A DNA stretch of 64,000 nucleotides, taken from a virus (Duplodnaviria > Heunggongvirae > Uroviricota > Caudoviricetes). The stretch covers positions 181,394-245,393 of the IMG/VR virus record IMGVR_UViG_3300042997_001281. One strand, written 5' to 3'. A model generated the notes under the pieces. The model searched no databases. It was not told the origin of the DNA and saw only the letters and a list, made by a program, of their open reading frames with translations. This document shows positions 1 through 64,000 of the stretch, one piece after another. Made by a program: the position numbers and the translations under genes. How positions within the stretch are numbered: position 1 is the stretch's first letter; the number at the start of each line of letters is the position of its first letter.

Positions 1-42
1 CAACACACCATTATGGAAATTACTCAGATATTACAGTTTTAA
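1..42 (+). CDS. 3' end of an upstream gene truncated by the window edge (…QHTIMEITQILQF*)
   Basis: Frame 1 is open from position 1 to TAA at 40-42. It is a different frame from the giant ORF that follows. Confidence 0.2.
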   Translation, partial: QHTIMEITQILQF

Positions 43-161
43 TTAACTCAAGATATTCAGGTAATCCATTTAGATACATTCGTATTCAAGATGGTTCAAC
101 ATACGATGGTGCATTACTTCAAGTTTATATAGACCAAAGTAGTTCTACGGTACAAGCATGG

Positions 162-3100
162 ATGTTGGAAAATATCCAATCAAGCGGTTGGGTTATTAAA
201 GATTGGGTTGATGAGGCTGTTGACCCTGGAGATGTAAGTAATTTCCCCGCATTGACCGAAACTCCAGCACAAGTTGACCTTGACCAAACACCACAAGGTG
301 GTATGATTGTGACGGGACCAATCTACGGTGGTGGAGACATAACACAATATGAGTATTTGAATACAAACAACTATTCAACTACAACAGATACAAGATATTA
401 TACAGAAACTGAAATCGCCAACTTCTTTGGAGGTTCGGTTGCGATAACAGGATATAACAAATCAAATTGGGATACCGCATATGGATGGGGTAACCACGCA
501 AGTCAGGGTTATGCAACCACAGGTTATGTACAAACACAAATTACGAACCTGATTGATGGGGCACCTTCAGCACTTGATACTTTAAATGAATTGGCGGCGG
601 CGTTAGGTGACGATGCGAACTTCGCAACAACGATTGCGAGTTCAATCGGAGCAAAACTTCCATTATCGGGAGGTACAATGACCGGTAACATTGCATTCGG
701 TGCAACATCAAACTTAGGTTTAACATGGGGAGTGAATACCGATGCTGCATTCATCAAGTTTATTTCAACAAGTAACGCCGCTGGTGGTTCATACTTAGAA
801 ATCGGTACACAGGATGATAGTGATGAAGAAATTAAATTCACACAATCAGGTAATGTTAGATTCTATTTGGCGACAGATGGTTTCCTTAGAAATGGTGCCG
901 GTTACAAATATGTTTTTGAAAATGGTACTTGGGGTATCAATATATCAGGAAATGCCGCAACGGTAACTAATGGTGTTTACGATAACGGTACATATAGTAA
1001 CCCTTCATGGATTACCGCACTTGCCGGTTCAAAAATCACAGGTAATATTACCGGAAACGCATACAATATTACTCAATATACAATCAACCAAGATTTAGGT
1101 ACAAGTAATAGTCCAACATTCTCAAGTGTTACCGCAACGGCATATAACACAACGTATTCACCATTAAGAGATAAGTTTAGATTATGGGGTACATCTAGTG
1201 AGTATGCAATTGGTATGATGAATGGAATGACATATGGTGGTCTTAATGACTACGCAATGACTTTCCAATTCAATAGTGAAGACGATAGAGGTTTTTGGTG
1301 GGGTGATACTGCTCATAGTGATGCACAAGGTGCAATGGCACTTACAACCAATGGTTACTTAACAGTTGCTAGAGGTGTTAGAGTTGGTTATGGTGAATCA
1401 GATACAGCAACACCAAACGTTCCATTACAAGTTTATGGTTCAGGTAGTTTAGTATTTGATGTTCAAGGTTCACAAGGACAATTGTTCTCAATAACCGATA
1501 GTTTATCGGGTTCATTATTCTCAGTTAACGATATTTCAGGTTTACCAATATTAGAGGTATTCTCTGATGACAAATTAGTTGCGGGTTCATTCGGAACAAA
1601 CGCATTTGTTGTTAGTGGAACAACAACAACAGTAAGTGGTTCATTTGCGGTTAGTGGTTCCGCAACAGTAAATGGTGGAACGGTATGGCACTCAGGAAAC
1701 GATGGGGCATCTTCAGGATTAGATGCTGATACCTTAGATGGTCTTCACGCATCTTCATTCTTAACTTCATATTCTGAAACGGATACATTGGCATCTGTAA
1801 CAGCAAGGGGAGCGTCAACCTCAACACAATCGGTGTTCACCGGAGGTTTAAATGCCAGAAAGAATCAAACCGATAATAACTACTCGACCGCAGCACTTAC
1901 AACTGAATCATATGGTAACACCACCACTGGTGTTGCGTTTCATATAAGTGGTAATGTTGGTAAGTTCTTAGAAATGAGAACTGATGGTGTTTTATATTGG
2001 GATAATTCAAAAGTGTGGACTGCGGGTACTGATGGGGCATCTTCAGGATTAGATGCCGATACCTTAGATGGTCTTCACGCATCTTCATTCTTAACTGCTC
2101 ACCCTTCAGTAAGTGCTGCAGGTTCATCGAACAACAGTGGACGCACATACATACAAGATATTTTATTGGATGGTTTTGGTCATATAACCGGTATCACTAC
2201 CGCGAGTGAGACTGTAACCGATACGAATGATTTTATTAGTGATGTTACTTTTGACGGCACTAATTTAACATTTACCGGTTCAGGAGGGGCGTTTAGTAGT
2301 CCGGTTGATATATCATCAGTTAACACCGATACGAACTATTACGTAACGGGAGCAACATTTAATACTTCAACTGGTGTTATCACCATGACAAGAAATGATG
2401 GTGGTACAGTCACGGTTGATATTGATGGAAAATATGCGGAATCATCACACACCCATTCGGTAATAGATGATATGACAGACGAACATCGTTTGTTCAATAA
2501 CATGGGTCAGAATCATAGTACCTACACCGATTTTAATAGTGTTGGAGACTTTGGAGCGAGATATGTGAATGGGTCAACAAACGGTCCGGGTACGGGTTCA
2601 TCACAATTCTACGGATTTACTTTGGGACTTGGTAATGATTATTCATTTGCTAACTACGCAATGCAGTTGGCAATCCCAAGATATAATACTTCTGATAGGT
2701 ATGTAACATTTAGAACAAGAGAAGCAACTACGTGGGGTTCTTGGTATAAGATTTATGCGGGTTATGCCGATACTGCTGGTGCGTTGAGTAGTATGAATAT
2801 TTCTCAGTTTACAAATAATAGTGGATACATAACTGGTTATTCTGAAACCGATACATTAGATAGTGTACTTTCTCGTGGGGCATCAACAACAAGAACTGCC
2901 GAGTTTTATCAAACATCAAATACATTTATTAATACAGTTGCCGCCGCTAATAGGGGATTAACTGTCTACCAAGATACCGCAGGTGCTGATGCATATATGA
3001 CATTCCACATTGGTGGAGATTATGCGGGTTACTTCGGATTAGGTGGTGCAGAAAATGACTTAGTATGGGGTGGATGGTCAGTAGGTAACGTTAGATATAG

Positions 3101-6100
3101 AATTTGGCATTCTGGTAATGATGGAAGTGGAAGTGGGTTGGATGCGGATACTCTTGATGGTCAACACGCATCTGCGTTCTTAACAGGTCACCCTTCAGTA
3201 AGTGCTGCTGGTTCTTCAGACAACTCAGGTAGAACTTACATACAAGACATTTTATTAGATAGTTTTGGTCACATCACCGGAATCACCACCGCAAGTGAAA
3301 CAGTTGTTGATACCGACACAAATTATTATGTAACCGGAGCAACATTTAATACATCAACTGGTGTTATCACCATGACAAGAAATGATGGCGGTACTGTAAC
3401 AGTTGATATCGATGGTAAGTACCAAGAGGCGGGAACGTATCTTGGGGCAATTAGTTACAACAATAATAGTAACAGTAACTATCAATTATTATGGGGTTCA
3501 GGAAATGCGGTTTATGGAACCGCTGAAGTTTATGTAAATCCATCAACTGATTACGTTTATGCCGCTTCATTTAACGCAAGTGATTGGTTTAGAAGTAGTG
3601 GAAATACTGGTTGGTACAACTCAACACATGGTGGTGGTATCTACCAAACCGAATCAACAATGGTTCGAACTTATGATAATAGAGGTCTTTGGATTGATGG
3701 TGGAAATAGTAACACAGTTCAAGATGCCACTTTATATGTAACCGCAACAAACAACAATGACTGGTTGGCACAGTTCAACGCATATAACAGTTCTAAATCA
3801 GAATATGGTATTTATGTAAACATTGCCGCAGGGGCCACTTATGGTTACGCATTAAGAACGGACAGTTCATCATTCACATATAGAGTAGATGGTTCAGGTA
3901 GAGTTTACGCACCAATTTACTACGATATTAATGACACCGCATATTATTTAAATCCGGCAAGTACTTCAAACTTATCAACTGTTAAATTAAACAGTACAGC
4001 AAGTGGAACAGAAGTATTCACGGTTGATGGTGTTAATGGTAGATTGTTTACAATCACAGATGATTTAAGTAACTCATTATTCTCAGTTAATACAATTGCG
4101 GGTGTTCCCGTAATTGAGGCGTTCGCTGATAATAAAGTTATAATGGGTCGTTATAATCAAAACGATTTCCATCTTAATACTAGTGGAAACATTGCGATGG
4201 GTGCATCACCCGTTTCAGGAGTTAAACTCTTTGTTAACGGAAATGTCTCAATAGGTGGAGCCAACTCCGGATATACTTTTTATAACAACGGAACATCATA
4301 CTTCAATGGTTCTGTTTATGTTGATGACAACTTAACAATTGCCGGTGGTTATGCATTAAAAGGTAACTACGGTAGTTGGACAGGAGAAGAAAACAAAATT
4401 CAATGGCACTCAAACAATTTATATTTCCAAAACACAGGTGGAGGTGATTTTGTATTTAGAAACGGTGGTGCGACCAATATAGTAACAATAACCAATGCGG
4501 GGGCATTAACGGCAACTTCACTTGTTAAGAGTGGAGGAAGTTCTTCTCAGTTCTTAATGGCCGACGGTAGTGTATCCACAAATCCTGGATGGATTACATC
4601 GTATGTTGATACCAATAACTACACCACGGGAGTAACGTGGAATGGGTCAACTGCGGTTCTAACATTCACCAGAAATAATGGTGACACATATAACGTCACC
4701 ATGTTGGAGTCCATTTCGGACGTTACAGTTACGGGTGGTACGTACAGTGCAGGTACATTAACACTTACCAAATCAAACGGAGGAACTGTAACAGTTACTG
4801 GTTTCTCGGTTGTTACTGACACCAACACCTATGTAACAGGTGCAACATTCAACACTGGTAATGGTGTTATCACCATGACAAGAACCGACGGTGGAACTGT
4901 GACAGTTGATATCGATGGTAGATATTTGGAATCATATTCTGAAACCGATACATTAGCGTCTGTAACAACAAGAGGAGCATCAACAACAAATGACATAACC
5001 ATTGGTGGTTTAACCGTTGGTGGTTCATTATCAAGAGGTACATATACAACGGAATCAAATTATGTAACGGGTGCGGATAACATCGTATTAAAAGGTAACA
5101 GTACTGGTGTTAGTGGTATCTTCTTCGAATCTGAAAGAGATGGCTCAAATATTAATCACCCATCTGATTTTGGTTTCATTCAATATCATGCATTTGGTAT
5201 TGGAGGTTCGTCAGGTGAATCGAATAGATTGGTTATCGGTGTATCAAATGATGCGGATGATATAATCGTATTGAATCCTGTTAACACAAACGGATTGGTT
5301 GTTAGGATTGGTGCAGGTCTGACAGAGTACACAGTATATCACTCAGGAAACATCCCAACGTGGAACCAAAACACATCAGGAAATGCGGCAACCGCAACAT
5401 ATGCAACCACAGCAGGTTCCGCACCAAACGCGAGTAATCTAAACGCATCTTATGGTGTAACAGCGGGTGCTGGTAATGGATTAAAATTCTGGGGAGGTTC
5501 TGATTTATATAAAATCCACATGGGTAACAGTGCCGAATATCATTATGGTCCGGTTACCGATTATTCTATAAAGACCAACATTGATAGTAATGGGGCAACT
5601 AGAGGATTTACTTGGGGAACTGATGGTGGTACACCAATTGCTGCATTAAATGTGGGTAATGGTAATATGCAAATTGCCGGAACATTTACAGCGTCAAACT
5701 TTAGTGGTTCTTCTTCAGGAACAAACACTGGAGACCAAACTAATATTAGTGGAAATGCGGCAACTGCAACATATGCAACCACCGCAGGTGCACTAACCTC
5801 AATGAACATTTCTCAGTTCACAAACAACAGTGGTTATATTACATCATATGTCGATACAAACTATTATGTAACAGGTGCAACCTTCAATACATCAACTGGT
5901 GTTATCACATTAACAAGAAATGACGGTGGTACGGTGACTGTTCCTAATTTGGATGGAAGATACCAACTACTTGGTACTTATTTAACTGCTCACCCATCGG
6001 TGGCTGCGGCATCTTCATCCGACAACTCAGGAAGAACTTACATTCAAGATATATTATTAGATAGTTTTGGACACGTTATAGGTTTATCGACAGCAACTGA

Positions 6101-8441
6101 AACAGTAACTGACAATTATATAACGGGAGCCACATTCAATACATCAACTGGTGTTATCACCATGACAAGAAATGACGGTGGTACTGTAACTGTTGATATT
6201 GATGGTAGATATTTGGAATCGTATTCTGAAACAGATACGTTAGCGTCTGTAACTGCAAGAGGTGCAAGTACTTCAACCAACCTCACATTTTCGGGAGATA
6301 ATGGTTTCTCGGGAATAAACACATTCTCAAACTCATATAATGAATTTGGTGATGGACATGGTAGCGTCTCAAATGATGGTGGTTGGAATGCAAGAGTAAA
6401 CATTGCAGGTACGGCACATGCAAGACTTGATGTTGTTTCAGTAAGTGACGGAATCATAACATCCATGTATTCCCACACCGGAAACGGAGCGGGTAAAATG
6501 GGTACAATGTCAAACCATCCATTAAACTTAATTGTAAATGGTAATGTTAGAACAACTTTAGATGCATCAGGTAATTTAGGTGTGACTGGAACAATAACCG
6601 GTACCGATATTTATGCGAGTAATTGGTTTAGAAATACCCAATCAAACGACGGTTTTTATAATGAGGTAACAACACAGCACTTGTCCTCAAATTCAAATGG
6701 ATATTGGGATATGTCAAGTACCACAACTTATTCTGGTATTAGGTTCTACACGGGTGGTCACGTAAGTGCATTAAGAGGTTATATATACGCAAACACCTCA
6801 AATGAAATTGGTTTCTTAAACACAGGTGGAAACTGGTCGTTACGTTGTGATAACTCACAAAACGTTCACGTTACAACTGCAGTATATGCACCAATTTACT
6901 ACGATAGTAACGACACAAATTATTACTTAAATCCAGCAAGTACCTCAAACTTAAAAACTGTTAAGGTTAATAGTACGGTTGCCGGAACTGAGGCATTGAC
7001 CGTTGATGGTGTTAATGGTAGATTGTTTACAATCACCGATGACATGACCGATTCAATCTTCTCGGTTAACACAATTTCAGGTTTACCTGTGATTGAGGCA
7101 TTTGCCGATTACACAGTTGTAATGGGTAGATATGGTCTAAATGATTTCAAGATAGATAATGCAGGTGCCGTAACTATTAGAGGTAACACAGTATGGCACG
7201 CAGGAAATGACGGAGCGAGTTCGGGACTTGATGCCGACTTATTAGATGGTCAACATGGTTCATACTACGCGGCGGCATCTTCGTTAAGTTCTTATCTACC
7301 TTTAGGTGGAGGTACAATGACCGGTACTATAACAATAACAAATACCGATATAAGAAGTAATTCTACTTCTAACTGGACGGGTGACCCAGGTACACAAGGA
7401 AAAATACAATATCACTCAGCAAGATGGTATATAGTATCTGACAGTGCTTCGGATAGAATTGTTCAGTTTAGAAGAAACGGAACCGATGTATCTTACATTG
7501 ATAATAGTGGTAATTTTATAGGTAACGCGTCCACCGCAACCAATGTTGATTATGGTGGATTAACTGGAACAGTTCCGACGTGGAACCAAAACACATCAGG
7601 AAATGCGGCAACCGCAACATATGCAACCACCGCAGGTGCACTAACCTCAATGAACATTTCTCAGTTCACAAACAACAGTGGATACATCACATCATATGTC
7701 GATACAAACTATTATGTGACCGGAGCAACATTCAATACGTCAACCGGTGTTATCACCATGACAAGAAATGACGGTGGAACTGTAACAGTTGATATCGATG
7801 GAAAATACGCTGAGTCATCACACACTCATGACGACAGATACTTTACAGAAACAGAGTCAGATGCTCGTTTCCAACCATTAGAGAATCAAAGAGTATCAAC
7901 TAGTAACTCACCAACATTTGTTGACATTTATGCCAACAATTGGTTTAGAAATAATCAGGTAAATGAAGGTCTTTATAATGAGGCTACGAATAACCATTGG
8001 TATTCAGAAAACAACGCAAGTTGGACAGTTGGTTCTACAAACGCATCTTACGGTGAAATAAGAATGAGATTGGGTCACCAAGGAACCTACAAAGGTAGTT
8101 TCTATTGGGACGCTGCGGGTATTGGAATATTAAATGAAATCGGTGGATGGGGTGTTAGAGTGAACTATGGTGGTTCATATGGTGGTACAATATATGGTTC
8201 TTGGAATACAACAGGACACTTCTTACCAACCACAAATAACGCATACGATTTGGGTTCAGCATCATTAGGTTGGAGAAACATTTACACGAATGACTTACAC
8301 CTAAGTAACATGAATAAACCCGAAGGTAACGATATTGACGGAACAAGTGGTACGTGGACAATCCAAGAGGGTGATGAAAACCTATACATAATCAATAACT
8401 TAAATGGTAAGAAATACCGCATAACTTTGGAAGAAATTTAA
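162..8441 (+). CDS. Giant modular tail fibre / receptor-binding structural protein (2759 aa)
   Basis: ORF of 8.3 kb that is rich in G/S/T/N. It contains repeated sequence modules: SGLDADTLDG(L/Q)HASxFLT four times, HPSVSAAGSSxNSGRTYIQDILLDxFGHITGITTASETV three times, YVTGATFNTSTGVITMTRNDGGTVTVDIDGKY at least five times, SGNAATATYATTAG three times and YAPIYYDxNDTxYYLNPASTSNL twice. Its position and composition are typical of phage fibres. The first in-frame ATG follows an upstream in-frame TAA at 45-47. Confidence 0.8.
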   Translation: MLENIQSSGWVIKDWVDEAVDPGDVSNFPALTETPAQVDLDQTPQGGMIVTGPIYGGGDITQYEYLNTNNYSTTTDTRYYTETEIANFFGGSVAITGYNKSNWDTAYGWGNHASQGYATTGYVQTQITNLIDGAPSALDTLNELAAALGDDANFATTIASSIGAKLPLSGGTMTGNIAFGATSNLGLTWGVNTDAAFIKFISTSNAAGGSYLEIGTQDDSDEEIKFTQSGNVRFYLATDGFLRNGAGYKYVFENGTWGINISGNAATVTNGVYDNGTYSNPSWITALAGSKITGNITGNAYNITQYTINQDLGTSNSPTFSSVTATAYNTTYSPLRDKFRLWGTSSEYAIGMMNGMTYGGLNDYAMTFQFNSEDDRGFWWGDTAHSDAQGAMALTTNGYLTVARGVRVGYGESDTATPNVPLQVYGSGSLVFDVQGSQGQLFSITDSLSGSLFSVNDISGLPILEVFSDDKLVAGSFGTNAFVVSGTTTTVSGSFAVSGSATVNGGTVWHSGNDGASSGLDADTLDGLHASSFLTSYSETDTLASVTARGASTSTQSVFTGGLNARKNQTDNNYSTAALTTESYGNTTTGVAFHISGNVGKFLEMRTDGVLYWDNSKVWTAGTDGASSGLDADTLDGLHASSFLTAHPSVSAAGSSNNSGRTYIQDILLDGFGHITGITTASETVTDTNDFISDVTFDGTNLTFTGSGGAFSSPVDISSVNTDTNYYVTGATFNTSTGVITMTRNDGGTVTVDIDGKYAESSHTHSVIDDMTDEHRLFNNMGQNHSTYTDFNSVGDFGARYVNGSTNGPGTGSSQFYGFTLGLGNDYSFANYAMQLAIPRYNTSDRYVTFRTREATTWGSWYKIYAGYADTAGALSSMNISQFTNNSGYITGYSETDTLDSVLSRGASTTRTAEFYQTSNTFINTVAAANRGLTVYQDTAGADAYMTFHIGGDYAGYFGLGGAENDLVWGGWSVGNVRYRIWHSGNDGSGSGLDADTLDGQHASAFLTGHPSVSAAGSSDNSGRTYIQDILLDSFGHITGITTASETVVDTDTNYYVTGATFNTSTGVITMTRNDGGTVTVDIDGKYQEAGTYLGAISYNNNSNSNYQLLWGSGNAVYGTAEVYVNPSTDYVYAASFNASDWFRSSGNTGWYNSTHGGGIYQTESTMVRTYDNRGLWIDGGNSNTVQDATLYVTATNNNDWLAQFNAYNSSKSEYGIYVNIAAGATYGYALRTDSSSFTYRVDGSGRVYAPIYYDINDTAYYLNPASTSNLSTVKLNSTASGTEVFTVDGVNGRLFTITDDLSNSLFSVNTIAGVPVIEAFADNKVIMGRYNQNDFHLNTSGNIAMGASPVSGVKLFVNGNVSIGGANSGYTFYNNGTSYFNGSVYVDDNLTIAGGYALKGNYGSWTGEENKIQWHSNNLYFQNTGGGDFVFRNGGATNIVTITNAGALTATSLVKSGGSSSQFLMADGSVSTNPGWITSYVDTNNYTTGVTWNGSTAVLTFTRNNGDTYNVTMLESISDVTVTGGTYSAGTLTLTKSNGGTVTVTGFSVVTDTNTYVTGATFNTGNGVITMTRTDGGTVTVDIDGRYLESYSETDTLASVTTRGASTTNDITIGGLTVGGSLSRGTYTTESNYVTGADNIVLKGNSTGVSGIFFESERDGSNINHPSDFGFIQYHAFGIGGSSGESNRLVIGVSNDADDIIVLNPVNTNGLVVRIGAGLTEYTVYHSGNIPTWNQNTSGNAATATYATTAGSAPNASNLNASYGVTAGAGNGLKFWGGSDLYKIHMGNSAEYHYGPVTDYSIKTNIDSNGATRGFTWGTDGGTPIAALNVGNGNMQIAGTFTASNFSGSSSGTNTGDQTNISGNAATATYATTAGALTSMNISQFTNNSGYITSYVDTNYYVTGATFNTSTGVITLTRNDGGTVTVPNLDGRYQLLGTYLTAHPSVAAASSSDNSGRTYIQDILLDSFGHVIGLSTATETVTDNYITGATFNTSTGVITMTRNDGGTVTVDIDGRYLESYSETDTLASVTARGASTSTNLTFSGDNGFSGINTFSNSYNEFGDGHGSVSNDGGWNARVNIAGTAHARLDVVSVSDGIITSMYSHTGNGAGKMGTMSNHPLNLIVNGNVRTTLDASGNLGVTGTITGTDIYASNWFRNTQSNDGFYNEVTTQHLSSNSNGYWDMSSTTTYSGIRFYTGGHVSALRGYIYANTSNEIGFLNTGGNWSLRCDNSQNVHVTTAVYAPIYYDSNDTNYYLNPASTSNLKTVKVNSTVAGTEALTVDGVNGRLFTITDDMTDSIFSVNTISGLPVIEAFADYTVVMGRYGLNDFKIDNAGAVTIRGNTVWHAGNDGASSGLDADLLDGQHGSYYAAASSLSSYLPLGGGTMTGTITITNTDIRSNSTSNWTGDPGTQGKIQYHSARWYIVSDSASDRIVQFRRNGTDVSYIDNSGNFIGNASTATNVDYGGLTGTVPTWNQNTSGNAATATYATTAGALTSMNISQFTNNSGYITSYVDTNYYVTGATFNTSTGVITMTRNDGGTVTVDIDGKYAESSHTHDDRYFTETESDARFQPLENQRVSTSNSPTFVDIYANNWFRNNQVNEGLYNEATNNHWYSENNASWTVGSTNASYGEIRMRLGHQGTYKGSFYWDAAGIGILNEIGGWGVRVNYGGSYGGTIYGSWNTTGHFLPTTNNAYDLGSASLGWRNIYTNDLHLSNMNKPEGNDIDGTSGTWTIQEGDENLYIINNLNGKKYRITLEEI

Positions 8442-8442
8442 T

Positions 8443-9213
8443 ATGGCGTTATATCTAAAAAATAATGAAATCACTAGTACCGATATTACATCAACAGGAG
8501 TTTTTAAACAAAAATATAATAGAGATGGATTGATACTACATTTGGATGCAACCGATAAAGATTCATATCCTGGTAGTGGAACAACGTGGTTTGATTTAAG
8601 TCCTCTCGGAAATAATTTTGAAATAAATGCATCGGCGTTTAATTCAGCAACCGCAATTAAATATATGGACTTTAATGGTTCATATGGTTGTGCAAAAAAA
8701 CAGAGTTCGGATTTAATTGTGTCAGGTAATGTGACAATCTGTCTTTGGACTAGAGTTAAAAACAGTACTGCGGAATGGAGAACATTACTTAGGGGTTTAA
8801 GTTCAGGACAAGACCACCATGTCATTATACAATCGGGTGCATGGGACATTGGAATGTACGATAACACAAATGGAACAGGTTTTAACAATTCAGGATTTAG
8901 TCAACAGAGTTTACCGGGTTACCCATCATCGTGGGTTTTCATGGTTTGGAGATTTTTTGATACGGAGGCACCTTATTATGAATTTGGATATAACGATAGT
9001 GCGAGTTTTAAACGTGGTAGTATTAGTAGTATAAATTCAAGATTTAAACACGGATTTTGTTCCATAGGTGCATACAACAATGGTTCACAAAATGATGTTA
9101 ACAATGCAAGTCAATATTGGGGCGACATTTCAATGATTAGTCTCTACAATAGAATTTTAAATCCATATGAAATTTTAGAGAACTATAACGCTACAGTTAA
9201 TAACTATTTTTAA
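8443..9213 (+). CDS. LamG / concanavalin-A-like lectin domain protein, probably a fibre-associated adhesin
   Basis: C-terminal motif ISMISLYNRILNPYEILENY matches the LamG signature (…LYNRALSxxEI). It starts 1 nt after the fibre stop codon. Confidence 0.65.
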   Translation: MALYLKNNEITSTDITSTGVFKQKYNRDGLILHLDATDKDSYPGSGTTWFDLSPLGNNFEINASAFNSATAIKYMDFNGSYGCAKKQSSDLIVSGNVTICLWTRVKNSTAEWRTLLRGLSSGQDHHVIIQSGAWDIGMYDNTNGTGFNNSGFSQQSLPGYPSSWVFMVWRFFDTEAPYYEFGYNDSASFKRGSISSINSRFKHGFCSIGAYNNGSQNDVNNASQYWGDISMISLYNRILNPYEILENYNATVNNYF

Positions 9214-9229
9214 CTATAATTAATATAAT

Positions 9230-10018
9230 ATGTCAATAGCAATTGGAGGTAACGTATTAGGTGCGGATGATTTTAGCCCAACGGGTACAACGATACATCC
9301 ACCCGAATTAGTAACTAGAGGAATTACCTTATGGTTAGACGCGGCCAATGATTATTCTTTTAAAAATACGTCCAATTATTATGATTGTGGTTATGGGTGT
9401 CAATATTATTCATCAAATCCCGGATGTGTCAATTGTAACACAATATGGAGAGATATGAGTGGTTACGGTTACGATGCAACTATTGAATCGGGAGCACAAA
9501 TCATATATGACCAAGGTAATGGTAGTGCTAACTTTCAATCGGCATTGAGTTCTAAATGTCGAAGTCAAATTAGACCATCTGGTGCTCGAAGTTATTTTAT
9601 TTGGATTAAATATAAAAATTTAGACGGTACGGGTGGTTATTCACTTACCGGAACACAAGACGCTGCAGGTTACACGTATCTTGGTATTCAAAATGGAGGT
9701 CAGGGATATTTTTATGCTGGTGCGGGTAATAACAGTGGTTTATATAATTATACTTTTGAAACTGGAATTTGGTATTATAACGGATTTGTACTTGACTCAG
9801 GTGGTGATGTTAGATTATATGTAAATGGTGTTTTAGTTGACTCTAAAGCTGCAGTTGGAGTTGGGGGAACCCCAACCAATGAATTTTTTGTTGGTTGTGT
9901 AAATAGTAATCACTTTATGGATGCATATATTCCAATGGTTCATATATATAATCGAGCACTAACAGAATCTGAAATAACACAAAACTTTAATAACGGAAGA
10001 GTTCGTTTTAAAATATAA
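9230..10018 (+). CDS. LamG / concanavalin-A-like lectin domain protein
   Basis: VRLYVNGVLVDSKAA … MVHIYNRALTESEITQNFNNG is the LamG signature. It looks like a paralogue of the preceding gene in fold. Confidence 0.65.
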   Translation: MSIAIGGNVLGADDFSPTGTTIHPPELVTRGITLWLDAANDYSFKNTSNYYDCGYGCQYYSSNPGCVNCNTIWRDMSGYGYDATIESGAQIIYDQGNGSANFQSALSSKCRSQIRPSGARSYFIWIKYKNLDGTGGYSLTGTQDAAGYTYLGIQNGGQGYFYAGAGNNSGLYNYTFETGIWYYNGFVLDSGGDVRLYVNGVLVDSKAAVGVGGTPTNEFFVGCVNSNHFMDAYIPMVHIYNRALTESEITQNFNNGRVRFKI

Positions 10019-10025
10019 ATAAGAC

Positions 10026-11693
10026 ATGCCAGTATATTATAAAACATCGAGTAAAATAACGGGAAACGATTGGACAACGGGTTCAAGTAGTTTTGCCACA
10101 CCCCTTGGTAATTTTTCTGCCAATGAAAATGGCGATGAGAATGCAAGAGTAGTTGGTACCGACCCGTGGGGTAATTCCGCCGTTGTTTGGGAAACAAGAC
10201 CATCAGGTAATGGAAACCCCGACGGTGGATGGAACACCGATTGGTTTTATATCGACAACACAAAATTATATAGACATTCTGTTTGGGTTAAAAGAACATC
10301 CGTTAGTGCTGGTGGAACATTTTATTTAGGTACAAATGGTATTGGTCAATGTGTTATAAGACTATCCGACGGAAACGAGGAGTGTAACCCATATTGGCAT
10401 TGTGGTGGTTCGGGAGGTTTAACACAAGACCAATGGTACTTAGTTGTTGGTCATTGTTTTCCATTTGACTATCCACAAGGATTGGGTGGACACCCCGATA
10501 CTGGATTTTGGACAACAACAGGAGGAAAAGTTGGAAGTATTAATGGTTGTAATATTGGTAGTGATTGTAAATCAGGACCAAGTACATATGGATTAAATCA
10601 TAGAACTTATCTTTACTATTGCGGTGACAATACAACACGATTACAATTTTTTGACCCACGAGTTGATTTATGTGATGGTTCAGAACCAACAATACAAAAC
10701 TTATTAGATAATAACAGACAAAACAAATTAGAATCCTTAACAATAAACACTTCAGGTTCTTCATTTAAACATCATAGAGTAATTGCCACTGGTGGTGTTA
10801 TCACCGAAGTGGGTGAATGGAGAGTTCACAGATTTAATAGTAGTGGTACATTCGCAATCACATCAACTGCCGACGCTTCATTATTGGAAGTGGAATATCT
10901 TATCGTTGCCGGTGGTGGCGGTGGAGGTATGGACATGGGCGGCGGAGGAGGTGGCGGAGGTGTCTTATCGGGACGAACCGTTTTAAATCAAACCACTTAT
11001 ACCATAACAGTTGGGGCTGGTGGTGCGGGAGCACCTGCAGCAAATACACCGGGACAACCACAATTTCATCAATTTCAAATAGGTGCATCCCAAGGTGATA
11101 GTTCATCTGCATTAGGGTTAACATCCACAGGTGGTGGATTTGGAGCAAGTTCATATTATGGTTATACCCCTAACTACGGTACACCAGGTAATGGTGGTTC
11201 GGGAGGGGCACCAAGTGGATATAGTGATGGAAATATAAGAAGTGGAGGTACAGGAATATCGGGTCAAGGATTTAATGGTGGTCAAGGTGGTGGACAATAC
11301 TATTCAGGTGGAGGTGGAGGTGCTGGTGCAGTTGGTACCAACTCACCTTCAAGACCAAACGGTGGTTCAGGTAAATTTTCAGGTATATTAGGCCGACCAT
11401 ATTATTGGGGCGGTGGCGGAGGAGGTTCCGCTTACTCAAATGATGCGGGTGGATATGGAGGTCGTGGTGGCGGGGGTGGAGGTGCTCTTGGACAAGGTGA
11501 AGGGGGAAAAGATTCAATCATGTGGGGAGTACCCGGAGCATACGGTGCGTGTTGTTCATGGGCAAACGTTCCGGGAGGAAATGGAGGTACCAACACCGGT
11601 GGTGGCGGTGGCGGGGGTTCTCATTACAATGGAAATAACCAAGGAGGAAATGGTGGAAGTGGTATCGTAATAATTAGATATAAATACAAATAA
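10026..11693 (+). CDS. Glycine-rich structural protein with a lectin-like N-terminal domain and a long Gly-rich C-terminal region
   Basis: The N-terminal ~250 aa are a W/G/N-rich beta-type domain. From residue ~295 there are poly-G runs (GGGGGGMDMGGGGGGGG, GGGGGGSAY and others). This resembles the glycine-rich domain proteins found in phage tail modules. Confidence 0.55.
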   Translation: MPVYYKTSSKITGNDWTTGSSSFATPLGNFSANENGDENARVVGTDPWGNSAVVWETRPSGNGNPDGGWNTDWFYIDNTKLYRHSVWVKRTSVSAGGTFYLGTNGIGQCVIRLSDGNEECNPYWHCGGSGGLTQDQWYLVVGHCFPFDYPQGLGGHPDTGFWTTTGGKVGSINGCNIGSDCKSGPSTYGLNHRTYLYYCGDNTTRLQFFDPRVDLCDGSEPTIQNLLDNNRQNKLESLTINTSGSSFKHHRVIATGGVITEVGEWRVHRFNSSGTFAITSTADASLLEVEYLIVAGGGGGGMDMGGGGGGGGVLSGRTVLNQTTYTITVGAGGAGAPAANTPGQPQFHQFQIGASQGDSSSALGLTSTGGGFGASSYYGYTPNYGTPGNGGSGGAPSGYSDGNIRSGGTGISGQGFNGGQGGGQYYSGGGGGAGAVGTNSPSRPNGGSGKFSGILGRPYYWGGGGGGSAYSNDAGGYGGRGGGGGGALGQGEGGKDSIMWGVPGAYGACCSWANVPGGNGGTNTGGGGGGGSHYNGNNQGGNGGSGIVIIRYKYK

Positions 11694-11697
11694 AAAT

Positions 11698-12072
11698 ATG
11701 GCACATTTTGCAGAAATAGATTTAAATAACGTTGTAACCAAAGTTTTAGTTGTTCCTAATGAGGAAGAACACAGAGGTGAGGAATACCTATCGATTGACT
11801 TAGGTTTAGGTGGAAGATGGATTCAAACATCTTATAATGGAACCATTAGAGGAATGTTCGCTGGTGTTGGTTTCACATACAATGAGGTTTTAGATGTATT
11901 CTTACCTCCAAAACCTTACAATTCTTGGGTTATTAATACTGAATTAAAATGTTGGGATTCACCAATTGAGAGACCATCGATTACAAACACTCAGGCCGCA
12001 ATTTGGGATGAAACTAATCAACAATGGATTGTGGTTCAAAGACCATTAACTGTATTTGATATAAATTCATAA
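11698..12072 (+). CDS. Hypothetical protein
   Basis: Clean ORF that is tightly spaced after the previous gene. Confidence 0.5.
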   Translation: MAHFAEIDLNNVVTKVLVVPNEEEHRGEEYLSIDLGLGGRWIQTSYNGTIRGMFAGVGFTYNEVLDVFLPPKPYNSWVINTELKCWDSPIERPSITNTQAAIWDETNQQWIVVQRPLTVFDINS

Positions 12073-12076
12073 TATT

Positions 12077-12220
12077 ATGCCAGAAATCGATAACATAGAA
12101 ATTTATTTAGAAAACACCTGTTGGTACGTAAAATACATACAGGACGGTGAAACTATCATAAGTAATCCATATATGGAAGAACAACATGCAATTAATTTTA
12201 GTTTAAAATTAAATTCATAA
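12077..12220 (+). CDS. Small hypothetical protein (47 aa), tandem paralogue 1
   Basis: ATG at 12077. It shares a WYV…G…P(F/Y)…E…A.N(F/Y) pattern and an AATTCATAATAT leader with the next small ORF. Confidence 0.35.
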   Translation: MPEIDNIEIYLENTCWYVKYIQDGETIISNPYMEEQHAINFSLKLNS

Positions 12221-12221
12221 T

Positions 12222-12371
12222 ATGAACACTATAACTGATGTAAGAGTTTACCAAAATGGTAACGTATGGTATGTTGAATTTAAACGTAATGGTGTGTTGG
12301 AGACAACCGAACCATTTGGTGAGGAAGAGACCGCAACAAACTACGCAAATTTCTTATCTAACACTTTGTAA
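12222..12371 (+). CDS. Small hypothetical protein (49 aa), tandem paralogue 2
   Basis: ATG at 12222. It is a paralogue of the 12077 ORF and has the same leader sequence. Confidence 0.35.
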   Translation: MNTITDVRVYQNGNVWYVEFKRNGVLETTEPFGEEETATNYANFLSNTL

Positions 12372-12400
12372 TTTAAAATTTTTTCCTTAAATTATATCCT

Positions 12401-13120
12401 ATGAACAATATAGGATTTGGAATTTTTTGTTTCGGTGAAGATTATTATTATAAAATCACATCCGATAAGGTAAAACAAATTCTTAATGGGGGTTATCATT
12501 GTTACGTTCTAACTGATAACCCCGAATACTTTAAAGACTTTTTAACTTCTTTATACCTTCATGTAATTCCATATGAAAGGTCCCAAAAATCGTATCATGA
12601 TAAAATGATACTTCCAAAATACATTCTTAAAAATCACGACATCTCAATACTGATTGATGCCGATACCGAGATTTCCGATTACACATTCTTAGATGATTTA
12701 AAATCATATTCATTTAAAGAGGGTATATCATATATTGATACCTTGGTTAATCACCCAATCAAAAAAGAATATGTGGATGAAATGGATTTGACTCAACACG
12801 AGTGGATTCACTATAAAAATTATATAGATGTATTGTATCCGAGTTATAATGAACTTGAGATGTTGTGGGAATACTTTATTGCCATTAATAAAAATGGTTT
12901 CAATCAAGAACATTTTTATAACATCTATGAAAAATTACAAGTCGCAAAAGAATATTGTGGTCTAATCAATGGAGGTAAGATTATTGCATCTGGTGAAGGT
13001 ATCTCAATTACCATTGCCTCAAAATTATCGTCAATCAATATTGAAAAGGATAAGAATCTAACAACCTTATTAAAAGATAAGATGACGGGGGTAACAAAAG
13101 TTCAATTATTGGGGAAATAG
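12401..13120 (+). CDS. Hypothetical protein
   Basis: ORF of 239 aa with no motif I recognise. Confidence 0.5.
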   Translation: MNNIGFGIFCFGEDYYYKITSDKVKQILNGGYHCYVLTDNPEYFKDFLTSLYLHVIPYERSQKSYHDKMILPKYILKNHDISILIDADTEISDYTFLDDLKSYSFKEGISYIDTLVNHPIKKEYVDEMDLTQHEWIHYKNYIDVLYPSYNELEMLWEYFIAINKNGFNQEHFYNIYEKLQVAKEYCGLINGGKIIASGEGISITIASKLSSINIEKDKNLTTLLKDKMTGVTKVQLLGK

Positions 13121-13175
13121 ACTTGACAATTTAAAAAATTAAATGTATAATTAATAAAAATCAAATTAAACAATT

Positions 13176-13649
13176 ATGGCAAAAAGAACGCTTAAACTTG
13201 GAGAAATCCTACAATTGGAGAGTGAGATTAACGGTTTGGTTAATCCACAAACAGGAAAAGAAATTTTCATCGGTTTTAGAAAACATAAATTAGCACTTAA
13301 AACCAAATATTGGTTGACAGAACTTGGTGAGAGATTGTCTGCAGAACGCAAGTCAGTTGAAACACTTCGTGATGATATCATCCAAAAACATGGTGAAGAC
13401 GATGGTAAAGGTGGAATTCAAATCGGTATGTTCATTGAACAGAAAGATGAGAACGATGCAGTTATTTCTCGTGAGTTAAATCCAAAATACATCGATTTCC
13501 AAAAAGAATACGGTGAGTTGTTAAACGAGGAGAAAGAAGTTGAGTACACTCCGTTGACAGTAGAGGATTTGGAGAACGCCGGTGATACTACCGACAACTA
13601 TTCAATCTTATTCCAATTGGTATCAAAACCAACTGAAACAAACGAATAA
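13176..13649 (+). CDS. Hypothetical protein
   Basis: ORF of 157 aa that ends at a terminator hairpin. Confidence 0.5.
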   Translation: MAKRTLKLGEILQLESEINGLVNPQTGKEIFIGFRKHKLALKTKYWLTELGERLSAERKSVETLRDDIIQKHGEDDGKGGIQIGMFIEQKDENDAVISRELNPKYIDFQKEYGELLNEEKEVEYTPLTVEDLENAGDTTDNYSILFQLVSKPTETNE

Positions 13650-13677
13650 AAAAAGGGGGTTTATACCCCCTTTCTTA
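13650..13677. terminator. Bidirectional rho-independent terminator between convergent genes
   Basis: AAAAAGGGGG-tttata-CCCCCTTTCTTATTT: a GGGGG/CCCCC stem flanked by an A-run and a T-run. It lies between the plus-strand gene end at 13649 and the minus-strand operon end at 13661. Confidence 0.6.
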
Positions 13678-14764
13678 TTTCTATCTTTAATGAACCTACT
13701 TGGTATTCACCCGGTTCATAATATGGAATTGATAACCTCAATTTCTGTAACGTGTAGATGTCATCATCAGTCATTGGTTGAACTTCATAAACCATCACAT
13801 CTACGATATCTGTAAGGACAAATTTCGACCTTAAATCATAACGAGTATTCTTCTGTTCATTCTCGATGTAATCCTCGGGAATTGTCCCTAAATCGATTTT
13901 ATCGAAGAACGGTTCTATCTCAAATAACCTTGCTCGACTGCGAGTGGTTAAACCCATGGTGAAAGTCTTATAAACAAATAGATTATCCTCCCAATATCTT
14001 AATTCATTGAATGATGGAATTGATATGCCCCATTTACGAACAAAGTTTCTATTTGAGTTAACCTCATACTTAAATCTATCTTTCTTGTAATCATCACTGA
14101 AACGAGAAGTCTGTGAAACAAAGTGATATGTGATTGCGCATGATGTGGTTTTTAATTTATATCCCTTCAGTTTGGTTCTGATTAAGAAGTCATCATCCTC
14201 AGCAAACGCTGGTACAAAACTAAATCCATCAAAGTAACCCACATCCTCGAATAGTTTCTTATAACCACTCATAAAGAACACACCACCATCATATATCTGA
14301 CAGTTGTTCTTATTCTCTTCAACATATGAATCAAATTCTTCCCATTTAAAATCGTGGAACGAACTACCTAAGTCCATTATCACTTTACCGGGTCTTTGGT
14401 GACCAGCAAAAATGGGTGGTTCTAAGGTCGTATAACACATCAAAGTGTCTGGTGTGAGTAATCTATTCAAATTCTCGAGAAAGTGTCTCCCAATGACCAT
14501 ATCGTTGTGAATAAGGACAAGTTTCTCCGTATCTACAATCTTAATTGCAGCATTATACGTTTCTGAGAAGGTTAACCTATCATCATCGTGAACAAATGAA
14601 AGATTATCGTCATCTAAAGACTCTAACCATTCTTTGGTACCATCTGTTGAACCCCCACTACTGATTACTAATGGTGCATCGGGATAGATTTCACGAAGTC
14701 TTTTATAACAATCCTTGGTGAGGTCTAATTTATTGAATACCGCAAGTACAAAACTAATTTCCAT
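13661..14764 (-). CDS. Glycosyltransferase family 2 (GT-A fold)
   Basis: N-terminus MEISFVLAVFNKLDLTKDCYKRL…SSGGSTDGT is a GT2 signature. It is the last gene of the minus-strand operon. Confidence 0.65.
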   Translation of the reverse strand: MEISFVLAVFNKLDLTKDCYKRLREIYPDAPLVISSGGSTDGTKEWLESLDDDNLSFVHDDDRLTFSETYNAAIKIVDTEKLVLIHNDMVIGRHFLENLNRLLTPDTLMCYTTLEPPIFAGHQRPGKVIMDLGSSFHDFKWEEFDSYVEENKNNCQIYDGGVFFMSGYKKLFEDVGYFDGFSFVPAFAEDDDFLIRTKLKGYKLKTTSCAITYHFVSQTSRFSDDYKKDRFKYEVNSNRNFVRKWGISIPSFNELRYWEDNLFVYKTFTMGLTTRSRARLFEIEPFFDKIDLGTIPEDYIENEQKNTRYDLRSKFVLTDIVDVMVYEVQPMTDDDIYTLQKLRLSIPYYEPGEYQVGSLKIEIRKGV

Positions 14765-15851
14765 CGATTTCCTTTTTAATAAAGTTTAGTGCTGATTCGA
14801 CAACCTGATGCATGTCATAGTATTTGTATTCACCAAGTCTTCCACCAAACAATACACAATCCTTAACTTTCTCCGCCTCTTCTTTATATTTTGAAAACAT
14901 TTCATTGTTCTCTTTATCGTTCACAGGATAATATGGGTCAGTTTTATCTGCCACATACTCTTGTGGGTATTCATATGTAATCCACGAGCCATTCGTTTCT
15001 AAACCCTCAAAGTGTTTATGTTCAATGATACGAGTGAATGGTACATCCACATCAGTATAGTTCATTACAGGGACACCCTGAAGGTTTGGTGAACTATAAT
15101 ACTGGTGTTCGAAACTAACTGTTTTGTATTCTAACTTACCGTACTTGTAACCGAAGAACTTATCGATTGGTCCTGTGAATATTACTTTGTTATGTTTAGG
15201 TAAACTACCTTTAAAATAATCCACACCCAATCTAACCTCAACTCCCTCTAATAACTTTTCAAAAATCTGAGTGTAACCACCAATTGGGATACCTTGATAT
15301 TTGTCAAAGAAATAATTGTTGTCATAGGTAAAACGAACTGGTAACCTCTTAATGATTTCCTTTGGTAATTCCTTGGGGTCTTTCATCCATTGTTTATGAG
15401 TATAACCCTTAATGAGTTTTTCATAAACATCCTTACCTACAAGTTTGATTGCCTGTTCTTCTAAGTTGCTCGGTTCTTCAATATCATTTGATTGTTCTGC
15501 AATCATATCTTTCGCCTGTTGAGGTGTCTTAACTCCCCACAGTTTATTGAATGTCCACATACTAAAAGGAAGTGAATATAATTCTTCTTTGTAGTTGGCA
15601 ATCACATGGTGTCTATAGTTGTTAAACTCAGCGAATTGGTTAATCCAATCCCACACTTCTTTGTTTGATGTGTGGAAGATGTGTGCACCGTATACTTGAA
15701 CATTGATACCATCTTTATTCTCGGTGTAACAATTGCCACCGATGTGTTCTCTTGAATCAATAACTAAAACTTTTTTACCTGACTTAGTTAATTCGTGGGC
15801 ACATATGGAACCGAAGAAACCGGCACCAACTATTAGATAATCGTACTCCAT
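14754..15851 (-). CDS. glf: UDP-galactopyranose mutase
   Basis: Matches E. coli Glf closely over the whole length: MEYDYLIVGAGFFGS (FAD GxGxxG), HIGGNCYTE, YGAHIFHT, IEHKHF, GGRLGEYKYYDMHQV. Confidence 0.93.
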   Translation of the reverse strand: MEYDYLIVGAGFFGSICAHELTKSGKKVLVIDSREHIGGNCYTENKDGINVQVYGAHIFHTSNKEVWDWINQFAEFNNYRHHVIANYKEELYSLPFSMWTFNKLWGVKTPQQAKDMIAEQSNDIEEPSNLEEQAIKLVGKDVYEKLIKGYTHKQWMKDPKELPKEIIKRLPVRFTYDNNYFFDKYQGIPIGGYTQIFEKLLEGVEVRLGVDYFKGSLPKHNKVIFTGPIDKFFGYKYGKLEYKTVSFEHQYYSSPNLQGVPVMNYTDVDVPFTRIIEHKHFEGLETNGSWITYEYPQEYVADKTDPYYPVNDKENNEMFSKYKEEAEKVKDCVLFGGRLGEYKYYDMHQVVESALNFIKKEIDGN

Positions 15852-15852
15852 A

Positions 15853-16509
15853 TTAAATCTCTATTAAACCAATACCTAAAAAATTACCGTCAACACTATC
15901 ATATTGACTCATAAATTCATAGTGTTTATATTGTTCCTTAATTTCATTCCAAAACTTAACAACGCCAGGACATGCGTCACTACATATATCATGAAAAGAT
16001 ACGTATTTGGGGTTATATTGTTTACAGATTTCAAAATCTCTTTTTAACCCTTCATAACTGTGGTCACCATCAATTAAAATTAAATCAATATCTTGATTTA
16101 TTGATTCTCTTTTTAATTTTTGACTATGAGTTTGTAAGTAGTTAAAATTACCATATTTTTGGTATTCGTCAAGCATCCTTGATTGTGGCATAAAGTCACA
16201 CGCGAATCCATTAACTTCACCATTTATTTTGGTTAATATTTCCTTTGTTATAATAAACGTACCACCCCACCTACAACCAATTTCAAGATACGATTTAATT
16301 CTATATTTTGATATTTGTTTAAGATACGGAGCAAATTGATTTGGGTACTGCCAAAAACGAATACCTTCATTAAAGTGTTCAGACAATTCTGAAGGTAACT
16401 CTCTCGAATTCTCACCATTCATACCAAATGTGGGGAGAATTGTTTCTAAAACATTTAAATCGATTTCTTTGATATCAATTTCAGATATCCTTTTAAAAAT
16501 TTCTACCAT
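15853..16509 (-). CDS. Class I SAM-dependent methyltransferase, CmcI/TylF-like sugar O-methyltransferase type
   Basis: LEIGCRWGGT (motif I) and LILIDGDHSYEGL match the CmcI-family LxxIDGDHSYE motif. Confidence 0.6.
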   Translation of the reverse strand: MVEIFKRISEIDIKEIDLNVLETILPTFGMNGENSRELPSELSEHFNEGIRFWQYPNQFAPYLKQISKYRIKSYLEIGCRWGGTFIITKEILTKINGEVNGFACDFMPQSRMLDEYQKYGNFNYLQTHSQKLKRESINQDIDLILIDGDHSYEGLKRDFEICKQYNPKYVSFHDICSDACPGVVKFWNEIKEQYKHYEFMSQYDSVDGNFLGIGLIEI

Positions 16510-17261
16510 TTGTGTTTGAATAATACTTTTTTATTGTTAAAAAATACATCACCGTTTTTATCTTGGATTGTACCCTCAGGACTTGGGAAATGTAAATGAT
16601 TATGGATATGGTACGGCATTTCGATTATATTGTAATCTTCTCTTGTGCCAATCAAAAATGAAATCAACCATTGTTGTTTTGCGTAATGCGCAAACATTGG
16701 TTCAACTGACGGATACAATTCAACATAGTCACTTAGTAGTTTAGCCCAAGTTCTTTTATTCATTGCGAGAACACCGGTGTTATAGACTTTAATCTTATCC
16801 CACGGTTTGTCACTCACACCGTCAACCTTAACACCCGTTTGACCTAATCTACCCGATTCAATCATTAATGTGTCAGTTGGTGATGCATTATAACCAACAT
16901 AAACGTCACCATCTTTGAAGTTTCTGAATTGTTCTAACTCTTCGTCAGTCATGTTACGTTGAAGGATGATGTCACCGTCAGTATAGAAGATAACGTCATC
17001 ATCTTGGGTTATTGAATTGAAGTGATTGGAGTTTAAGAAATCCCCGTGTTGAACACACTTATTATTATTCAATGCCTGTACGTCTGAAATCGATAATGTT
17101 GCGATATCGATAGTTTTAAATGGTAATGATAAACCTTCCCCATCACCAACAAAAACCAAAACATTCTTATCGAAGTTTGAGTTTTTCTCAATTGATTTAA
17201 AGTATGGTCTCATCTTGGTCATATAATTTATATCGGACCCAGTTGCTAAAATTAACTTCAT
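16503..17261 (-). CDS. Putative GT-A fold glycosyltransferase (DxD)
   Basis: FYTDGDIIL is a DxD-like motif. The gene sits in the glycosyltransferase operon and is translationally coupled to its neighbours. Confidence 0.4.
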   Translation of the reverse strand: MKLILATGSDINYMTKMRPYFKSIEKNSNFDKNVLVFVGDGEGLSLPFKTIDIATLSISDVQALNNNKCVQHGDFLNSNHFNSITQDDDVIFYTDGDIILQRNMTDEELEQFRNFKDGDVYVGYNASPTDTLMIESGRLGQTGVKVDGVSDKPWDKIKVYNTGVLAMNKRTWAKLLSDYVELYPSVEPMFAHYAKQQWLISFLIGTREDYNIIEMPYHIHNHLHFPSPEGTIQDKNGDVFFNNKKVLFKHKW

Positions 17262-17887
17262 TACTTTTGAATTTTACTGTAAAAATTATTTTGTCTTTCC
17301 TGTCTCTCGATTGTTTTAGGATGAAGGATACAAAATCCCTCATCTTCAGGCATAATCGAATATTTCTTTGCCCCTATAATTTTTTCATGAACTTTACCAT
17401 ACCAGTTTAAACCTTTACGGTATAATCTACCCTGCCAATCAGGGAAGTTAATTCTACCCTGTTCATCTTGTTTCCATCCCCACTTGTTAATGTGTTCTTC
17501 GGTTATACCATCCACCGTGTTTATTCGAGGAAGTACAAACAAATCAACTTCAGGATTTGATTCAAGTATTGCCGGTAACATTTTAATTAGTTCCTCGGTA
17601 ATCATTTCATCCGCATCCAATTGTAAAATGTAATCACCACCACAGTAATCGTTTAATTTGTTTTTCCAAATAGAAAAATCATTTACGAAAACCATACCTC
17701 TCCATGTTTGAACATGTGGGAATCTATTAAATGGTAATAAGAAATCAATTACCTCATCCGACCCATTTTTTTGGTCATATAAAACTATGATTTCATCTTC
17801 AGGTCTTTTATGTTCTAAAAGAAACGGTACAAGTCTTTTGATTTCTTGTAACTCATCACAAACGGTAATTGCATAACTTATTTTCAT
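17261..17887 (-). CDS. Glycosyltransferase family 2
   Basis: MKISYAITVCDE… and LQLDADEMI (DxD) are a GT2 signature. Confidence 0.65.
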   Translation of the reverse strand: MKISYAITVCDELQEIKRLVPFLLEHKRPEDEIIVLYDQKNGSDEVIDFLLPFNRFPHVQTWRGMVFVNDFSIWKNKLNDYCGGDYILQLDADEMITEELIKMLPAILESNPEVDLFVLPRINTVDGITEEHINKWGWKQDEQGRINFPDWQGRLYRKGLNWYGKVHEKIIGAKKYSIMPEDEGFCILHPKTIERQERQNNFYSKIQK

Positions 17888-18165
17888 TGTTGTCTTTCTC
17901 TTGCGAATATTTTAAATTTTTGATTATTGGGTCCCGTAAATTCTATCGATGCGTGATTGGTGTTGTTGAGTGTTATCGTTAAATTGGATTCTTCTTGTTG
18001 TGTTGCGAAAACCGTCGGTTCACCTTCATCAAATTGAAACATCCATTCGGTTTGATTAAATGTAACTGTCGGTTGTAATGTAAATAATTGAAGGTTATGG
18101 TTCGTAAATAAAAATGAATTGTCTTCATTTTCTCTACCTAATTTAAAATTGTCAAGTAATCCCAT
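17884..18165 (-). CDS. Hypothetical protein in the glycosylation operon
   Basis: ORF whose start and stop overlap those of its neighbours. Confidence 0.4.
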   Translation of the reverse strand: MGLLDNFKLGRENEDNSFLFTNHNLQLFTLQPTVTFNQTEWMFQFDEGEPTVFATQQEESNLTITLNNTNHASIEFTGPNNQKFKIFARERQQ

Positions 18166-19412
18166 TATAGTTTTGTTAACTGAGGTATTTTTAATTTAAC
18201 TTCTTTAGGTTTAACCACATATGGTGTTATGATTGATTCAAACTTCTCGGTCATTTTTGACATCGAATATTTTTCTCTATTCTCTTCCATCAAAACTTGA
18301 GAGTTACCGTAGAACGTGTCATATTCATTTTTAACCATTCTCATAATCTCAACAACTTCACCATAGTTTGGTGTAAACCATTTTGACCCCTTGATGATAA
18401 ATGAATCAACAACACTCTCATGAACATCAGTCAATGAACCACCTAACATTACTGCCTTATCCATTGGTAAGAAGTCTTTATGTCCCGACCAATTAGATGC
18501 AAGAATAGGTTTACCTGTCATTGAGAACTCAAGTAGAGGTCTACCGAATCCTTCGCCTTTTGTTAAGGTTACCATTGCCTTCACTTTTGGGTGATTGTAT
18601 AACTCATTCATTTCCTTGTCTGTTAACTCACCGAATAAAAGATAGATTGGCGGTGGGTTTTCAATTCCCTTAACCAAATCAGAAATTTTCTTCTTAAAGT
18701 TTTCTCTTTCTTTTATCGAAAAAGATGCTGAAGATGTTTTAAGAATTAATGCGGGTTGTTCTTCCGAATCCTTAAATGCCTCAGAGAAACACTTAATTAA
18801 CATACCAACATCTTTTCTATCCTGACCTAAATTACCTTTTAACCAGTGACCAACAAAAAGATAAGAAAAATCTTCGTTAATTCCAACATCTAACCCTGAA
18901 AATTTATCATTATAAATTTCAGTGTCAACACCCTCAAAAAGAACCTCAACAGGTTTCTCAATTTTATGTTGTTTAATTAGTTTACCGGTTAGGTTATCAG
19001 TTTCATTGTAAACGGTTTGAAGTAGTACTTCCTTGGAGAAGGTTGAAGTTGTGATGATTAAATCCATTCTGTTACAACCATCAATCCATTCCTTTGATGC
19101 CATTGTTGTTTCAATACCGGCAGTTATACCGATACTGAACCTACCAATCTTTTGGAATTCATTTGGTACTGTAACCTGAACATAAACATCGGGAGTTGCG
19201 GGTATCACTTTAACGATATGCGCAAGTATCCACTTATTATATTCGGTATCCTCTTGTAATGCCGTTTTTGGTGTTGAACCCCAATGACACGAATCCACCC
19301 TTATTTCAAATAAGTCCATGTCACGAAGAGACCTCAATAAATCTCTCGAGTGTGCTCCATACCCACTTAATGTTTCAACGGGTCCTCTAAATAATAAAAA
19401 AGGTTTACTCAT
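18165..19412 (-). CDS. Glycosyltransferase family 1/4 (GT-B fold)
   Basis: GEGFGRPLLEFSMTGKPILASNWSGHKDF is the EX7E motif region of GT4-type enzymes. Confidence 0.7.
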   Translation of the reverse strand: MSKPFLLFRGPVETLSGYGAHSRDLLRSLRDMDLFEIRVDSCHWGSTPKTALQEDTEYNKWILAHIVKVIPATPDVYVQVTVPNEFQKIGRFSIGITAGIETTMASKEWIDGCNRMDLIITTSTFSKEVLLQTVYNETDNLTGKLIKQHKIEKPVEVLFEGVDTEIYNDKFSGLDVGINEDFSYLFVGHWLKGNLGQDRKDVGMLIKCFSEAFKDSEEQPALILKTSSASFSIKERENFKKKISDLVKGIENPPPIYLLFGELTDKEMNELYNHPKVKAMVTLTKGEGFGRPLLEFSMTGKPILASNWSGHKDFLPMDKAVMLGGSLTDVHESVVDSFIIKGSKWFTPNYGEVVEIMRMVKNEYDTFYGNSQVLMEENREKYSMSKMTEKFESIITPYVVKPKEVKLKIPQLTKL

Positions 19413-20767
19413 ACTATACGATATAATTCAAATTTCTTTTTAGGTTTATAGTTTTTGAAAGTTGTTTCAATTCCATCAATTAATGAATCACACATCACTT
19501 TACTTGATAGGTTTTCGATTGCCCATTCTCTACCTTTTAATCCTCGTTCTTTTCTTCCTTCTTTACCCCAACCATAAACTTCAGAAATTGCACCGGCAAC
19601 ATCATTATTGTTTACTCTGTCTTCATAAATGAAAGGAGTTGGGACCGAACCATTTAGATTGTTAACGGATGGCCAAACGGGTACAACCCATTCACCATGT
19701 AAAGTTGAACCGTGTTTCTTTCTATTGTGGAGTGAACCGAATGTTATGTAATTGTCTGCGGTGTAATCAAAACCACATTGGTCTTGTAATCCACCTGTGA
19801 CATTAACAATGATTGGTGTGCCAGCCATTATACTTTCGGCGGTACCCAAACCAAAACCTTCGTTGTTCGCAATGTTAATTGTACAGTCAACAATATTATA
19901 CAACTCATTCAATTTATTCTGTTCCAATTTTAAGTTAACAAACTTAATATTATAGTCGGGACAAACACTTTTAGCCACCGCCGGTAGGTCGGTACCATTC
20001 TCATCGATTGGTGTGGTGTGCATTAACAATAAACATTTATCGGATTGTTCTTTAGGTAAAGAATCACAGAATAATTTATATGATAATATCACATCACCCG
20101 GTTGTTTTCTTTTGATGTTACGATTGTTATAGAATAGAATAAAATCATATTCTTTATCTTCGTAAATGTATTTCTTTAAATCATCAGCAACACTATCTGT
20201 TGGTTTGAACACATCTGAATTAATACCGTGAGGAACATAACTGATTTGCCAATCCTCCAAAGGTTTGAAGGTTGGTTCGTTATCCATTTTACCCACTCTA
20301 TGGACTAAACCATATGTTTGTTTGGAGATACAACCAATCCAATCACAACTTTCATAATTGTTTCTATTATAGGTTGGGTCAGGTAGGTTATCCCACACGT
20401 GGTAATATAGAATTGGAATTTGTTGTCTAATCTCATGTTCCGCCTCGTACAACCATTGCCAGTAATGTGGGTCGGTGAAGTGTAATATTGCGTCAGGTTT
20501 CTCAGACTCAATAAGAGACCTCAATGTAAAAATATTACCATATCCATTACTTGGAATGATTTTAAGGTTTGCATCAAGTACTCTTGTCTTCTCCCTAATG
20601 TCCGCATTTATATCTACAATTTTACCTGCCTCAGGATGGTTGATTGCACTACCCAACTGTACCCAATCGTACTTGTGAATAGTACCCATTACCAATTCTT
20701 TTGACATAGTAGCAACACCCGATGTCATTCTTAAATCATCAGATAATAATAGAATCTTTTTCTTCAT
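19409..20767 (-). CDS. Glycosyltransferase family 1/4 (GT-B fold)
   Basis: NNEGFGLGTAESIMAGTPIIVNVTGGLQDQ is a GT4 C-terminal signature. Confidence 0.7.
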   Translation of the reverse strand: MKKKILLLSDDLRMTSGVATMSKELVMGTIHKYDWVQLGSAINHPEAGKIVDINADIREKTRVLDANLKIIPSNGYGNIFTLRSLIESEKPDAILHFTDPHYWQWLYEAEHEIRQQIPILYYHVWDNLPDPTYNRNNYESCDWIGCISKQTYGLVHRVGKMDNEPTFKPLEDWQISYVPHGINSDVFKPTDSVADDLKKYIYEDKEYDFILFYNNRNIKRKQPGDVILSYKLFCDSLPKEQSDKCLLLMHTTPIDENGTDLPAVAKSVCPDYNIKFVNLKLEQNKLNELYNIVDCTINIANNEGFGLGTAESIMAGTPIIVNVTGGLQDQCGFDYTADNYITFGSLHNRKKHGSTLHGEWVVPVWPSVNNLNGSVPTPFIYEDRVNNNDVAGAISEVYGWGKEGRKERGLKGREWAIENLSSKVMCDSLIDGIETTFKNYKPKKKFELYRIV

Positions 20768-20769
20768 AG

Positions 20770-20967
20770 TTAGAATTTAGACCCCGTTGTTGCCAAACCG
20801 TTATGGTTGTTTATCTGGTCTCTAAAATCCTCTCTTGTATTGTATAAATCAAGAGCCCTATTAACTAACTTCTGTAGGTTAATTGAACCATCTATCGTGT
20901 TGATTTTGAATTTTTTGTACACATCATCTAAAATGTGAACACTCGTAAGTTTTGTCTGTGCTTTCAT
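20770..20967 (-). CDS. Small hypothetical protein, first gene of the minus-strand operon
   Basis: ORF of 65 aa lying 2 nt upstream of the GT4 gene. Confidence 0.4.
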   Translation of the reverse strand: MKAQTKLTSVHILDDVYKKFKINTIDGSINLQKLVNRALDLYNTREDFRDQINNHNGLATTGSKF

Positions 20968-21004
20968 ATAAGTATATAAATTTATATATATTATATGGTC
21001 AAAA

Positions 21005-21035
21005 AATAACGGACAGTTTTTACTCTATCCGTTAT
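21005..21035. promoter_or_regulatory. Inverted repeat ATAACGGA-N15-TCCGTTAT in the divergent intergenic region
   Basis: Perfect 8-bp inverted arms. AACCGATAA recurs at 21043 and 21293. The site lies between the minus-strand operon and the methyltransferase gene. Confidence 0.3.
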
Positions 21036-21053
21036 CTTAAAACCGATAATATA

Positions 21054-21227
21054 TTATTGTTCCCCCTGAGAATCAAGAGTTTCGTTAATCTCCTCAATCT
21101 TCTGTACCAACTGTTGAACCTGTTGGTCCATAGTAGTTGTTGGTTGAAATGTTTCGTTTAATGTTATTGTCGCTGGTGAAGGGTTCACTGTTGTTTGAAC
21201 GTTCTTCTTTTTACATCCGCATCCCAT
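21054..21227 (-). CDS. Small Q-rich hypothetical protein (57 aa)
   Basis: Reverse-strand ORF MGCGCKKKN…QQVQQLVQKIEEINETL that is not in the supplied track because it is under 60 aa. Confidence 0.25.
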   Translation of the reverse strand: MGCGCKKKNVQTTVNPSPATITLNETFQPTTTMDQQVQQLVQKIEEINETLDSQGEQ

Positions 21228-21316
21228 AATGTTTTTCTTTTTTATTAAATATTTGGTTTATTGGTTTTAATTCCTTATACTTTATCAGAAGATAACCGAT
21301 AAAAACGTAATTGTAA

Positions 21317-22174
21317 ATGGAATCGAATAAAATTTATAACGGAGATTGTGTTGAACTATTCAAAGAATTGGGTGATAACACAATAGATTTAGTGGTCACA
21401 TCACCACCATATAATGTTGGTATCGCATATGATACACATATAGACGATGTACCTATGGGTGATTACTTTGAGTGGTGTAGAACTTGGTTATCTGAAGTTT
21501 ACAGAACATTAAAGGACGATGGTCGTGTTGCGATTAACATACCTTATGAAGTAAACGTAAGGGAACGTGGCGGTCGTGTATTCATCGTATCTGAATACTG
21601 GCAGATAATGAAAGAGATTGGATTCGGTTTCTTTGGTGTTGTCGATTTAGAGGAAGATTCTCCACACCGTTCTAAAACAACTGCGTGGGGTTCGTGGATG
21701 TCACCGTCAGCACCGTACATATATAATCCAAAAGAATGTGTTATTCTTGCATATAAGAAAGACTACAAGAAGAAAGATAAAGGTATCTCAACGTGGTCAT
21801 ATACTGAAGCACAAGTTGACGTTGAGGTGGAAGAAGGTGAAGACCCCAAAACAAGAACTAAACGAATCTATTCTGATAAAGATAAGAATGAGTTTATGGA
21901 GTTGGTGTTCGGTCAGTGGAAATACTTCAACGATACGAAGTCATTAACTAAGGCAACCTTCTCAATGGATATTCCGGTTAAGGCAATTAAAATCCTTTCA
22001 TTTAAAAATGATTTGGTATTGGATTGTTTCTCAGGTTCGGGAACCACGGCACTTGCGGCAAAGAAATTGGGTAGAAACTATATCGGATTTGAACTATCTG
22101 AAAAGTACACCGAGATTTCTCGTCAGAGAATCAATCAGTTTGATTATAATTTGTTCCCCGAATACGAAGGTTAA
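21317..22174 (+). CDS. DNA methyltransferase, beta-class N4-cytosine or N6-adenine
   Basis: DLVVTSPPY (motif IV) precedes DLVLDCFSGSGTTALAA (motif I FxGxG). The IV-then-I order defines the beta class. SPPY favours N4-C, but N6-A is not excluded. Confidence 0.85.
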   Translation: MESNKIYNGDCVELFKELGDNTIDLVVTSPPYNVGIAYDTHIDDVPMGDYFEWCRTWLSEVYRTLKDDGRVAINIPYEVNVRERGGRVFIVSEYWQIMKEIGFGFFGVVDLEEDSPHRSKTTAWGSWMSPSAPYIYNPKECVILAYKKDYKKKDKGISTWSYTEAQVDVEVEEGEDPKTRTKRIYSDKDKNEFMELVFGQWKYFNDTKSLTKATFSMDIPVKAIKILSFKNDLVLDCFSGSGTTALAAKKLGRNYIGFELSEKYTEISRQRINQFDYNLFPEYEG

Positions 22175-22533
22175 CGAACGGGGTTCACAGGTGCACCTAA
22201 GTACATGGCAACCCTATCACCCACTTTAAAGTTATTAGCGGTTCCCGTTGGAAATTCAATGACATGGTCCCCGATACCGGTGTATCTCGGTGGATTAAGT
22301 TTATTTCCGGCGGGTTCGCAGTTTTTATGGATATGTGAAATTCTATTCTTATTCACGAATACAATGTCCAATGGTATGTAACAGTTCTTCATCCAAAACG
22401 AATGGTGACCCATTCCCATCTTGAAGACTATACAACCCTCAAGGGTGTCTCTACCCATCATTCCCTTCATTATTTCCTCGGGAGTCGACAGATATTCCGC
22501 CACGTACTGTTTATCGTTAATTATTACTGACAT
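22171..22533 (-). CDS. DUF192 (COG1430) family protein
   Basis: GMMGRD…GCIVFKMGMGHHSFWMKNCYIPLDIVFVNKN…GDHVIEFPTG…GDRV matches the DUF192 consensus (GLMxR…GMLF…FWMKNTxIPLDIIF…YVLE…GD). Confidence 0.65.
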   Translation of the reverse strand: MSVIINDKQYVAEYLSTPEEIMKGMMGRDTLEGCIVFKMGMGHHSFWMKNCYIPLDIVFVNKNRISHIHKNCEPAGNKLNPPRYTGIGDHVIEFPTGTANNFKVGDRVAMYLGAPVNPVR

Positions 22534-22546
22534 ATTACAATAATTA

Positions 22547-22580
22547 CTTGGAAATTTGAAAATAATTTCTTATATTTTTG
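22547..22580 (+). promoter_or_regulatory. Phage promoter, variant of the conserved palindromic -33 element plus TAnnTTTG -7 box
   Basis: CTTGGAAATTTGAAAA … TATATTTTTG sits immediately upstream of the ATG at 22583. Confidence 0.45.
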
Positions 22581-22582
22581 AT

Positions 22583-22789
22583 ATGAGTACACTTTTTAAC
22601 GGGGACTTTGAATATGAAGAGGAATCGGACTTTAAAGAATTCCTTGAAACTATTGAACCTGAAAACGCATTAAAACTTATCGATATCGCACTTACCCATG
22701 CGAACAAAGAAGGTGCGTTCACAATCGAAGAATCATATTGCATTTACAAATGCATAGATAAATTAAAAAAACAACAGAATGAAAATTAA
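22583..22789 (+). CDS. Hypothetical acidic protein
   Basis: ATG at 22583. The listed ORF begins at an upstream TTG. Confidence 0.45.
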   Translation: MSTLFNGDFEYEEESDFKEFLETIEPENALKLIDIALTHANKEGAFTIEESYCIYKCIDKLKKQQNEN

Positions 22790-23909
22790 ATTTGAGTACG
22801 TTTGGTTGGATGGATATTCACCCGAACCAAATCTTAGAAGTAAAATTAAAGTCGTTGACTATAACGGCGAGTTAACCATTGATGACATCTCTAACTGGGG
22901 ATTCGATGGAAGTTCAACAATGCAGGCGGAGGGTAACTTCTCCGATTGTTACTTAAAACCTGTTAGGTTTTATAAAAACAATAACAGTAAAGATGATTAC
23001 CCAACAGTTTATGTGTTGTGTGAAGTACTTGACGGAAACAATGAGATTCACCCATCAAATTACCGAGCAAAAGTTGGGGAAGAAGATACCGATTTTTGGG
23101 TTGGATTTGAACAAGAATATTTTATTCGTTCAGGACATAACCAACCTGTATTGGGTTTTGAAAATGGTGGGATGATTGACCCACAAGGAAAATACTATTG
23201 CGGTGTTGGTGGTCATGTTGTTGGTAGACTTATTAGTGATGAACATTTAGATATGTGTTTAAACTATGGTATCAATCTTGAAGGAACAAACGCAGAAGTT
23301 GCATTGGGTCAATGGGAATATCAAATCTTTGCTAAAGGTAAACTTAAAGGTGCTGATGACTTATGGATGTCTCGTTACTTCTTAAATAAAATTTCTGAAA
23401 GATATTCGGTGGCAATTGAGTTACACCCTAAACCAATTACGACAGGTGAATGGAATGGTTCAGGTTTACATGCCAATTTCTCAAACCAAAAAATGAGAGA
23501 GACAGGTGGGGAAGAATACTTCAACGCAATCTTTAAAACATTTGAAAGTAGGACAAAAATTCATATTGAAAATTATGGTTCCGATAATCATTTAAGATTA
23601 ACGGGTAAATTTGAAACACAATCAATTGATAAATTCAGTTGGGGTGTATCTGATAGAGGTGCATCAATTAGGGTTCCAAAAACCGTCGGAGAAACGTGGA
23701 GGGGTTATCTTGAAGATAGACGACCCGGTTCAAACGCTGACCCTTACAGAATCTTAACTGTTATTTGTAAATCACTATCATTAGCAGATGAGTTAAAAAA
23801 TACATTACATGTAATGTACGCTGAAATTAAAACCGATGACTTGTCAACAAAATACGGAACACTTTCAAACGATGAATTATTTGAAGAGTATAAAAAAGAC
23901 GAAGAATAA
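22779..23909 (+). CDS. Glutamine synthetase type II (eukaryote-type GS)
   Basis: Aligns colinearly with GSII: FEYVWLDG, WGFDGSSTMQAEGNFSDCYL, GFEQEY, GKYYCGVG, GTNAEVALGQWEYQI, KPITTGEWNGSGLHANFS, RLTG…ASIRVP…RGYLEDRRPGSNADPY. Confidence 0.9.
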   Translation: MKIKFEYVWLDGYSPEPNLRSKIKVVDYNGELTIDDISNWGFDGSSTMQAEGNFSDCYLKPVRFYKNNNSKDDYPTVYVLCEVLDGNNEIHPSNYRAKVGEEDTDFWVGFEQEYFIRSGHNQPVLGFENGGMIDPQGKYYCGVGGHVVGRLISDEHLDMCLNYGINLEGTNAEVALGQWEYQIFAKGKLKGADDLWMSRYFLNKISERYSVAIELHPKPITTGEWNGSGLHANFSNQKMRETGGEEYFNAIFKTFESRTKIHIENYGSDNHLRLTGKFETQSIDKFSWGVSDRGASIRVPKTVGETWRGYLEDRRPGSNADPYRILTVICKSLSLADELKNTLHVMYAEIKTDDLSTKYGTLSNDELFEEYKKDEE

Positions 23910-23913
23910 TAAA

Positions 23914-24276
23914 ATGGGTAAGGTATTTTTAATCGATATCGACGGAACAATCTGTGATGACATCAAAAACGAAGACAGTCATTTATATGTAACCGCAAAT
24001 CATTTCCCAAACGCATTGGATATAATCAATAAATGGTATGATGAAGGTCATATCATTACCTTCTTTACTGCAAGAGAAAGTAAAGACAGAGAAGTTACCG
24101 AAACGTGGTTAAAAGAAAAAGGTTTTAAATACCATGGATTGGTTATGGACAAACCAAGAATCAAAGACGGACAAGAGTATGTGTGGATTGATAACAGGAA
24201 AGTTAGGGCAATCACATATCTTGGAACATGGTCAGAATTAAAAGAAGTAGATGCCAAAATACAAACATTTGAATGA
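23914..24276 (+). CDS. HAD-superfamily hydrolase, small phosphatase or nucleotidase
   Basis: MGKVFLIDIDGTICDD carries HAD motif I (DxDGT). ATG at 23914. The listed ORF has an upstream extension that overlaps the GS gene. Confidence 0.5.
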   Translation: MGKVFLIDIDGTICDDIKNEDSHLYVTANHFPNALDIINKWYDEGHIITFFTARESKDREVTETWLKEKGFKYHGLVMDKPRIKDGQEYVWIDNRKVRAITYLGTWSELKEVDAKIQTFE

Positions 24277-25565
24277 TGAATAACATAGATAAACAATATC
24301 AATTACTCCTACAAGACATTCTTGATAATGGAGTTAAGAAAGAAACAAGAAATGGTGGTACCATTTCAGTATTTGGTAGACAAATACGTCATAAAATGAG
24401 TGAAGGGTTTCCTTTACTTACAACCAAGAAGATGGCTTGGAAAACTATTGTAACTGAATTATTATGGTTCTTACGTGGTGATACAAACATTAAATATTTA
24501 GTTGATAACAATTGTCACATTTGGAATGGTGATGCTTACCAAGCCTATATTAAAAGATATAATAAAGGTGAATATGTTGGTAAAACCAAATTATTAGAGA
24601 ATTCTAAGAAAAATAGAACATTAACTGAACCATTTACAATAGAAGAATTTATTGACAAAATCAAAACCGATGATGAGTTTGCTAAGAAATGGGGTGAGTT
24701 AGGTCCAATATATGGTAAACAATGGAGAAGTTGGGAAACCGAGGATGAATATCTCGATGGGGTATCATATTTCAAATACCCACCAATAGACCAAATCCAA
24801 AATCTAATCAACGACCTTAAAACAAATCCAGACTCAAGACGATTAATGGTTAGTGCTTGGAATGTGGGGGAGTTGGATAAAATGACTTTACCTCCTTGTC
24901 ATTATGGATTTCAAGTTTATACAAGAGAGTTGAGTTTGAATGATAGAGTATTAGAATTTACAAAAAGAGATTTAGACCCTTCTGAGTTTAGAAGAGGTGG
25001 TAATTATGGGACAGTAATTCCTGAAGAAAGGACATTAGAAGTTCTAAACAATCATAATATCCCAACAAGAGCAATCTCATTAATGTGGAATCAACGTTCA
25101 GTAGATACATTCTTAGGTTTACCATTCAACATTGCATCTTATGGATTGTTATTGGAAATAATTGCTAAAACTGTTAATATGGTACCTGATGAGTTGATTG
25201 GTAATTTAGGTGATGTACATTTGTATTCAAATCATATTGAACAGGCTAAAGAACAGATTGGAAGAAAATACACTCACGAAGAGAGAACAGAATTGTTAAA
25301 GACCGCAATGGGTGATTTTTATAAAACAGCGGTTGATGAACAAGTACCATTCGGTGGTGGTTTAAGTGAGTATTATAATTCTTACAAAATACCAAATCAC
25401 ACAAGAGAACCATTTAAATTACCCACATTAAAAATCAATTCAGGTAATGAAAATTGGCATTTATTAACCGTAGATGAGGTTATTAATACTTTAGATGTGG
25501 ATATCACTTTTAAAACGGATAATTACCAATCGCATTCAACAATTAAGGCGCCCTTGTCCAATTGA
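24273..25565 (+). CDS. thyA: Thymidylate synthase ThyA family, dUMP-specific, with three insertions
   Basis: Colinear with E. coli ThyA: R..GT.S.FG.Q.R, GFPLLTTKK, ELLWFLRGDTN, GPIYGKQWR, DQIQNLINDLKTNPDSRR, VSAWNVGELDKMTLPPCH, RSVDTFLGLPFNIASY with the Asn retained, GDVHLYSNH and C-terminal IKAPL. It carries about 50-aa, 50-aa and 40-aa insertions relative to the 264-aa enzyme. Confidence 0.88.
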   Translation: MMNNIDKQYQLLLQDILDNGVKKETRNGGTISVFGRQIRHKMSEGFPLLTTKKMAWKTIVTELLWFLRGDTNIKYLVDNNCHIWNGDAYQAYIKRYNKGEYVGKTKLLENSKKNRTLTEPFTIEEFIDKIKTDDEFAKKWGELGPIYGKQWRSWETEDEYLDGVSYFKYPPIDQIQNLINDLKTNPDSRRLMVSAWNVGELDKMTLPPCHYGFQVYTRELSLNDRVLEFTKRDLDPSEFRRGGNYGTVIPEERTLEVLNNHNIPTRAISLMWNQRSVDTFLGLPFNIASYGLLLEIIAKTVNMVPDELIGNLGDVHLYSNHIEQAKEQIGRKYTHEERTELLKTAMGDFYKTAVDEQVPFGGGLSEYYNSYKIPNHTREPFKLPTLKINSGNENWHLLTVDEVINTLDVDITFKTDNYQSHSTIKAPLSN

Positions 25566-25636
25566 TATGAAAAATAACCAACAATTAAAGCACCTTTTTC
25601 ACAACTTTTATATATTTATACTAAAAGAAATAATAT

Positions 25637-26299
25637 ATGGCAGTTGTTTATTTACACAAAAAGAAAAATACTAATGAAGTTTTTTATGTTGGGATTGGCC
25701 TTTATGAAGAAAGAGCTTATTCTTATAGAAATAGAAACATACATTGGAAAAACGTTGTTGCTAAATATGGATATGATGTTGAAATTATTGAATCGGATAT
25801 TGAATGGGAAGGTGCATGTGATACTGAAAAATATTTAATTCAAAAATATGGTAGAGATACATTGACAAATATGACAGATGGCGGTGAGGGGTTATTCAAT
25901 CCATCAGATGAAGTTAGAGAAAAGTTAAGATACCCAAAAACAGAAGAGCATAAACAAAAATTAAGAGAGTATCAAATTGGGGTAACGCAATCTGAAGAAA
26001 CAATACAAAAAAGAATATCACATGGATTTCATAAATCTGATGAGTATAGATATAAAATGAGTATTGCATTATCAGGTGATAATAATCCAATGAAAAAAGA
26101 AGAGAATAGAGAAAAATTAAGGAAACCAAAACCACCAAGAACAAAAGAACATAGTAAAAAAATAAGTGAAACCAAAAAGGGAAAACCTACATGGAACAAA
26201 GGTAAAACTTTAGAAAAATTTGTTTGTGATATTTGTAGCAAACAAATTGGTGGGTATGGTAATCTATTACAACACAAAAAGAAACATTTATCAAATTAG
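25637..26299 (+). CDS. GIY-YIG homing endonuclease with NUMOD3-like repeats
   Basis: VVYLHKKKNTNEVFYVGIG…R…HWKN is a GIY-YIG motif. It has a basic C-terminal region with repeated …E(E/T)xxKxS/R… helices. It is free-standing immediately downstream of thyA. Confidence 0.8.
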   Translation: MAVVYLHKKKNTNEVFYVGIGLYEERAYSYRNRNIHWKNVVAKYGYDVEIIESDIEWEGACDTEKYLIQKYGRDTLTNMTDGGEGLFNPSDEVREKLRYPKTEEHKQKLREYQIGVTQSEETIQKRISHGFHKSDEYRYKMSIALSGDNNPMKKEENREKLRKPKPPRTKEHSKKISETKKGKPTWNKGKTLEKFVCDICSKQIGGYGNLLQHKKKHLSN

Positions 26300-26303
26300 A
26301 ATT

Positions 26304-26507
26304 ATGATACTACAAGAATTAAAAGAATGGATTAACAAACTCCCTGAGGAGTTTATGGAATACTCAATGGTTAATGGAGAAGAAGGAATACTCGATGGAG
26401 AACATTTCTATAGGGTCGATAAACCAGTAACTGCGTTGTTAGTTGATAAGGAACATAAGGAAATTATTATATTAAATAGTACGGAAGAAACGCCCGAAGT
26501 TGAGTAA
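26304..26507 (+). CDS. Hypothetical protein
   Basis: ATG at 26304. The listed ORF has an upstream extension that overlaps the endonuclease gene. Confidence 0.4.
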   Translation: MILQELKEWINKLPEEFMEYSMVNGEEGILDGEHFYRVDKPVTALLVDKEHKEIIILNSTEETPEVE

Positions 26508-26515
26508 TTATCTAT

Positions 26516-26764
26516 ATGGAAAACAATCAATTAACATTTGAAGATTTCAAAGTTGCAGCACACGATAAAGTGGACGCAATTGTACAAGGATATAAGAATT
26601 TTGGAAATACAACCGAGTTCCAAGACCTTAAAGATAAAATAGGTGAACAACCGGCAGAAGACATTTGGGAAACCATGCAGAGAGTAAGTTACGAAGACCA
26701 ATACGAACACGTAATGAAAATGTCTTATGATGATTACCTGAAAGGATTATTTAATTTGGATTAA
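26516..26764 (+). CDS. Hypothetical protein
   Basis: ORF of 82 aa with ATGA-type coupling to the next gene. Confidence 0.45.
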   Translation: MENNQLTFEDFKVAAHDKVDAIVQGYKNFGNTTEFQDLKDKIGEQPAEDIWETMQRVSYEDQYEHVMKMSYDDYLKGLFNLD

Positions 26765-27006
26765 TGTTTATCCACATCACACCTGACGAATTTGTAGAAG
26801 AGTTTAGAGAATCTTGGAAATTGGGGTACATATCCCAACCTTCAATAGATTATGCAACAAACGCAATCCATGTTTGGTTTGAGGGTAGAGATTGTATTTT
26901 ATTTAATTTTAAGGATTATGGTTGGTTTAATGATAACCGATTCAATACATATAGTATGTCATCGGGACCCGCAGGGATAACGATACAAATAACAAAAACT
27001 AGATAA
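26764..27006 (+). CDS. Hypothetical protein
   Basis: ORF of 80 aa. Confidence 0.45.
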   Translation: MFIHITPDEFVEEFRESWKLGYISQPSIDYATNAIHVWFEGRDCILFNFKDYGWFNDNRFNTYSMSSGPAGITIQITKTR

Positions 27007-27545
27007 TGAAACTAATGGATATTATTAATGAAGAAAACAAACCAAAGTACGAATTTGGTTGTGCAATGTTGTACTTCGCATTTCCTGAAATGAAGTACAT
27101 CCACGGTATGATTGACCCTAACGATGTTTACACCGAAGAAGAAGATGGTTCATTCGGATTGGAGACAGAACCACATACCACATTACTATATGGTTTACAC
27201 GATGGTGTATCCATTGATGATGTAAAAAATGTATTGAATAAACACACATACCCATCATGTAAAGTACATAACCCGTCATTGTTTAAGAACAAACAATATG
27301 ATGTATTAAAGTTCGATGTTGAGGGTGACAGTCTTCATGATGCAAATGGTGAATTGAGAGGGTATCCACACACAAACGATTATCCTGATTACCACCCACA
27401 TTTAACCGTGGCATATCTTAAACCGGGAACGGGTAATAAGTACATTAGGAAGATGATAGGTTTAAATTACGAACTAACACCACAACATGCGGTGTATTCA
27501 CAACCAAACGGAGAAAAAACAAAGATAAAGATAAACGTAGACTAA
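27006..27545 (+). CDS. 2H phosphoesterase superfamily protein (LigT/ThpR/Acb1-like)
   Basis: Two H-x-T/S-x motifs, HTTLLYG and HLTVAYL, spaced about 85 aa apart in a 179-aa protein. This is the 2H fold signature. Confidence 0.6.
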   Translation: MKLMDIINEENKPKYEFGCAMLYFAFPEMKYIHGMIDPNDVYTEEEDGSFGLETEPHTTLLYGLHDGVSIDDVKNVLNKHTYPSCKVHNPSLFKNKQYDVLKFDVEGDSLHDANGELRGYPHTNDYPDYHPHLTVAYLKPGTGNKYIRKMIGLNYELTPQHAVYSQPNGEKTKIKINVD

Positions 27546-27550
27546 ATTAA

Positions 27551-27880
27551 ATGGAGAGTAGCATTAAGAAGGGTGGAATTAAATTAAATAAAATAATAAA
27601 GGAATATAAGAGCGCAACCACACATGAAATTTGGGAAGGTATCCGTGATAACTTCACCTTTGGATTCATTGGGGCAACTTTAGTAGTATTCATTTCAACA
27701 CGAACCGACATTGCGGTTTTGTTTGGTTATATCATATACTATTACTTTATGGGTACAATTGTTAACAGACCAAAGTATGTGACCGATTTGGGTAAAATGA
27801 TTGTATTTCCAATACCATCCGCTCTCGGTGCATTTGCCGGTTATAAACTATCTTATATCCTACTACAGATGATAAGTTAA
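27551..27880 (+). CDS. Small membrane protein
   Basis: Two or three hydrophobic segments. Confidence 0.45.
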   Translation: MESSIKKGGIKLNKIIKEYKSATTHEIWEGIRDNFTFGFIGATLVVFISTRTDIAVLFGYIIYYYFMGTIVNRPKYVTDLGKMIVFPIPSALGAFAGYKLSYILLQMIS

Positions 27881-28179
27881 TGTACAGACCATTACCAAAA
27901 AACGTAACAATTAGAAACAGTGATATAGACGGATTAGGTCTATTCGCAACAGAAAACATTCTCAAACATCATGTGTTTGGAATCACCCACATTAGAGATG
28001 ATGAGTTTGAAAATGGGTATAGTAGAACACCACTTGGTGGGTTCTTTAATCATTCGGAAACACCCAATTGTGAGGTGTATGAAGAAGGTAGATTTATAAT
28101 GATTAGGGCAATTAAAGACATAGTCCCCAATGAGGAGATTACTGCGTTTTACACGCTTTATGTTCCAAAAAGAGAGTAA
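27880..28179 (+). CDS. SET-domain protein lysine methyltransferase-like (99 aa)
   Basis: DIDGLGLFA (GxG), FFNHSETPNCEV (NHSCxPN motif) and NEEITAFY (ELTxDY-like). The minimal SET architecture resembles viral vSET. Confidence 0.75.
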   Translation: MYRPLPKNVTIRNSDIDGLGLFATENILKHHVFGITHIRDDEFENGYSRTPLGGFFNHSETPNCEVYEEGRFIMIRAIKDIVPNEEITAFYTLYVPKRE

Positions 28180-28180
28180 T

Positions 28181-28312
28181 TCAGCGACCCTGACCTCTGT
28201 ATTTCTTCACTTTACTGGTATGTTTGTTGATATTTTTTTTCGATTTACCCGAAGTTTTTTTACCAAAATTAACCTTTACAGAGTTTGAACTACTTTTTGA
28301 TGATTTTGCCAT
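28181..28312 (-). CDS. Small basic protein (43 aa, K/S-rich)
   Basis: Reverse-strand ORF MAKSSKSSSNSVKVNFGKKTSGKSKKNINKHTSKVKKYRGQGR that is not in the track. It is convergent with the SET gene. Confidence 0.3.
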   Translation of the reverse strand: MAKSSKSSSNSVKVNFGKKTSGKSKKNINKHTSKVKKYRGQGR

Positions 28313-28378
28313 GTTAATATTTTTCAAATAAATATTGTATATCCAAAAAAATACTATCTTTGTAGAAATTGTGATGAT

Positions 28379-30250
28379 ATGGAAATTTTAAGACAATCGA
28401 TAACTTATGCTATTATAACTGTGGTTAAGAACTATTGTAAGTTCCCACATCAAGGTGACCCAATTAAAAAACTCGTAATCCCCACTGAACTTGATAATGT
28501 TTTTTTTGATGTTTTTAAACTCCCAATGTCATTATCCCCAAAATATCTTACCATCCCATTATTTAAACACGAAAAAGGGGCCAAAACCAAATATTATTAT
28601 ACTAACGAGGATTTGGGTGATGAAAAGTCATTGAAGATACCATTTGAATTGGCATTTAAAAACACATTTTCAGGTGGAATAGATGGGGAGTTTTTCACCA
28701 CTAAAGATAGACACATAAAAAAACATTATGTAAATCCTTTTGCTCGTATTTTAATTGTCACAACAGAAAGGACCATTAAATTGGTTGATGGTAAAGTCAT
28801 TGCTCGCACATACAAAAGAACAAGGTCAAGGGACCTTAACTCTAAATATTTTAAGATTAGAACGAATAGTGAAGTCATATCCTTTAATTTAAATAATGGG
28901 GATATAAATGTTGGGGAATCTAATAGAAGAAATAAAGGTGTTAAAACAAATAGGTTTAGAAGAAATTCTTTTGGTGTAATTGAAAACCTAATTGGTTCAA
29001 ATGGTTTTTTTAAAATAACTAACAATGTAAGTAAAAATTCTCCCGTTTTTAATGAGTTTAAAAAAGAAATGGATGATGATGTCTTTTTGGATAGATTATT
29101 AATTGAGATTGGTCAACACAACGACACCCCAATTACGTTGATTGATAATGAGGATAAATTAAAATTACGTCTTAGATTTATAGACTTTCTTGTTAAACAT
29201 AAGAAAATTAAAACGCCCAATGATTACCATAAATTGATAACCATGTACTATCCGGGCGAAGTATACCTCAAGAAGAATGGTAGGAAATTAATACAATCGT
29301 CGTTAGATAGTTACGGAATATTATCTAAACTAACAAACAAAATGTTACATACCCATGTGGATATTGACATTAAACATTTGGCATTGTTCTGTGGATTTTT
29401 TGGTAATGAATATACAAAACACATCGGTAATTTAAAACCCCGAGCGTACGATTACTTCAAGTCAATAACCTCACAACCATACAGTGCCGAACCAATCAAA
29501 GAAAGAAAGAACTATCGAAGATTTAACCTTGAAGATAGTGAGAAGGAGAATATAATTAAAATCACCAATTCACTGGTTGATACCAAATCAGTTAGTGACC
29601 CATTACGTTCAGTGAGTGGTATCTATAGTTTATTTGTTGACCACTTGGATATGATAACTCAGATTAGAGAGTTTGACCCAAACTTTAGAATGAGGGCAAC
29701 AAACTATGATGACTTCCATACTGAACATATTGAGTTATCAAAGATGATTGCCACGATTAGAAAAGGTTGGTCAACCGAATATGTTTTTGATAACAGAATG
29801 GTTAGAAAGGTTGAGGAACCTTTTAATTTGTTAGGTGCGGATTTGGTTGAAAGAAAATTCACACCCCACATCTTAAAAAGAGATGAGGAGTATTCCGAAG
29901 AAGGTTCATTCATGCATCACTGCGTTGCTAGTTACGCGAATAAGGAATCATCAATAGTTATCTCATTAAGGACCGACGACGAAAAAGATAGGGTGACATG
30001 TGAGTTCGATAAGAAAACCGGTGAATGTATTCAAGAAAGACATTTCTGTAACCGTATACCACCTGAACACTTTACAGAACCATTAAGGTTATTGAGAGGG
30101 AAAGTTAAACGATTCTCACACCAAAGACTCCTAACCCATTTAGAAACAAAAAAAGTTAGGGTAAAGATTAATGGTAAAGAAGTCCCAATAGCCCAATTAC
30201 AGGGAGGAAATGGTTTAAACTTACCCAACCATCATTTGTTTGGATTTTAA
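28379..30250 (+). CDS. Large hypothetical protein, family B paralogue 1
   Basis: 623 aa. It shares blocks with the next gene (DSYGI(L/K)SK…(F/Y)(V/C)CG(F/L)FG(N/E)(E/N)Y) and a C-terminal xMxxC(V/M) motif (FMHHCVASYA). Confidence 0.6.
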   Translation: MEILRQSITYAIITVVKNYCKFPHQGDPIKKLVIPTELDNVFFDVFKLPMSLSPKYLTIPLFKHEKGAKTKYYYTNEDLGDEKSLKIPFELAFKNTFSGGIDGEFFTTKDRHIKKHYVNPFARILIVTTERTIKLVDGKVIARTYKRTRSRDLNSKYFKIRTNSEVISFNLNNGDINVGESNRRNKGVKTNRFRRNSFGVIENLIGSNGFFKITNNVSKNSPVFNEFKKEMDDDVFLDRLLIEIGQHNDTPITLIDNEDKLKLRLRFIDFLVKHKKIKTPNDYHKLITMYYPGEVYLKKNGRKLIQSSLDSYGILSKLTNKMLHTHVDIDIKHLALFCGFFGNEYTKHIGNLKPRAYDYFKSITSQPYSAEPIKERKNYRRFNLEDSEKENIIKITNSLVDTKSVSDPLRSVSGIYSLFVDHLDMITQIREFDPNFRMRATNYDDFHTEHIELSKMIATIRKGWSTEYVFDNRMVRKVEEPFNLLGADLVERKFTPHILKRDEEYSEEGSFMHHCVASYANKESSIVISLRTDDEKDRVTCEFDKKTGECIQERHFCNRIPPEHFTEPLRLLRGKVKRFSHQRLLTHLETKKVRVKINGKEVPIAQLQGGNGLNLPNHHLFGF

Positions 30251-30288
30251 GACTACATAATTCCAAAAAGTCCGTATATATTTTGTAT

Positions 30289-31692
30289 ATGGACTTATTG
30301 TTTAATCATAGTCAAAATAAAAAAGAAAGGGGAGTAATCGACAAACAAGGAGGTTTAACCTCTAACTGTCAATTAATGTTATATCAATACGATAACTTAA
30401 TTCAATACATTGCCGAATTTTCATTTGATTATAATAGGTACGGTACCCGTAGAAAGATGGTTGTTAGCCACGGTTTAACTATTAATCTAAAGAATGGTAA
30501 TGTTACAACAAATTACCAATTATCAAACGACGGTATCGATGATAATCGTACAACCAAAGGTAGAATCAAAAGACAAACAAATAACTTTAGTACACTTTTT
30601 GATTTTACCGAATCAGGGTTTTTTAAAGGTGAAAAAAGACAAAACTACTGGGGTGTAAAATACACAAGAGCGTGCGACTCAATTATGAAAATATTGTTGA
30701 GTAAGATTGTCCCAATACTTCAATCCGAATACTATAAAACAAAACTATATGAACATAAACCACACATCAATCCTCTGTTCGATTTACTTGTTGACTTTCA
30801 TTTAGATAGAAAAAAAATCAGAGCACACGATGATGTGTACCATTCAATACAATATGATTATCCAAAACCAAAATGGTTGAAGTTAAACGATTACAAATAT
30901 CTGCCAGCAATATTGGATTCATACGGTATCAAATCAAAATACTTAATTGGTGAAATCAACAAATCGGAAGATTACATTAATATCAGAACGATAAGTTATG
31001 TGTGTGGTTTATTTGGTGAGAATTATATTGATTACCTCAAACAAATTAAATGGATTGATTACTGCACAGTGACAGTTCCAAACAAAAGGTACCACACATT
31101 AAAGAATGAATCTGAAAAACGATTCATGGTTAAGTTGTTTAACAATTGGGAAAAAGATGGATTACAAAACGATTCGTTAGTATTTTCATTAAACGAATTA
31201 CTATCTATTCGTGAATCATTATTAAATAATAATTTAGATTTAAAGTTTAAAGCAAATGATGATAATAGTTTTGAAATATTATTGAAACAGTGGGAAGGAT
31301 ATAAGAACCATTTTAAAAAAGGTTATCGTATTAGGTATGCGTTACCTGATGATTTTATTTCACATATAGAAGAAGATATCGTAGTTGACGGGGAAACATT
31401 TAACGTCACAATATTGAAAACTGAAGACGAATTTTCATTGGAGGGGTATAAAATGAAAAACTGTATGGGTAAACAATTTACCAACGGACTACTCTATGTT
31501 TATATTGCCATGACCCACAAAAGAAAAAGAATTAATTTACAATACAGGAAGGGGTGTTTAAGTCAACAATACGGTAAGGCAAATACCTCAGTGGATGTTT
31601 TGTTTAACAAATCAATACAAATATTAAACAAAAAGATGTCGGAATATTCGGGTCTTCAATTAAGGAAGGAAAAGTTTGACTTTATTTCGTAA
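30289..31692 (+). CDS. Large hypothetical protein, family B paralogue 2
   Basis: Paralogue of the 28379 gene, with C-terminal KMKNCMGKQF…LLYVYIAMTH. ATG at 30289. The listed ORF starts at TTG 30283. Confidence 0.6.
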   Translation: MDLLFNHSQNKKERGVIDKQGGLTSNCQLMLYQYDNLIQYIAEFSFDYNRYGTRRKMVVSHGLTINLKNGNVTTNYQLSNDGIDDNRTTKGRIKRQTNNFSTLFDFTESGFFKGEKRQNYWGVKYTRACDSIMKILLSKIVPILQSEYYKTKLYEHKPHINPLFDLLVDFHLDRKKIRAHDDVYHSIQYDYPKPKWLKLNDYKYLPAILDSYGIKSKYLIGEINKSEDYINIRTISYVCGLFGENYIDYLKQIKWIDYCTVTVPNKRYHTLKNESEKRFMVKLFNNWEKDGLQNDSLVFSLNELLSIRESLLNNNLDLKFKANDDNSFEILLKQWEGYKNHFKKGYRIRYALPDDFISHIEEDIVVDGETFNVTILKTEDEFSLEGYKMKNCMGKQFTNGLLYVYIAMTHKRKRINLQYRKGCLSQQYGKANTSVDVLFNKSIQILNKKMSEYSGLQLRKEKFDFIS

Positions 31693-31791
31693 TTTTTCAA
31701 AATATCTTTAAAAATATTTTGGATATGTGGATATTCTAACTATTTTTGTCTTCTAATTTTGTAATGTCAAAAAAATTAAGTACATTTTATT

Positions 31792-31956
31792 ATGCAAGAA
31801 AAAGAATCAAAAACAAATGTCCATTTCAGGATTAGTATTGTAAAGTCAGGTATCAGAATCGGGGCATGTTATTGTCTTTTTACCTTGAATTTTACCGGTG
31901 CGGCTATCATGTTGTGTTTAGCGGAGATACTGGGTATCGCCGAAGAAATTTTTTAA
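31792..31956 (+). CDS. Small hydrophobic protein (54 aa)
   Basis: ORF not in the track, with a hydrophobic C-terminal half. It lies downstream of a promoter-like region at 31700-31760. Confidence 0.25.
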   Translation: MQEKESKTNVHFRISIVKSGIRIGACYCLFTLNFTGAAIMLCLAEILGIAEEIF

Positions 31957-31965
31957 ATTTTAACT

Positions 31966-32238
31966 ATGAAATACCTAAAAAAACCAATGACATATTTGAT
32001 GTTGTTGATGTTATTTGTTATTTGGTTGACACTACAGTACACCAAAGTAGATAATGAAAATAAAATCCTTAAAATGGATTTGGAGAAGGTTACCAATGAA
32101 AAGGATAGTATCTATTCTGAATGGTTTAATGAGTCAACAATAAGTGGTAGATATGAATTGACTTTTGACTACCTAAAAGAAATAGATAAAGAATCCTATG
32201 ACAAATGCGAACGATACCTCGAGCACGAAACCGAGTAG
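31966..32238 (+). CDS. Hypothetical protein with an N-terminal TM segment
   Basis: ORF of 90 aa. Confidence 0.45.
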   Translation: MKYLKKPMTYLMLLMLFVIWLTLQYTKVDNENKILKMDLEKVTNEKDSIYSEWFNESTISGRYELTFDYLKEIDKESYDKCERYLEHETE

Positions 32239-32590
32239 AAAGAGAACCCCTAAAAAAGTAAAAGAAGACATGTTAAACATTGACCCAGATAACCCAAATC
32301 AACAAGATTTTATTTTGGGTGGAGATACCATTCATATTAAAACATCCACCATTGTGAAACTTCATGAACGAATAGTTGTGCAATATGATAATGGACCAAT
32401 CGAACTTATAGTGGAAATCACGGCAGACTTTGATGAAATCCCTAAGAGATATCATGAGATATTTTTAAATGTATTATCGTCAAAGTATTTGGGTAGGGTT
32501 AATTTTGGTGATAATCCATTCTCAGAGTGCCGACCAATTCAAAAACGTAAATGGTACCAATTTTGGAAATCAAAATATTTTAACCAATGA
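32198..32590 (+). CDS. Hypothetical protein with a basic N-terminus
   Basis: ORF of 130 aa. It overlaps the previous gene by 41 nt, and an alternative internal start is at 32270. Confidence 0.45.
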   Translation: MTNANDTSSTKPSRKRTPKKVKEDMLNIDPDNPNQQDFILGGDTIHIKTSTIVKLHERIVVQYDNGPIELIVEITADFDEIPKRYHEIFLNVLSSKYLGRVNFGDNPFSECRPIQKRKWYQFWKSKYFNQ

Positions 32591-32763
32591 CAATAATATA
32601 CACTATCCTATCACTAATGTTTCTATCAATGGTGTTTATGTGTTACCAAATGGTAACGGCACCCATAATGGATGATAACGGAAACATTTTAGATAAAGAT
32701 GGTAATATTATAAACAAAAAGGGTAAAGTCATTGTAAAAAAAGAGGACCAAAATGAGAATTGA
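32587..32763 (+). CDS. Small membrane protein (58 aa)
   Basis: ATGA overlap with the upstream stop. Hydrophobic N-terminus and a K/D-rich tail. Not in the track. Confidence 0.3.
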   Translation: MTIIYTILSLMFLSMVFMCYQMVTAPIMDDNGNILDKDGNIINKKGKVIVKKEDQNEN

Positions 32764-32777
32764 CAATAATTAAGGAT

Positions 32778-32954
32778 ATGGGATTTATAGGATATGTTGT
32801 GTTAATTGTTATAACAATAACGATTGTTGCGTGGAGATGGGTTGAAGGTATTGATTATATGAAAACAAACCACCCCAATTATAAAGGGATGGACCTTTTT
32901 GGTGAAGATGAGGACGAATGGGATAACAATTCACACACTGAAGGAAAATTTTAA
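32778..32954 (+). CDS. Small membrane protein
   Basis: Single TM segment. ATG at 32778 within the listed ORF. Confidence 0.35.
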   Translation: MGFIGYVVLIVITITIVAWRWVEGIDYMKTNHPNYKGMDLFGEDEDEWDNNSHTEGKF

Positions 32955-32956
32955 TT

Positions 32957-33649
32957 ATGGAAATAGTACATCCACTAGTGGTTGGTGAAGTAAATGAAAT
33001 TAAACCGCACATCTATGCCGTCATAATAAAGGATGACTACGACCGTGCAATGTTATTCTGTAGATACCAAGAGTATTATGAGTCACCATACCCTGAAGTG
33101 AGGGGTAATGTGTTCAGTCTTGAATCTTACATGAGAACATACACTAAGGGTAATAAATCAACTTACTTTAGTTACCCACACGATTGGGTTGGATATAACA
33201 TTCCATCAAACATTCTTTTGGAGTCTCACAAAAAATTTAAATCACATTACCCAAATGAATATGACAATATCATGGGTAAGATTATTTCTTTCTGTGAAAA
33301 CGACACCAAAGGAAAGGGTGAAGAGCACCAACCGTGGTACATAATTGGTGCAGATAAAATCAAATCAGGTACCATGAACCACGAGATGGCCCATGGGTTA
33401 TATTACACCGATTTGAAGTATAAGGTTGAGATGGATTATTTGATAAGTCAAATCAGGAAGACCGAATATATCAGTTTGGGTAAACACCTAATCAAGGCGG
33501 GTTACGTTAACGATAAGAAAATAATAGATGATGAGATTCAGGCATTCATGTCAACTGGTAAGTACGCCAAATGGAGTGAAATAGTTTATAAAAAGTATTC
33601 ACCTGAGTTCGTAAAAGTATTTAAGAAATACAATGGAATCAATAAATAA
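32957..33649 (+). CDS. Hypothetical protein with an HExxH motif, possible zinc metallopeptidase
   Basis: GTMNHEMAHGLYY contains HEMAH. Confidence 0.45.
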   Translation: MEIVHPLVVGEVNEIKPHIYAVIIKDDYDRAMLFCRYQEYYESPYPEVRGNVFSLESYMRTYTKGNKSTYFSYPHDWVGYNIPSNILLESHKKFKSHYPNEYDNIMGKIISFCENDTKGKGEEHQPWYIIGADKIKSGTMNHEMAHGLYYTDLKYKVEMDYLISQIRKTEYISLGKHLIKAGYVNDKKIIDDEIQAFMSTGKYAKWSEIVYKKYSPEFVKVFKKYNGINK

Positions 33650-33730
33650 CTGTAAGGTATGTGGTAACCCAATACCAATTCTATTACCTGCGCAAAGTAT
33701 ATGTTTGGAGTGTCTCACTAAACCAAAAGA

Positions 33731-34300
33731 ATGAAAGTAATATTTTTAGACCATGACGGAGTAATCTGTTTATCCACAGAGTGGGGCGGTCGTTTCAAAA
33801 AACAAACCAAGGTTGGACGTAAACTGTCACAATCCGTTCTGTCTTTACCGGTCGATGCTCGATTCGACAACTTTAACAAAAAGGCGATTACCATCCTTAA
33901 CGAAATCTTAGAAGAAACAGGCGCTGAGATTGTTGTCTCATCAGATTGGAAACGATGGGCGAATGTTGAAGAGATGGGAGAGTATTATGAATCCAAAGGA
34001 ATCATTAAGAAACCAATTGCGTTTACTCCTGATTTATCTGAGTGTACTTGGTATAATGATAAGACATGGGTATGGTCAACTCAATGGGACTCGGAGATGT
34101 GTAGGGTTATCGAAATTAAACAATACCTACATGACCATCCTGAGATAACCCATTGGGTTTCTATTGACGATTTAAACATGGGTAATGATGAAGAATGGAA
34201 AACTTGGGGGTTAGATAATTTTGTTTTAACACCAAAAGGAAATGAAGGCATCAAACAATCGGGAGTAAAGGAGAAGGTTATTAAGTTTTTGACACTCTAA
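33731..34300 (+). CDS. HAD-like hydrolase
   Basis: MKVIFLDHDGVICLS carries HAD motif I. Confidence 0.5.
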   Translation: MKVIFLDHDGVICLSTEWGGRFKKQTKVGRKLSQSVLSLPVDARFDNFNKKAITILNEILEETGAEIVVSSDWKRWANVEEMGEYYESKGIIKKPIAFTPDLSECTWYNDKTWVWSTQWDSEMCRVIEIKQYLHDHPEITHWVSIDDLNMGNDEEWKTWGLDNFVLTPKGNEGIKQSGVKEKVIKFLTL

Positions 34301-34341
34301 AAGGGAGTTTTATACTATTTATTAGATATATTTATTAAGAC

Positions 34342-35655
34342 ATGAAGAAGACACTCCAAGAAGAATTAGAAAGAATCCACGAAATAACTTACGGTAAGGA
34401 GGTTATGACCGAAGGTTTCTTGGATAATATTTTGTCAAAAGTAGGTTTAAAGAAGAAAGACGACCCAAAGAAAGCGGATTTAGTTTCTAAAGACGTTGAA
34501 CAACTATACATTACATTAGAGGATGCTGTTGGTAAGGGTGGATTAAGTCAACAACAAAAAGGTTCAATGGGATTTCAAAAGGAAGTTGAATCTATGCAAA
34601 TCGGTTTAACATTACTCGGTTACACTTTACCAAAATATGGTGTCGACGGTTTGTTTGGTCCCGAGACCGCATCTGCCGTTAGTAAATTCACATCTGAGAA
34701 TGTCGAGAAACTTAATGAAAGTGCGTCCGAACTAAGAAGTACATTGGATGACTTGGGTCACGATGAGAAAGGTAATGAACTTACCAGTGGTGGACAGATT
34801 ACAGATGAAATTAGTGGTATTGTAAGTGACGTATTAAAAGATTATGCCGAGGTTAAACCTAAGGTAAAGGTTGTTGTTACCGCGGGTAATGATAATTTCC
34901 ATAAAGGTACTAAAAGTAGACATACAATGGGTCAAGCGGTTGACCTTGTATTGAAACCATATAATTCAGAAAACGCGAAGGCGTTCATGAATGTATTAAA
35001 CAAATACAAATCTAAAGACGGTAAGTTCTCATATATTGATGAGTACACTAACCCATCGAAAAACGCAACAGGACCACACTTTCACTTACAATATGGTGCG
35101 GGTAAGGCGGTTGGAGGACCATCAGGTGGTTCACCAAGTGCATCGATGACAAAGGCAACCCCTGAAATGTTAACCAAACTAATTGAATTACTTAAAGCAA
35201 AGAACATTGAGGACAATGATATTAAACAATATCTTGACCCAACAGTATTGGCAGGTGGTGTTACCGATAGTTCATTCTACGCAAAACTACTTGAAAATCT
35301 TGGCGCACCTGTAAGTGAAGAGAACCTTAAATTCCTTTATGCTTGGAGACAGGCGGAGGGAAGTGGTGGTACGTTTAATCCATTTAACACTACTTGGGAT
35401 TTACCGGGTTCTGTCTCAGTTAATAGTCATGGTGTTAAAAGTTATGAAACGATTGAGGATGGTATGATTGCCACCCTTAAAACACTTAGAAAAACAACAT
35501 ACAGTTGTATTGTTAACGGTTTAAAGAATGATATCGGTGCGGATAAAATCGCCAAATGTGAATCTTTAAAGACTTGGGGTACAGGTGATTTGGTTGCACA
35601 GGTTGTTAGTGGATACAATAGTGGGTCAAGTCCTAAAATTAAACCTTTATCATAA
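34342..35655 (+). CDS. Peptidoglycan hydrolase: PG_binding_1 domain plus peptidase M15 (VanY/L-Ala-D-Glu peptidase-like) domain
   Basis: QIGLTLLGYTLPKYGVDGLFGPETASAVSKF is a PG_binding_1 motif. SRHTMGQAVDLV matches the M15 SxHxxGxAVD motif and there is a later HFH. Confidence 0.6.
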   Translation: MKKTLQEELERIHEITYGKEVMTEGFLDNILSKVGLKKKDDPKKADLVSKDVEQLYITLEDAVGKGGLSQQQKGSMGFQKEVESMQIGLTLLGYTLPKYGVDGLFGPETASAVSKFTSENVEKLNESASELRSTLDDLGHDEKGNELTSGGQITDEISGIVSDVLKDYAEVKPKVKVVVTAGNDNFHKGTKSRHTMGQAVDLVLKPYNSENAKAFMNVLNKYKSKDGKFSYIDEYTNPSKNATGPHFHLQYGAGKAVGGPSGGSPSASMTKATPEMLTKLIELLKAKNIEDNDIKQYLDPTVLAGGVTDSSFYAKLLENLGAPVSEENLKFLYAWRQAEGSGGTFNPFNTTWDLPGSVSVNSHGVKSYETIEDGMIATLKTLRKTTYSCIVNGLKNDIGADKIAKCESLKTWGTGDLVAQVVSGYNSGSSPKIKPLS

Positions 35656-35701
35656 TATTTTTTTTTTACAAAAAAAAGTATATCTTATTAAAAAAATAAC
35701 T

Positions 35702-35929
35702 ATGGCAAAAGAATTATGCGTTACATGTGGGAAAGAAACCCTATATGAGTTCGAAACACACATCGACCACAGAATGGGTTATTTGGAAGGAATGGGACAA
35801 TTATGTCTCACTTGTTTTGAACGTCAAATCGATGAGGATGTTATATGTGTCCCAAAAAGTGTAATCAATGATACTCCAAATGATATGGAACTCGGTAAAA
35901 AAGTACGAGACATCATCAATAAAAGATAA
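35702..35929 (+). CDS. Small zinc-ribbon protein
   Basis: CVTCGKE … CLTCF are paired CxxC motifs. ATG at 35702 within the listed ORF. Confidence 0.45.
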   Translation: MAKELCVTCGKETLYEFETHIDHRMGYLEGMGQLCLTCFERQIDEDVICVPKSVINDTPNDMELGKKVRDIINKR

Positions 35930-35977
35930 CAATAACCATTTCGGTTGTATTTATATATAAGAAAAAAGTATCGTTAA

Positions 35978-37156
35978 ATGGACAATAAAACCAAAAAATA
36001 TTTAAAAAATCTCATTTTTGAATCTATCACTACAGATATGGGTGAGATGGCCGATTGGAAAAAAATGAGCGGGATAACCAAAAAATTCGAAAAGATAATG
36101 GATAAGACCAACAATCTTGTAGGATGGAATGTACAAGGAACCCCAATTTTATTCACTTGTGGTAGTGATATTAATCAATTCATTGAAGAAAATTCTGAGT
36201 TGATGGACGAACTAAAAGAAAAGTTCGGAGTAAATCTTAAATGGGAACAAGGTAATTTACCGGCATGTCAACCAAGAAGAAAGTTGGATGTAAAACCTTT
36301 ACCGGGTGGAGAAGGTGATGAAGAAGGTTCTATCGATACATCATATATTCACTCAGGTGAAAATATGTCAGAAGGAGAAAAAATCAAAAGAAAACTATTT
36401 TCTATCGTTGATACAGAATTCGGGGACCAAGAGTTCAGTGAAATTCTTAACAAAAGAAGTATCCCAACAATCGTTGCTAGAGACAGGAGACATATTAGTA
36501 TGTACGGTCGATACGATAACAATAAAATCAATTACGAAACACATAACTACAACGGTTATGAATCGTTACAAGATTTCTTAAAGGCGGCAATTGCACGTGT
36601 TAAAGGTGGAGATACTCCTGAAATGAAAACTTATTACTTGGCTAGACAATTTAACCAAAACTATAGAAATTGGGCAGCAGACAAGAAGAACCAAAAACAA
36701 TACGCTGGTAAAACAGATGTCTATAAATTAGATGCGTTTGGTCTTGAAGAAAAGAACATTGACGTTTCTATTCGTATGGATTTTCAAATCAGTGGTGAAA
36801 GAATGGGTGAGAGTTTTGCGTGGAATGTTAAAATGACAAACAAGATTGGTAAAAAGATGAAAGAAGAGAGTGGTTTAAGAGGTGGTTTCCTTGATGACAA
36901 AATCTTCCAAGTATCTAAAACTGCACAACTTGACCCAAGAAAAGAATATGGTAATTCATATACTGTAATGGATGATATCAATGTGATTAACGCATTGATG
37001 GAAGCCATTGAGGAATTAAAATCACAAATCGAGGCAATCGACCCTAAAGAAACATTAAAAGTCGCTAACGTTAAACAATACCAAATTAAGAGAGATGTTA
37101 ATGAAAGTATTAAAAACAGATTAGTTCAACGAGTGATAACTAAATTAAAGAAATAA
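35978..37156 (+). CDS. Hypothetical protein
   Basis: ORF of 392 aa. Confidence 0.55.
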   Translation: MDNKTKKYLKNLIFESITTDMGEMADWKKMSGITKKFEKIMDKTNNLVGWNVQGTPILFTCGSDINQFIEENSELMDELKEKFGVNLKWEQGNLPACQPRRKLDVKPLPGGEGDEEGSIDTSYIHSGENMSEGEKIKRKLFSIVDTEFGDQEFSEILNKRSIPTIVARDRRHISMYGRYDNNKINYETHNYNGYESLQDFLKAAIARVKGGDTPEMKTYYLARQFNQNYRNWAADKKNQKQYAGKTDVYKLDAFGLEEKNIDVSIRMDFQISGERMGESFAWNVKMTNKIGKKMKEESGLRGGFLDDKIFQVSKTAQLDPRKEYGNSYTVMDDINVINALMEAIEELKSQIEAIDPKETLKVANVKQYQIKRDVNESIKNRLVQRVITKLKK

Positions 37157-37162
37157 AATATT

Positions 37163-37507
37163 ATGGCAATACAAGTAAACGGATTCTTTCCAAACCCAAA
37201 CAACGACAGTTATATTAAAGATGCAGTTATCGCATTAAACGTTCAACAAATACCTATGGGTAGATTAGATATTCAGTGTCAACTATGTGTTGAAAAAGAA
37301 GTTACTAATCCGGCCGATGTAACCTCACTACAATTGGTGACGGTTTCACAATTTACCATTAATAACATTGACAGAGCGGAATTAAGTTTTGATGTGTCAT
37401 TAACTGACCCATATGAAATGTTATTGTCATCGGTTCAAGACTACTTAATTAGTAAATTCTCAACTGAAAATCCTGATTTAACTTTCGAAAATTACGTACA
37501 AGAATAA
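37163..37507 (+). CDS. Hypothetical protein
   Basis: ORF of 114 aa. Confidence 0.5.
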   Translation: MAIQVNGFFPNPNNDSYIKDAVIALNVQQIPMGRLDIQCQLCVEKEVTNPADVTSLQLVTVSQFTINNIDRAELSFDVSLTDPYEMLLSSVQDYLISKFSTENPDLTFENYVQE

Positions 37508-37513
37508 TTACAA

Positions 37514-37560
37514 TTCCCCCATAAAATAAGAATCCTCAAGAAATTGGGGATTTTTTTTGC
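37514..37560 (+). terminator. Possible terminator: long-loop hairpin followed by T8
   Basis: TCCCCCA…(24 nt)…TGGGGA-TTTTTTTT. Confidence 0.35.
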
Positions 37561-37566
37561 TATTAT

Positions 37567-37597
37567 TTGGAATATTCGAAATTATTTTTTATCTTTG
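37567..37597 (+). promoter_or_regulatory. Phage promoter: TTTGGAATATTCGAAA (-33 TTTG fused to the GGAATATTCC palindrome), then 19 nt, then TATCTTTG (-7)
   Basis: Exact motif located about 19 nt upstream of the ATG at 37616. Confidence 0.6.
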
Positions 37598-37615
37598 TAT
37601 CATAATATAATTATT

Positions 37616-38116
37616 ATGGGCACAAACTATTACCATATACCACTTGAGAGTGAGATGGACGAAAGAAAAAAGGTTCTTATCCAACGAGTTATGGATTTAG
37701 ATTTAACTCCGAGTAATATTGAAAGGGGATTCCGCGTAACTAAAGAAGATTCTTGGGACTCTATTTCTGTTTGGGATGATTTTCTCGATGGTACCAATAT
37801 TCATTTAGGTAAACGAAGTGGTGGATGGAAGTTCTGTTGGAATTTTCACAAGGACAAATATTATTCCAATAAGGAAGAACTTTTATCGTTCATTCGTTCA
37901 GGTAGGGTTGTAGATGAATATGGTGAAGAAGAAAATGTTGAAGAGTTTATTACCATGGCACTCGAATGGGGTGAACCCGATGGTTGGGTTGTCAACGAAG
38001 AATATCGTAAAGAACAAAGAGCAAAAGGTCATGGTGCCTTTTGGATGGATAATGAAAAATATGATGATTTAATAATCGATGGACTTCGTGTAAGTACATC
38101 AACAGAATTTAGTTGA
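37616..38116 (+). CDS. Hypothetical protein
   Basis: ATG at 37616. The listed ORF begins at TTG 37544, which runs through the promoter. Confidence 0.5.
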   Translation: MGTNYYHIPLESEMDERKKVLIQRVMDLDLTPSNIERGFRVTKEDSWDSISVWDDFLDGTNIHLGKRSGGWKFCWNFHKDKYYSNKEELLSFIRSGRVVDEYGEEENVEEFITMALEWGEPDGWVVNEEYRKEQRAKGHGAFWMDNEKYDDLIIDGLRVSTSTEFS

Positions 38117-38117
38117 T

Positions 38118-38774
38118 ATGTTAAGGATAGATAATAGTAGAAAGGTTTGGATAACATCTGACACACATTACTCACATACTAATATATGTAGAGGAATTAC
38201 TAATTGGAGAATGCCCGACGGTAGTATTCCCGTTAGTCAAACAAGAGATTTCGCAACTCTTGATAAGATGAACGCTGCGATTGTAAACAACATCAATGAA
38301 GTTGTTGGTCAAGATGATGTGTTGATTCACTTGGGTGATTGGTCATTCGGTGGGTTCGAGAACATTGCGGAATTCAGAAATAGAATCATCTGTCAAGAGA
38401 TTCATATCTTGTTAGGTAATCATGACCATCACATTGAAAGAAATCGTGAAAACTGTAAGAGTTTATTTGCCAGTGTTAGTCACTACAATAGACTTGAATA
38501 CCAAGGTCATTCATTTGAGATGTTACATTACCCAATCACATCTTGGAACAATCTAAGAAAAGGTCGTATCCATTTACATGGTCATTGTCACCTACCTCAT
38601 CACGCTAAGGTTAGTGGTGGAAGAAGAATGGATGTTGGTATGGACGGACATCCCGAGTTTAGACCATATGACTTTGTTCATGAGGTAATGAACCCAATGT
38701 TAAAAGTACCAATTGGTTCTGAGATGGGACCTCTTGACCATCACAATGATGACATGAAAAATGTTGTTGGGTAA
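38118..38774 (+). CDS. Calcineurin-like metallophosphoesterase
   Basis: ITSDTHYSH, LGDWSFGG, LLGNHDHH and GHCH are the DxH…GD…GNH(D/E)…GH motif set. Confidence 0.75.
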   Translation: MLRIDNSRKVWITSDTHYSHTNICRGITNWRMPDGSIPVSQTRDFATLDKMNAAIVNNINEVVGQDDVLIHLGDWSFGGFENIAEFRNRIICQEIHILLGNHDHHIERNRENCKSLFASVSHYNRLEYQGHSFEMLHYPITSWNNLRKGRIHLHGHCHLPHHAKVSGGRRMDVGMDGHPEFRPYDFVHEVMNPMLKVPIGSEMGPLDHHNDDMKNVVG

Positions 38775-38822
38775 TTTGGAAAATTAAAAATTAATTTGTA
38801 TATTTTAAAAAACCAAACAATC

Positions 38823-39170
38823 ATGAAAAAAGTTTTCTCTGAACTAATCAAATCCCCAATTTTACAATCGTTCTTTGTAATGACTGGGGTAATTGGATTT
38901 TTCCAATTTATTATCTTCCCCGGTTTAACCGTGGCAAACACATTGTATAATATTCTTTCGGGTATCGGTGCGGTGTTCGTACTATTATTTGTAATATATT
39001 ATGTTAAGGTAACGTTTTTGGATACCACACCAAAGGTACATCCATTGTTCGAACCTGAACCCGATAAAGAACCTGAAACGGAGTTGGATTATTATCCCGA
39101 AATTGTTTTTGTCAAACCAAAGAAAAAAAGAAAACCAAAAACGGAGGTAATAAATAAACCAAAAAAATAA
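38823..39170 (+). CDS. Membrane protein with a K-rich C-terminus
   Basis: Two TM segments. A promoter-like TTTG…TATATTTT lies upstream at 38775-38810. Confidence 0.4.
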   Translation: MKKVFSELIKSPILQSFFVMTGVIGFFQFIIFPGLTVANTLYNILSGIGAVFVLLFVIYYVKVTFLDTTPKVHPLFEPEPDKEPETELDYYPEIVFVKPKKKRKPKTEVINKPKK

Positions 39171-39176
39171 ACATAA

Positions 39177-40100
39177 ATGGATTACCAGAATTATTATTTA
39201 CAACAAGAAAAGGAACGTCAAGAACGTAAATTACAAGAACAAATAAAAAGAAAAAAAACAATGAAATCAATTATTTTAGGAGTCGTAGGATTTATTCTAC
39301 TTATCACGTTATTCTTCTCATGTGAGAGAATCGATGCAGGACACGTAGGTGTTAAAGTTAATCTTTATGGAACAGGTAAAGGAGTGGATGATGTTACGGA
39401 ATGTACCGGTATGGTGTTTTACAATCCATTAACTACAAAAATTTATGAGTTCCCGATTTACATCCAACACAAAGAATACACCAAGACAGAAGATGCGGAT
39501 AACTCATTTATCGTTAACTCAAAAGACGGTAGTGAATTCCATGTATCCCCAATTGTGAACTATTCGGTTCAACGAGAAAGAGTCCCATTCATCTTCGCGA
39601 AATATCGTAGGTCATTACCCGAGATTGAGGAGGGATTTTTAAAGACCGCAGTGTACGATGCGTTCCGTTTGGCAACCAATAAGTATACCGCAGATGAACT
39701 CATATCAAATAGAGCGGTGTTTGAAGTCGAGGTTCGTAGATTGTTGGAGAGTCAATTACAAAAAGAAGGATTTGTTATTAATCAATTCACTTCTAATTTG
39801 ATTTATCCTGAGACATTTAAAAAGTCAATCGAGGCTAAGAATAATGCCGTACAAAGTTCTTTGATGGCTGAAAATCAAGTTAAAACTGCTGAGGCTCAGG
39901 CTAAGATTAAAATCGCAACCGCCAACGGTAACGCTCAGGCAATGTTAACCGCAGCGAAGGCTGAGGCAGAGGCAAACAGTCTAAAACAAAAGACAATTAC
40001 CCCTATGTTGTTACAACTTGAGTGGATTAACAAATGGAATGGTAAGTTACCCGAAACGATGTTAGGGGACAAAACTAGTTCAATGATAGGTATTAAATAA
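39177..40100 (+). CDS. SPFH/band-7 (prohibitin/HflKC-like) membrane protein
   Basis: N-terminal TM, then IDAGHVGVKVNLYGTGKG (SPFH start) and a C-terminal Ala/Lys/Glu-rich coiled coil. Confidence 0.65.
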   Translation: MDYQNYYLQQEKERQERKLQEQIKRKKTMKSIILGVVGFILLITLFFSCERIDAGHVGVKVNLYGTGKGVDDVTECTGMVFYNPLTTKIYEFPIYIQHKEYTKTEDADNSFIVNSKDGSEFHVSPIVNYSVQRERVPFIFAKYRRSLPEIEEGFLKTAVYDAFRLATNKYTADELISNRAVFEVEVRRLLESQLQKEGFVINQFTSNLIYPETFKKSIEAKNNAVQSSLMAENQVKTAEAQAKIKIATANGNAQAMLTAAKAEAEANSLKQKTITPMLLQLEWINKWNGKLPETMLGDKTSSMIGIK

Positions 40101-40104
40101 TAAC

Positions 40105-40130
40105 AACCCCTCTTCGGAGGGGTTTTTCAT
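40105..40130 (+). terminator. Rho-independent terminator
   Basis: CCCCTC-TTCG-GAGGGG-TTTTT. Confidence 0.7.
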
Positions 40131-40163
40131 TTTAAATGATATTTATATATAAAACAACACATC

Positions 40164-40403
40164 ATGGCTAAAATAGTTAAATTGAGTATTTCAGATATCG
40201 AGAACATCGTAAAAAAGACAATAAAAGAGGCTGAATTCGATGATTTCGATACTAAGGTTCAACCTGAGGAGTTACCGGGTGCTGATAGTTATGAAGAAGA
40301 ACAAGCGGTTCTATTAAGTTTGGCGCAAGACGAAGAAGGTAATTTTTATGTTGTGAAAGACGCACATACCGATAACCCCGAAGTTGTTGCTAAAGGAAAT
40401 TAA
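40164..40403 (+). CDS. Small acidic hypothetical protein
   Basis: ORF of 79 aa. Confidence 0.45.
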   Translation: MAKIVKLSISDIENIVKKTIKEAEFDDFDTKVQPEELPGADSYEEEQAVLLSLAQDEEGNFYVVKDAHTDNPEVVAKGN

Positions 40404-40948
40404 TTCTTTTTCTTTGAATTAATACTATTATTTAGATTCTTTTTAATTTTACTTAGCCCATCTAACATCAATGATGTTGGTTGGGTCTTTTCTTTCTGTA
40501 TGGGTGGTGGAGGTGTAGACTCGAGAACAATCATTTCCATGTTTACCGTATCTATCGTTTTCATCGACATTCTTTGATGTGGTGTACCCGAACCATTCTC
40601 ACGACCATTATCGGACCCACCAAGTGGATTGGTTTGTTGTTTAACCCTACCCTCAAGTGCAATAATCTCACCCATGATTTCTTTTTCTCTTTCAACAATT
40701 GCATCTGTACATTGTCTTTGGTTGGATATAATTTGAGTATTTAATTCAGTTACTCTGTCGTTCAATTCAAGTATTTGTGTGGTTTGAGACTCTACTTTTG
40801 ATTTCAATTCCACATCACTGTAAGTTAACGATTCCACTATTTTTGGACCAATAGAAATGAATGTTATAGACAATAATAATAACAACAGGGCAATAATTCT
40901 TTGACCTTGAGTGAATTTTGATAATATTACAGATATATATTTGAACAT
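40400..40948 (-). CDS. Membrane-anchored coiled-coil protein, possible i-spanin-like or division-related
   Basis: Lone minus-strand gene with an N-terminal TM (IIALLLLLLSITFI), a coiled coil and a Pro-rich tail (PPPPIQ). Confidence 0.45.
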   Translation of the reverse strand: MFKYISVILSKFTQGQRIIALLLLLLSITFISIGPKIVESLTYSDVELKSKVESQTTQILELNDRVTELNTQIISNQRQCTDAIVEREKEIMGEIIALEGRVKQQTNPLGGSDNGRENGSGTPHQRMSMKTIDTVNMEMIVLESTPPPPIQKEKTQPTSLMLDGLSKIKKNLNNSINSKKKN

Positions 40949-40976
40949 TCTATTAATAAATATCTTAATTTAAACT

Positions 40977-41315
40977 ATGGGAAAATCAAAAAAAGGACTG
41001 AATACTAAAGTTGTCACAATATACGACCCTAATAGTTCTGACGAAGCCGAGGTATATGTAAGTTACTCGTGGTACAATGAACCCGAAATAATTGAAGATT
41101 CTTACGGAGACTCAAACTATATTAATCGTGAGGATATCGACATTAAAAATTATGAATCAAACACAGATGAAGACCTACCTGATTGGGTAAGTGAGGATTT
41201 AGTATATGAATCACTAATTGAAGAATTGGAGGACGAACATGTTGATGAGGAGGATGATTATGAAGATGACGATTTTAAAGACGACTTTGGTGATGACGAT
41301 GACGAAAACTGGTAA
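40977..41315 (+). CDS. Highly acidic protein with a D/E-rich tail
   Basis: EDEHVDEEDDYEDDDFKDDFGDDDDENW. Confidence 0.5.
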   Translation: MGKSKKGLNTKVVTIYDPNSSDEAEVYVSYSWYNEPEIIEDSYGDSNYINREDIDIKNYESNTDEDLPDWVSEDLVYESLIEELEDEHVDEEDDYEDDDFKDDFGDDDDENW

Positions 41316-41338
41316 ATAATACTTACCAGTTTTTTTAT
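41306..41338 (+). terminator. Rho-independent terminator
   Basis: AACTGGTAA-ataatac-TTACCAGTT-TTTTTT. Confidence 0.6.
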
Positions 41339-41379
41339 TTAAAAACATTTTTGTATATTTGTAAAAACATCTCTAAAAT

Positions 41380-41868
41380 ATGGGTGATTATAAAATATAC
41401 TGTGACCTTGATGGTGTCCTTATTGATTTCAATAAAGGATATAAGAATTTAACCGGTCACGATTTGGATGGTGAACATCGAAACGATACTAATTTTTGGG
41501 ACCCGATTAATTCTGCCGGTTATGACTTTTGGATTAACTTAAAATGGATGAACGATGGTCACATCTTGTGGGATTTTATTAAACCACATAACCCCTTTAT
41601 TTTATCTGCCCCATCAAGGCAGAATGATTCTCGTGTTGCCAAACATGATTGGGTTGAAAGAGAATTACCTGGCACACAACTTATTCTTAGAAGTGCTAAA
41701 CACAAGAAAGATTTCGCGGAACCAAATTCAATTCTAATTGACGATAGAAAAGATAATATCGATGGTTGGATTGGTGCCGGTGGTATTGGTATACAACACA
41801 CATCCGCAGAGAAAACAATTGAAATATTAACAACCAAATATAATTTTAAAAAAAATGTCGAACAGTAA
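41380..41868 (+). CDS. 5'(3')-deoxyribonucleotidase-like HAD nucleotidase
   Basis: KIYCDLDGVLIDFNKGY resembles the NT5C-family motif (VLVDMDGVLADF). Confidence 0.55.
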   Translation: MGDYKIYCDLDGVLIDFNKGYKNLTGHDLDGEHRNDTNFWDPINSAGYDFWINLKWMNDGHILWDFIKPHNPFILSAPSRQNDSRVAKHDWVERELPGTQLILRSAKHKKDFAEPNSILIDDRKDNIDGWIGAGGIGIQHTSAEKTIEILTTKYNFKKNVEQ

Positions 41869-42046
41869 TTCAAGTTCATCAGGGGGGATAGGTTTCTTCG
41901 GACTGATGTTTTTAATTTTCATGACCCTTAAACTTACGGGTTTTATTGATTGGTCTTGGTGGTGGGTAACCGCACCTTTGTGGGGTGGTTTTGCGCTCAT
42001 TATTCTATTCATCATATTCGTAATGATAATTAAATCCTTAGACTAA
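41855..42046 (+). CDS. Small membrane protein
   Basis: Two TM segments (FFGLMFLIFMTL; LWGGFALIILFIIFVMII). Confidence 0.35.
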   Translation: MSNSNSSSSGGIGFFGLMFLIFMTLKLTGFIDWSWWWVTAPLWGGFALIILFIIFVMIIKSLD

Positions 42047-42672
42047 TGTTATATGTATCAATTGATATCGAAACATCAGGTTTAAATCCTGATATGAACA
42101 ATGTCCTATCTATCGGTGCAATCATCGAAGACACCACTAAGAAATTACCTTACGAGGAACTACCCAAGTTCAACGCAATAGTAATTCAAAACAATATTCA
42201 AGGTTCACCAAGAGCAATCACTATGAATAGTAACATTATCTCTATGATGGGTGAATATCTTGAGGGTAAAGATGAAGTTAGAGAACTATTAAATAATAAT
42301 AGTGGATATAAATTTTATACTGAAGATGAAGTTGTAAAAGAATTCTATTATTTCTTAATCAATAATGGGTATGGGGATGGTTTTATACTGGTAATTAATG
42401 GACAAACTAAACCAATTACAATCAATGTTGCCGGAAAGAACTTTGGTACCTTTGACAAGTTATTCTTAGAAGAGTTGCCGTGGTGGAAGAAATTAATAAG
42501 AACTCGTTCGAGAATAATCGACCCATCAATTTTATTTGTTGATTGGTCAAATGATGAGGCAATTCCCTCACTAACTAAATGTAAAGAACGAGCCAACATT
42601 GAAGGTATTGTTACGCACAATGCACTTGAGGATGCGTGGGACGTAATTGAATTATTAAGAAAGAACTATTAA
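42046..42672 (+). CDS. DEDDh 3'-5' exonuclease (DnaQ/oligoribonuclease-like)
   Basis: SIDIETSGL (Exo I) and HNALEDAWD (Exo III, H-x4-D). Confidence 0.7.
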   Translation: MLYVSIDIETSGLNPDMNNVLSIGAIIEDTTKKLPYEELPKFNAIVIQNNIQGSPRAITMNSNIISMMGEYLEGKDEVRELLNNNSGYKFYTEDEVVKEFYYFLINNGYGDGFILVINGQTKPITINVAGKNFGTFDKLFLEELPWWKKLIRTRSRIIDPSILFVDWSNDEAIPSLTKCKERANIEGIVTHNALEDAWDVIELLRKNY

Positions 42673-42682
42673 AAAATATACT

Positions 42683-43702
42683 ATGTCACGAATTAGAAAC
42701 TTAAAAACAAATCCTGAACACATCATCAACATGATTGACATTGTTGAATTGTTTGTGCCTGAGAAAAAAACAAAATACGTTGAGACATTGATGCGTGTTA
42801 TGAAGAAAACTAAAAATCTTGATGAATACCAAAAAGAAGTTATCGCATCGTACAAAAAGGACTACGGAATTAGTGAGGAGGACCTTAGTGACTTCACACC
42901 ACTACAACTAATGTTTATGTACCGTTTCATTGACATTATGTTTAACCATAATGATTTGAAGTCATTCATGAAGTTTTGTGAGTACAATGAAAGAGGTTTG
43001 ATTGAACAAAGTGATTTGTCTCGTTACAGTACGTTTGATGAGATTATGGTGGCAACTGGTATTGCTGAGGTAAAGACACTTGAGAAAGATTTGGAAAAAC
43101 AAATCAAAGTAATATACTCAGATGATGAGTGGATTGTTCTTAGACCTTTAACTTATCATTCGTCTCGTAAGTATGGTTCATCTACTAAATGGTGTACAAC
43201 TCAAGAGAATAACCCTGAGTACTTTATTCGTTATGCAAAGAGAGGAATCCTTCTTTACATGATTAACAAAGTAACAGGTCTAAAAGTTGCATGTTTTAAA
43301 TCGTTAGACCTTGAACCTGAGTTCTCATTTTGGAATCAAGCGGATACAAGAATCGATTCAATTGAAAGTGAATTACCATTATTCATAATGGAATGTATCA
43401 AAGAAGAAGTTTTTAAGAATCCAGTATCGAACTTATTATTATTAAGTGAGGAAGACTTGAAAAAACAAGAGGAACTTATGAATCGACGAGAAAAATATCT
43501 CATATCTCGTGAAGAACCAATGGAAGTGGCAATGGAATCACCTATGGTTGACGAAGGTCCGACTGATATGGAAGTTACTGAAGAGTCTGCCCTTGATATG
43601 CGCGTAGAAAATCGTTATCACGGTGAACTAACTGTTGGAGATATGAGAGGGGGCACCGCAGCGTATAACACAGGATTTGATATTGGTATGGCTCGAGGTT
43701 AA
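42683..43702 (+). CDS. Hypothetical protein, family A paralogue 1
   Basis: Shares MSR…L(K/E)…, (W/L)(I/V)VL(R/I)PL(T/S)…S(R/K)(K/M)YG(S/A)(S/N)TKWCTTQE with the gene at 58036. Confidence 0.55.
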   Translation: MSRIRNLKTNPEHIINMIDIVELFVPEKKTKYVETLMRVMKKTKNLDEYQKEVIASYKKDYGISEEDLSDFTPLQLMFMYRFIDIMFNHNDLKSFMKFCEYNERGLIEQSDLSRYSTFDEIMVATGIAEVKTLEKDLEKQIKVIYSDDEWIVLRPLTYHSSRKYGSSTKWCTTQENNPEYFIRYAKRGILLYMINKVTGLKVACFKSLDLEPEFSFWNQADTRIDSIESELPLFIMECIKEEVFKNPVSNLLLLSEEDLKKQEELMNRREKYLISREEPMEVAMESPMVDEGPTDMEVTEESALDMRVENRYHGELTVGDMRGGTAAYNTGFDIGMARG

Positions 43703-43742
43703 TATAACCAAAATAGTTTTATAATAAAAATATTAGAATATT

Positions 43743-43773
43743 TTTGGAATATTCGAAAATAAACATACCTTTG
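43743..43773 (+). promoter_or_regulatory. Phage promoter with the conserved palindromic -33 element
   Basis: TTTGGAATATTCGAAA-N7-TACCTTTG, with the ATG at 43778. Confidence 0.6.
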
Positions 43774-43777
43774 TACA

Positions 43778-44326
43778 ATGAAAACATTAATAGTACATCC
43801 GAAAGACAGTTCAACATCATTCTTGGATATTGTCTATAATCCTATACCAAACAAAACAGTAATAACTGGTGGTGTAAGTCAACAAGAACTGATTGAACTA
43901 ATCAGAGAACACGATAGAGTTATGATGATGGGTCACGGTTCACCCGGTGGTTTGTTCTCGGTTGGTACATTCAAAGGGTATGGTCCATACATTATTGATA
44001 AAAACGTTGTACCCGTATTAAGTGAGAAAGACAACTCAGTATTCATTTGGTGTAACGCCGATAGATTCGTTCAACCATTTGGATTGAAAGGTTTCTATAG
44101 TGGAATGTTCATCAGCGAAGTTGGGGAGGCATACTACTGTGGTTTACCCGGTACAAAACAAGATTCCGTTGATGAATCTAACTTTGGTTTCTGTAATATC
44201 TTATCGGAAGTTATTAATGAACCGCAGGATTTGGCATACGAACACGTAATGAGTAAGTATGGTGAAATTGCAGACAACAATCCCGTTGCACTTTACAATC
44301 ACAACAGACTTTATTTAACAAAATAA
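43778..44326 (+). CDS. Hypothetical protein
   Basis: ORF of 182 aa. Confidence 0.5.
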   Translation: MKTLIVHPKDSSTSFLDIVYNPIPNKTVITGGVSQQELIELIREHDRVMMMGHGSPGGLFSVGTFKGYGPYIIDKNVVPVLSEKDNSVFIWCNADRFVQPFGLKGFYSGMFISEVGEAYYCGLPGTKQDSVDESNFGFCNILSEVINEPQDLAYEHVMSKYGEIADNNPVALYNHNRLYLTK

Positions 44327-44327
44327 C

Positions 44328-44534
44328 ATGGGAAAATACATCATCGTAAAAAAAATGGTTTCTAACAAGTTCCACGGAGACGGGGAACCTCACTACATCA
44401 ACATCATTATGAATGATTCACTAGGTGAAGTTGAAGAGTTTGAGTCAGAAGAAGAGGTAAACAAAATGGTCGAGTTATTGAATGCCAATACCGACTCAGG
44501 TCACACTTATTTCGTCAGAAAAATTGTTGATTAA
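44328..44534 (+). CDS. Small hypothetical protein
   Basis: ORF of 68 aa. Confidence 0.4.
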   Translation: MGKYIIVKKMVSNKFHGDGEPHYINIIMNDSLGEVEEFESEEEVNKMVELLNANTDSGHTYFVRKIVD

Positions 44535-44932
44535 TGCCTAACAAAAAAATAAGTCCTTACATATATCCGGGTTTGAAGATTGAATTTTTAGATTCAAGAA
44601 AACATCCGTATTTGAAGAAATCCAAAATGGTTATTACAGAAGAACAAATTTTTGAAATTGTTGGTCGGGATTATGGATTAACAAAAGAACAAATTATCTC
44701 TCGTTCAAGAAAGAGAGAGTGTGTCGAATCAAGACATTTAATTGCGTACATTATTAAAAGAAAGACGAGATTTTCTTTAGCGAAGATTGGTGAGATGGTG
44801 GGCGGTAAAGACCACACAACAATCATTCATTCCATTAGAACGTTTGAAGATTTATTTGGTACTGATTCGGTATTCAGAGAAAGATGTGAAAATGTTTTTG
44901 CTAAAGTGGGAATCGACCCCAAAAGTGTATGA
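44534..44932 (+). CDS. DnaA C-terminal (domain IV) DNA-binding domain protein
   Basis: SRSRKRECVESRHLIAYIIKRKTRFSLAKIGEMVGGKDHTTIIHSIRTFEDL aligns with E. coli DnaA [52 protein letters not shown]. Confidence 0.8.
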   Translation: MPNKKISPYIYPGLKIEFLDSRKHPYLKKSKMVITEEQIFEIVGRDYGLTKEQIISRSRKRECVESRHLIAYIIKRKTRFSLAKIGEMVGGKDHTTIIHSIRTFEDLFGTDSVFRERCENVFAKVGIDPKSV

Positions 44933-45408
44933 AATTATTAATAACATTACTGTTCATCTTACCTCTACAGTTGTTTGGGCAACCATCATCTTTATTGAGT
45001 AGACCGTTTCAAAAGGCGTTCAACTACTCATTATCCTACGGGAATAGAGGTGGTGGTTCGTTCTATTCAGTTGGGTATTCATTATCCAATAGGTACGGAA
45101 TGTCTAATATTGAAATTGGACACAGGAGAATGTCCGCCGGTTTGTATATGGTAAACAACGAACCATTTGTTTTTAACGCATACAGTGATGATGTTTACGT
45201 TGGTGGTAACTATGTTTTTAGACATAAAGACATTAAGAGACTTGTACCAACAATTGGGTTGGGTGTTGATGTTAGGGACTATACTAAAACAATGTTTAGA
45301 GTAAGTGCGGACTATAAACTAACATACCCATTTTATGCTTCAGTAAGTTATGTGAATATGAAAAACGAACATAACTTATTCTGTGGTATAAAACTTTACT
45401 TATATTAA
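44929..45408 (+). CDS. Secreted or outer-membrane protein with a signal peptide
   Basis: MKLLITLLFILPLQLFGQ signal peptide followed by a Y/G/S-rich beta-type sequence. Confidence 0.45.
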   Translation: MKLLITLLFILPLQLFGQPSSLLSRPFQKAFNYSLSYGNRGGGSFYSVGYSLSNRYGMSNIEIGHRRMSAGLYMVNNEPFVFNAYSDDVYVGGNYVFRHKDIKRLVPTIGLGVDVRDYTKTMFRVSADYKLTYPFYASVSYVNMKNEHNLFCGIKLYLY

Positions 45409-45409
45409 T

Positions 45410-45787
45410 ATGAAGATTGCATTGATTGCCCATGATGGGAAGAAGGCGGACATGGTTGCCTTTGTGATGAAGAGATTATATTTCTTCAACCGAGAAGATG
45501 TTGATATTGTTGCCACAGGTACAACAGGTAAACGAATTATGTTTGCTGGCATAACTAAAGTGGACACAGTCAACTCAGGTCCTATGGGTGGTGATGCTGA
45601 AATCGCAGCAATGGTCGCAAGAAAAGAAATGACTGCGGTTATATTCTTTAGAGACCCGTTGGATAGACATCCCCATGAACCCGATGTACAAATGTTAATG
45701 AGAGTTTGTGATGTTCACGAAGTACCATTAGCAACAAACTACGCCACTGCCAAGATGATAGTGGACCAGTTAATCGTTTCCAATTAA
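45410..45787 (+). CDS. mgsA: Methylglyoxal synthase
   Basis: IALIAHDGKK, ATGTTG, SGPMGGDAEIAAMV, IFFRDPLDRHPHEPDV and VPLATNYATA are colinear with E. coli MgsA. Confidence 0.88.
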   Translation: MKIALIAHDGKKADMVAFVMKRLYFFNREDVDIVATGTTGKRIMFAGITKVDTVNSGPMGGDAEIAAMVARKEMTAVIFFRDPLDRHPHEPDVQMLMRVCDVHEVPLATNYATAKMIVDQLIVSN

Positions 45788-45798
45788 ATAAAATAATC

Positions 45799-46212
45799 TT
45801 GAACAAATTGAACTTAATCAACACACACCCAATTAAGAAATCGGATTTAGGATTTCATGGGAACCTCTTCGGGGGCAAACTTACTAGTTGGATAGACTCA
45901 TCAGCTGCATCGTATGCGATGGAGATTTGTCACAATAGACGAATGGTAACCATCTGTATCGATAAATGTATTTTTAAAAAACCAGCAAGAGAAGGTTCGT
46001 TACTTAAAATATATGGTGATGTTGTTAAAATTGGTAACACATCTATAACACTTTACTTGGAGGCAAGGTCGTTCAACGTGTACACACACGAAGAAGATGT
46101 TATACTATCCACCAACATCACCTTTGTTCGTGTTGACGAGGATGGTAACGCAATACCAATTAGTGATAAAGTTCGTGAGAGACTTACTCGGGAACTAAAT
46201 TCTAGAATTTAA
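45799..46212 (+). CDS. Hotdog-fold acyl-CoA thioesterase (YciA/4HBT-like)
   Basis: FHGNLFGGKLTSWIDSSAASYAME…V…IDKCIFKKPAREG. Confidence 0.65.
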   Translation: MNKLNLINTHPIKKSDLGFHGNLFGGKLTSWIDSSAASYAMEICHNRRMVTICIDKCIFKKPAREGSLLKIYGDVVKIGNTSITLYLEARSFNVYTHEEDVILSTNITFVRVDEDGNAIPISDKVRERLTRELNSRI

Positions 46213-46228
46213 AAATATTTTTAATTTT

Positions 46229-46260
46229 TTTTGGATATTCCAAAAACCTTACTATATTTG
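46229..46260 (+). promoter_or_regulatory. Phage promoter, variant palindrome TTTTGGATATTCCAAAA plus TATATTTG
   Basis: Lies upstream of the small ORF at 46285. Confidence 0.5.
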
Positions 46261-46284
46261 TAGTGAAGTTTAAAACTATTCACA

Positions 46285-46449
46285 ATGAATGACCTAAAAA
46301 ATATAAAGAATTGGGTAATTGTCACCGACAATGGTAAAACGTTTTACTACGAAACGTTTGACGAGGCGTTAAGGATGACCAAGATTATCGTTGGTCATTT
46401 AATGAGTAAGGAATATTATGAATTTCATTACAGTAAATTGAACAATTGA
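46285..46449 (+). CDS. Small hypothetical protein (54 aa)
   Basis: ORF not in the track. It follows promoter and -7 elements. Confidence 0.3.
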   Translation: MNDLKNIKNWVIVTDNGKTFYYETFDEALRMTKIIVGHLMSKEYYEFHYSKLNN

Positions 46450-46489
46450 GTTTGGTCCGATGTTTGTTTAACCCTAAAAACCTAAAATT

Positions 46490-47056
46490 ATGTTTTATAA
46501 ATTTGATACAAATACATTAGTGTGGAGGAAAGATTTAAAGAAAACAAAGATTGCATTATCAGTCGTTGTGGTCTTAATGTTCGCAACGTTCCTACTTGGT
46601 AGATTCTATAGGTTCACAACATTAGATGAACATGAAATGGAACTATTGGTTGTTAGTCTCGACCAACAAAAAAATGAATTCACTGAAGATAAATTTGCCG
46701 ATGAACTTAAACGATTGAATGTTCGTTTTCCTCATATAGTAATGGCACAATCTATTCTTGAGACAGGTGCATTTAAAAGTAACATATTCAAAGAGAACCA
46801 CAACTTATTTGGAATGAAACAGGCAACTATTCGAATCAACACCGCTAAGGGTACACAGAATGGTCATGCATACTATGAGAACTGGTATGAATCTGTTTAC
46901 GATTACGCATTCTATCAATGTCGATACCTTTCATCTATTCGTAACGAACAGGAATATTTCACTTACCTCAGTGGTAGTTACGCCGAGTCGGGGGACAAAT
47001 ATGTTACCTCATTGAAAGATGTGATAGAAAAACACAAACTAAAAGAATTATTTTAA
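46490..47056 (+). CDS. Membrane-anchored mannosyl-glycoprotein endo-beta-N-acetylglucosaminidase (FlgJ-type glucosaminidase domain) lysin
   Basis: N-terminal TM (IALSVVVVLMFATFLLG). FPHIVMAQSILETGAFKS…NHNLFGMKQA…YESVYDYAFY matches the glucosaminidase domain. Confidence 0.7.
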   Translation: MFYKFDTNTLVWRKDLKKTKIALSVVVVLMFATFLLGRFYRFTTLDEHEMELLVVSLDQQKNEFTEDKFADELKRLNVRFPHIVMAQSILETGAFKSNIFKENHNLFGMKQATIRINTAKGTQNGHAYYENWYESVYDYAFYQCRYLSSIRNEQEYFTYLSGSYAESGDKYVTSLKDVIEKHKLKELF

Positions 47057-47172
47057 AAATGACTTTAAAAACCAAATAGAATTTGTTATCATTATCATAA
47101 CACTACCCTGAGTATGTGTATCGGTGACTACCGCACTTTCTGTCATATTGGTTAAATTTGTTTTTTAGAATT

Positions 47173-47203
47173 AAAACCCTCATAGTTTATGGGGGTTTTT
47201 TAT
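47173..47203 (+). terminator. Rho-independent terminator
   Basis: CCCTCATA-GTT-TATGGGGG followed by T6. Confidence 0.7.
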
Positions 47204-47213
47204 TTACAAATAA

Positions 47214-47245
47214 TTTGGAATATTCGAAGTAATCTCTTATATTTG
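47214..47245 (+). promoter_or_regulatory. Phage promoter with the conserved palindromic -33 element
   Basis: TTTGGAATATTCGAAG-N8-TATATTTG, with the ATG at 47262. Confidence 0.6.
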
Positions 47246-47261
47246 TACCATAAAAAATATT

Positions 47262-47996
47262 ATGAGTTTTACATTTTACGAAGTTGGGGGAAAAGTAAGG
47301 GACGAAATCTTGGGGTTAACATCTAAAGATGTGGATTATGTTGCAGTACCCACCCAATCTTTATTGGATTTATACACTGAGGCGGAGGATATGTTCACGG
47401 TTTTACACTATTATCTTGTCTCTGAAAAGTTTGAAATATTCTTGGAAACACCATCATGTTTCACCATTAGAGCACGGTTCCCTGAGGGACACCGTTACCA
47501 AGGTGTTGCAGACTTCGTAATGGCTCGAAAGGAAGTTGGATACATAAGTGGTACCCGAATACCTATCGTTAAACCAGGGACCTTATATGACGATTTAGAA
47601 CGTAGGGATTTTACATTGAACGCGTTGGCAAAAGACGGTGATGGGAATATCATAGATTACTTTAATGGGATTGAGGATTTAAAGAGAGGGTATCTTCGTA
47701 CACCATTACCATGTACCGATACATTTGATGACGACCCACTTCGTATTCTGAGAGCAATCAGGTTCTGTATAACCAAAGGATTTTGGATAGGACCGGCGAT
47801 GGATAGTATTATGCAAGATTATGATTATGTTGGTAAGATGGGTGTTGTATCAACTGAAAGAATTAGAGAGGAATTATTCAAATGTTTTAAACACGATACC
47901 GTTAAAACATTGAAGACATTACATGAATACCCAGCATTAAGGAACTACATCTTCAAAGATAATACTCTTTGGTTAAAACCAACAATGGAACAATAG
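47262..47996 (+). CDS. cca: tRNA nucleotidyltransferase (CCA-adding enzyme or poly(A) polymerase head domain)
   Basis: FYEVGGKVRDEILGLTSKDVDYV (GG.VRD…D.D) and RRDFTLNALA (RRDFTINA signature). Confidence 0.85.
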   Translation: MSFTFYEVGGKVRDEILGLTSKDVDYVAVPTQSLLDLYTEAEDMFTVLHYYLVSEKFEIFLETPSCFTIRARFPEGHRYQGVADFVMARKEVGYISGTRIPIVKPGTLYDDLERRDFTLNALAKDGDGNIIDYFNGIEDLKRGYLRTPLPCTDTFDDDPLRILRAIRFCITKGFWIGPAMDSIMQDYDYVGKMGVVSTERIREELFKCFKHDTVKTLKTLHEYPALRNYIFKDNTLWLKPTMEQ

Positions 47997-48763
47997 TGAG
48001 CAACTTAGACTTAAACAAACTCGAAGAAAAACTTGACAATGCGTTAAGTAACGAAACAAGTGAATCATTAAACGAATGGTTAAAAGAAAAAAGAATGACA
48101 AACAATAAACAAAGTAGTATGGACAATATAGATTTAATTAGACCTCTCTTGAACTTTGAAAAAAGTGGGGACTTCTACATGTTATATGTTTTTAAACGTA
48201 AGAAAGACCAACCCGAAGGTGAAAGAGATAATCACCAATCGGTAAGGACAATTAAGACTTACTGTATTGAAAGTATCGAACATCTTGAACGTAGGTATGA
48301 AGAGATTAAACAACTCTGTGAGATGTTTAAGGCGAGAGCGTACATCCACGTTCAGAAACAAAACCATTTTGATGTGTCATTAAACATGATGGTTGATTTG
48401 GCACAACGTATTCAGAATGGTCAACACAACCAAAAGGGGTTATTTGATTCAGTTGTTGGTCAAATTAAAACACAGGAGAAGAGATGGATTATTGATGTTG
48501 ATGACATAAAAGAAATGAGTCCTCTTATGGTTGCATTTATTGAATACGAATGTAAACCAATTACTGAAGTTGAGTTCGACAGTGCGGGTATGCCAATAGG
48601 TTATAAAGTGGGACCGAAACTCGAGGCGGTTATTCCAACTAAGAATGGTCATCACTTAATTACTAAAAAGTTTGATGTTATGAAATTCAAAGAGAACTAT
48701 CCCGAATTAGATATACAAAAAAAGAATCCAACATTACTATACTTACCTAACTCTTTAAGTTAA
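47969..48763 (+). CDS. Hypothetical protein
   Basis: ORF of 264 aa. Confidence 0.5.
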   Translation: MVKTNNGTIVSNLDLNKLEEKLDNALSNETSESLNEWLKEKRMTNNKQSSMDNIDLIRPLLNFEKSGDFYMLYVFKRKKDQPEGERDNHQSVRTIKTYCIESIEHLERRYEEIKQLCEMFKARAYIHVQKQNHFDVSLNMMVDLAQRIQNGQHNQKGLFDSVVGQIKTQEKRWIIDVDDIKEMSPLMVAFIEYECKPITEVEFDSAGMPIGYKVGPKLEAVIPTKNGHHLITKKFDVMKFKENYPELDIQKKNPTLLYLPNSLS

Positions 48764-48784
48764 ACAATTTAAAATAAAACTATT

Positions 48785-49288
48785 ATGACACTATCAGATT
48801 TTGCTACATTAATACTTGGAGGTTTCCTGTTATTATCGATATTGTTAGTATTCGGAATACTTGTGTACGCGTTATTAAACAAATTATCATTATACGATAA
48901 GATAAAATATGTACACAAGTTTAAAATATCTGAGAAATACCGAACCAAAGTCAACCCAATTTATGAGTTAACTGAGAATAATTGGGATGGTTCCGTATTT
49001 TACATAAAAAAATGGTCTTTAAAGTATTATCAAAGAGAAGGTCATCAAATTTTATCCCTTTTCTTGATTTATCCCGTTGAATTTTTAACTTACGGTTATC
49101 AAAATGATGACACTATTTACTTGTGTAAGAAAAAGGATATTGAAACAATAGAAGGTACTTTGGATGAAAATTACGAAAGATTGTGGGCAATAGAAAATGA
49201 AAAGTATTTAATCGATAATGCATTGAAAGATAAACAACAAAATGTTATTAATGGGTTGAATAAGACTTTCAGTGAAAATTACGAATAA
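48785..49288 (+). CDS. Hypothetical protein with an N-terminal TM segment
   Basis: ORF of 167 aa. Confidence 0.5.
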   Translation: MTLSDFATLILGGFLLLSILLVFGILVYALLNKLSLYDKIKYVHKFKISEKYRTKVNPIYELTENNWDGSVFYIKKWSLKYYQREGHQILSLFLIYPVEFLTYGYQNDDTIYLCKKKDIETIEGTLDENYERLWAIENEKYLIDNALKDKQQNVINGLNKTFSENYE

Positions 49289-49317
49289 ACTTAAAACATA
49301 AAGACCCATAAAAAACA

Positions 49318-50583
49318 ATGAAAAGATTATCGAAAATTGGAAACGGAATCATCGGCTCAGAGATTATTAAAATCTCACAACAAATTAAAGAAATATCAAA
49401 AACTAAACCCGTTGCCAATTTAACAATAGGTGATTTTGATTCGAAGAAATGGCCAATACCTGAGAGGTTAAAGTTTTTCATTCAAGATGCGTACAACGAA
49501 GACCTAACCAACTATCCGGCATCACAGGGAGAACTAGATTTGAGAAAGTCGGTTAGTGATTACATGAAAACAAAACACGACATTGACTATTCACCCGAAG
49601 AGATATTAATTGGTGGAGGTGTTCGACCATTAATCTATACCATATTCAAAGGTACCGTAAATGATGGTGACTCTGTTATTTATCCGGTTCCATCGTGGAA
49701 TAACAATCACTACTCATTCTTACATAATGCGGTTAAAGATGTTATCGAATGTAAACCTGAGAACTCATTCTTCCCGAGTGTAATGGATATTGACGTTAAA
49801 ATTAAAAGGACCACATCATTGGTTTGTATTTGTTCACCACAGAACCCAACAGGTCGTGTTATAGACCCTGAAGTTTTAAAAGATATTTGTGATTTAATTG
49901 TAAATGAAAATAACGTTAGGAAAGACCACATAAATTCGAGACCTCTGTACCTTTTCTTTGACCAAATCTATTCTGATTTAACTCAAGATGATTTGTTTGT
50001 TCATCCATTAACACTATGTCCTGAGATTAAAGATTATTTGATTTGTGTTGATGGTATCTCCAAGTCACTTAATGCAACCGGTGTTCGTGTTGGTTGGGCG
50101 TTTGGACCTAAAGATATTATTGGAAAACTAACCGAGATATTTTCACACATCGGAGCGTGGGCACCAAAGGCGGAACAAAATGCGGTTGGTAAATTTATGT
50201 CAGATACTTTACCTGAGTTCACCCACCACACTCAAAATGTTACCACCAAATACAAACACATTACACATTCTATTTGTGATATGTTTGATAAGATGAAAGG
50301 TAAAGGATTCAGAGTTGACTGTCAAAGACCTGAAGGTGGAATATACATTTCAGTTTATATAGAATACACTCACTCATTTGCCAATACTGAGGATTACATA
50401 TCCTACTTAATCAATACGTGTGGTTTGGGTATTGTACCATTTGAATACTTTGGTTCAAAAGAAAACAAGGGTTGGTTTAGAATTTCAATTGGTAATATTG
50501 ATGAATTTAACCTTACCAGTATCATTGGTGTTATTGAAAACGCAATCATAAAATCACACACATATTACAACTCAATGGTGTAA
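49318..50583 (+). CDS. PLP-dependent aminotransferase, class I fold
   Basis: VDGISKSLNATGVRVGWAFGP carries the SxSK…G.R.G motif with the PLP-binding lysine. There is an upstream N-rich small-domain region. Confidence 0.72.
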   Translation: MKRLSKIGNGIIGSEIIKISQQIKEISKTKPVANLTIGDFDSKKWPIPERLKFFIQDAYNEDLTNYPASQGELDLRKSVSDYMKTKHDIDYSPEEILIGGGVRPLIYTIFKGTVNDGDSVIYPVPSWNNNHYSFLHNAVKDVIECKPENSFFPSVMDIDVKIKRTTSLVCICSPQNPTGRVIDPEVLKDICDLIVNENNVRKDHINSRPLYLFFDQIYSDLTQDDLFVHPLTLCPEIKDYLICVDGISKSLNATGVRVGWAFGPKDIIGKLTEIFSHIGAWAPKAEQNAVGKFMSDTLPEFTHHTQNVTTKYKHITHSICDMFDKMKGKGFRVDCQRPEGGIYISVYIEYTHSFANTEDYISYLINTCGLGIVPFEYFGSKENKGWFRISIGNIDEFNLTSIIGVIENAIIKSHTYYNSMV

Positions 50584-50622
50584 TCATTTTGTTTTTTAAA
50601 AAACTTTAATTATATTAAAAAT

Positions 50623-51504
50623 ATGAAAAATGTTATTGATGAGTTGGGTAATGAGCAAAAATACAAAGGAGGGTACACGGGAGAAATGTTTAAGTATCTA
50701 AAAAAGAAACTTAAAAATTTTGATGAATTTTTGTTTGTGATGTATTCTACTAATGGAAGTAAAACTCCTACTCCACTACCCAAACGAATCAATCATTCCA
50801 AAAAAGTTTTAATTTGGCATAGTAGTGAAAACAAAAGAAATAATATAAATGAGATAAAAAACGATTACACTCATATTTTTTCAAATTACTATTGGAATAC
50901 CAAAAATACAACATCAATACCTTTGGGTTATTTTACTGAAAGTATAAATTCCGAAATAATACCAATGGGTGAAAGACTATACAACATATCTTTTATTGGT
51001 TGTTTAAATAGAAACCGATTGGTATTGGCAAGTGAGTTGAGTGGTATTCGTAAGTTTTGGTTATCCATGGGATTATCATTCTACAAAAATAAAACTTTGA
51101 AAATTTTGAATAAAATCCTTCAATGGAAATGGAATAGAGATTTGTTTCAATTCAACGAAGATTTTAACAAAGGAATGGACTCGGAATTATACCAATACTT
51201 TTTACAACATAGTAAAATAGCACTTTGTCCAAGAGGTTGGACAAATTCAGAAACATTTAGATTGTATGAGGCCATGAAGTATGGTTGTGTAGTTATAACA
51301 GAAGAATTACCCGATAGGGAATACTATAAAAATATTCCAGTTATAAAAGTAGAAAATTGGAGTGATGGAATTAAAATCGCACGAAACTTACTCAAAAATC
51401 CTAAAAAATTGGAACAAATGGGATTAAATAATAAAAAATTTTACGAAGAATTTTTGAGTCCGAGAGCAACTGCGGAAATAATAATAAAAAAATTAAAAGT
51501 TTAA
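50623..51504 (+). CDS. Exostosin-like (GT47-type) glycosyltransferase
   Basis: KIALCPRGWTNSETFRLYEAMKYGCVVIT resembles the GT47 C-terminal motif (F.L.PRG….R..EA…GCIPVI). Confidence 0.5.
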   Translation: MKNVIDELGNEQKYKGGYTGEMFKYLKKKLKNFDEFLFVMYSTNGSKTPTPLPKRINHSKKVLIWHSSENKRNNINEIKNDYTHIFSNYYWNTKNTTSIPLGYFTESINSEIIPMGERLYNISFIGCLNRNRLVLASELSGIRKFWLSMGLSFYKNKTLKILNKILQWKWNRDLFQFNEDFNKGMDSELYQYFLQHSKIALCPRGWTNSETFRLYEAMKYGCVVITEELPDREYYKNIPVIKVENWSDGIKIARNLLKNPKKLEQMGLNNKKFYEEFLSPRATAEIIIKKLKV

Positions 51505-51545
51505 TTTGGTAAAACCGAATAATTGGAAAAAATTAATTATATTTG
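51505..51545 (+). promoter_or_regulatory. Bacteroidetes-type promoter (TTTG … TATATTTG)
   Basis: TTTG at 51505 and TATATTTG at about 51538, with the ATG at 51550. Confidence 0.4.
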
Positions 51546-51549
51546 AAAT

Positions 51550-52029
51550 ATGGGATGCGATATACATAGTTACTTAGAAAAATACACATCGATTAACGGT
51601 GAAAATAAATGGGTCAACGTTGACTACTGGCAAATAAATCCACACTTTGGGTTGGACGACTCTAAAAATGAATACGACCAAGTTTCATTTTACATTGGAA
51701 GAAATTATGAGTTGTTCGGAATACTTGCTGGTGTGAGAAGTTCTGAAGACCCAATTAAGGAGCCGAGAGGTTTACCTGAAGATGTGAGTGACGTTACCAA
51801 AAGAGAGTATGAAAAATGGGATGAGGTACATACACCTTCTTACTATACAATGAAAGAACTCAAAGATTACATTTACAATAATTCAGATAATAAAGAACTT
51901 ATTGAAACATTATCTTTTTTTGTTAACCCAATGAATGAAAGATTTAAAAATGAGTTTTGGATTGATGATGACAATCGACATACGATTAAAGAAAATGGAT
52001 TTAGAGTAGTTTTTTGGTTTGATAATTAA
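51550..52029 (+). CDS. Hypothetical protein
   Basis: ORF of 159 aa. Confidence 0.5.
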   Translation: MGCDIHSYLEKYTSINGENKWVNVDYWQINPHFGLDDSKNEYDQVSFYIGRNYELFGILAGVRSSEDPIKEPRGLPEDVSDVTKREYEKWDEVHTPSYYTMKELKDYIYNNSDNKELIETLSFFVNPMNERFKNEFWIDDDNRHTIKENGFRVVFWFDN

Positions 52030-52306
52030 AAACAAAATAGTTATGATAGATAGAGGAAACAAATTTTACGAAACCGCAAGAGAGTTTGTAAAAAAGTACG
52101 AAGTAAATGTAAGTGAACACATTATTGATATCATTGTATCAGTGATGGTAACTCGAGATGGTGTTGGTCCGATGGGTGGGAGTTTTGTTCAGTCAATCGT
52201 TGATAACAATTTATTCGAGGCAGTCAACCGTGCAGACCAAGACTGTCTGAAAAACCTCAAGATAATCGTGGCGGCGAATCGATACTGCCATTTAAAAAGT
52301 TTATAA
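52019..52306 (+). CDS. Hypothetical protein
   Basis: ORF of 95 aa. Confidence 0.4.
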   Translation: MIIKNKIVMIDRGNKFYETAREFVKKYEVNVSEHIIDIIVSVMVTRDGVGPMGGSFVQSIVDNNLFEAVNRADQDCLKNLKIIVAANRYCHLKSL

Positions 52307-52409
52307 AAATGAAGAATTGGAAATCTACGGATTGGGCAATTGCCGGAGTACTCGTACTGTGGATGGTACTTGTTTCTGTTATTGTATATTGTAGTTTATA
52401 AACAAAAAA

Positions 52410-52574
52410 ATGAAACACGAATATCATAACCCTACTGTCGAAAGAAGAGAGTTATTTAATCTAATGCGCACAAAATTCCCAAAAGGAATTAAAGAAAAAC
52501 AATTTTATTTCTCAATGACAGTCCGTCCCGAAAAGGTGGATTATTACATAGATTTATTCAATCAATATAAATAA
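52410..52574 (+). CDS. Small hypothetical protein (54 aa)
   Basis: ORF not in the track. It has an ATGA overlap with the next gene. Confidence 0.25.
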   Translation: MKHEYHNPTVERRELFNLMRTKFPKGIKEKQFYFSMTVRPEKVDYYIDLFNQYK

Positions 52575-52576
52575 AA

Positions 52577-53449
52577 ATGATTATCAAAAGTTTATCACCG
52601 GAATGGAAAGTTTGGATTTGGACAAACGTAGTAAATGGTTTAGGTAAAGAAAATATCTTTAACGTATTATTAAATCATGGATTTGAATATGATTTAATTT
52701 CTAAAGAATTAGATATGACACCTTCAAATCCTTTGATACAAAAAAGAAAGGATACCCAAGTAGCCCTTAATGAAACACCACCATTTACCATTCAACCTCT
52801 CTATAAACCGTTGTGTGATAACTCAGGTGTTTATAGAATCGAGACTGAGTTTTTGGAAATTTATACAATACCAAACTTCTTATCGGGTGAAGAATGTGGG
52901 GAGTTAATAGAACAGATGGTTGGTAAGTTGAGACAATCAACAGTGGTTACAAATACTAATGTTGAAGACGTTAGAACCAGTTCAACCTGTGATATGTTTT
53001 TAGATAATCCAATCTATAAATCCGTAAATGATAAGATACATTCGTTTATGAAATTACCCCACGAGTTGGGTGAAATACCACAAGGTCAGAAGTATCTAGT
53101 TGGTCAACAATTTAAAGAACACGGTGATTATTTTGATGAGAATTACGAACCCAATAAAGTGGGGTTAGTTAATCTTGGTCAAAGAACGTGGACATTCATG
53201 GTTTATCTTAATGATGTGGAAGAGGGTGGTGAAACACACTTCACAAAAATCGATAAAACATTAATTCCGAATACCGGAACTGCCGTTGTTTGGTCTAATA
53301 TTTTAAGAAATGGAAAACCAAATGAATACGCAAAACATTGCGGACTACCGGTTATCTCGGGTGAAAAAAACATCATCACTAAATGGTTTAGAGAAGGTCC
53401 TAAAATTATAAATTCACCACAAGAAATAACTTTAAAAGAAATATTATAA
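52577..53449 (+). CDS. Prolyl 4-hydroxylase-like 2OG-Fe(II) oxygenase
   Basis: KEHGDYFDE (HxD), TWTFMVYLNDVEEGGETHF, AKHCGLPV (distal His) and KNIITKW (2OG-binding Lys). Confidence 0.62.
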   Translation: MIIKSLSPEWKVWIWTNVVNGLGKENIFNVLLNHGFEYDLISKELDMTPSNPLIQKRKDTQVALNETPPFTIQPLYKPLCDNSGVYRIETEFLEIYTIPNFLSGEECGELIEQMVGKLRQSTVVTNTNVEDVRTSSTCDMFLDNPIYKSVNDKIHSFMKLPHELGEIPQGQKYLVGQQFKEHGDYFDENYEPNKVGLVNLGQRTWTFMVYLNDVEEGGETHFTKIDKTLIPNTGTAVVWSNILRNGKPNEYAKHCGLPVISGEKNIITKWFREGPKIINSPQEITLKEIL

Positions 53450-53460
53450 ATCTACATACT

Positions 53461-54180
53461 ATGAACCGTAAAGAAAAATTAACCAAATCTTTAATGGGTG
53501 CAATCAGAGCACTTGAAAATGGAACAGTAATTTACAATTGGCAGGAACAAGAAAGTTGTAACTGTGGTGTTGTATCTCAAGCAATGTTAGGGATAACAGG
53601 TACCGAGTTGAAACAACGACTTAAAGATGAGGATATCTTTACACACTCAATCTTTGAGAAGGTTAAAGATAAACCTGAGGTGGCAAAAACTTGGAAGAGC
53701 CTTATAAGTGCATGGTGCCCAATAACGGGAGTACCAATGAAACAGATTTTCGACGATTTAAACGATGCTGGATTAACTACTGATGACATCGCACACTTAG
53801 AGTATTTGGAAAATTCCGCAATATTAAAACGTTCAGGGATATCTACCCATCATAAAGTAACAACTGAAGTATTTGACCATTACGATTATATCCCAGTTAA
53901 TACTTTCTTCGGTAGATTGTTTGGAAGAACCAAAATGGTTGAAGTGAAGAAAATGGTTACCACAACCACTCAAGACCACAACTACTATTCTAAAAAGGGG
54001 AATGTTATTCTTTATTTGAAGGCGTGGGTTTCCATTCTACAAGAAGAAAGAGAACCAATTCAAGAAGATTTATCTGGAGAATCAAAACAGGAACTCCAAG
54101 AGAGATTACTCATTGCGGTTGCAGATGAGAACTATGAAATGGCCGCGAAACTTAGAGATGAGTTAGTTATTTCTCATTAA
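53461..54180 (+). CDS. Hypothetical protein with a C-terminal UVR (UvrB/UvrC-type) motif
   Basis: ELQERLLIAVADENYEMAAKLRDEL. Confidence 0.45.
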   Translation: MNRKEKLTKSLMGAIRALENGTVIYNWQEQESCNCGVVSQAMLGITGTELKQRLKDEDIFTHSIFEKVKDKPEVAKTWKSLISAWCPITGVPMKQIFDDLNDAGLTTDDIAHLEYLENSAILKRSGISTHHKVTTEVFDHYDYIPVNTFFGRLFGRTKMVEVKKMVTTTTQDHNYYSKKGNVILYLKAWVSILQEEREPIQEDLSGESKQELQERLLIAVADENYEMAAKLRDELVISH

Positions 54181-54199
54181 TATCTTCATCCACAATTTT

Positions 54200-54760
54200 T
54201 TATAATAATCTAAATTTTTTTATTGCTGATACATCCCAAATGCAACCAGAATTTGCATCAATGGTATATGCCCAATAATATTCTTTTGATTCTTGATGTA
54301 AATTTCTAACACCAATCTCTTCATAATTTGGAAACTCGATACCTTTATATTTTTTTGAAACTAAATCCCAATTAATATTGTGTGGATAATTTTGGTGTGT
54401 ACTATATTTTTCTGTAAACTCTTTAAATAAATCTTCTGTATTCAGAATCATAATTTCACTCATATCTAAATATAATTTATAAATATAAACCTCACTATTC
54501 ATCACACCCTTTAATGGTACGTTTTCCTTGGTATCCCAAGTAACACCATATTTTTTAAAATTAATCCAATTATCACCGAATCCATACCATAAACCTCCCG
54601 GTTTTCCGTGAACATCTTGATTTTTAACTCCGTTTTCAATTTTATCAATTGGTGTTTTACTTAGATGAATTCTTTCTTGACTACCTAATTCCAATCTTTC
54701 ATTCACAAAATGTTTAAAGTTTTTTACTTTATCAATCATTTTACGTATATCTCCACCCAT
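54200..54760 (-). CDS. Hypothetical protein on the minus strand
   Basis: ORF of 186 aa that is co-oriented with the next gene. Confidence 0.5.
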   Translation of the reverse strand: MGGDIRKMIDKVKNFKHFVNERLELGSQERIHLSKTPIDKIENGVKNQDVHGKPGGLWYGFGDNWINFKKYGVTWDTKENVPLKGVMNSEVYIYKLYLDMSEIMILNTEDLFKEFTEKYSTHQNYPHNINWDLVSKKYKGIEFPNYEEIGVRNLHQESKEYYWAYTIDANSGCIWDVSAIKKFRLL

Positions 54761-54847
54761 AATTTTTTATTTATATATAAATATCACCGCCCCTATATTG
54801 AGAACACCACCAATATTACATAGATTTATTCGGAAAATATAAATAAA

Positions 54848-55252
54848 TTAACCTTCCCACACTCCCGATTCGGTGATTACAGGACTACCATTCCTGTCAA
54901 TCATAACCCATTCTGCCTTTACCATACCGAAAGGTTCAAAACACTTTAATACGGTACCCAAGTTAAAACATTTACAACTGTAGATGTCAAACTGTGCCAT
55001 TGGTAACTCATAATGGTCCCAAATGTGTATTGACCCGTGTGATGTGGCTAATGTTACGGTTCCCGTTAACCCCTCATTACCTGGGTCGGATACATAGACA
55101 CTGGTTGGCCCAGCAACTACCCTCATTCCAACCGAATCTACGAGGTGTATAAACCATTTATTTAGTTGTTCTTCCTTCTTAGGAGGATTAGTCATCCAAC
55201 ACTTTAATAATAGGTGTTGATGATAGGGTTCAAATACTTCTATTTTGTCCAA
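54848..55252 (-). CDS. Pyruvoyl-dependent S-adenosylmethionine decarboxylase-like proenzyme (SpeH class)
   Basis: HQHLLLKCW … TGTVTLATSHGSIHIWDHYELPMAQFDIYSC aligns with the class-1a AdoMetDC [28 protein letters not shown], including the Ser of the cleavage site. Confidence 0.62.
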   Translation of the reverse strand: MDKIEVFEPYHQHLLLKCWMTNPPKKEEQLNKWFIHLVDSVGMRVVAGPTSVYVSDPGNEGLTGTVTLATSHGSIHIWDHYELPMAQFDIYSCKCFNLGTVLKCFEPFGMVKAEWVMIDRNGSPVITESGVWEG

Positions 55253-55309
55253 TGTTATAAGTTTTTATAATCCATATATATACCGATTTTGAAAAAAATC
55301 AGGGTATTA

Positions 55310-55341
55310 TTTGGAATATTCAAAATAATCTTTTATATTTG
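55310..55341 (+). promoter_or_regulatory. Phage promoter with the conserved palindromic -33 element
   Basis: TTTGGAATATTCAAAA-N8-TATATTTG, with the ATG at 55347. It lies in a divergent region with the minus-strand gene pair. Confidence 0.6.
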
Positions 55342-55346
55342 GAACA

Positions 55347-55556
55347 ATGTTAGTAGTCTTCAACATAGTGATTGGAATTATATGGGGTCTCTATATTTTA
55401 GGGTCACTCATCAAGAAGGATTGGAACGATTTTCTTTATGGTATCTGCATGGCGTTAGTGATGTTTTTACCAATACCAGCACAGCAAAGTATAATCGTAA
55501 TGATATTGTTAATTATTGTACATAGATACATAGATAGAAAAGAAAGAGAATCTTAA
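55347..55556 (+). CDS. Small membrane protein with 2-3 TM segments, holin-like in size
   Basis: 69 aa and very hydrophobic. Confidence 0.4.
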   Translation: MLVVFNIVIGIIWGLYILGSLIKKDWNDFLYGICMALVMFLPIPAQQSIIVMILLIIVHRYIDRKERES

Positions 55557-56281
55557 TGAAAAAAAGTGAAGAATTGAAAGGTATACTATCAGGTATAGTT
55601 AACGAGATTGAGAACGATTGGAACAGTAAAGAGAGAGAATCATTTACGATGACCAAGTTCTTAGAATTACCATGGTTGAAAGACGGTCAATTCTACATTG
55701 AAGATAAGAAGAATAAAGACGAATTAAAAAACTTCTATTTCAAATACGACCACAGTGTATTCACCTCCGATAAATTGGGCGGTGGATACTTTGTTATTCA
55801 CGAACCATTCGGAAGTAAGTCATCTCCTGATTATTTGTTCGTAACACCAAATGGAATCTTTGGTATTGAAGATAAATCTAACAACGAAGAAAAGATAGAG
55901 TGGAACACCGGTTCACCGGGAGAAGATAAAATCATTACGTTCTTCCACAAATCAGAAAAGAAAGTTTATTTGTTTACCAGTTGGGAATACGGGTGGACTA
56001 AAGAGATTGGTGACGAGTACTATCAATTTAAAATCAAAATTAAAGAGATGGCGTCCGAGTTATTCAAAGAACAGTTTCACAAGTACGGTGATTCATTTAA
56101 GAAGTTAACATACTACGCCCGACCACACATAATTGACGGGAATAATATTGTTAGAGACATCTATGACCCCGAAGAGATTAATGTAAAGAGAGTATTGGAG
56201 AAGTTCTTAGATGGTGAGGAACACAAACCAATCAGTAGGTATAGAAGAGCAATGGAATACATACAAGGAAAACTATTTTAA
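55556..56281 (+). CDS. Hypothetical protein
   Basis: ORF of 241 aa. Confidence 0.5.
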   Translation: MKKSEELKGILSGIVNEIENDWNSKERESFTMTKFLELPWLKDGQFYIEDKKNKDELKNFYFKYDHSVFTSDKLGGGYFVIHEPFGSKSSPDYLFVTPNGIFGIEDKSNNEEKIEWNTGSPGEDKIITFFHKSEKKVYLFTSWEYGWTKEIGDEYYQFKIKIKEMASELFKEQFHKYGDSFKKLTYYARPHIIDGNNIVRDIYDPEEINVKRVLEKFLDGEEHKPISRYRRAMEYIQGKLF

Positions 56282-56282
56282 A

Positions 56283-56978
56283 ATGAAAAAAATTGAAGCG
56301 TTATTAATTTCAGATGTTCACCTCGGTTCAAAGGGATGTAATGCTGAAGAGGTCCTTGAGACCTTAAAAAAATATCAACCGGAATACCTTTTCTTGGTTG
56401 GTGACATAATTGATGGTTGGTTATTAAAAAAGAGATTTTACTGGAAACAATCTTACACCAACTTAATAAGAAAAATTCTATCCTATTCAAAAAATGGTAC
56501 GAAAGTAATTTACATCACTGGTAATCATGATGAGTTCTTGAGGGATTATGATGACTTATCATTTGGGAATATCGAATTTCACAATGAATACATTTACAAA
56601 GATATTTTCATCACACATGGAGACCTATATGATGGTGTTGTAAAATTAAAATGGTTGGGTGTTCTTGGTTCCGTCGGTTACGATTTGGCAATTGTAGTTG
56701 ATAGATACCTTAAAAGATTGGGGTTTAAACGTTCTTTATCTAAGTTCTTAAAGGATAAAGTAAAGGAGGCGGTTAAATTCATCACATCCTTTGAGGACCA
56801 AATAGTTTACCAAGCGAAAAAAAGAAACTGTACCAAAGTTGTCTGTGGGCATATTCATCATCCCATAATAAAAGTCATCGACGATATTGAATACGTCAAT
56901 TGCGGTGACTGGATAGAAAATAATTCATATATAATTTATAACAATGGCAAATTCACAAAACACTTCAATAAAAAATAA
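56283..56978 (+). CDS. Calcineurin-like metallophosphoesterase (LpxH/SbcD-like topology)
   Basis: LLISDVHLG, LVGDIIDGW, ITGNHDEF and THGD. ATG at 56283. Confidence 0.7.
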   Translation: MKKIEALLISDVHLGSKGCNAEEVLETLKKYQPEYLFLVGDIIDGWLLKKRFYWKQSYTNLIRKILSYSKNGTKVIYITGNHDEFLRDYDDLSFGNIEFHNEYIYKDIFITHGDLYDGVVKLKWLGVLGSVGYDLAIVVDRYLKRLGFKRSLSKFLKDKVKEAVKFITSFEDQIVYQAKKRNCTKVVCGHIHHPIIKVIDDIEYVNCGDWIENNSYIIYNNGKFTKHFNKK

Positions 56979-57681
56979 CCTTACAATCGTTATCCCAACA
57001 TATAACGAAGCAAATTACATTGAGCGTACATTACATTCAATACATAACCAAACCGGTATACGGGGAACAAGAGTGATAATTGCGGACAATCATAGTAATG
57101 ATGGAACTCGAAAGGTAATTAAAAAACAATCATTCTTTTATCAGAAGAAACTAAAGATAGAATTGATTGATGGGGGTACCGTATCAGTTGGTCGAAACAA
57201 TGGGGCAAAATTGGTTGATACCAAATATATCTTATTCATTGACGGTGATGTAATTTTAGATGACTCCCATACCATTAAAAATACATTAAATGAAATGGAA
57301 GAGAGGGAATTACAACTATTAACCTGTAAATTAGAATCATATGGTAATGATTTTAGAACTTCACTTATGTTTAAAATGTTTAATATCGTGAATTACTTTG
57401 TTAGTAAGGTCACCCCCTTTGCAGTTGGAACCTATTTCATGGTTGATAGAAAGATGTTTAATCTTTTCGGTGGGTTTGATGAAACATTAAATCACTCTGA
57501 GGATTATGTATTGAGTAAGAAGTTTTACCCCGAAAACTTTAAAATTTCAAATCACTATATTGGTCAAGATGATAGGAGGTTTAAAAAGATGGGGTATTTT
57601 GGTATGATTAAGTTACTCATTAAGAGTTACAGAAACAGGGGCAATAACGATTTCTTTAAAAAAGATGTGGGTTATTGGTAA
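56944..57681 (+). CDS. Glycosyltransferase family 2
   Basis: LTIVIPTYNEANYIERTL…ADNHSNDGT and ILFIDGDVIL (DxD). Confidence 0.68.
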   Translation: MANSQNTSIKNNLTIVIPTYNEANYIERTLHSIHNQTGIRGTRVIIADNHSNDGTRKVIKKQSFFYQKKLKIELIDGGTVSVGRNNGAKLVDTKYILFIDGDVILDDSHTIKNTLNEMEERELQLLTCKLESYGNDFRTSLMFKMFNIVNYFVSKVTPFAVGTYFMVDRKMFNLFGGFDETLNHSEDYVLSKKFYPENFKISNHYIGQDDRRFKKMGYFGMIKLLIKSYRNRGNNDFFKKDVGYW

Positions 57682-57685
57682 ACAA

Positions 57686-57719
57686 TTTGGAATATTCGGA
57701 AAAATTTCTTATCCTTTAT
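57686..57719 (+). promoter_or_regulatory. Phage promoter with the conserved palindromic -33 element
   Basis: TTTGGAATATTCGGAA followed by TTATCCTTTATA, with the ATG at 57734. Confidence 0.5.
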
Positions 57720-57733
57720 AAAAATAAACCATC

Positions 57734-58033
57734 ATGGATAGTAACATTCAAGTACACGAACACCTACATTCATACATAAAGTTTTCGGATGTATCGATTA
57801 GTTTTGCGGATAGACTTTTTTTCGTAACCGTTAAACAACAAGGATTTAGTGGTAAGGATTATGTTAAAGATTATTTGGAGACGAATGGTTTTACCCACCA
57901 AAGTAATGGTATCTACGCGAGGTTTAAGAATCGTGCCGGTGAGTACATATCGCAACAGTCATTCGACAATGAAAACAACTATCGGATAAGAGAAGATATG
58001 GTGGAAAGAGTGTTGGATAGAATACCTAAGTAG
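57734..58033 (+). CDS. Hypothetical protein
   Basis: ORF of 99 aa. Confidence 0.45.
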   Translation: MDSNIQVHEHLHSYIKFSDVSISFADRLFFVTVKQQGFSGKDYVKDYLETNGFTHQSNGIYARFKNRAGEYISQQSFDNENNYRIREDMVERVLDRIPK

Positions 58034-58035
58034 AT

Positions 58036-58968
58036 ATGTCAAGATTAGATAAGTTAAAAGAACAACATCCGGAATTAAATGTTTCACTGATTGACATTAT
58101 TGCATCAGTTGAACCATCAGAGACCTACAAGTATATGGGGTTTCTTATCAAGATACTCAAAAACGAGTACTATAAGAAGGGAGATGTTCAGGCGTTACAT
58201 AGGAGTATAGTAATTAAACTATTCGAATATGAAAATTTGGCATTACTTATTGATTTTGAAAAACATTCTCGAGCAAACCGTTTGAGTAATCCCGACATTA
58301 GTCATTATAAAAATTTTAATGACATCAAGAAGGAAGTAAACCGAGCGGATGATGTTGTTAAACTAAAGGAACTTGAGAAACAGGTTAAGAAATTATATGA
58401 AACCGATTTTTGGTTGGTTATAATTCCATTATCATTTGAGGCATCAAAGATGTATGGTGCAAATACGAAGTGGTGTACAACCCAGGAGAGACATTGGGAC
58501 GATTACAAATCAAAATACAAATTGATTTACATCATCAATAAGAAGAGTAATGTAAAATATGCGGTATCATCTTCAACAACCGAAGATAAAGTACAGGGAT
58601 GGTTGGCCAACGACAAGGAAAGTAATCCAATGTTATGGTCAATACCAAATGAAGTTATGGGTGTGTTGATTGAGGAGGTTAAAAAAAGAGAGTCAGTTAT
58701 TGAATTGGCAAAAAACCATGGAATCGCGGTAACCATACAACAAAGTAAAAAACAAAATGCACCATTACCTCCACATTTTCGTGATGATATTGATATTGAT
58801 GATGTTAGAAGAATTGCCAATGAATTAAATCAAGAACAACAATATCAAGAACGAAATGAAGGACTTCAATGGCAGGAAAGAATTAGGGTTGAGGAAATAA
58901 TGAGAAGATTAGATGATGAAACAAACCGAGCATCGGAAATTTATGATAATGACTCGTTACCTTTTTAA
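58036..58968 (+). CDS. Hypothetical protein, family A paralogue 2
   Basis: WLVIIPLSFEASKMYGANTKWCTTQERHWDDY is paralogous to the gene at 42683. Confidence 0.55.
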   Translation: MSRLDKLKEQHPELNVSLIDIIASVEPSETYKYMGFLIKILKNEYYKKGDVQALHRSIVIKLFEYENLALLIDFEKHSRANRLSNPDISHYKNFNDIKKEVNRADDVVKLKELEKQVKKLYETDFWLVIIPLSFEASKMYGANTKWCTTQERHWDDYKSKYKLIYIINKKSNVKYAVSSSTTEDKVQGWLANDKESNPMLWSIPNEVMGVLIEEVKKRESVIELAKNHGIAVTIQQSKKQNAPLPPHFRDDIDIDDVRRIANELNQEQQYQERNEGLQWQERIRVEEIMRRLDDETNRASEIYDNDSLPF

Positions 58969-59091
58969 AATATTATGGATACAATAGATAGATTATTAGA
59001 AATCATTGAGTCGTTGAAGGACTTCGACACATGGAAAGAATTTAAAAATGACCCTGAATGGGTTGCTAACAAATTAAAAGAATAAAATATT

Positions 59092-59274
59092 ATGGAAACA
59101 GAATCTATATTGGGCACAATTTCACAGTACAGTAGTTACAGTGGATTAACGTTTGATGAAATCATATCGGGTAATTTAATAAAAACGTGGGGTAAAATAA
59201 ATGAAGAAGGAGAACTCGAAACAAAAACTGAGGTTGACTTACTTTCAGATAAACTAAACGAACTAAGAAAATAA
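59092..59274 (+). CDS. Small hypothetical protein
   Basis: ORF of 60 aa. Confidence 0.35.
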   Translation: METESILGTISQYSSYSGLTFDEIISGNLIKTWGKINEEGELETKTEVDLLSDKLNELRK

Positions 59275-59275
59275 T

Positions 59276-59458
59276 ATGTTAACAGTAACATTTTTAAACA
59301 TTATTGGTTGGGTATTTTTATTATCGATGTGGGTGTTGGTTGATAACATTAAAAACCGCAAGGTTCGATTTATTGTTAGAATGGTATTTGGTGGAATCGC
59401 GTTAGTTTCATTCATTGCGGCGTTATCAATACAGATTGGTGAACAGATTGGTCAATAA
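59276..59458 (+). CDS. Small membrane protein
   Basis: Two TM segments. Confidence 0.35.
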   Translation: MLTVTFLNIIGWVFLLSMWVLVDNIKNRKVRFIVRMVFGGIALVSFIAALSIQIGEQIGQ

Positions 59459-59464
59459 AACAAC

Positions 59465-59737
59465 ATGAGAATAAAACACACATTATTATTGATGGTTGTT
59501 ATAGTAACACTATCAAGTTTTAAGGATGTTCCAAAAGAAAAAACAAAGGTTAAACCAAAATCGTGCACTGGTCTGATTACATATGTTATGACATTTCAAT
59601 GGAATGATAGTGTGGTTGTTGGATTGATGTTGGAGGATAGGAAAGAAATTGTAATTAAAACAAAAATAAAGGGTTACACTCCGGTGGTGAATGAACTTTA
59701 TAAATTTGATTGTGAATTAATGCCTAAAGTAAAATGA
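59465..59737 (+). CDS. Small secreted protein
   Basis: N-terminal signal-like segment (MRIKHTLLLMVVIVTLSSF). Confidence 0.4.
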   Translation: MRIKHTLLLMVVIVTLSSFKDVPKEKTKVKPKSCTGLITYVMTFQWNDSVVVGLMLEDRKEIVIKTKIKGYTPVVNELYKFDCELMPKVK

Positions 59738-59848
59738 AAGATAAAATTTTAGCAACACTATTAGTGTTGGGTAGTATATCTTTGATGTGTTACTTAATGA
59801 TTGAATTTGTTTCATGGTTATTCCGTGGAATCTAAAAATAAAAAAAAT

Positions 59849-60184
59849 ATGGAAAAGAAATTAGGTAAAATCGAATTGGTACAATTTGGTCTTGGTGGTT
59901 ATCAAGATTCTCAACTTGGATTATCTATCACTCTTGGTGATGGTGGTTGGGCAGTTGGAGACTTCAAGGGTAATTGGGACGCTGAATCAATTAAGTGGAG
60001 TGAACACTGTAAGTGGACAGAAGAAGATAGGGATAAAGGATACTCAGAAACTATGAGGTTCCTTTCTAAACTTCTTAAAGACGCGAAGGTACGTAGTGTT
60101 GATAAACTAAAAGGTATTCCCGTTGAAGTAATATTTGATGGTAACGTATTAAAAGAGTGGAGAGTATTAACCGAAGTATTATGA
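59849..60184 (+). CDS. Hypothetical protein
   Basis: ATG at 59849. The listed ORF starts at an upstream TTG. Confidence 0.45.
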   Translation: MEKKLGKIELVQFGLGGYQDSQLGLSITLGDGGWAVGDFKGNWDAESIKWSEHCKWTEEDRDKGYSETMRFLSKLLKDAKVRSVDKLKGIPVEVIFDGNVLKEWRVLTEVL

Positions 60185-60390
60185 AAAATAAAAACAACAC
60201 TATAACTGTTGAGTTAAGCGACGAGCAACAAAATAAATTTAATGAGTGGAAATCACATATCAAGGCAATCTATGGTGAGTGCGGACTACTCACATGGAAA
60301 GTAACCCCTACGGGTATTGGTAGTGAAATTGTTGTGTACAGTCATAACACAAAAACAGAATTAGATTTAACAGACTTAGATAATTGGTAA
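60181..60390 (+). CDS. Small hypothetical protein
   Basis: ATGA overlap with the upstream gene. Confidence 0.4.
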   Translation: MKNKNNTITVELSDEQQNKFNEWKSHIKAIYGECGLLTWKVTPTGIGSEIVVYSHNTKTELDLTDLDNW

Positions 60391-60647
60391 TGAAAAAAAT
60401 ATTAGGATTATTATTGGCGGGTGTTCTATTAACAGGATGTTACAAGGACCCACAATCATCAACAACAGAGGGTAATGGATTCCAAGTTGAGTTTCTATTC
60501 GAGAAGGATGGTATAAAGATGTACCGATTCTTTGATGGGGGTAAACATCATTACTTCACAACAACCGGTGAAACAATTAACGCTCAACATTATGGTAAAA
60601 CCAAATATGATGAGAACATTAAAATGAATTCAACGGACAATTTTTAA
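60390..60647 (+). CDS. Small lipoprotein
   Basis: MKKILGLLLAGVLLTGCYKD contains an L-T-G-C lipobox. Confidence 0.5.
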   Translation: MKKILGLLLAGVLLTGCYKDPQSSTTEGNGFQVEFLFEKDGIKMYRFFDGGKHHYFTTTGETINAQHYGKTKYDENIKMNSTDNF

Positions 60648-60650
60648 ACT

Positions 60651-60920
60651 ATGAAACTAAAAATTCAATTAAGCGAAGGGTTTCACACATGGATTCTAAA
60701 GAAATCAATTGAGATTGACACGGATAACTATCCTGAACTTCAGGGTATGGAAGAAGAACAGGTGCTGGAATACCTAAAAGAGAATTCAGATAATATGAGT
60801 TTCAACGATGGTGAAAAAACATATGATGACTGGACACTACATGACGAGTTGGTAGACCAAGAACCTTTATTCAATAAGGAAAAGAATTACGCAACCGACA
60901 TTCATCTTGATGGAAAATAA
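60651..60920 (+). CDS. Small acidic hypothetical protein
   Basis: ORF of 89 aa. Confidence 0.4.
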   Translation: MKLKIQLSEGFHTWILKKSIEIDTDNYPELQGMEEEQVLEYLKENSDNMSFNDGEKTYDDWTLHDELVDQEPLFNKEKNYATDIHLDGK

Positions 60921-61017
60921 TATGATAATCGTTGAACACATATTGACATTTTTAATTGTCTACGGAATCGTGGGGGTTATACTCCTATGGTTCAAATCAA
61001 AAAACATTGAAGAATAA

Positions 61018-61049
61018 TTTGGAATATTCTAAATAACCTATTATATTTG
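61018..61049 (+). promoter_or_regulatory. Phage promoter with the conserved palindromic -33 element
   Basis: TTTGGAATATTCTAAA-N8-TATATTTG, with the ATG at 61054. Confidence 0.6.
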
Positions 61050-61053
61050 TGCC

Positions 61054-61683
61054 ATGAAAAAAGTTTACTTAACCGAAGATGATTATAATTTTATCCATAA
61101 AATGGGTAGGTTAAGGCAACAATACCCCAATGATTATTCTTTTAGTAAAGATAGTAGAGTTGGTGATATTGGTGAAAAAATTATTATTCAACTATTAATT
61201 GATTATGGTTGGACTATTATATCATGTTTTAGAACTAACTTACCGACTGGTGAATTAAAGAAATTTGACATTGTTGCCAGTAAGTATGGGAAAATAAGAA
61301 AATTTGAAGTAAAATTAGACTTGAAGGCATACCCCGGTAAATATGAAAGGGTATTAAAAATGCAACATTTTGAGAGGCAATTATCTGCCGATAAAGATAC
61401 AGGTAATGGGTTTATAGAAATTTCATGCGAAGATGAAAATGGTATACAACAAGATTCTGGAGTTATTGCTACGACCTCAGATTATTTTATCACTATATAC
61501 GTTTTTATTGGTGAAATTTGGATTAATACTCCAATAAGGATAATAAACCTTGCCAAAGAACATATTTGGTCCGTCGTTTCCGGTGGTAACCTTAAAAAAA
61601 CTCGTGGATGGCTCTTTAAACGGGAATATTTTGAAAAATTTTTTAAAATTAAAAAATTTGAATTAAAAATAAACGACGAGTAA
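61054..61683 (+). CDS. Hypothetical protein, possible PD-(D/E)xK-type fold
   Basis: FDIVAS…EVK spacing is suggestive only. Confidence 0.45.
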   Translation: MKKVYLTEDDYNFIHKMGRLRQQYPNDYSFSKDSRVGDIGEKIIIQLLIDYGWTIISCFRTNLPTGELKKFDIVASKYGKIRKFEVKLDLKAYPGKYERVLKMQHFERQLSADKDTGNGFIEISCEDENGIQQDSGVIATTSDYFITIYVFIGEIWINTPIRIINLAKEHIWSVVSGGNLKKTRGWLFKREYFEKFFKIKKFELKINDE

Positions 61684-61743
61684 CATTTTGATGAACAAAA
61701 AAATATTTTTTTGTTTTTAGAATATATTGATTATCTTTGTGCC

Positions 61744-62133
61744 ATGAAAAAATATACACACATACCTCAGATTATGATTGATTTGATTGAAAACAGTGAT
61801 GTCAGATTAAAATCTCCAATTGATATTGATGATATCTTTGAAGTTGGGAATAAAATATTATCCAAAGGTAAAGACGAATCCGAATTTACCGAATCTGAAC
61901 ATACTTGGTTTGGTTTATTAAACTCTTTAATGCTCTATTCATTAAATTATCAAATGAAGAACGATTCTAAGTCACTTGAAAGTATGTACCAACTTTTCAA
62001 AAGTGGTGCACATCACGAATTATCGGATAATGAAAGTGACAAAAACATATTTGAAAAGATGGTTATTGATAATTTAATTGAATCTGAGGAGTATGAGAAG
62101 GTGGTAGAATTAAAGAAGAATAAGAAAAAATAG
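61744..62133 (+). CDS. Hypothetical protein
   Basis: ATG at 61744 follows TATCTTTGTGCC, the same start context as the gene at 61054. Confidence 0.45.
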   Translation: MKKYTHIPQIMIDLIENSDVRLKSPIDIDDIFEVGNKILSKGKDESEFTESEHTWFGLLNSLMLYSLNYQMKNDSKSLESMYQLFKSGAHHELSDNESDKNIFEKMVIDNLIESEEYEKVVELKKNKKK

Positions 62134-62255
62134 TCAGGTGGCGGAATTGGTTAAACGCTGTGTATGCTCGATTAGACACCAGTACGAGGCAGTGAAAATC
62201 CTGCACGTAGGGCTTAGAAAACTGGTTATAGGTTCGATTCCTGTCCTGACTACGC
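62129..62255 (+). repeat. Direct repeat copy 1, at least 125 bp and identical to 63874-64000
   Basis: Exact identity over the whole tRNA-like element, with copies offset by 1745 bp. Confidence 0.9.
62132..62252 (+). ncRNA. tRNA-like element of atypical length (about 121 nt) with an acceptor stem, a T-arm and no encoded CCA
   Basis: AGTCAGG(62132-38)/CCTGACT(62245-51) form a 7-bp acceptor. ATAGG-TTCGATT-CCTGT is a T-arm (GGTTCGAnTCC). GCG-GAATTGGTTAAA-CGC is a D-arm-like segment. About 70 nt lie between the D-arm and the T-arm, which is too long for a canonical tRNA. Confidence 0.4.
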
Positions 62256-62436
62256 GATTCGGTTAATCACCGGATAGTATGTCCAATACGATGAGAAGTG
62301 AGGTGATTCCTCATATGGAACTGCTAATAGGACAAGGTTCTATTTAGATTGACTATCTAATTTAAATAAGTTTATTCCTAACCTAGCAATAGGGACAGCC
62401 TTAACACCTGTAGTTGGATAAAATAGGGTGTTATAT

Positions 62437-62515
62437 AGTCAGGTGGGCGTAATGCGGGATGGTGCCCAAGTCCAATAAAATGGTTGTTTATCCGGTTCGA
62501 GTCCGGCCCTGACTA
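62437..62515 (+). tRNA. Probable tRNA (79 nt, anticodon unresolved by eye, no encoded CCA)
   Basis: Same acceptor stem AGTCAGG/CCTGACT as element 1. The T-arm is CCGG-TTCGAGT-CCGG and a D-region GGCG…TGCC is present. Confidence 0.4.
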
Positions 62516-62704
62516 CAATTAACAAAGTACCATAGGTACAATTAACAAAAGCCAATAGGCTTAAGCATTTAAAGGCGTGTAATGTCCAGTCTTTTAATGA
62601 ATTAACTGGACAAAGTGCATGAAACGTTACTAAAAATTTATACAAACATTTAACAAGCACCAAAAAAACATTTAACAAATTATATAACTTAAACAACAAA
62701 CAAA

Positions 62705-63097
62705 ATGGAAAAAGAATTTATGCCATACCAAGAAGCATTAGCTTTAAAAGAATTAGGATTTGATGAACCTTGTTTTGGTAGATATTGTATTGTTACCGAA
62801 TGGGAAGAGCCAACTGGTGAAATACTAATACAAATGTTTGATTCTAATTTATTAGAAAAGAATCTTATTAAAGCCCCAATTTACCAACAAGTATTTAGAT
62901 GGTTTAGAGAAGAATATAGATTAACAGGATTAATTGAAGTTGGTACTCAAGAGTTTTCTTATCTAATTATTAATGATAAATGGAATAGACTATGTGGAAC
63001 TGAACCTTTAAAATTTAATGGTACTTATAAAGAAGCAGAGCTTGAGTGTATTAAAAAACTGATTGAGATTGTAAAACTTAAACAACAAACAAAATGA
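62705..63097 (+). CDS. Hypothetical protein
   Basis: ORF of 130 aa. The leader AACAACAAACAAAATG is shared with the two downstream genes. Confidence 0.45.
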   Translation: MEKEFMPYQEALALKELGFDEPCFGRYCIVTEWEEPTGEILIQMFDSNLLEKNLIKAPIYQQVFRWFREEYRLTGLIEVGTQEFSYLIINDKWNRLCGTEPLKFNGTYKEAELECIKKLIEIVKLKQQTK

Positions 63098-63312
63098 AAA
63101 AACAAACAGCAGTAAGATTTATTGAATTAAAATTATTAGGATTAGTATCTTTTGATTCAGAAGAATTAAGGAAAATGTATAAAGATATTCTTTTACAAGC
63201 CAAAGAAATGGAGAAGCAACAAATCATCAATTGCTATAATCAATCGTGGCATTTTAGAGATAAGCCATACGAAACAGCAGAAAAATACTACAACGAAACA
63301 TTTGGAAAATAA
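63094..63312 (+). CDS. Small hypothetical protein, paralogous to the gene at 63449
   Basis: Shared C-terminus …(E/Q)(K/Q)YYNETFGK. Confidence 0.4.
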   Translation: MKKQTAVRFIELKLLGLVSFDSEELRKMYKDILLQAKEMEKQQIINCYNQSWHFRDKPYETAEKYYNETFGK

Positions 63313-63448
63313 CTTAAATAACAAAAAAACTTATGGAACACGCTTATTATTGGGTAACTACATTTATACAACTAATCATAATGATTATTTTAGGTGGTAT
63401 TTATGAAGAATTAAAAAAGAAATAGAAAACATTTAAACAACAAATAAA

Positions 63449-63688
63449 ATGGAAAAACAAAAAAGCAGTATAGAATGGTTAATATCTGAATTGAAACGAA
63501 GAATTTTAATAATAGAATCTGAACCAGATGGAATTGTTAGAACAACAATGATAGATAATTTTTTAGTGGATGTTGACGAAGCCAAAGAAATGCACAAGCA
63601 GGAGATAATGAATGCTTACAAATTTGGCATTTCAGATGAATATGTAATTGGCTCTCAACAATACTACAACGAAACATTTGGAAAATAA
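63449..63688 (+). CDS. Small hypothetical protein, paralogous to the gene at 63094
   Basis: Shared C-terminus …QQYYNETFGK and a similar leader. Confidence 0.4.
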   Translation: MEKQKSSIEWLISELKRRILIIESEPDGIVRTTMIDNFLVDVDEAKEMHKQEIMNAYKFGISDEYVIGSQQYYNETFGK

Positions 63689-63711
63689 TTTCTAATTTTA
63701 GCCTTATGGTG

Positions 63712-63850
63712 GAAAAAATAGGCGCAAAGCAAGAAAAATAGGCGCAATGATGGAATAAAAATCTATATTTGAAAATGTTCACAAAACTTGAACAATGGAA
63801 TAAAATGAACGCCATATTGGTGGTATCAACGAAATGGTATAGGCGCAATA
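63712..63850. repeat. Iteron-like repeat cluster in a non-coding region
   Basis: GAAAAAATAGGCGCAA twice (63712, 63733) plus TATAGGCGCAATA (63838), and ATGGAATAAAA twice (63750, 63795). Confidence 0.6.
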
Positions 63851-63873
63851 ACTTCCATTTTTAATAGAACGCT

Positions 63874-64000
63874 AATAGTCAGGTGGCGGAATTGGTTAAA
63901 CGCTGTGTATGCTCGATTAGACACCAGTACGAGGCAGTGAAAATCCTGCACGTAGGGCTTAGAAAACTGGTTATAGGTTCGATTCCTGTCCTGACTACGC
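63874..64000 (+). repeat. Direct repeat copy 2, the second copy of the long tRNA-like element, truncated by the window end
   Basis: Identical to 62129-62255. Confidence 0.9.

Follow-up and report, generated by a model that had tools for sequence, protein, structure and literature searches.

A compact, modular glycosylation operon in an aquatic jumbo phage and its possible acceptors

Which molecule does a bacteriophage glycosylate when it carries five glycosyltransferases and its own UDP-galactopyranose mutase in a single operon? The question is raised by a window of 64,000 nucleotides (positions 181,394 to 245,393 of IMG/VR record IMGVR_UViG_3300042997_001281, Caudoviricetes), which belongs to an aquatic jumbo phage of roughly 310 kb. 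The locus is a real one for virus-encoded glycosylation. The window and its relatives establish which genes and enzyme families it comprises, where the operon begins and ends, how its modules vary, that membrane and export functions are missing and that the core GT4 is virus-specific; its target is what we infer. The operon is proposed to be a self-contained cytoplasmic system for glycan assembly in which the acceptor would most likely be one or more virion structural proteins, a proposal that we hold at about even confidence.

Operon layout and gene products

Nine tightly packed open reading frames (ORFs) on the minus strand of the 64-kb window, at 13661-20967, form one operon, exactly the extent given by the first-pass annotation. 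They encode five glycosyltransferases (GTs), UDP-galactopyranose mutase (Glf), a methyltransferase and two small proteins, all of them soluble and acidic. Stops and starts had been described as overlapping throughout; in transcription order the junctions measure +2, -4, -1, -4, -1, -7, +1 and -11 nt, which amounts to six overlaps, as described, and two spacers of 1-2 nt. The assignment of two GT2 enzymes, two GT4 enzymes, Glf and two proteins of unknown function is borne out by Pfam, TIGR00031 and PHROG.

Genes 2 and 3 encode GT4a (19409..20767, 452 aa) and GT4b (18165..19412, 415 aa), two GT4-like GT-B glycosyltransferases that score slightly under the Pfam cutoff for Glycos_transf_1, match PHROG glycosyltransferase families (PHROG 2170 for GT4a, which also has GT4-conflict matches) and retain the EX7E motif. 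They are only distantly related to each other, and GT4b is always paired with GT4a. The best solved homologue of GT4a is B736L of chlorovirus NY-2A (E 2.6e-16). GT2b (gene 5, 17261..17887, 208 aa; PF00535, 4.9e-7) is a GT2 (GT-A) enzyme with 34-72% identity in relatives, and GT2a (gene 9, 13661..14764, 367 aa; PF00535, 5e-9) is a GT2 enzyme with a conserved C-terminal domain of ~110 aa of unknown function, sharing 67-83% identity in the close clade and 26-28% with its counterparts in phages immuto and Mel-JY01. The fifth transferase is the unannotated gene 6 (16503..17261, 252 aa), which had been read as a DxD GT-A-like protein; structure prediction upholds this, giving a Rossmann-like GT-A fold with a conserved Asp-x-Asp (invariant D95-x-D97). 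Its fold neighbours include the protein-glycosylating GlyE, LH3 and Skp1 AgtA, the viral A64R and R699, and the lipopolysaccharide (LPS) enzymes LgtC and WbbM.

Glf (gene 8, 14754..15851, 365 aa; PF03275, 1.3e-73) passes the TIGR00031 equivalog over its full length (398 bits against a cutoff of 303.75) and has an N-terminal FAD-binding GAGFFG motif; by these matches it is a bona fide UDP-galactopyranose mutase, predicted to make UDP-galactofuranose. It is present in ~90 of 50,697 phage records, and its description as uncommon in phages is fair. Gene 7 (15853..16509, 218 aa) encodes a class I SAM methyltransferase of the Methyltransf_24/TylF type (PF13578, 30.8 bits against a cutoff of 26.3), and its orthologues have weak TylF matches besides. 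The earlier label of CmcI-like sugar O-methyltransferase thus holds for the methyltransferase and not for CmcI, which was not matched; the protein is probably a sugar O-methyltransferase. Gene 6 is a candidate for the transferase of this galactofuranose module.

Both small proteins are under purifying selection in relatives. Gene 1 (u65, 20770..20967, 65 aa; dN/dS 0.10) opens the cassette in relatives both close and distant and may encode a ribbon-helix-helix-type regulator: its top PDB profile matches are the ribbon-helix-helix proteins ParG and CopG, at non-significant values (E 0.3-1.5), and a low-confidence AF2 monomer (pLDDT 62) has a coil-helix-helix-helix arrangement (coil 1-11, helix 12-22, helix 31-44). 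Gene 4 (17884..18165, 93 aa; dN/dS 0.06) belongs to the u93 family, found in one or two copies in relatives, and gave zero matches in Pfam or PDB searches.

Upstream of the operon, a terminator read from the sequence (21006..21035, minus strand; hairpin ATAACGGA...TCCGTTAT followed by TTTTTT) closes a small gene (21054..21227, minus strand, 57 aa, beginning MGCGCKKK, T/Q/P-rich, dN/dS 0.18) that is kept in close relatives. The 5' limit of the operon is therefore set at this terminator, and the 57-aa gene probably lies outside because the terminator stands between them; a counterpart with the hairpin ATATCGGAC...GTCCGATATTTTTT is kept in most related loci. A perfect 16-bp palindrome, TATATAAATTTATATA (20973..20988), stands 5 nt upstream of the first start codon and is a candidate promoter and/or operator. 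TA-rich palindromic elements occupy the equivalent position in nearly all related loci, immuto included. As to expression timing, TATAAATA-like motifs gave no lead, since they are not enriched within the window. At the 3' end, a bidirectional intrinsic terminator (13645..13679; hairpin AAAGGGGGT-TTAT-ACCCCCTTT, T-runs on both strands) separates the operon from a convergent 157-aa gene.

Conserved core and variable middle in related cassettes

The operon was compared with 79 IMG/VR loci and the isolates immuto and Mel-JY01 (~80 variants). All follow one design, with a conserved head (u65, GT4a, GT4b, a small protein and GT2b, in that order), a conserved tail (GT2a) and, between them, a variable middle of zero to ~9 genes, among them SDR epimerase/dehydratases, DegT aminotransferases, acetyltransferases, a FabH-like enzyme, a PhyH dioxygenase, methyltransferases and extra GT2s. 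The core (small protein, GT4, GT4, GT2 ... GT2) is common to Flavobacterium phage immuto, which carries the largest homologous cassette, Microcystis phage Mel-JY01 and Rhodothermus phage RM378, where the GT4 pair is again adjacent. GT4a has 280 representatives at E<=1e-30 and is virus-specific: in 185,579 species genomes it occurs only on mis-binned MAG contigs of incoherent taxonomy, with no cellular relatives. Among 709 cassette genes in 109 families, none encodes a polytopic membrane protein, flippase, polymerase, ABC transporter or initiating phosphoglycosyltransferase, and none of the 709 has more than two marginal hydrophobic segments.

The slot of gene 4 holds small proteins that are not homologous to u93 in other sublineages. 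In 22 sister cassettes a fragment homologue of the T4 major capsid protein gp23 lies between GT4b and GT2b; this gene is under purifying selection and follows the u93 gene in many relatives. It was not found in the window studied here.

The first-pass annotation had placed the operon beside receptor-binding genes, and fibre-like, LamG and Gly-rich genes do lie directly downstream on the opposite strand. As an argument the adjacency is weak, because it is conserved only in the close clade, the core elsewhere lies among nuclease, replication or lysis genes (as in immuto, Mel-JY01 and RM378), and here the genes are convergent and separated by a terminator. In RM378 and immuto the core is surrounded by replication and nuclease genes, not by structural ones.

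Candidate acceptors of the glycan

In the pathway that we propose, the core of GT4a, GT4b, GT2b and GT2a would assemble a conserved core glycan, with an acceptor encoded by the phage, and the swappable middle module would set the outer sugars. Here that module, made up of the GT-A enzyme at 16503-17261, the sugar methyltransferase and Glf, would supply UDP-galactofuranose, transfer it and O-methylate the product. A capsid protein would be at least as likely an acceptor as a fibre, and the outcome would be a variable glycan coat akin to that of chlorovirus capsids or mycobacteriophage virions. What we infer in this scheme is the order of the reactions, which donors and acceptors the enzymes use and, first and foremost, what the acceptor is.

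Glycosylation of virion proteins, already suggested by the first-pass annotation, is the best-supported reading, although the fibre adjacency that was its main argument is weak. It draws on a soluble pathway of virus-encoded GTs and sugar-modifying enzymes free of export machinery, on the virus-specific GT4, on a core found across host phyla and on the Gp23 fragment in sister cassettes; since that core is common to phages of different host phyla, a phage-encoded acceptor fits better than a host-specific one. The fold and sequence neighbours of a GT do not predict its acceptor, which counts against the virion reading, nor is an acceptor known for B736L (PMC9614988). The likeness of GT4a to B736L, the fold neighbours of gene 6 and the Gp23 fragment are circumstantial hints at a protein or virion target; the absence of the Gp23 fragment from the window and the position of the core among non-structural genes in RM378 and immuto weigh against a virion target. 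The window further encodes a prolyl 4-hydroxylase homologue and two more GTs, counted as leaning to a protein or virion target.

The autonomous capsid glycosylation of chloroviruses (PBCV-1, NY-2A) is that of a eukaryotic virus; here the genes are those of a bacteriophage, are gathered in one compact operon and act on a putative acceptor, and the conserved-core/variable-middle design is not apparent in the chlorovirus loci as reviewed. Mycobacteriophage GT clusters reportedly O-glycosylate capsid and tail-tube subunits, the glycan acting as a surface shield. Compared by description, those phages are small siphoviruses that infect Actinobacteria and have 2-4 GTs adjoining structural genes, whereas here a five-GT cassette with sugar-nucleotide genes is found in jumbo phages of probable Bacteroidota hosts.

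The strongest published rival, absent from the first-pass annotation, is DNA glycosylation fed by a phage Glf, as proposed for Rhizobium phage RL38J1 (PMC13326640): the GTs would add galactofuranose, provided through Glf, to a hydroxylated pyrimidine of the phage DNA as an anti-restriction measure. A phage Glf has been assigned to DNA galactosylation of 5-hydroxycytosine in Pootjesviridae (PMC13326640), the family of RL38J1, whose Glf is 48% identical to the window's and which, as here, has GT-B enzymes and a thymidylate-synthase homologue nearby. DNA-GT mining usually goes by GT-B enzymes close to a ThyS gene (preprint 10.1101/2023.12.21.572611), and the operon has a ThyA homologue 3.3 kb away. 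Anti-restriction modifications would also be expected to show hypervariable sugar chemistry, and the GT4 pair of RM378 is located among replication genes. The ThyA route is, however, recognized by N177D and L143D/E (5hmC) or by D169N (5hoC) (PMC13326640), and whereas RL38J1 has a D169N 5-hydroxy-dCMP synthase, the window's ThyA homologue is canonical, with the methylating, dUMP-specific residues L143, D169 and N177. Over the 64-kb window and the ±10-kb flanks of relatives, the window's enzyme and those of 31-33 of 34 relatives retain L143, C146, D169 and N177 in place of a pre-replicative signature (N177D with L143D/E, or D169N). No C5-methyltransferase or TET/JBP dioxygenase was found near the GTs in the 64-kb window of the ~310-kb genome, where small ORFs were scanned in part; the adjacent DNA methylase is of the N6/N4 type (PF01555), the sole 2OG oxygenase found is the prolyl 4-hydroxylase homologue, and the cassette proteins are all acidic. 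LC-UV-MS of immuto DNA gave dA, dC, dT and fdPreQ1 only, with no glycosylated nucleoside reported (PMC10516641), and the homologous cassette of immuto thus coexists with unglycosylated DNA, unlike in the RL38J1 proposal. With the canonical ThyA, the N6/N4 methylase and the prolyl 4-hydroxylase homologue of the 64-kb window, and with the immuto nucleosides, DNA glycosylation is judged highly improbable.

Modification of the host envelope, the first-pass annotation's alternative as a route to superinfection exclusion, would instead place the phage's soluble GTs and sugar-nucleotide enzymes at the inner membrane, working on undecaprenyl-linked precursors of O-antigen, capsule or other glycoconjugates and leaning on the initiating transferase, flippase and ligase of the host; the altered cell surface might block superinfection or spare progeny from loss on debris. 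Host Und-PP-linked glycans, too, are built by soluble GT4 and GT2 enzymes at the inner leaflet of the membrane, with host functions for initiation and export. Bacterial O-antigen and capsule loci share the enzyme families (GT4, GT2, SDR, DegT, acetyltransferase and Glf) and the style of conserved flanks around a hypervariable block of GT and NDP-sugar genes, LgtC and WbbM among the fold neighbours of gene 6 are LPS enzymes, and for cyanophage GT clusters the published view leans towards modification of the host surface (PMC12801897). Those bacterial loci differ from the cassettes, all ~80 variants of which lack wzx, wzy, wzm/wzt and an initiating transferase; an initiating phosphoglycosyltransferase with a flippase/polymerase or ABC transporter is absent from the 709 cassette genes. 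The same core enzymes are found in phages that infect hosts of different phyla, whose surface glycans are unrelated, and the core GT4 has no cellular relatives among the 185,579 genomes. The known phage systems for serotype conversion, Gtr and Oac, consist of membrane proteins and belong to temperate phages; neither transmembrane proteins nor the Pfam families of GtrABC/Oac occur in the operon. The lack of a transporter, flippase or initiator, the canonical ThyA and the unglycosylated immuto DNA together disfavour both DNA glycosylation and host polysaccharide export, and we consider the envelope reading quite unlikely. The glycan might also be placed on a small phage carrier protein (the 93-aa protein or the Gp23-fragment protein of relatives) or on some phage or host protein outside the virion, or be released as a free oligosaccharide or glycolipid serving as decoy, store or takeover factor. 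Small, conserved proteins under purifying selection always stand between GT4b and GT2b; the slot proteins are, however, non-homologous between sublineages while the GT core is conserved, which argues against a common acceptor role, and the known cases of inactivating protein glycosylation are simpler than a decorated glycan made by five enzymes. Such cytoplasmic targets appear unlikely.

A bolder form of the virion proposal, which we put forward tentatively and think somewhat doubtful, is a virus-specific 'phage O-antigen' locus: a deep lineage of aquatic jumbo and T4-superfamily-like phages (immuto, Mel-JY01, RM378 and moraphage-like genomes) would glycosylate its capsid through the GT4-GT4-GT2...GT2 core and swap sugar-nucleotide cassettes to give phage 'serotypes', with the in-cassette capsid-protein fragment coupling the enzymes to the capsid protein as an adaptor or acceptor mimic.

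Moraphages and wider bearing

Moraphages (Perez-Hernandez et al. 2025, PMC12619734) are aquatic jumbo phages whose genomes reach 307 kb; their predicted hosts are Bacteroidota, and they have glutamine synthetase genes and four core glycosyltransferase orthogroups. By description the window resembles them: it has a glutamine synthetase homologue and a conserved core of four GTs, and a protein is matched exactly on a 310-kb contig; the moraphage GTs are listed there without analysis of the locus or its variability (PMC12619734).

If the glycan is on the virion, an abundant aquatic phage lineage would have a genetically swappable sugar coat, the counterpart of bacterial serotypes, with a bearing on adsorption, evasion of capsid-sensing defences or grazers, particle stickiness and phage engineering. 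Immuto is in culture, so the hypothesis is directly testable. A phage Glf or GTs near a thymidylate synthase should not automatically be read as DNA hypermodification, and the active-site residues of ThyA need to be checked.

Layout and enzymes of the glycosylation operon

Nine tightly packed minus-strand ORFs span exactly positions 13661-20967, with successive junctions of +2, -4, -1, -4, -1, -7, +1, and -11 nt, and form the sole long minus-strand block within the first 40 kb of the window. The G+C content of the operon (33-35%) is like that of its surroundings, and its GC skew is inverted, in keeping with coding on the other strand. The 5' limit is a hairpin with a T-run (21006-21035) that terminates a separate upstream minus-strand gene (21054-21227), whose conserved 57-aa product opens with MGCGCKK and continues with a T/Q/P-rich segment and a helix. 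At its 3' end, the operon shares a strong bidirectional terminator (13645-13679) with a convergent gene encoding a 157-aa protein.

The locus is real and the gene calls of the first-pass annotation are essentially correct. UDP-galactopyranose mutase (Glf, 14754-15851) was assigned unambiguously (PF03275, 1e-73; TIGR00031, 398 bits vs a cutoff of 304). Five glycosyltransferases are encoded, including two GT2 proteins and two GT4-like GT-B enzymes, GT4a (19409-20767) and GT4b (18165-19412), which score slightly below the Pfam cutoff, match PHROG glycosyltransferase families, and both carry the EX7E motif. Many fold neighbours of the GT-A enzyme (16503-17261) are protein-glycosylating and giant-virus enzymes. 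The methyltransferase, initially described as a CmcI-like sugar O-methyltransferase, is of the Methyltransf_24/TylF type with no match to CmcI-like as such, and is a plausible candidate sugar O-methyltransferase. All nine proteins are acidic and none has a transmembrane segment.

The first gene (20770-20967) encodes a 65-aa protein that is kept even in distant relatives (dN/dS=0.10), and a perfect 16-bp palindrome, TATATAAATTTATATA (20973-20988), lies 5 nt before its start codon; a TA-rich palindrome precedes this gene in almost all related loci. A ribbon-helix-helix autoregulator would fit these features, but matches of the 65-aa protein to ParG and CopG were non-significant and its monomer model is a low-confidence coil-helix-helix-helix. 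A second TATATAAAT-type palindromic element at 54774-54790 is directly upstream of a minus-strand gene (54200-54760) and may be a promoter/operator of the same type. A sigma-70 promoter scan returned a count equal to that of shuffled sequence, and the T4-type late promoter TATAAATA was discarded as a clue to timing, since it is not enriched: one strand has 6 exact copies and the other 4, vs approximately 9 expected from base composition.

A modular, virus-specific cassette

Queried by megablast, 50,697 phage records contained no nucleotide-level match to the locus. At the protein level, GT4a shares 47-50% identity with proteins encoded by Flavobacterium phage immuto and Microcystis phage Mel-JY01 and 27% with one from Rhodothermus phage RM378, and relatives at 47-81% identity are found on 79 IMG/VR contigs. 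Clustering of the related loci gene by gene revealed two conserved ends: a head in which the 65-aa protein is followed by GT4a, GT4b, between one and three small proteins, and GT2b (here 17261-17887), and a tail formed by GT2a (here 13661-14764). The middle is hypervariable, with zero to approximately nine genes, including SDR epimerase/dehydratases, DegT aminotransferases, hexapeptide acetyltransferases, a FabH-like enzyme, a PhyH dioxygenase, methyltransferases, and extra GT2s. Complete cassettes measure 4.3 to 11.4 kb; the immuto version has 11 genes. The middle module of the window (GT-A enzyme, methyltransferase, and Glf) is intact in other metagenomic contigs, one of 213 kb, on which the GT-A orthologues are 56-85% identical to the window enzyme, and in one further locus (L033) Glf is present with different partner genes. 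Some GT4a relatives (P0315, P0335, P0352, and others) are 785-876 aa long and match GT4a in two separate stretches; fusion of GT4a to GT4b was ruled out for these proteins. The intervening insert is possibly an intein or another mobile element.

Of 1.84 billion representative proteins, 280 belong to the GT4a family (E<=1e-30), and across 185,579 species genomes the family occurs on only 14 MAG contigs of incoherent taxonomy, probably mis-binned phage DNA. The locus is one instance of a modular, virus-specific glycosylation cassette that is widespread; in isolates this cassette has been annotated only as "glycosyltransferases", and one metagenomic paper noted its core glycosyltransferase orthogroups. 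Contigs of up to 310,691 bp encode a 65-aa protein identical to that of the window, and the source is therefore a jumbo phage. Its glutamine synthetase homologue (22779-23909, +), a feature highlighted for moraphages, and its four-glycosyltransferase core resemble those of the moraphages (PMC12619734).

The glycan acceptor

There is about an even chance that the operon acts in the cytoplasm to glycosylate virion proteins of the phage, attaching a methylated glycan that contains Galf. The 709 cassette genes (109 families) include none for a polytopic membrane protein, flippase, polymerase, transporter, or initiating phosphoglycosyltransferase, and every cassette variant encodes an entirely cytoplasmic pathway. 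The same core is retained by phages infecting hosts of different phyla, and a virus-specific core with this distribution is more readily explained by a phage-encoded acceptor than by surface glycans specific to each host. Some other cytoplasmic target and remodelling of the host envelope are both unlikely, the latter marginally more so. Among proteins of solved structure, GT4a matches chlorovirus NY-2A B736L best, by a margin of eight orders of magnitude, B736L itself having no assigned acceptor.

The capsid enters through the relatives. Between GT4b or the 93-aa protein gene and GT2b, 22 distinct sister cassettes contain an ORF of 69-119 aa (e.g. L035, 12830-13090; L100, 12803-13162; L049, 12803-13114) whose product is homologous to part of gp23, the T4-type major capsid protein. 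All 16 ORFs tested match Pfam Gp23 (best E=2.8e-14), their profile aligns with gp23 residues 260-317 (a strand and the spine helix), and a dN/dS of 0.28 indicates purifying selection on the gene. If the target were DNA or the host envelope, the presence of a capsid-derived gene within a glycosylation cassette would be difficult to explain. Neither this gene nor the true capsid gene is within the window. The cassette is noteworthy for this embedded gene in its relatives, for its O-antigen-like swapping, and for having a relative in culture.

The N-terminal FKFF motif of the capsid-fragment ORFs is shared with the family of the 93-aa protein (17884-18165), which has no match in PDB or Pfam. The small proteins encoded between GT4b and GT2b (this family and families c6, c56, and c39) are mutually non-homologous by hhalign, and therefore are not a common acceptor.

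Virion-protein glycosylation had initially been proposed from the position of the operon beside the receptor-binding genes. Within the close clade, defined by at least 68% identity in GT4a, gene order is indeed kept, from thymidylate synthase through DUF192 to the cassette, the 157-aa protein gene, and the fibre genes, but the core of immuto, Mel-JY01, and RM378 adjoins a PD-(D/E)XK nuclease gene or sits between polymerase-like and ribonucleotide reductase genes. Because the adjacency is limited to the close clade and the fibre genes are convergent and behind a terminator, position does not mark the fibres as the target, and the capsid is at least as likely. A 2759-aa fibre-like protein (162-8441, +), 24% of whose residues are Ser or Thr and whose matches to tail-fibre PHROGs are all short, is a possible substrate.

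Glycosylation of DNA is the strongest published rival, since in Rhizobium phage RL38J1 Glf is proposed to supply the galactosylation of 5-hydroxycytosine (PMC13326640), but the 64 kb inspected of the approximately 310-kb genome make it very unlikely here. The thymidylate-synthase homologue 3.3 kb from the operon keeps the canonical L143, C146, D169, and N177, as do 31-33 of 34 relatives, and the divergent DNA methylase is of the N6/N4 type, not C5. The sole 2OG oxygenase found in the window (52577-53449, +) is homologous to prolyl 4-hydroxylases (2e-30 to PDB 5iax, among Bacillus P4H structures; the PBCV-1 enzyme is also related), not to TET/JBP. LC-UV-MS of immuto virion DNA detected dA, dC, dT, and fdPreQ1 replacing dG, with no glycosylated nucleoside (PMC10516641), a result carried over to the window phage by homology.

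Other genes of the window

The prolyl 4-hydroxylase homologue, whose gene has TATAAATA 11 nt upstream, and two more glycosyltransferases at 50-58 kb show a wider capacity for protein and glycan modification; no collagen-like repeats that could serve as hydroxylase substrate occur among the window proteins. A second set of sugar-related genes, all on the plus strand, includes a class I/II aminotransferase (49318-50583), a GT-B-like protein with RXYLT1_C/GT47 similarity (50623-51504), a metallophosphoesterase (56211-56978), and a strong GT2 (56944-57681). Auxiliary genes, besides that for glutamine synthetase, encode an RNA ligase-like protein (27006-27545, +), a tRNA nucleotidyltransferase (47262-47996, +), and S-adenosylmethionine decarboxylase (54848-55252, -). 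The thymidylate synthase (within 24273-26299, +) is 430 aa long, with three insertions relative to E. coli ThyA and a canonical active site, and is followed by a homing-endonuclease-like gene (25637-26299).

Follow-up and report, generated by a model that had tools for sequence, protein, structure and literature searches.

Does a phage gene that resembles glutamine synthetase (GS) encode an active enzyme, where did the gene come from, and what would the phage gain from it? These questions are raised by an open reading frame (ORF) in the stretch of DNA analysed here, which is 64,000 nt long and is referred to as the window. GS genes of phages are already known from reports of 2025. Among the jumbo phages called moraphages, 9 of 25 carry GS (PMC12619734), and 248 GS genes are spread over 247 members of the Huge Phage Genome Collection, of which 215 are freshwater or marine (bioRxiv 10.1101/2025.02.27.640493). 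Both groups regard the GS of these aquatic phages as an auxiliary metabolic gene related to nitrogen and propose, like us, that it serves nitrogen supply (PMC12619734; bioRxiv 10.1101/2025.02.27.640493). A set of Lake Erie viral genes combines GS with an AdoMet decarboxylase, a 2OG-Fe(II) oxygenase and a calcineurin-like phosphoesterase (PMC12542629), and homologues of all three of these companions are also encoded in our window. The earlier reports remain at the level of annotation and do not give the GS type, the catalytic residues, the phylogeny and origin of the gene or a C-terminal tail (PMC12619734; bioRxiv 10.1101/2025.02.27.640493; PMC12542629), and our search of the literature found no biochemical or genetic test of any phage GS.

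The source element is a tailed phage, because the window encodes a tail-fibre-like protein of 2759 aa as well as structural proteins of the virion (PHROG matches) and the relatives of its GS are located on viral contigs. The window also contains endolysin-like genes, one homing-endonuclease-like gene and many glycosyltransferases, and no tRNA genes were found in it. This phage shares with the moraphages an aquatic origin, large contigs, numerous glycosyltransferases and GS. The markers by which moraphages are placed phylogenetically, TerL, MCP and PolB, are absent from the window. Bacteroidota hosts have been predicted for the moraphage lineage (PMC12619734). The Bacteroidota -7 promoter motif TAnnTTTG is not enriched in the window (93 occurrences versus 91 ± 10), and scans of the window for sigma-70 promoters and terminators gave background levels.

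Family assignment and active site

Sequence comparison confirmed the ORF as a full-length type II GS (GSII), with a match that covers both domains and lies far beyond chance. Residues 1-332 of the phage protein align with positions 1-327 of the 333 positions of the NCBIfam GlnII profile (E 1.9e-95, 319.8 bits), and the corresponding models for GSI and GSIII score 42 and 28 bits. Both Pfam domains are recognized above their cut-offs, Gln-synt_N at aa 6-85 with 36 bits (cut-off 33.4) and Gln-synt_C with 58 bits (cut-off 24). The 16 best-matching solved structures all belong to GSII, with alignments that run from end to end; they include the enzymes from yeast (3fky, E 2.8e-83), Streptomyces (4bax, E 3.9e-79) and human (2ojw, E 3.5e-72). 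When an AlphaFold2 monomer model of the phage protein (pLDDT 72, pTM 0.76) was compared with the PDB using Foldseek, 4bax and 3fky were the best matches. The preliminary description of this DNA had proposed a phage-encoded GSII aligned across the β-grasp and catalytic domains, and this is borne out by the exact ORF, by both Pfam domains and by the end-to-end structural alignments. The features of the locus are collected in Table 1.

Table 1. Coordinates of the GS gene, its domains and the other genes discussed, numbered from the first nucleotide of the window.
Feature	Position	Strand	Matches and remarks
N6/N4 DNA methyltransferase	21317..22174	+	PF01555, E 7e-38; most persistent GS neighbour in the clade
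DUF192 protein	22171..22533	-	PF02643, E 1.6e-17; divergent from the GS string; second most persistent neighbour
Small acidic ORF, 68 aa	22583..22789	+	Overlaps the GS start by 11 nt; no Pfam match
GSII gene	22779..23909	+	ORF of 376 aa from ATG to stop codon; matched in Pfam, NCBIfam and the PDB
N-terminal β-grasp domain, aa 6-85	22794..23033	+	PF03951; contains D43 and S46 of the predicted ammonium pocket
Catalytic domain, aa 99-335	23073..23783	+	PF00120; contains the metal ligands, ATP signature, Glu flap E279, R273, R293, R298 and R314
Acidic C-terminal tail, aa 336-376 (about 40 residues)	23784..23906	+	Specific to the phage clade; motif KYG.LS..ELL.EY..DEE
HAD-family phosphatase	23914..24276	+	Pfam LNS2, Acid_phosphat_B and HAD_PNKP matches
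Thymidylate synthase (ThyA)	24273..25565	+	PF00303, E 1.8e-86; two large insertions; overlaps the HAD stop codon
Class I/II aminotransferase	49318-50583		26 kb from GS
AdoMet decarboxylase (AdoMet_dc) homologue	54848-55252	-	31 kb from GS

The phage protein misses the equivalog cut-off of NCBIfam NF041605 (319.8 against 500 bits). Calibration of this model gave 662 bits for Streptomyces GlnII, 425 for human GS, 402 for Zunongwangia GSII, 394 for Halieaceae GSII and 380 for Pirellula GSII, whereas members of the phage clade score 320-341 bits. The human enzyme, whose GS activity is experimentally verified, is thus also below 500 bits. The cut-off is narrow, and the missed threshold was rejected as an argument against GS function, since human GS and bacterial GSII from three phyla (380-402 bits) miss it too.

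For the analysis of the active site, the phage GS was aligned with 199 distinct close homologues, 79 cellular GSII and the enzymes from human, yeast and Streptomyces. The human reference sequence was confirmed to be 100% identical to PDB 8dnu_A over residues 1-373. All 25 positions involved in binding of metal, ATP and glutamate or forming the ammonium pocket are identical in the phage and human enzymes, and the same 25 positions are invariant across the 199 relatives. The metal ligands E111, E113, E173, E180, H231 and E312 (human E134, E136, E196, E203, H253 and E338) are present, as are the ATP and phosphate contacts W107, N233, S235, R240, R298, Y310 and R314 and the glutamate contacts N226, G227, R273 and R293. 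The ammonium pocket with D43, S46, Y140 and the E279 flap (human D63', S66', Y162 and E305) is likewise invariant.

Two sequence signatures were also tested in the phage clade. The PROSITE-type ATP signature of GS corresponds to KPITTGEWNGSGLHANFS (aa 218-235), and the regular expression is matched by 200 of 200 clade members. From the N-terminal GS signature FDGSS-x(6,8)-[DENQSTAK]-[SA]-[DE], the query sequence FDGSSTMQAEGNFSD departs at F54 only, a variable non-catalytic position, and the pattern is matched by the 97 of 200 clade members with Ser at this position. At core positions that are conserved in cellular GSII, just five clade-specific substitutions were found, all of them conservative (I/T, R/K, M/L, Y/W and I/V).

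The dN/dS ratio (ω) of the GS core, calculated by the Nei-Gojobori method, is 0.08-0.16 for the window gene against its relatives and has a median of 0.17 over 898 pairs. Thus, the phage GS is under purifying selection, and from its intact residues we infer that it encodes a catalytically competent enzyme. The preliminary description had named substituted Mn/Mg- and ATP-binding residues or a recent inactive, pseudogenised copy as grounds for abandoning its proposal. Neither applies, because the residues are intact and the gene is under purifying selection (ω about 0.1-0.17), and a pseudogene or inactive copy was rejected. Its suggestion of a classical GS fits every test that we applied to the sequence.

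Relatives and origin of the phage gene

The IMG/VR database contains 120 relatives of the phage GS with 58-87% identity, located on viral contigs of up to 288 kb. In a large protein collection, hundreds of clusters match the query over 100% of its length with identities of 70% or more; they come from metagenome contigs of up to 321 kb. No nucleotide-level relatives were found among deposited phages. The cellular search used one genome per species and covered 185,579 prokaryotic species representatives, among which there is no relative above 61% identity. This best cellular match is encoded on a contig, designated L003, that is binned as a Flavobacteriaceae MAG, and the remaining matches (50-56%) come from Planctomycetota, Bacteroidota, Verrucomicrobiota, Gammaproteobacteria, Acidobacteriota and others.

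In a neighbour-joining tree (82 taxa, 310 columns, 100 bootstraps), the phage sequences form a monophyletic clade (bootstrap 99/100), which is nested inside the bacterial GSII radiation and lies far from the human and yeast enzymes. This position points to a bacterial GlnII ancestry of the phage GS, as a separate branch assignable to no single donor phylum. The phage protein has the same two-domain architecture as bacterial GlnII from Streptomyces coelicolor (4BAX), Planctomycetota, Bacteroidota, Verrucomicrobiota and Gammaproteobacteria. Like these enzymes it begins directly at the first β-strand, and its catalytic and ligand residues are identical to theirs. It differs from them in its separate, well-supported branch, in a C-terminal extension and in a lower GlnII score (320-341 versus 380-662 bits). 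The GS genes of three deposited huge phages (LR756501, LR745206 and LR756502) encode proteins without the tail and occupy two other positions in the tree, which implies that GSII entered phages on at least three independent occasions.

The fold and all checked active-site residues are shared with eukaryotic GSII as well (human GLUL, yeast Gln1 and maize GS1a). However, identity is only 40% to the human and 43% to the yeast enzyme, compared to 52-57% to GSII from Pirellula, Saprospiraceae and Zunongwangia (46% for Streptomyces). In addition, some 20 residues found at the N-terminus of eukaryotic enzymes are missing from the phage GS, so that the alignment begins at human residue 25. The low identity, the missing segment and the distance in the tree indicate that the gene is not eukaryotic in origin, and a eukaryotic origin was rejected. 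In the preliminary description the protein had been called a eukaryote-type GSII; the class assignment stands, whereas the eukaryotic affinity does not, and the term is a historical class label only, because the clade nests among bacterial GlnII.

The Flavobacteriaceae-binned match with 61% identity speaks for another explanation, namely that the gene is an inactive or decaying passenger recently captured from a host, or that a cellular contig has been mistaken for phage. In the tree, the L003 protein branches inside the phage clade. Its gene is surrounded by ORFans and by CbbQ_C and ART-PolyVal hits, which resemble a mobile element and are unlike a bacterial chromosome. The contig is therefore probably a mis-binned mobile element, and with such neighbours it was rejected as a pointer to a Flavobacteriaceae donor or host. 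The ω values far below 1, the invariance of all catalytic residues, the syntenic position of GS on many contigs of up to 288 kb, the tail-fibre and virion genes of the window and the lack of any relative above 61% identity among the cellular species representatives also contradict a decayed or cellular gene, an explanation that we consider barely credible.

Gene neighbourhood and proposed role

The GS gene belongs to a same-strand string comprising the small acidic ORF, GS, the HAD phosphatase and ThyA, which are separated by 4 nt or overlap. The small acidic ORF and GS are probably co-translated, and the start of the HAD phosphatase was reassigned to MGKVFLIDIDGT, the likely start codon, 4 nt past the GS stop. 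ThyA is a canonical thymidylate synthase: its best 60 PDB matches are all thymidylate synthases, and the PCH, RSxD, PFNIASY and GDxHLY motifs are aligned. For the same reasons, we rejected the idea that ThyA acts as a hydroxymethylase within a module for base hypermodification.

Conservation of the neighbourhood was counted in 49 loci with distinct GS sequences and, by tblastn, in 80 related viral loci. The methyltransferase is found within 10 kb of GS in 36 of the 49 distinct loci (64 of 80 by tblastn) and the DUF192 gene in 28 of 49, and no functional link of GS to either of them is evident in these 49 loci. A homologue of the small acidic ORF occupies the equivalent position in 10 of 49. 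Proximity to GS is kept by ThyA in 7 and by the HAD phosphatase in 5 of the 49 loci, all near relatives; for ThyA, this corresponds to 7 of the 36 loci with at least 3 kb of downstream sequence. The combination of GS, HAD phosphatase and ThyA was rejected as a conserved functional module, since only 5-7 of 49 loci retain it. Thus, the link to nucleotide metabolism is suggestive in this phage and does not extend to a conserved module, because both partners stay near GS only in close relatives.

Glutamine is the amide-nitrogen donor for the synthesis of purines, pyrimidines and amino sugars. We propose, with a probability of roughly 0.75, that the phage gene encodes an active classical GS, which would form glutamine from ammonium and glutamate via γ-glutamyl phosphate and would be expressed to supply glutamine during replication. 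Going by the residues that are conserved and by the known mechanism of GS, the enzyme would hold two or three Mg or Mn ions with E111, E113, E173, E180, H231 and E312, and ATP would phosphorylate the γ-carboxylate of glutamate. In the ammonium pocket, D43 and S46 would come from the adjacent subunit and meet Y140 and the E279 flap; the protein probably assembles into the usual GSII decamer. Deprotonation of ammonium by D43 would allow it to attack the γ-glutamyl phosphate, releasing glutamine, ADP and Pi. In infected cells, this activity may keep glutamine available as a source of amide nitrogen for purine, pyrimidine and amino-sugar synthesis and so serve the replication of a 200-300 kb genome in nitrogen-poor water. 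As a GSII, the enzyme may also escape the controls acting on host GSI or GSIII. Supply of glutamine is the most likely role because GS is located in a tight string with the HAD phosphatase and thymidylate synthase. No glutamine amidotransferase was found in the 64,000-nt window, and a role in nucleotide supply would therefore depend on host enzymes.

Alternatively, the protein might be a GS-like amide ligase that glutamylates another amine, such as a polyamine, an amino sugar or a modified base, together with an aminotransferase and an AdoMet decarboxylase. In favour of this reading, genes for a class I/II aminotransferase, an AdoMet_dc homologue and many glycosyltransferases are indeed present in the window, and in one unrelated huge phage (L163) an ORF with distant similarity to aminotransferases lies about 3-4 kb away from the GS gene of that phage. 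In the window, however, the two genes are 26 and 31 kb away from GS, and in none of the 80 clade loci does either gene occur at a distance of 10 kb or less from GS. The ThyA adjoining GS is canonical rather than a hydroxymethylase, and the γ-glutamylputrescine synthetase model (GGputSyn) gave 16.8 bits against a cut-off of 650. Known γ-glutamyl ligases of organic amines are relatives of GSI that lack the catalytic Asp50' and the Glu-flap residue, and none of them has been reported to convert ammonium (PMC11335346). These enzymes (GoaS, including PuuA, GlnA3, NpaA1, AtdA1 and IpuA) have the superfamily and the ATP-dependent γ-glutamyl phosphate chemistry in common with the phage GS. They differ in their GSI-like scaffold and enlarged amine pocket, whereas the phage protein is a GSII that has kept both residues, with D43, E279, S46 and Y140 all invariant in the phage sequences. 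Since the catalytic Asp and Glu flap lost in amine ligases are retained, we regard an amide ligase as improbable. The preliminary description had offered such a pathway as its second option; both of the genes it named do exist, but the pathway was rejected on their distance from GS, on the 80 clade loci and on the retained Asp and Glu flap. The phage GS is a real and largely ordinary auxiliary metabolic gene.

The acidic C-terminal tail and implications

The part of the protein that falls outside what a classical GS accounts for is the C-terminal tail, which is the only feature of this phage GS that could surprise a specialist. Cellular GSII are 331-352 aa long (n = 79 distinct sequences), with their C-termini at most a few residues away from query position 333-338, whereas nearly all viral homologues have 370-437 aa and carry the tail, which is absent from 79 of 79 cellular GSII compared. 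Across the phage clade, the extension comprises 35-100 aa with the motif L.LA.EL..TLH.MY....T..L..KYG.LS..ELL.EY..DEE, and some lineages have added a further block of approximately 25 residues. The tail is acidic (12 Asp or Glu versus 5 Lys or Arg in 44 aa) and is under purifying selection with a median ω of 0.25. In the monomer model, the last GS helix continues to about residue 347, and behind it lie two short helices predicted with low confidence. The tail is missing in at least two clade members, L003 and L151, in L151 through a genuine stop codon, and is therefore dispensable in some genomes.

These observations raise the possibility that the phage makes an active GS to which the tail adds a phage-specific property beyond GS activity, resulting in a phage-adapted enzyme. 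The tail might mediate docking to a phage or host partner (for example, a nitrogen-regulatory protein or a nucleotide-synthesis complex), an altered assembly such as ring stacking or filaments, or autoregulation. Its conservation throughout the clade, its acidic character, its ω value and its absence from cellular GSII are all in line with this proposal, and a segment that becomes folded when it binds a partner would be expected to give helices of low confidence in a monomer model. However, a tail HMM run on the window and on the 80 viral loci matched nothing apart from GS ORFs (all E > 2.9), and on this result a docking tag common to other phage proteins was rejected. The tail is also missing from L151 and L003, and it could be a simple stabilising extension. 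Overall, we consider an added property of this kind unlikely, though clearly less so than an amide ligase. If it were true, the phage would gain control over glutamine flux on top of capacity.

Compared to the earlier annotation of GS in huge phages, the present analysis adds a clade that is catalytically intact as judged by its residues, its bacterial GlnII ancestry, the at least three acquisitions implied by the tree and the conserved extra tail. The latter provides a concrete, testable handle on the phage-specific adaptation of a core metabolic enzyme. With a widespread and strongly conserved GS, large phages of fresh water and the sea would re-route nitrogen assimilation in the cells they infect, and this bears on nitrogen cycling in nitrogen-limited waters.

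Genes flanking the glutamine synthetase gene

The start codon of the type II glutamine synthetase (GS) gene lies within an 11-nt overlap with a small acidic ORF, which is kept in the same place in 10 of the 49 related loci with distinct GS sequences. Beside the conserved block formed by an N6/N4 DNA methyltransferase, a DUF192 protein and GS lies a glycan gene cluster, including a UDP-galactopyranose mutase (Glf, E 1e-73). In the related phage L001 (1-7568), the same slot holds a different gene set (Epimerase_2, Methyltransf_21 and Glyco_tranf_2_5), which gives the glycan genes adjoining this block the look of a variable cassette.

The thymidylate synthase owes its length to two large insertions relative to solved thymidylate synthase structures (at about aa 224-268 and 334-405). 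The Acb1-like protein is retained in the close relative L084 with 60% identity, and the SET domain protein represents a candidate phage-borne minimal SET-type lysine methyltransferase. No tRNA genes were found within the 64-kb window.

Features of the window other than the methyltransferase-DUF192-GS block
Feature	Position	Strand	Remarks
Giant ORF, 2759 aa	162-8441	+	Short tail-fibre PHROG matches
Virion structural protein homologues	8443-11693		Just after the giant ORF
Glycan gene cluster	13661-20767	-	GT2, Glf, methyltransferase, GT2, two GT1-like genes
Small acidic ORF, 68 aa	22583-22789	+	No family match
Thymidylate synthase, 430 aa	24273-25565	+
NUMOD3 homing-endonuclease-like gene	25637-26299	+	Directly 3' of thymidylate synthase
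2H-phosphoesterase / Acb1-like protein	27006-27545	+	Anti-CBASS family PF23474, 25.7 bits, slightly under the cut-off of 27
SET domain protein, 99 aa	27880-28179	+	PF00856, E 4e-11
Stand-alone DnaA C-terminal HTH domain protein	44534-44932	+
MGS-like domain protein	45410-45787	+
4HBT thioesterase	45799-46212	+
PolyA-polymerase/CCA-adding head-domain protein	47262-47996	+
Class I/II aminotransferase	49318-50583	+	First in three-gene run 49318-53449
GT47/RXYLT1-like glycosyltransferase	50623-51504	+	Second in run
2OG-Fe(II) oxygenase	52577-53449	+	Third in run
S-adenosylmethionine decarboxylase homologue, 134 aa	54848-55252	-	PF02675, E 2e-10

Aminotransferase run and decarboxylase homologue

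The three-gene run beginning with the aminotransferase has no linkage to GS and possibly forms a module of its own, serving either modification or metabolism. The decarboxylase mentioned in the preliminary description corresponds to the S-adenosylmethionine decarboxylase homologue, whose neighbours are encoded on the other strand.

Glutamine synthetases on other contigs

One member of the phage GS clade, found on a contig binned to 'Flavobacteriaceae MAG Baikal-deep-G76' (L003, SHWW01000027.1), lacks the acidic C-terminal tail (residues 336-376 in the window's GS). This is probably a mis-binned phage or mobile-element contig, because its GS is flanked by ORFans and by single matches to CbbQ_C and ART-PolyVal. 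GSII is also encoded by each of three huge phages with deposited sequences, 635-735 kb in size (L163-L165: LR756501, LR745206 and LR756502, respectively). In the first of them, two ORFs lie 3-5 kb from GS, one distantly aminotransferase-like and the other polyA-polymerase-like. The GSII proteins of these three phages branch separately from the window's clade and have no tail, which suggests that they were acquired independently.

Follow-up and report, generated by a model that had tools for sequence, protein, structure and literature searches.

The stretch of DNA analysed here, 64,000 nucleotides long and referred to as the window, contains genes for six metabolic enzymes between positions 45410 and 55252, standing among genes of phage type. 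The question raised by this locus is whether the enzymes constitute a coordinated set resembling that of the chloroviruses, as a preliminary description suggested, or have been acquired one at a time. The six open reading frames are present, profile searches match the families proposed for them, and catalytic residues are kept. We consider it likely that the region is an accessory island of variable gene content, made up of individually acquired enzyme genes of bacterial type. The encoded enzymes are predicted from their sequences to be functional and under purifying selection, and would not belong to a single pathway. Ordinary phage genes are interleaved with them, namely those for a tRNA nucleotidyltransferase and an endolysin-like hydrolase, joined in some strains by a putative homing endonuclease gene. 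One item of the island, an intact methylglyoxal synthase (MgsA), is little described, and is common to many uncultured large phages.

Methylglyoxal synthase

MgsA is encoded on the plus strand at 45410..45787, as a short form of 125 amino acids. It scores 154 bits with NF003559 (cutoff 84) and 146.9 bits with TIGR00160, which equals the cutoff of that model, and matches MgsA structures in the PDB with E values down to 5e-34. In alignment with E. coli MgsA (b0963) there is 40% identity in the catalytic core and all the active-site residues are kept, i.e. His19, Asp20, Lys23, Thr45/47/48, Ser65, Gly66, Asp71, Asp91, His98 and Asp101; the fold and active site are those of the bacterial enzymes. 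The two proteins had been described as nearly colinear. This is true of the catalytic core, but the phage protein lacks both terminal extensions of the E. coli enzyme, 11 residues at the N-terminus and roughly 25 at the C-terminus. Short bacterial chains of 126–147 residues are known (2x8w, 1wo8 and 8u2v), and the length is close to that of the Bacteroidota enzymes (median 124 versus 123 residues), from which the phage protein differs by three clade-specific, non-catalytic substitutions (V19, F26 and Y111). The active-site residues are at least 98% conserved in 53 viral and 72 bacterial sequences. When the window was compared with the sampled contigs L003 and L004, which show the same changes in MgsA, 18 synonymous and no nonsynonymous differences were counted. 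At the level of sequence MgsA is thus shown to be a canonical methylglyoxal synthase, predicted to convert DHAP into methylglyoxal and phosphate.

The metagenome collection contains the exact protein in 42 of its blocks, and relatives with 61–87% identity occur on at least 168 IMG/VR contigs. The fetched loci all have a GC content of 27–40%, and in one of them a major head protein is encoded about 2 kb from MgsA. The closest enzymes outside this group are those of Bacteroidota, with 58–67% identity. In an unbootstrapped neighbor-joining tree the viral proteins form one group, which includes those of a few MAG contigs and lies apart from the enzymes of Cytophagales, Bacteroidales and Saprospiraceae; MgsA belongs to a clade common to many large low-GC viral contigs. 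It was not found in PHROGs, nor in genuine GenBank phages as far as these were checked; 22 GenBank 'phage' records have an MgsA match, of which one (MT835478) was examined, the other 21 being unannotated and many of them short. Phage-encoded MgsA had been described as uncharacterised. This holds for its biochemistry, but a study of the Lake Baikal virome (PMC8066274) already lists the gene among viral auxiliary metabolic genes, on a large freshwater viral scaffold of 120 kb. That listing came from automatic annotation, with no residue, phylogenetic or distribution analysis.

The surroundings of MgsA vary, synteny with the window being limited to about 15 of 80 loci. Thymidylate synthase is among the neighbors in 15 of 64 non-redundant loci, and by our reading of representative sequences ribonucleotide reductase and DNA polymerase are neighbors too. 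Most likely MgsA would raise the capacity of the host for the methylglyoxal bypass during infection. Phosphate trapped in triose phosphates would be released, and the flow of carbon would be kept going while phage DNA draws in phosphate. We base this role on the gene neighborhood and the established physiology of MgsA; the lack of any neighboring gene for handling methylglyoxal counts against it.

The enzyme might instead be a weapon of host takeover or competition with no part in phosphate recycling, its product arresting host growth and damaging the DNA and proteins of the host or of rivals. Bacterial growth is halted by methylglyoxal, a potent electrophile, MgsA is strictly conserved, and no glyoxalase or other methylglyoxal-handling gene was seen among the neighbor genes of the MgsA loci. 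Yet the replicating DNA and the proteins of the phage would suffer the same damage. Moreover the differences from the host-type enzyme are confined to three non-catalytic positions, so there is no hint of deregulation, and the frequency with which MgsA adjoins genes of nucleotide synthesis, that of thymidylate synthase among them, is a better fit to a supply role. We therefore give the weapon role rather little weight, and prefer the release of phosphate.

The SpeD homologue

The minus-strand gene at 54848..55252 encodes a class 1b SpeD homologue. Its match to PF02675 (41.4 bits, cutoff 25) upholds the earlier assignment to the AdoMetDC fold, and the processing serine, the histidine and the cysteine are all kept. 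The function then proposed, decarboxylation of S-adenosylmethionine, is probably wrong. By the criteria of PMC10407285, a proline is completely conserved in true AdoMetDCs; here it is replaced by aspartate. The score with the equivalog TIGR03330 is 29.4, against a cutoff of 75.65.

The motifs of the protein match those of a characterised phage enzyme. The SpeD homologue of pelagiphage HTVC201P (AXH71538) is a biochemically proven pyruvoyl-dependent arginine decarboxylase (Li et al., PNAS 2023, PMC9992855), and is also a small class 1b proenzyme of the AdoMetDC fold lacking a speE partner. Motif comparison revealed that both proteins have TSH, HxWD and PMxQ(F/L)D(I/V)Y(S/T)C, so that threonine precedes the processing serine, HxWD takes the place of HxWPE and the Q-x-D-x-Y-(S/T)-C element is shared, as is a two-residue insertion. 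They differ in that the window protein has valine rather than glutamine at position −5 from the serine, and HTVC201P is a podovirus of SAR11 whereas for the jumbo phage of the window a host among Bacteroidota is predicted. The SpeDC enzymes, pyruvoyl ornithine decarboxylases known from freshwater phages and bacteria (Li et al., JBC 2023, PMC10407285), are of the same superfamily and also have threonine before the processing serine, but only one of their four diagnostic residues (Gln, Thr, Phe and Tyr) is found in the window protein. We conclude that the SpeD homologue is most likely a pyruvoyl-dependent amino-acid decarboxylase, with arginine as the predicted substrate. The choice of arginine is a soft one, because identity with the HTVC201P enzyme is only about 32% and close relatives of that enzyme proved to be ornithine decarboxylases.

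There are 907 homologues, and the best 120 of these are 72–96% identical, on contigs of up to 345 kb. A tblastn search of the GenBank phage collection at E 1e-3 found only pelagiphages and one uncultured phage fosmid; the true SpeDs of cyanophages and Croceibacter phage were not matched. This too argues against a genuine S-adenosylmethionine decarboxylase that uses the spermidine synthase of the host, as do the absent proline, the low equivalog score, the features in common with the HTVC201P enzyme, and the failure of the latter to complement delta-speD. The PF02675 score above the gathering threshold and the conserved processing residues would suit such an enzyme, and there are phages, e.g. 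S-PM2 and Croceibacter phage P2559S, that have a true SpeD but no speE to go with it, but on balance we think it improbable. As an arginine decarboxylase, the protein would most likely cleave itself between Thr70 and Ser71 to generate the pyruvoyl enzyme, and the agmatine formed would enter the polyamine pathway of the host. This would explain the missing spermidine synthase, none having been found, as noted before, among the window ORFs scanned.

The SpeD homologue had been paired with an unannotated neighbor on the same strand, a 186-amino acid protein (54200..54760) for which an ADP-ribosyltransferase-like fold is weakly predicted. The pair is real, but the neighbor is rejected as a partner since none of the 56 related SpeD-homologue loci has it, nor does a strain 95–98% identical in DNA. 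It lies in a strain-specific insertion of 1.39 kb along with a plus-strand gene for a 239-amino acid protein (53461..54180) with a C-terminal UVR motif (PF02151, 22.9 bits); window positions 53450–54840 are missing from strain L169.

Gene content of the island

The four remaining enzymes are encoded on the plus strand. A YciA-like hotdog acyl-CoA thioesterase (45799..46212; PF03061, 52.8 bits; phrog_18230) has 3d6l as its best PDB match (6e-16), followed by YciA (HI0827) entries. The gene at 49318..50583 encodes a PLP aminotransferase of class I/II, similar to aspartate aminotransferase (PF00155, 142.7 bits; phrog_5879). In alignment with AatA (6f77) the SK residues of the chain motif GVSKAYAMTGWRIGY are matched by GISKSLNATGVRVGW, and we take the lysine to be the PLP lysine, as in the family. 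Its pN/pS is 0.06, and relatives of 50–69% identity are found at 40 IMG/VR loci, at none of which does it adjoin the glycosyltransferase. The latter (50623..51504) is of GT-B type and resembles RXYLT1_C (35.4 bits, cutoff 27); it had no match in PHROG, NCBIfam or PDB sequence searches. It had been called a GT47 or exostosin-like enzyme; the glycosyltransferase part of this stands, but GT47 is not established because Exostosin_GT47 gave only 22.4 bits against a cutoff of 33.4. The sixth enzyme is a 2OG/Fe(II) oxygenase resembling bacterial prolyl 4-hydroxylase (P4H; 52577..53449; PF13640, 48.7 bits; phrog_61, 1.9e-25). Its catalytic domain is like those of the B. anthracis P4H (3itq and 5iax), with which it aligns over about 180 residues retaining HxD, the distal histidine and the lysine, and of the phrog_61 phage oxygenases. 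What sets it apart is a further domain, of about 90 residues, at the N-terminus. As judged by alignment, thioesterase, aminotransferase and prolyl hydroxylase all keep their catalytic residues.

Relatives were compared over up to 10 kb on each side of the anchor gene. The thioesterase is deleted in strain L004, and three more distant relatives (L089, L090 and L103) lack it together with the aminotransferase and the glycosyltransferase. In L003 window positions 48780–49290 are replaced by about 1.7 kb that include a gene with a faint NUMOD3 match. The island genes are each distributed differently over the viral contigs of IMG/VR. These strain-level insertions and deletions, with the different neighborhoods in relatives, indicate independent gain and loss, and the six genes do not behave as a set.

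The variation bears directly on the proposal of one coordinated chlorovirus-like programme, inherited or converged upon as a whole. In such a programme virion proteins might, for instance, be modified by the aminotransferase, glycosyltransferase and prolyl hydroxylase while polyamines are also made. The genes come and go separately even between strains 95–98% identical. Furthermore, the aminotransferase is of the amino-acid type (PF00155) and not the sugar type, the window has no collagen-like Gly-X-Y substrate, and the P4H is much nearer to the enzyme of B. anthracis (E 2e-30) than to that of PBCV-1 (1.7e-7). To be set against this, P4H relatives occur not only on IMG/VR phage contigs but also on contigs that were binned into giant-virus MAGs, where some are full-length matches with 33–36% identity. 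The glutamine synthetase and glycosyltransferase operon described elsewhere in the window are indeed there, the operon with UDP-galactopyranose mutase, and there is another GT2. We judge the coordinated programme to be very improbable and largely refuted, and return to an island of separate acquisitions.

The phage and its relation to known systems

The phage setting is confirmed by profile searches, which gave tail-fiber and virion PHROGs and two further plus-strand genes within the island. The first (46490..47056; PF01832, 58.6 bits; endolysin PHROGs) encodes an endolysin-like cell-wall hydrolase of the glucosaminidase family with a hydrophobic N-terminal segment, and in syntenic relatives it directly follows MgsA. 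The second (47262..47996; phrog_24229, 8e-61; PF01743) encodes the head domain of a phage-type tRNA nucleotidyltransferase, 46% identical to the homologue of Cellulophaga phage phi4:1. A terminator-like hairpin lies between them at 47173–47199. In MT835478 MgsA has the mreC-PBP2-minCD-rodA context of a bacterial chromosome, but that the enzyme genes here are bacterial DNA misjoined to a phage contig, or the flank of a prophage, is scarcely credible given that independent assemblies from several JGI, ENA and Logan metagenome samples agree in this gene order, that phage genes lie on both sides of the enzyme genes and between them, that GC content is uniform across the window, and that the viral MgsAs cluster together.

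Related contigs are 230–345 kb in length, and the best explanation of the window is an uncultured jumbo phage with a low GC content (about 33%) and a genome of roughly 300 kb. It is probably aquatic and probably infects Bacteroidota, to judge from MgsA similarity, GC content, a single sample number and resemblance to the published 'moraphages'. The sample number is shared with a MAG whose name contains 'ME2018-04-20 ... Rohwer', presumably denoting Lake Mendota.

The likeness to chloroviruses is one of functional category, MgsA, P4H and the decarboxylase being of prokaryotic type. The repertoire of PBCV-1 (P4H, polyamine enzymes, glycosyltransferases and vSET) overlaps in these categories, but no specific homology was found. 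A SET-domain protein had been reported in the window, yet none was seen among the ORFs scanned, which did not take in every small one. PBCV-1 makes polyamines with PLP-dependent ODC/ADC, AIH and NCPAH, and does not use an enzyme of the SpeD fold; its route also includes homospermidine synthase. We know of no MgsA in PBCV-1, and thus of no chlorovirus counterpart.

There is also a likeness, by description, to the moraphages (PMC12619734). These are jumbo phages from aquatic habitats, reaching 307 kb, which carry glutamine synthetase genes and are predicted to infect Bacteroidota. The auxiliary-metabolic-gene section of that paper makes no mention of MgsA, SpeD homologues or P4H. The features in which the window matches the moraphages are size class (from the related contigs), the predicted link to Bacteroidota, glutamine synthetase and homing endonucleases.

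Enzyme genes between 45410 and 55252 and their phage setting

The ORF map of 44-57 kb contains all six of the enzyme genes listed in the preliminary description, and profile searches confirmed their families. That observation stands, while its interpretation, as a chlorovirus-like metabolic set, survives only in part. Five of the genes lie on the plus strand. Methylglyoxal synthase (MgsA; 45410-45787) scores 154.4 bits with NF003559 (cutoff 84) and 146.9 bits with TIGR00160, equal to the cutoff of 146.9. The others are a 4HBT hotdog thioesterase (45799-46212; PF03061, 52.8 bits), a class I/II aminotransferase (49318-50583; PF00155, 142.7 bits), a GT-B glycosyltransferase (50623-51504; RXYLT1_C, 35.4 bits, cutoff 27) and a 2OG/Fe(II) oxygenase of the prolyl 4-hydroxylase type (P4H; 52577-53449; PF13640, 48.7 bits, cutoff 27). 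The sixth gene (54848-55252, minus strand) encodes an AdoMetDC-fold protein that passes PF02675. Ordinary phage genes are interspersed, one for an endolysin-like protein of the glucosaminidase family and one for a tRNA nucleotidyltransferase of phage type (phrog_24229, 8e-61).

The aminotransferase is aspartate-aminotransferase-like, and scores under every NCBIfam equivalog cutoff. The SK of its motif is matched in alignment to 6f77 (AatA), and we take its Lys to be the PLP-binding lysine. The gene has a pN/pS of 0.06, indicating purifying selection. In the thioesterase the motif GNLFGGKLTSWID aligns with GNIFGGWILSQID of 3d6l, and the Asp is matched that is presumably catalytic in YciA enzymes. 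The YciA equivalog cutoff is missed (40 against 162), and the thioesterase is therefore assigned at the level of the family only. The glycosyltransferase had been described as GT47 or exostosin-like, a name that its scores do not support. Exostosin_GT47 (PF03016) reaches 22.4 bits against a gathering score of 33.4, and it is the related GT-B family RXYLT1_C that passes. Comparison of this protein with PDB sequences returned nothing meaningful.

The window as a whole is phage DNA. It includes tail-fibre and virion-protein PHROGs and a thymidylate synthase, together with a DNA methylase and a glycan operon, and its GC content ranges over 30-42%. A 2759-aa ORF occupies 162-8441; its PHROG matches are short, of tail-fibre type and found only near residues 118-170. 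Megablast matched the region to none of the GenBank phages, and the window lacks tRNA genes. Scans for sigma-70 promoters (55 against 50.7, with a tool that does not cover Bacteroidota promoters) and for terminators (5 against 5.5) did no better than in shuffled sequence. The one convincing hairpin of the terminator scan is at 47173-47199.

Companion genes had also been named elsewhere in the window. The glycosyltransferase operon is present at 13661-20767 (minus strand), just downstream of tail-fibre and virion genes. It is a glycan-synthesis operon of GT2 enzymes, UDP-galactopyranose mutase (Glf, 247 bits), a methyltransferase and GT4-like proteins. The glutamine synthetase was likewise found, as a 376-aa glutamine synthetase-like protein within 22779-26299. 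The same stretch has a HAD phosphatase, a NUMOD3 homing-endonuclease gene and a 430-aa thymidylate synthase with an apparent insertion relative to the PHROG profile. At 27006-27545 there is a 179-aa 2H-phosphoesterase-like protein, whose match to the anti-CBASS protein Acb1 stays below threshold (25.7 bits against 27). The SET-domain protein of the preliminary description was not recovered, there being no SET domain among the window ORFs scanned.

The phage methylglyoxal synthase

The window MgsA is 40% identical to E. coli b0963 by pairwise alignment. It is identical at E. coli H19, D20, K23, T45, T47, T48, S65, G66, D71, D91, H98 and D101, corresponding in the same order to H8, D9, K12, T36, T38, T39, S56, G57, D62, D82, H89 and D92 of the window protein. 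We take these residues to form the active site and bind phosphate. Careful alignment thus bore out the earlier assignment, with every catalytic residue kept. Across 53 unique viral and 72 bacterial sequences the catalytic residues are at least 98% conserved, and the viral and bacterial enzymes are separated at three positions only, all non-catalytic. Comparison with two near-identical strains (L003 and L004; ~95% DNA identity over the gene) reveals 18 synonymous and no nonsynonymous differences, the same in both. Because the catalytic residues are conserved and there are no nonsynonymous differences between strains, we judge the phage MgsA to be canonical and under strong selection, and predict that it turns DHAP into methylglyoxal and phosphate (EC 4.2.3.3). 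The N- and C-terminal extensions of the E. coli protein are missing from it and likewise from its best PDB matches (solved chains of 126-147 residues), and it is about equal in length to the Bacteroidota enzymes (median 123 residues).

The family is absent from PHROGs. IMG/VR contains at least 168 contigs, of up to 297 kb, with intact MgsA relatives 61-87% identical, and all the MgsA loci fetched have a GC content of 27-40%. The exact protein was recorded in 42 blocks of the metagenome collection; the contigs that encode it range from <2 kb to the 0.2-1 Mb class. The loci that were fetched, which come from JGI, ENA and Logan samples, agree in gene order around MgsA. At a distant locus (MgsA 64% identical) a major head protein (phrog_138, 3e-67) is encoded ~2 kb from MgsA. 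In the literature joining methylglyoxal synthase, phages and auxiliary metabolic genes we found only a Lake Baikal virome survey, which lists mgsA on a 120-kb scaffold (PMC8066274).

A tblastn search of GenBank phages with MgsA gave 22 matches. The one record examined, MT835478.1 ('Bacteriophage sp.'), has its MgsA within an mreC-PBP2-minC-minD-rodA cluster. This context marks the surrounding DNA as bacterial chromosome, and the record was rejected as a source of phage MgsA. The other records are unannotated and many are short, and none was counted as a cultured-phage MgsA; fragments labeled 'Listeria phage LM' and 'Enterococcus phage' are among them, and may likewise be host DNA. On this basis the search found no MgsA in genuine cultured phages.

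In a neighbor-joining tree, calculated without bootstrap support, the viral sequences lie together with a few MAG contigs, apart from the enzymes of Cytophagales, Bacteroidales and Saprospiraceae. The latter are 58-67% identical to the window protein, and the nearest cellular MgsAs are those of Bacteroidota. The MAG contigs inside the viral group are three from Flavobacteriales or Bacteroidia bins and three of high GC content. The high-GC contigs (L009, L010 and L012; 62-66% GC) come from MAGs labeled proteobacterium, Cognaticolwellia and 'uncultured bacterium'. Their MgsAs are 70-73% identical to that of the window and up to 79% identical to other viral MgsAs, and group with the low-GC viral sequences. 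This placement suggests either transfer between unrelated genomes or mis-binning.

The commonest neighbor of MgsA is thymidylate synthase, immediately downstream in 15 of 64 non-redundant viral loci. Other neighbors, read from representative sequences, include ribonucleotide reductase subunits and a DNA polymerase. No conserved partner, a glyoxalase or similar, was found across the 64 loci. Immediately upstream of MgsA in the window (44929-45408) is a gene for a 159-aa protein with an apparent signal peptide, a C-terminal aromatic residue and no Pfam match, which looks like a small outer-membrane beta-barrel. The 15 loci that share synteny with the window have relatives of this protein, 33-36% identical.

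The bacterial methylglyoxal bypass releases phosphate from triose phosphates under phosphate scarcity. We infer that the phage MgsA would boost this bypass during infection. Two things would fit a role in phosphate release: MgsA is frequently found among genes of nucleotide synthesis, and a genome of ~300 kb makes a heavy demand on phosphorus. The main rival is that the enzyme acts as a toxin or host-arrest agent. It is possible, if rather doubtful, that phage MgsA represents a widespread and previously unexamined strategy in which the bypass is turned on in infection, whether to provide phosphate for DNA synthesis or to arrest the host. Such a strategy may be that of a canonical clade under strict purifying selection, carried by many different large low-GC phages, at least some of them from freshwater. 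If phosphate is freed or methylglyoxal made, this would be a new lever beside the known ways in which phages rewire central carbon and phosphorus metabolism, and the effect would be of most consequence in phosphorus-limited lakes. More speculatively, nucleotide synthesis might also draw on aspartate made by the aminotransferase and on glutamine made by the glutamine synthetase of 22779-26299. Auxiliary metabolic genes of this kind reveal the host bottlenecks that limit phage output.

The SpeD homologue and the oxygenase of prolyl 4-hydroxylase type

The minus-strand gene at 54848-55252 had been taken to encode an AdoMet decarboxylase. Its motif LATSHGSIHIW...DIYSC aligns to 1tlu and 2iii, and the self-processing Ser and the catalytic His and Cys (S63, H68 and C83 in T. 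maritima) are present. Many phage SpeD homologues are not AdoMet decarboxylases; HTVC201P encodes a pyruvoyl arginine decarboxylase, and among freshwater phages several of the homologues decarboxylate ornithine (PMC9992855). A second paper from the same (Michael) laboratory provides diagnostic residues (PMC10407285). The proline of HxWPE is completely conserved in true AdoMet decarboxylases and not in arginine decarboxylases, and the SpeDC ornithine decarboxylases are recognised by a set of four, Gln, Thr, Phe and Tyr. We aligned the window protein and its clade with the homologue from HTVC201P and a true SpeD, that of Croceibacter phage P2559S. Also included were the SpeD1 and SpeD2 domains as printed in the supplement of the second paper, where OCR errors are possible.

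An AdoMet decarboxylase function is unlikely on this comparison. The diagnostic Pro is replaced by Asp (HIWDH against HxWPE), and the protein scores 29.4 bits with the TIGR03330 equivalog, where the cutoff is 75.65. The diagnostic residues do not support a SpeDC ornithine decarboxylase either. Just one of the four markers is present, the Thr at -1, the positions being inferred from the printed SpeD2 domains with their possible OCR errors; at the other three the window protein has Val, Ile and Gln, and it retains the Trp that follows the catalytic His. The features TSH, WD, a two-residue insertion and P-M-x-Q-(F/L)-D-(I/V)-Y-(S/T)-C are shared, within the alignment, with the arginine decarboxylase of HTVC201P alone. 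In a tblastn search of GenBank phages the only matches were homologues of pelagiphages (HTVC group) and one uncultured phage fosmid (E 1e-12 to 1e-18), and true cyanophage SpeD was not matched. We conclude that the protein is a predicted pyruvoyl amino-acid decarboxylase, and arginine is its most likely substrate. The family has 907 homologues, the best 120 of the 907 being 72-96% identical and on contigs of up to 345 kb.

The earlier remark that no spermidine synthase is visible holds for the window ORFs scanned. Bacteroidota typically make spermidine from agmatine by the carboxyspermidine route, requiring neither AdoMet decarboxylase nor SpeE, which would accord with the lack of a spermidine synthase here. 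The assignment would extend the SpeD-derived amino-acid decarboxylases to a very abundant lineage of jumbo phages, and is a warning that the 'AdoMetDC' label on phage genes is often wrong.

The best solved relatives of the P4H are that of B. anthracis (2e-30) and animal and algal enzymes, and the P4H of PBCV-1 (5c5t) matches with 1.7e-7 only. In the alignment with the B. anthracis enzyme the HxD...H iron triad, including the distal His, and the 2OG-binding Lys are kept. No collagen-like Gly-X-Y or proline-rich substrate was found in the window. The repertoire had been likened to that of chloroviruses. Yet the P4H is nearer to bacterial enzymes, MgsA is nearest to Bacteroidota, and the nearest phage relatives of the SpeD homologue are in pelagiphages.

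Relatives of the P4H in IMG/VR are on phage contigs and on about ten contigs binned as giant-virus MAGs (L275, L279, L283, L286, L288, L291-L293, L296 and L300; 33-45% identical). In some of the latter the match, with 33-36% identity, spans the whole protein and takes in the N-terminal domain, and this is the one point that lends the giant-virus comparison some colour. A further contig in a giant-virus bin (L209; IMGVR_UViG_GVMAG-S-3300010160-96_000001) has a SpeD homologue 72% identical to that of the window. Either such bins contain phage contigs, as L209 might exemplify, or a P4H with this N-terminal domain is common to phages and giant viruses. The absence of a chlorovirus-like module guards against taking likeness at the level of category as an evolutionary link.

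Variability of the island and comparison with known systems

Nor do the six genes form one set, as had been supposed, since near-identical strains differ in content and the neighborhoods of relatives differ. In strain L004 (95% identity) exactly the thioesterase gene is missing. L169 (95-98% DNA identity) lacks 53450-54840 of the window, 1.39 kb with a 239-aa UVR-motif gene (plus strand) and a 186-aa gene (minus strand). In L003 ~1.7 kb takes the place of the gene at 48785-49288, including a gene with a faint match to NUMOD3, a homing-endonuclease motif. Three other loci (L089, L090 and L103; MgsA 82-87% identical) have a glucosaminidase gene directly after MgsA, and no aminotransferase or glycosyltransferase within the stretches fetched. 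Synteny with the window is seen at only about 15 of 80 MgsA loci, and the neighborhoods of 56 IMG/VR relatives of the SpeD homologue are varied. The aminotransferase and glycosyltransferase were considered as a conserved pair and rejected, as they are adjacent in none of 40 aminotransferase relatives. The enzymes are intact, selected and independently distributed bacterial-type proteins in a variable island.

One 82-kb contig of a different phage (IMGVR_UViG_3300021430_000416, the source of locus L103) encodes both an MgsA (82% identical) and a SpeD homologue (71%), ~26 kb apart. The two therefore co-occur beyond the lineage of the window, unlinked. In L169 the SpeD-homologue gene, directly beside the indel, has 85.7% DNA identity to that of the window where its flanks have 95-98%, which suggests a hotspot of local recombination or allele swapping.

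The 186-aa gene (54200-54760, minus strand) had been proposed as a partner of the decarboxylase. It is present at none of the 56 IMG/VR loci with relatives of the SpeD homologue, and is missing from L169; it is part of a strain-specific insertion, unlinked to the decarboxylase. The protein has only 39 detectable homologues, with an identical copy on a contig of 310,691 bp. An AlphaFold model (30 sequences; mean pLDDT 76) matched uncharacterised proteins of Klosneuvirus, Faunusvirus and Fadolivirus in BFVD (E 6e-10 to 9e-6), as well as phage ART-PolyVal-like domains (~1e-4). R30 is near-invariant, and E142 and S171 are invariant. Tentatively, these could form an R-E-S arrangement in a predicted fold like that of ADP-ribosyltransferases.

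These genes belong with the known auxiliary metabolic genes of jumbo phages. The most original element is the clade of phage MgsA, and the most useful correction is that the 'AdoMetDC' now reads as a likely arginine decarboxylase. The phosphate-acquisition genes known in cyanophages are of the type of pstS and phoH, and a role of MgsA in phosphate release, if true, would be a tactic distinct from these. Likeness to the moraphages is limited to the size class, the predicted Bacteroidota host phylum and the glutamine synthetase (PMC12619734).
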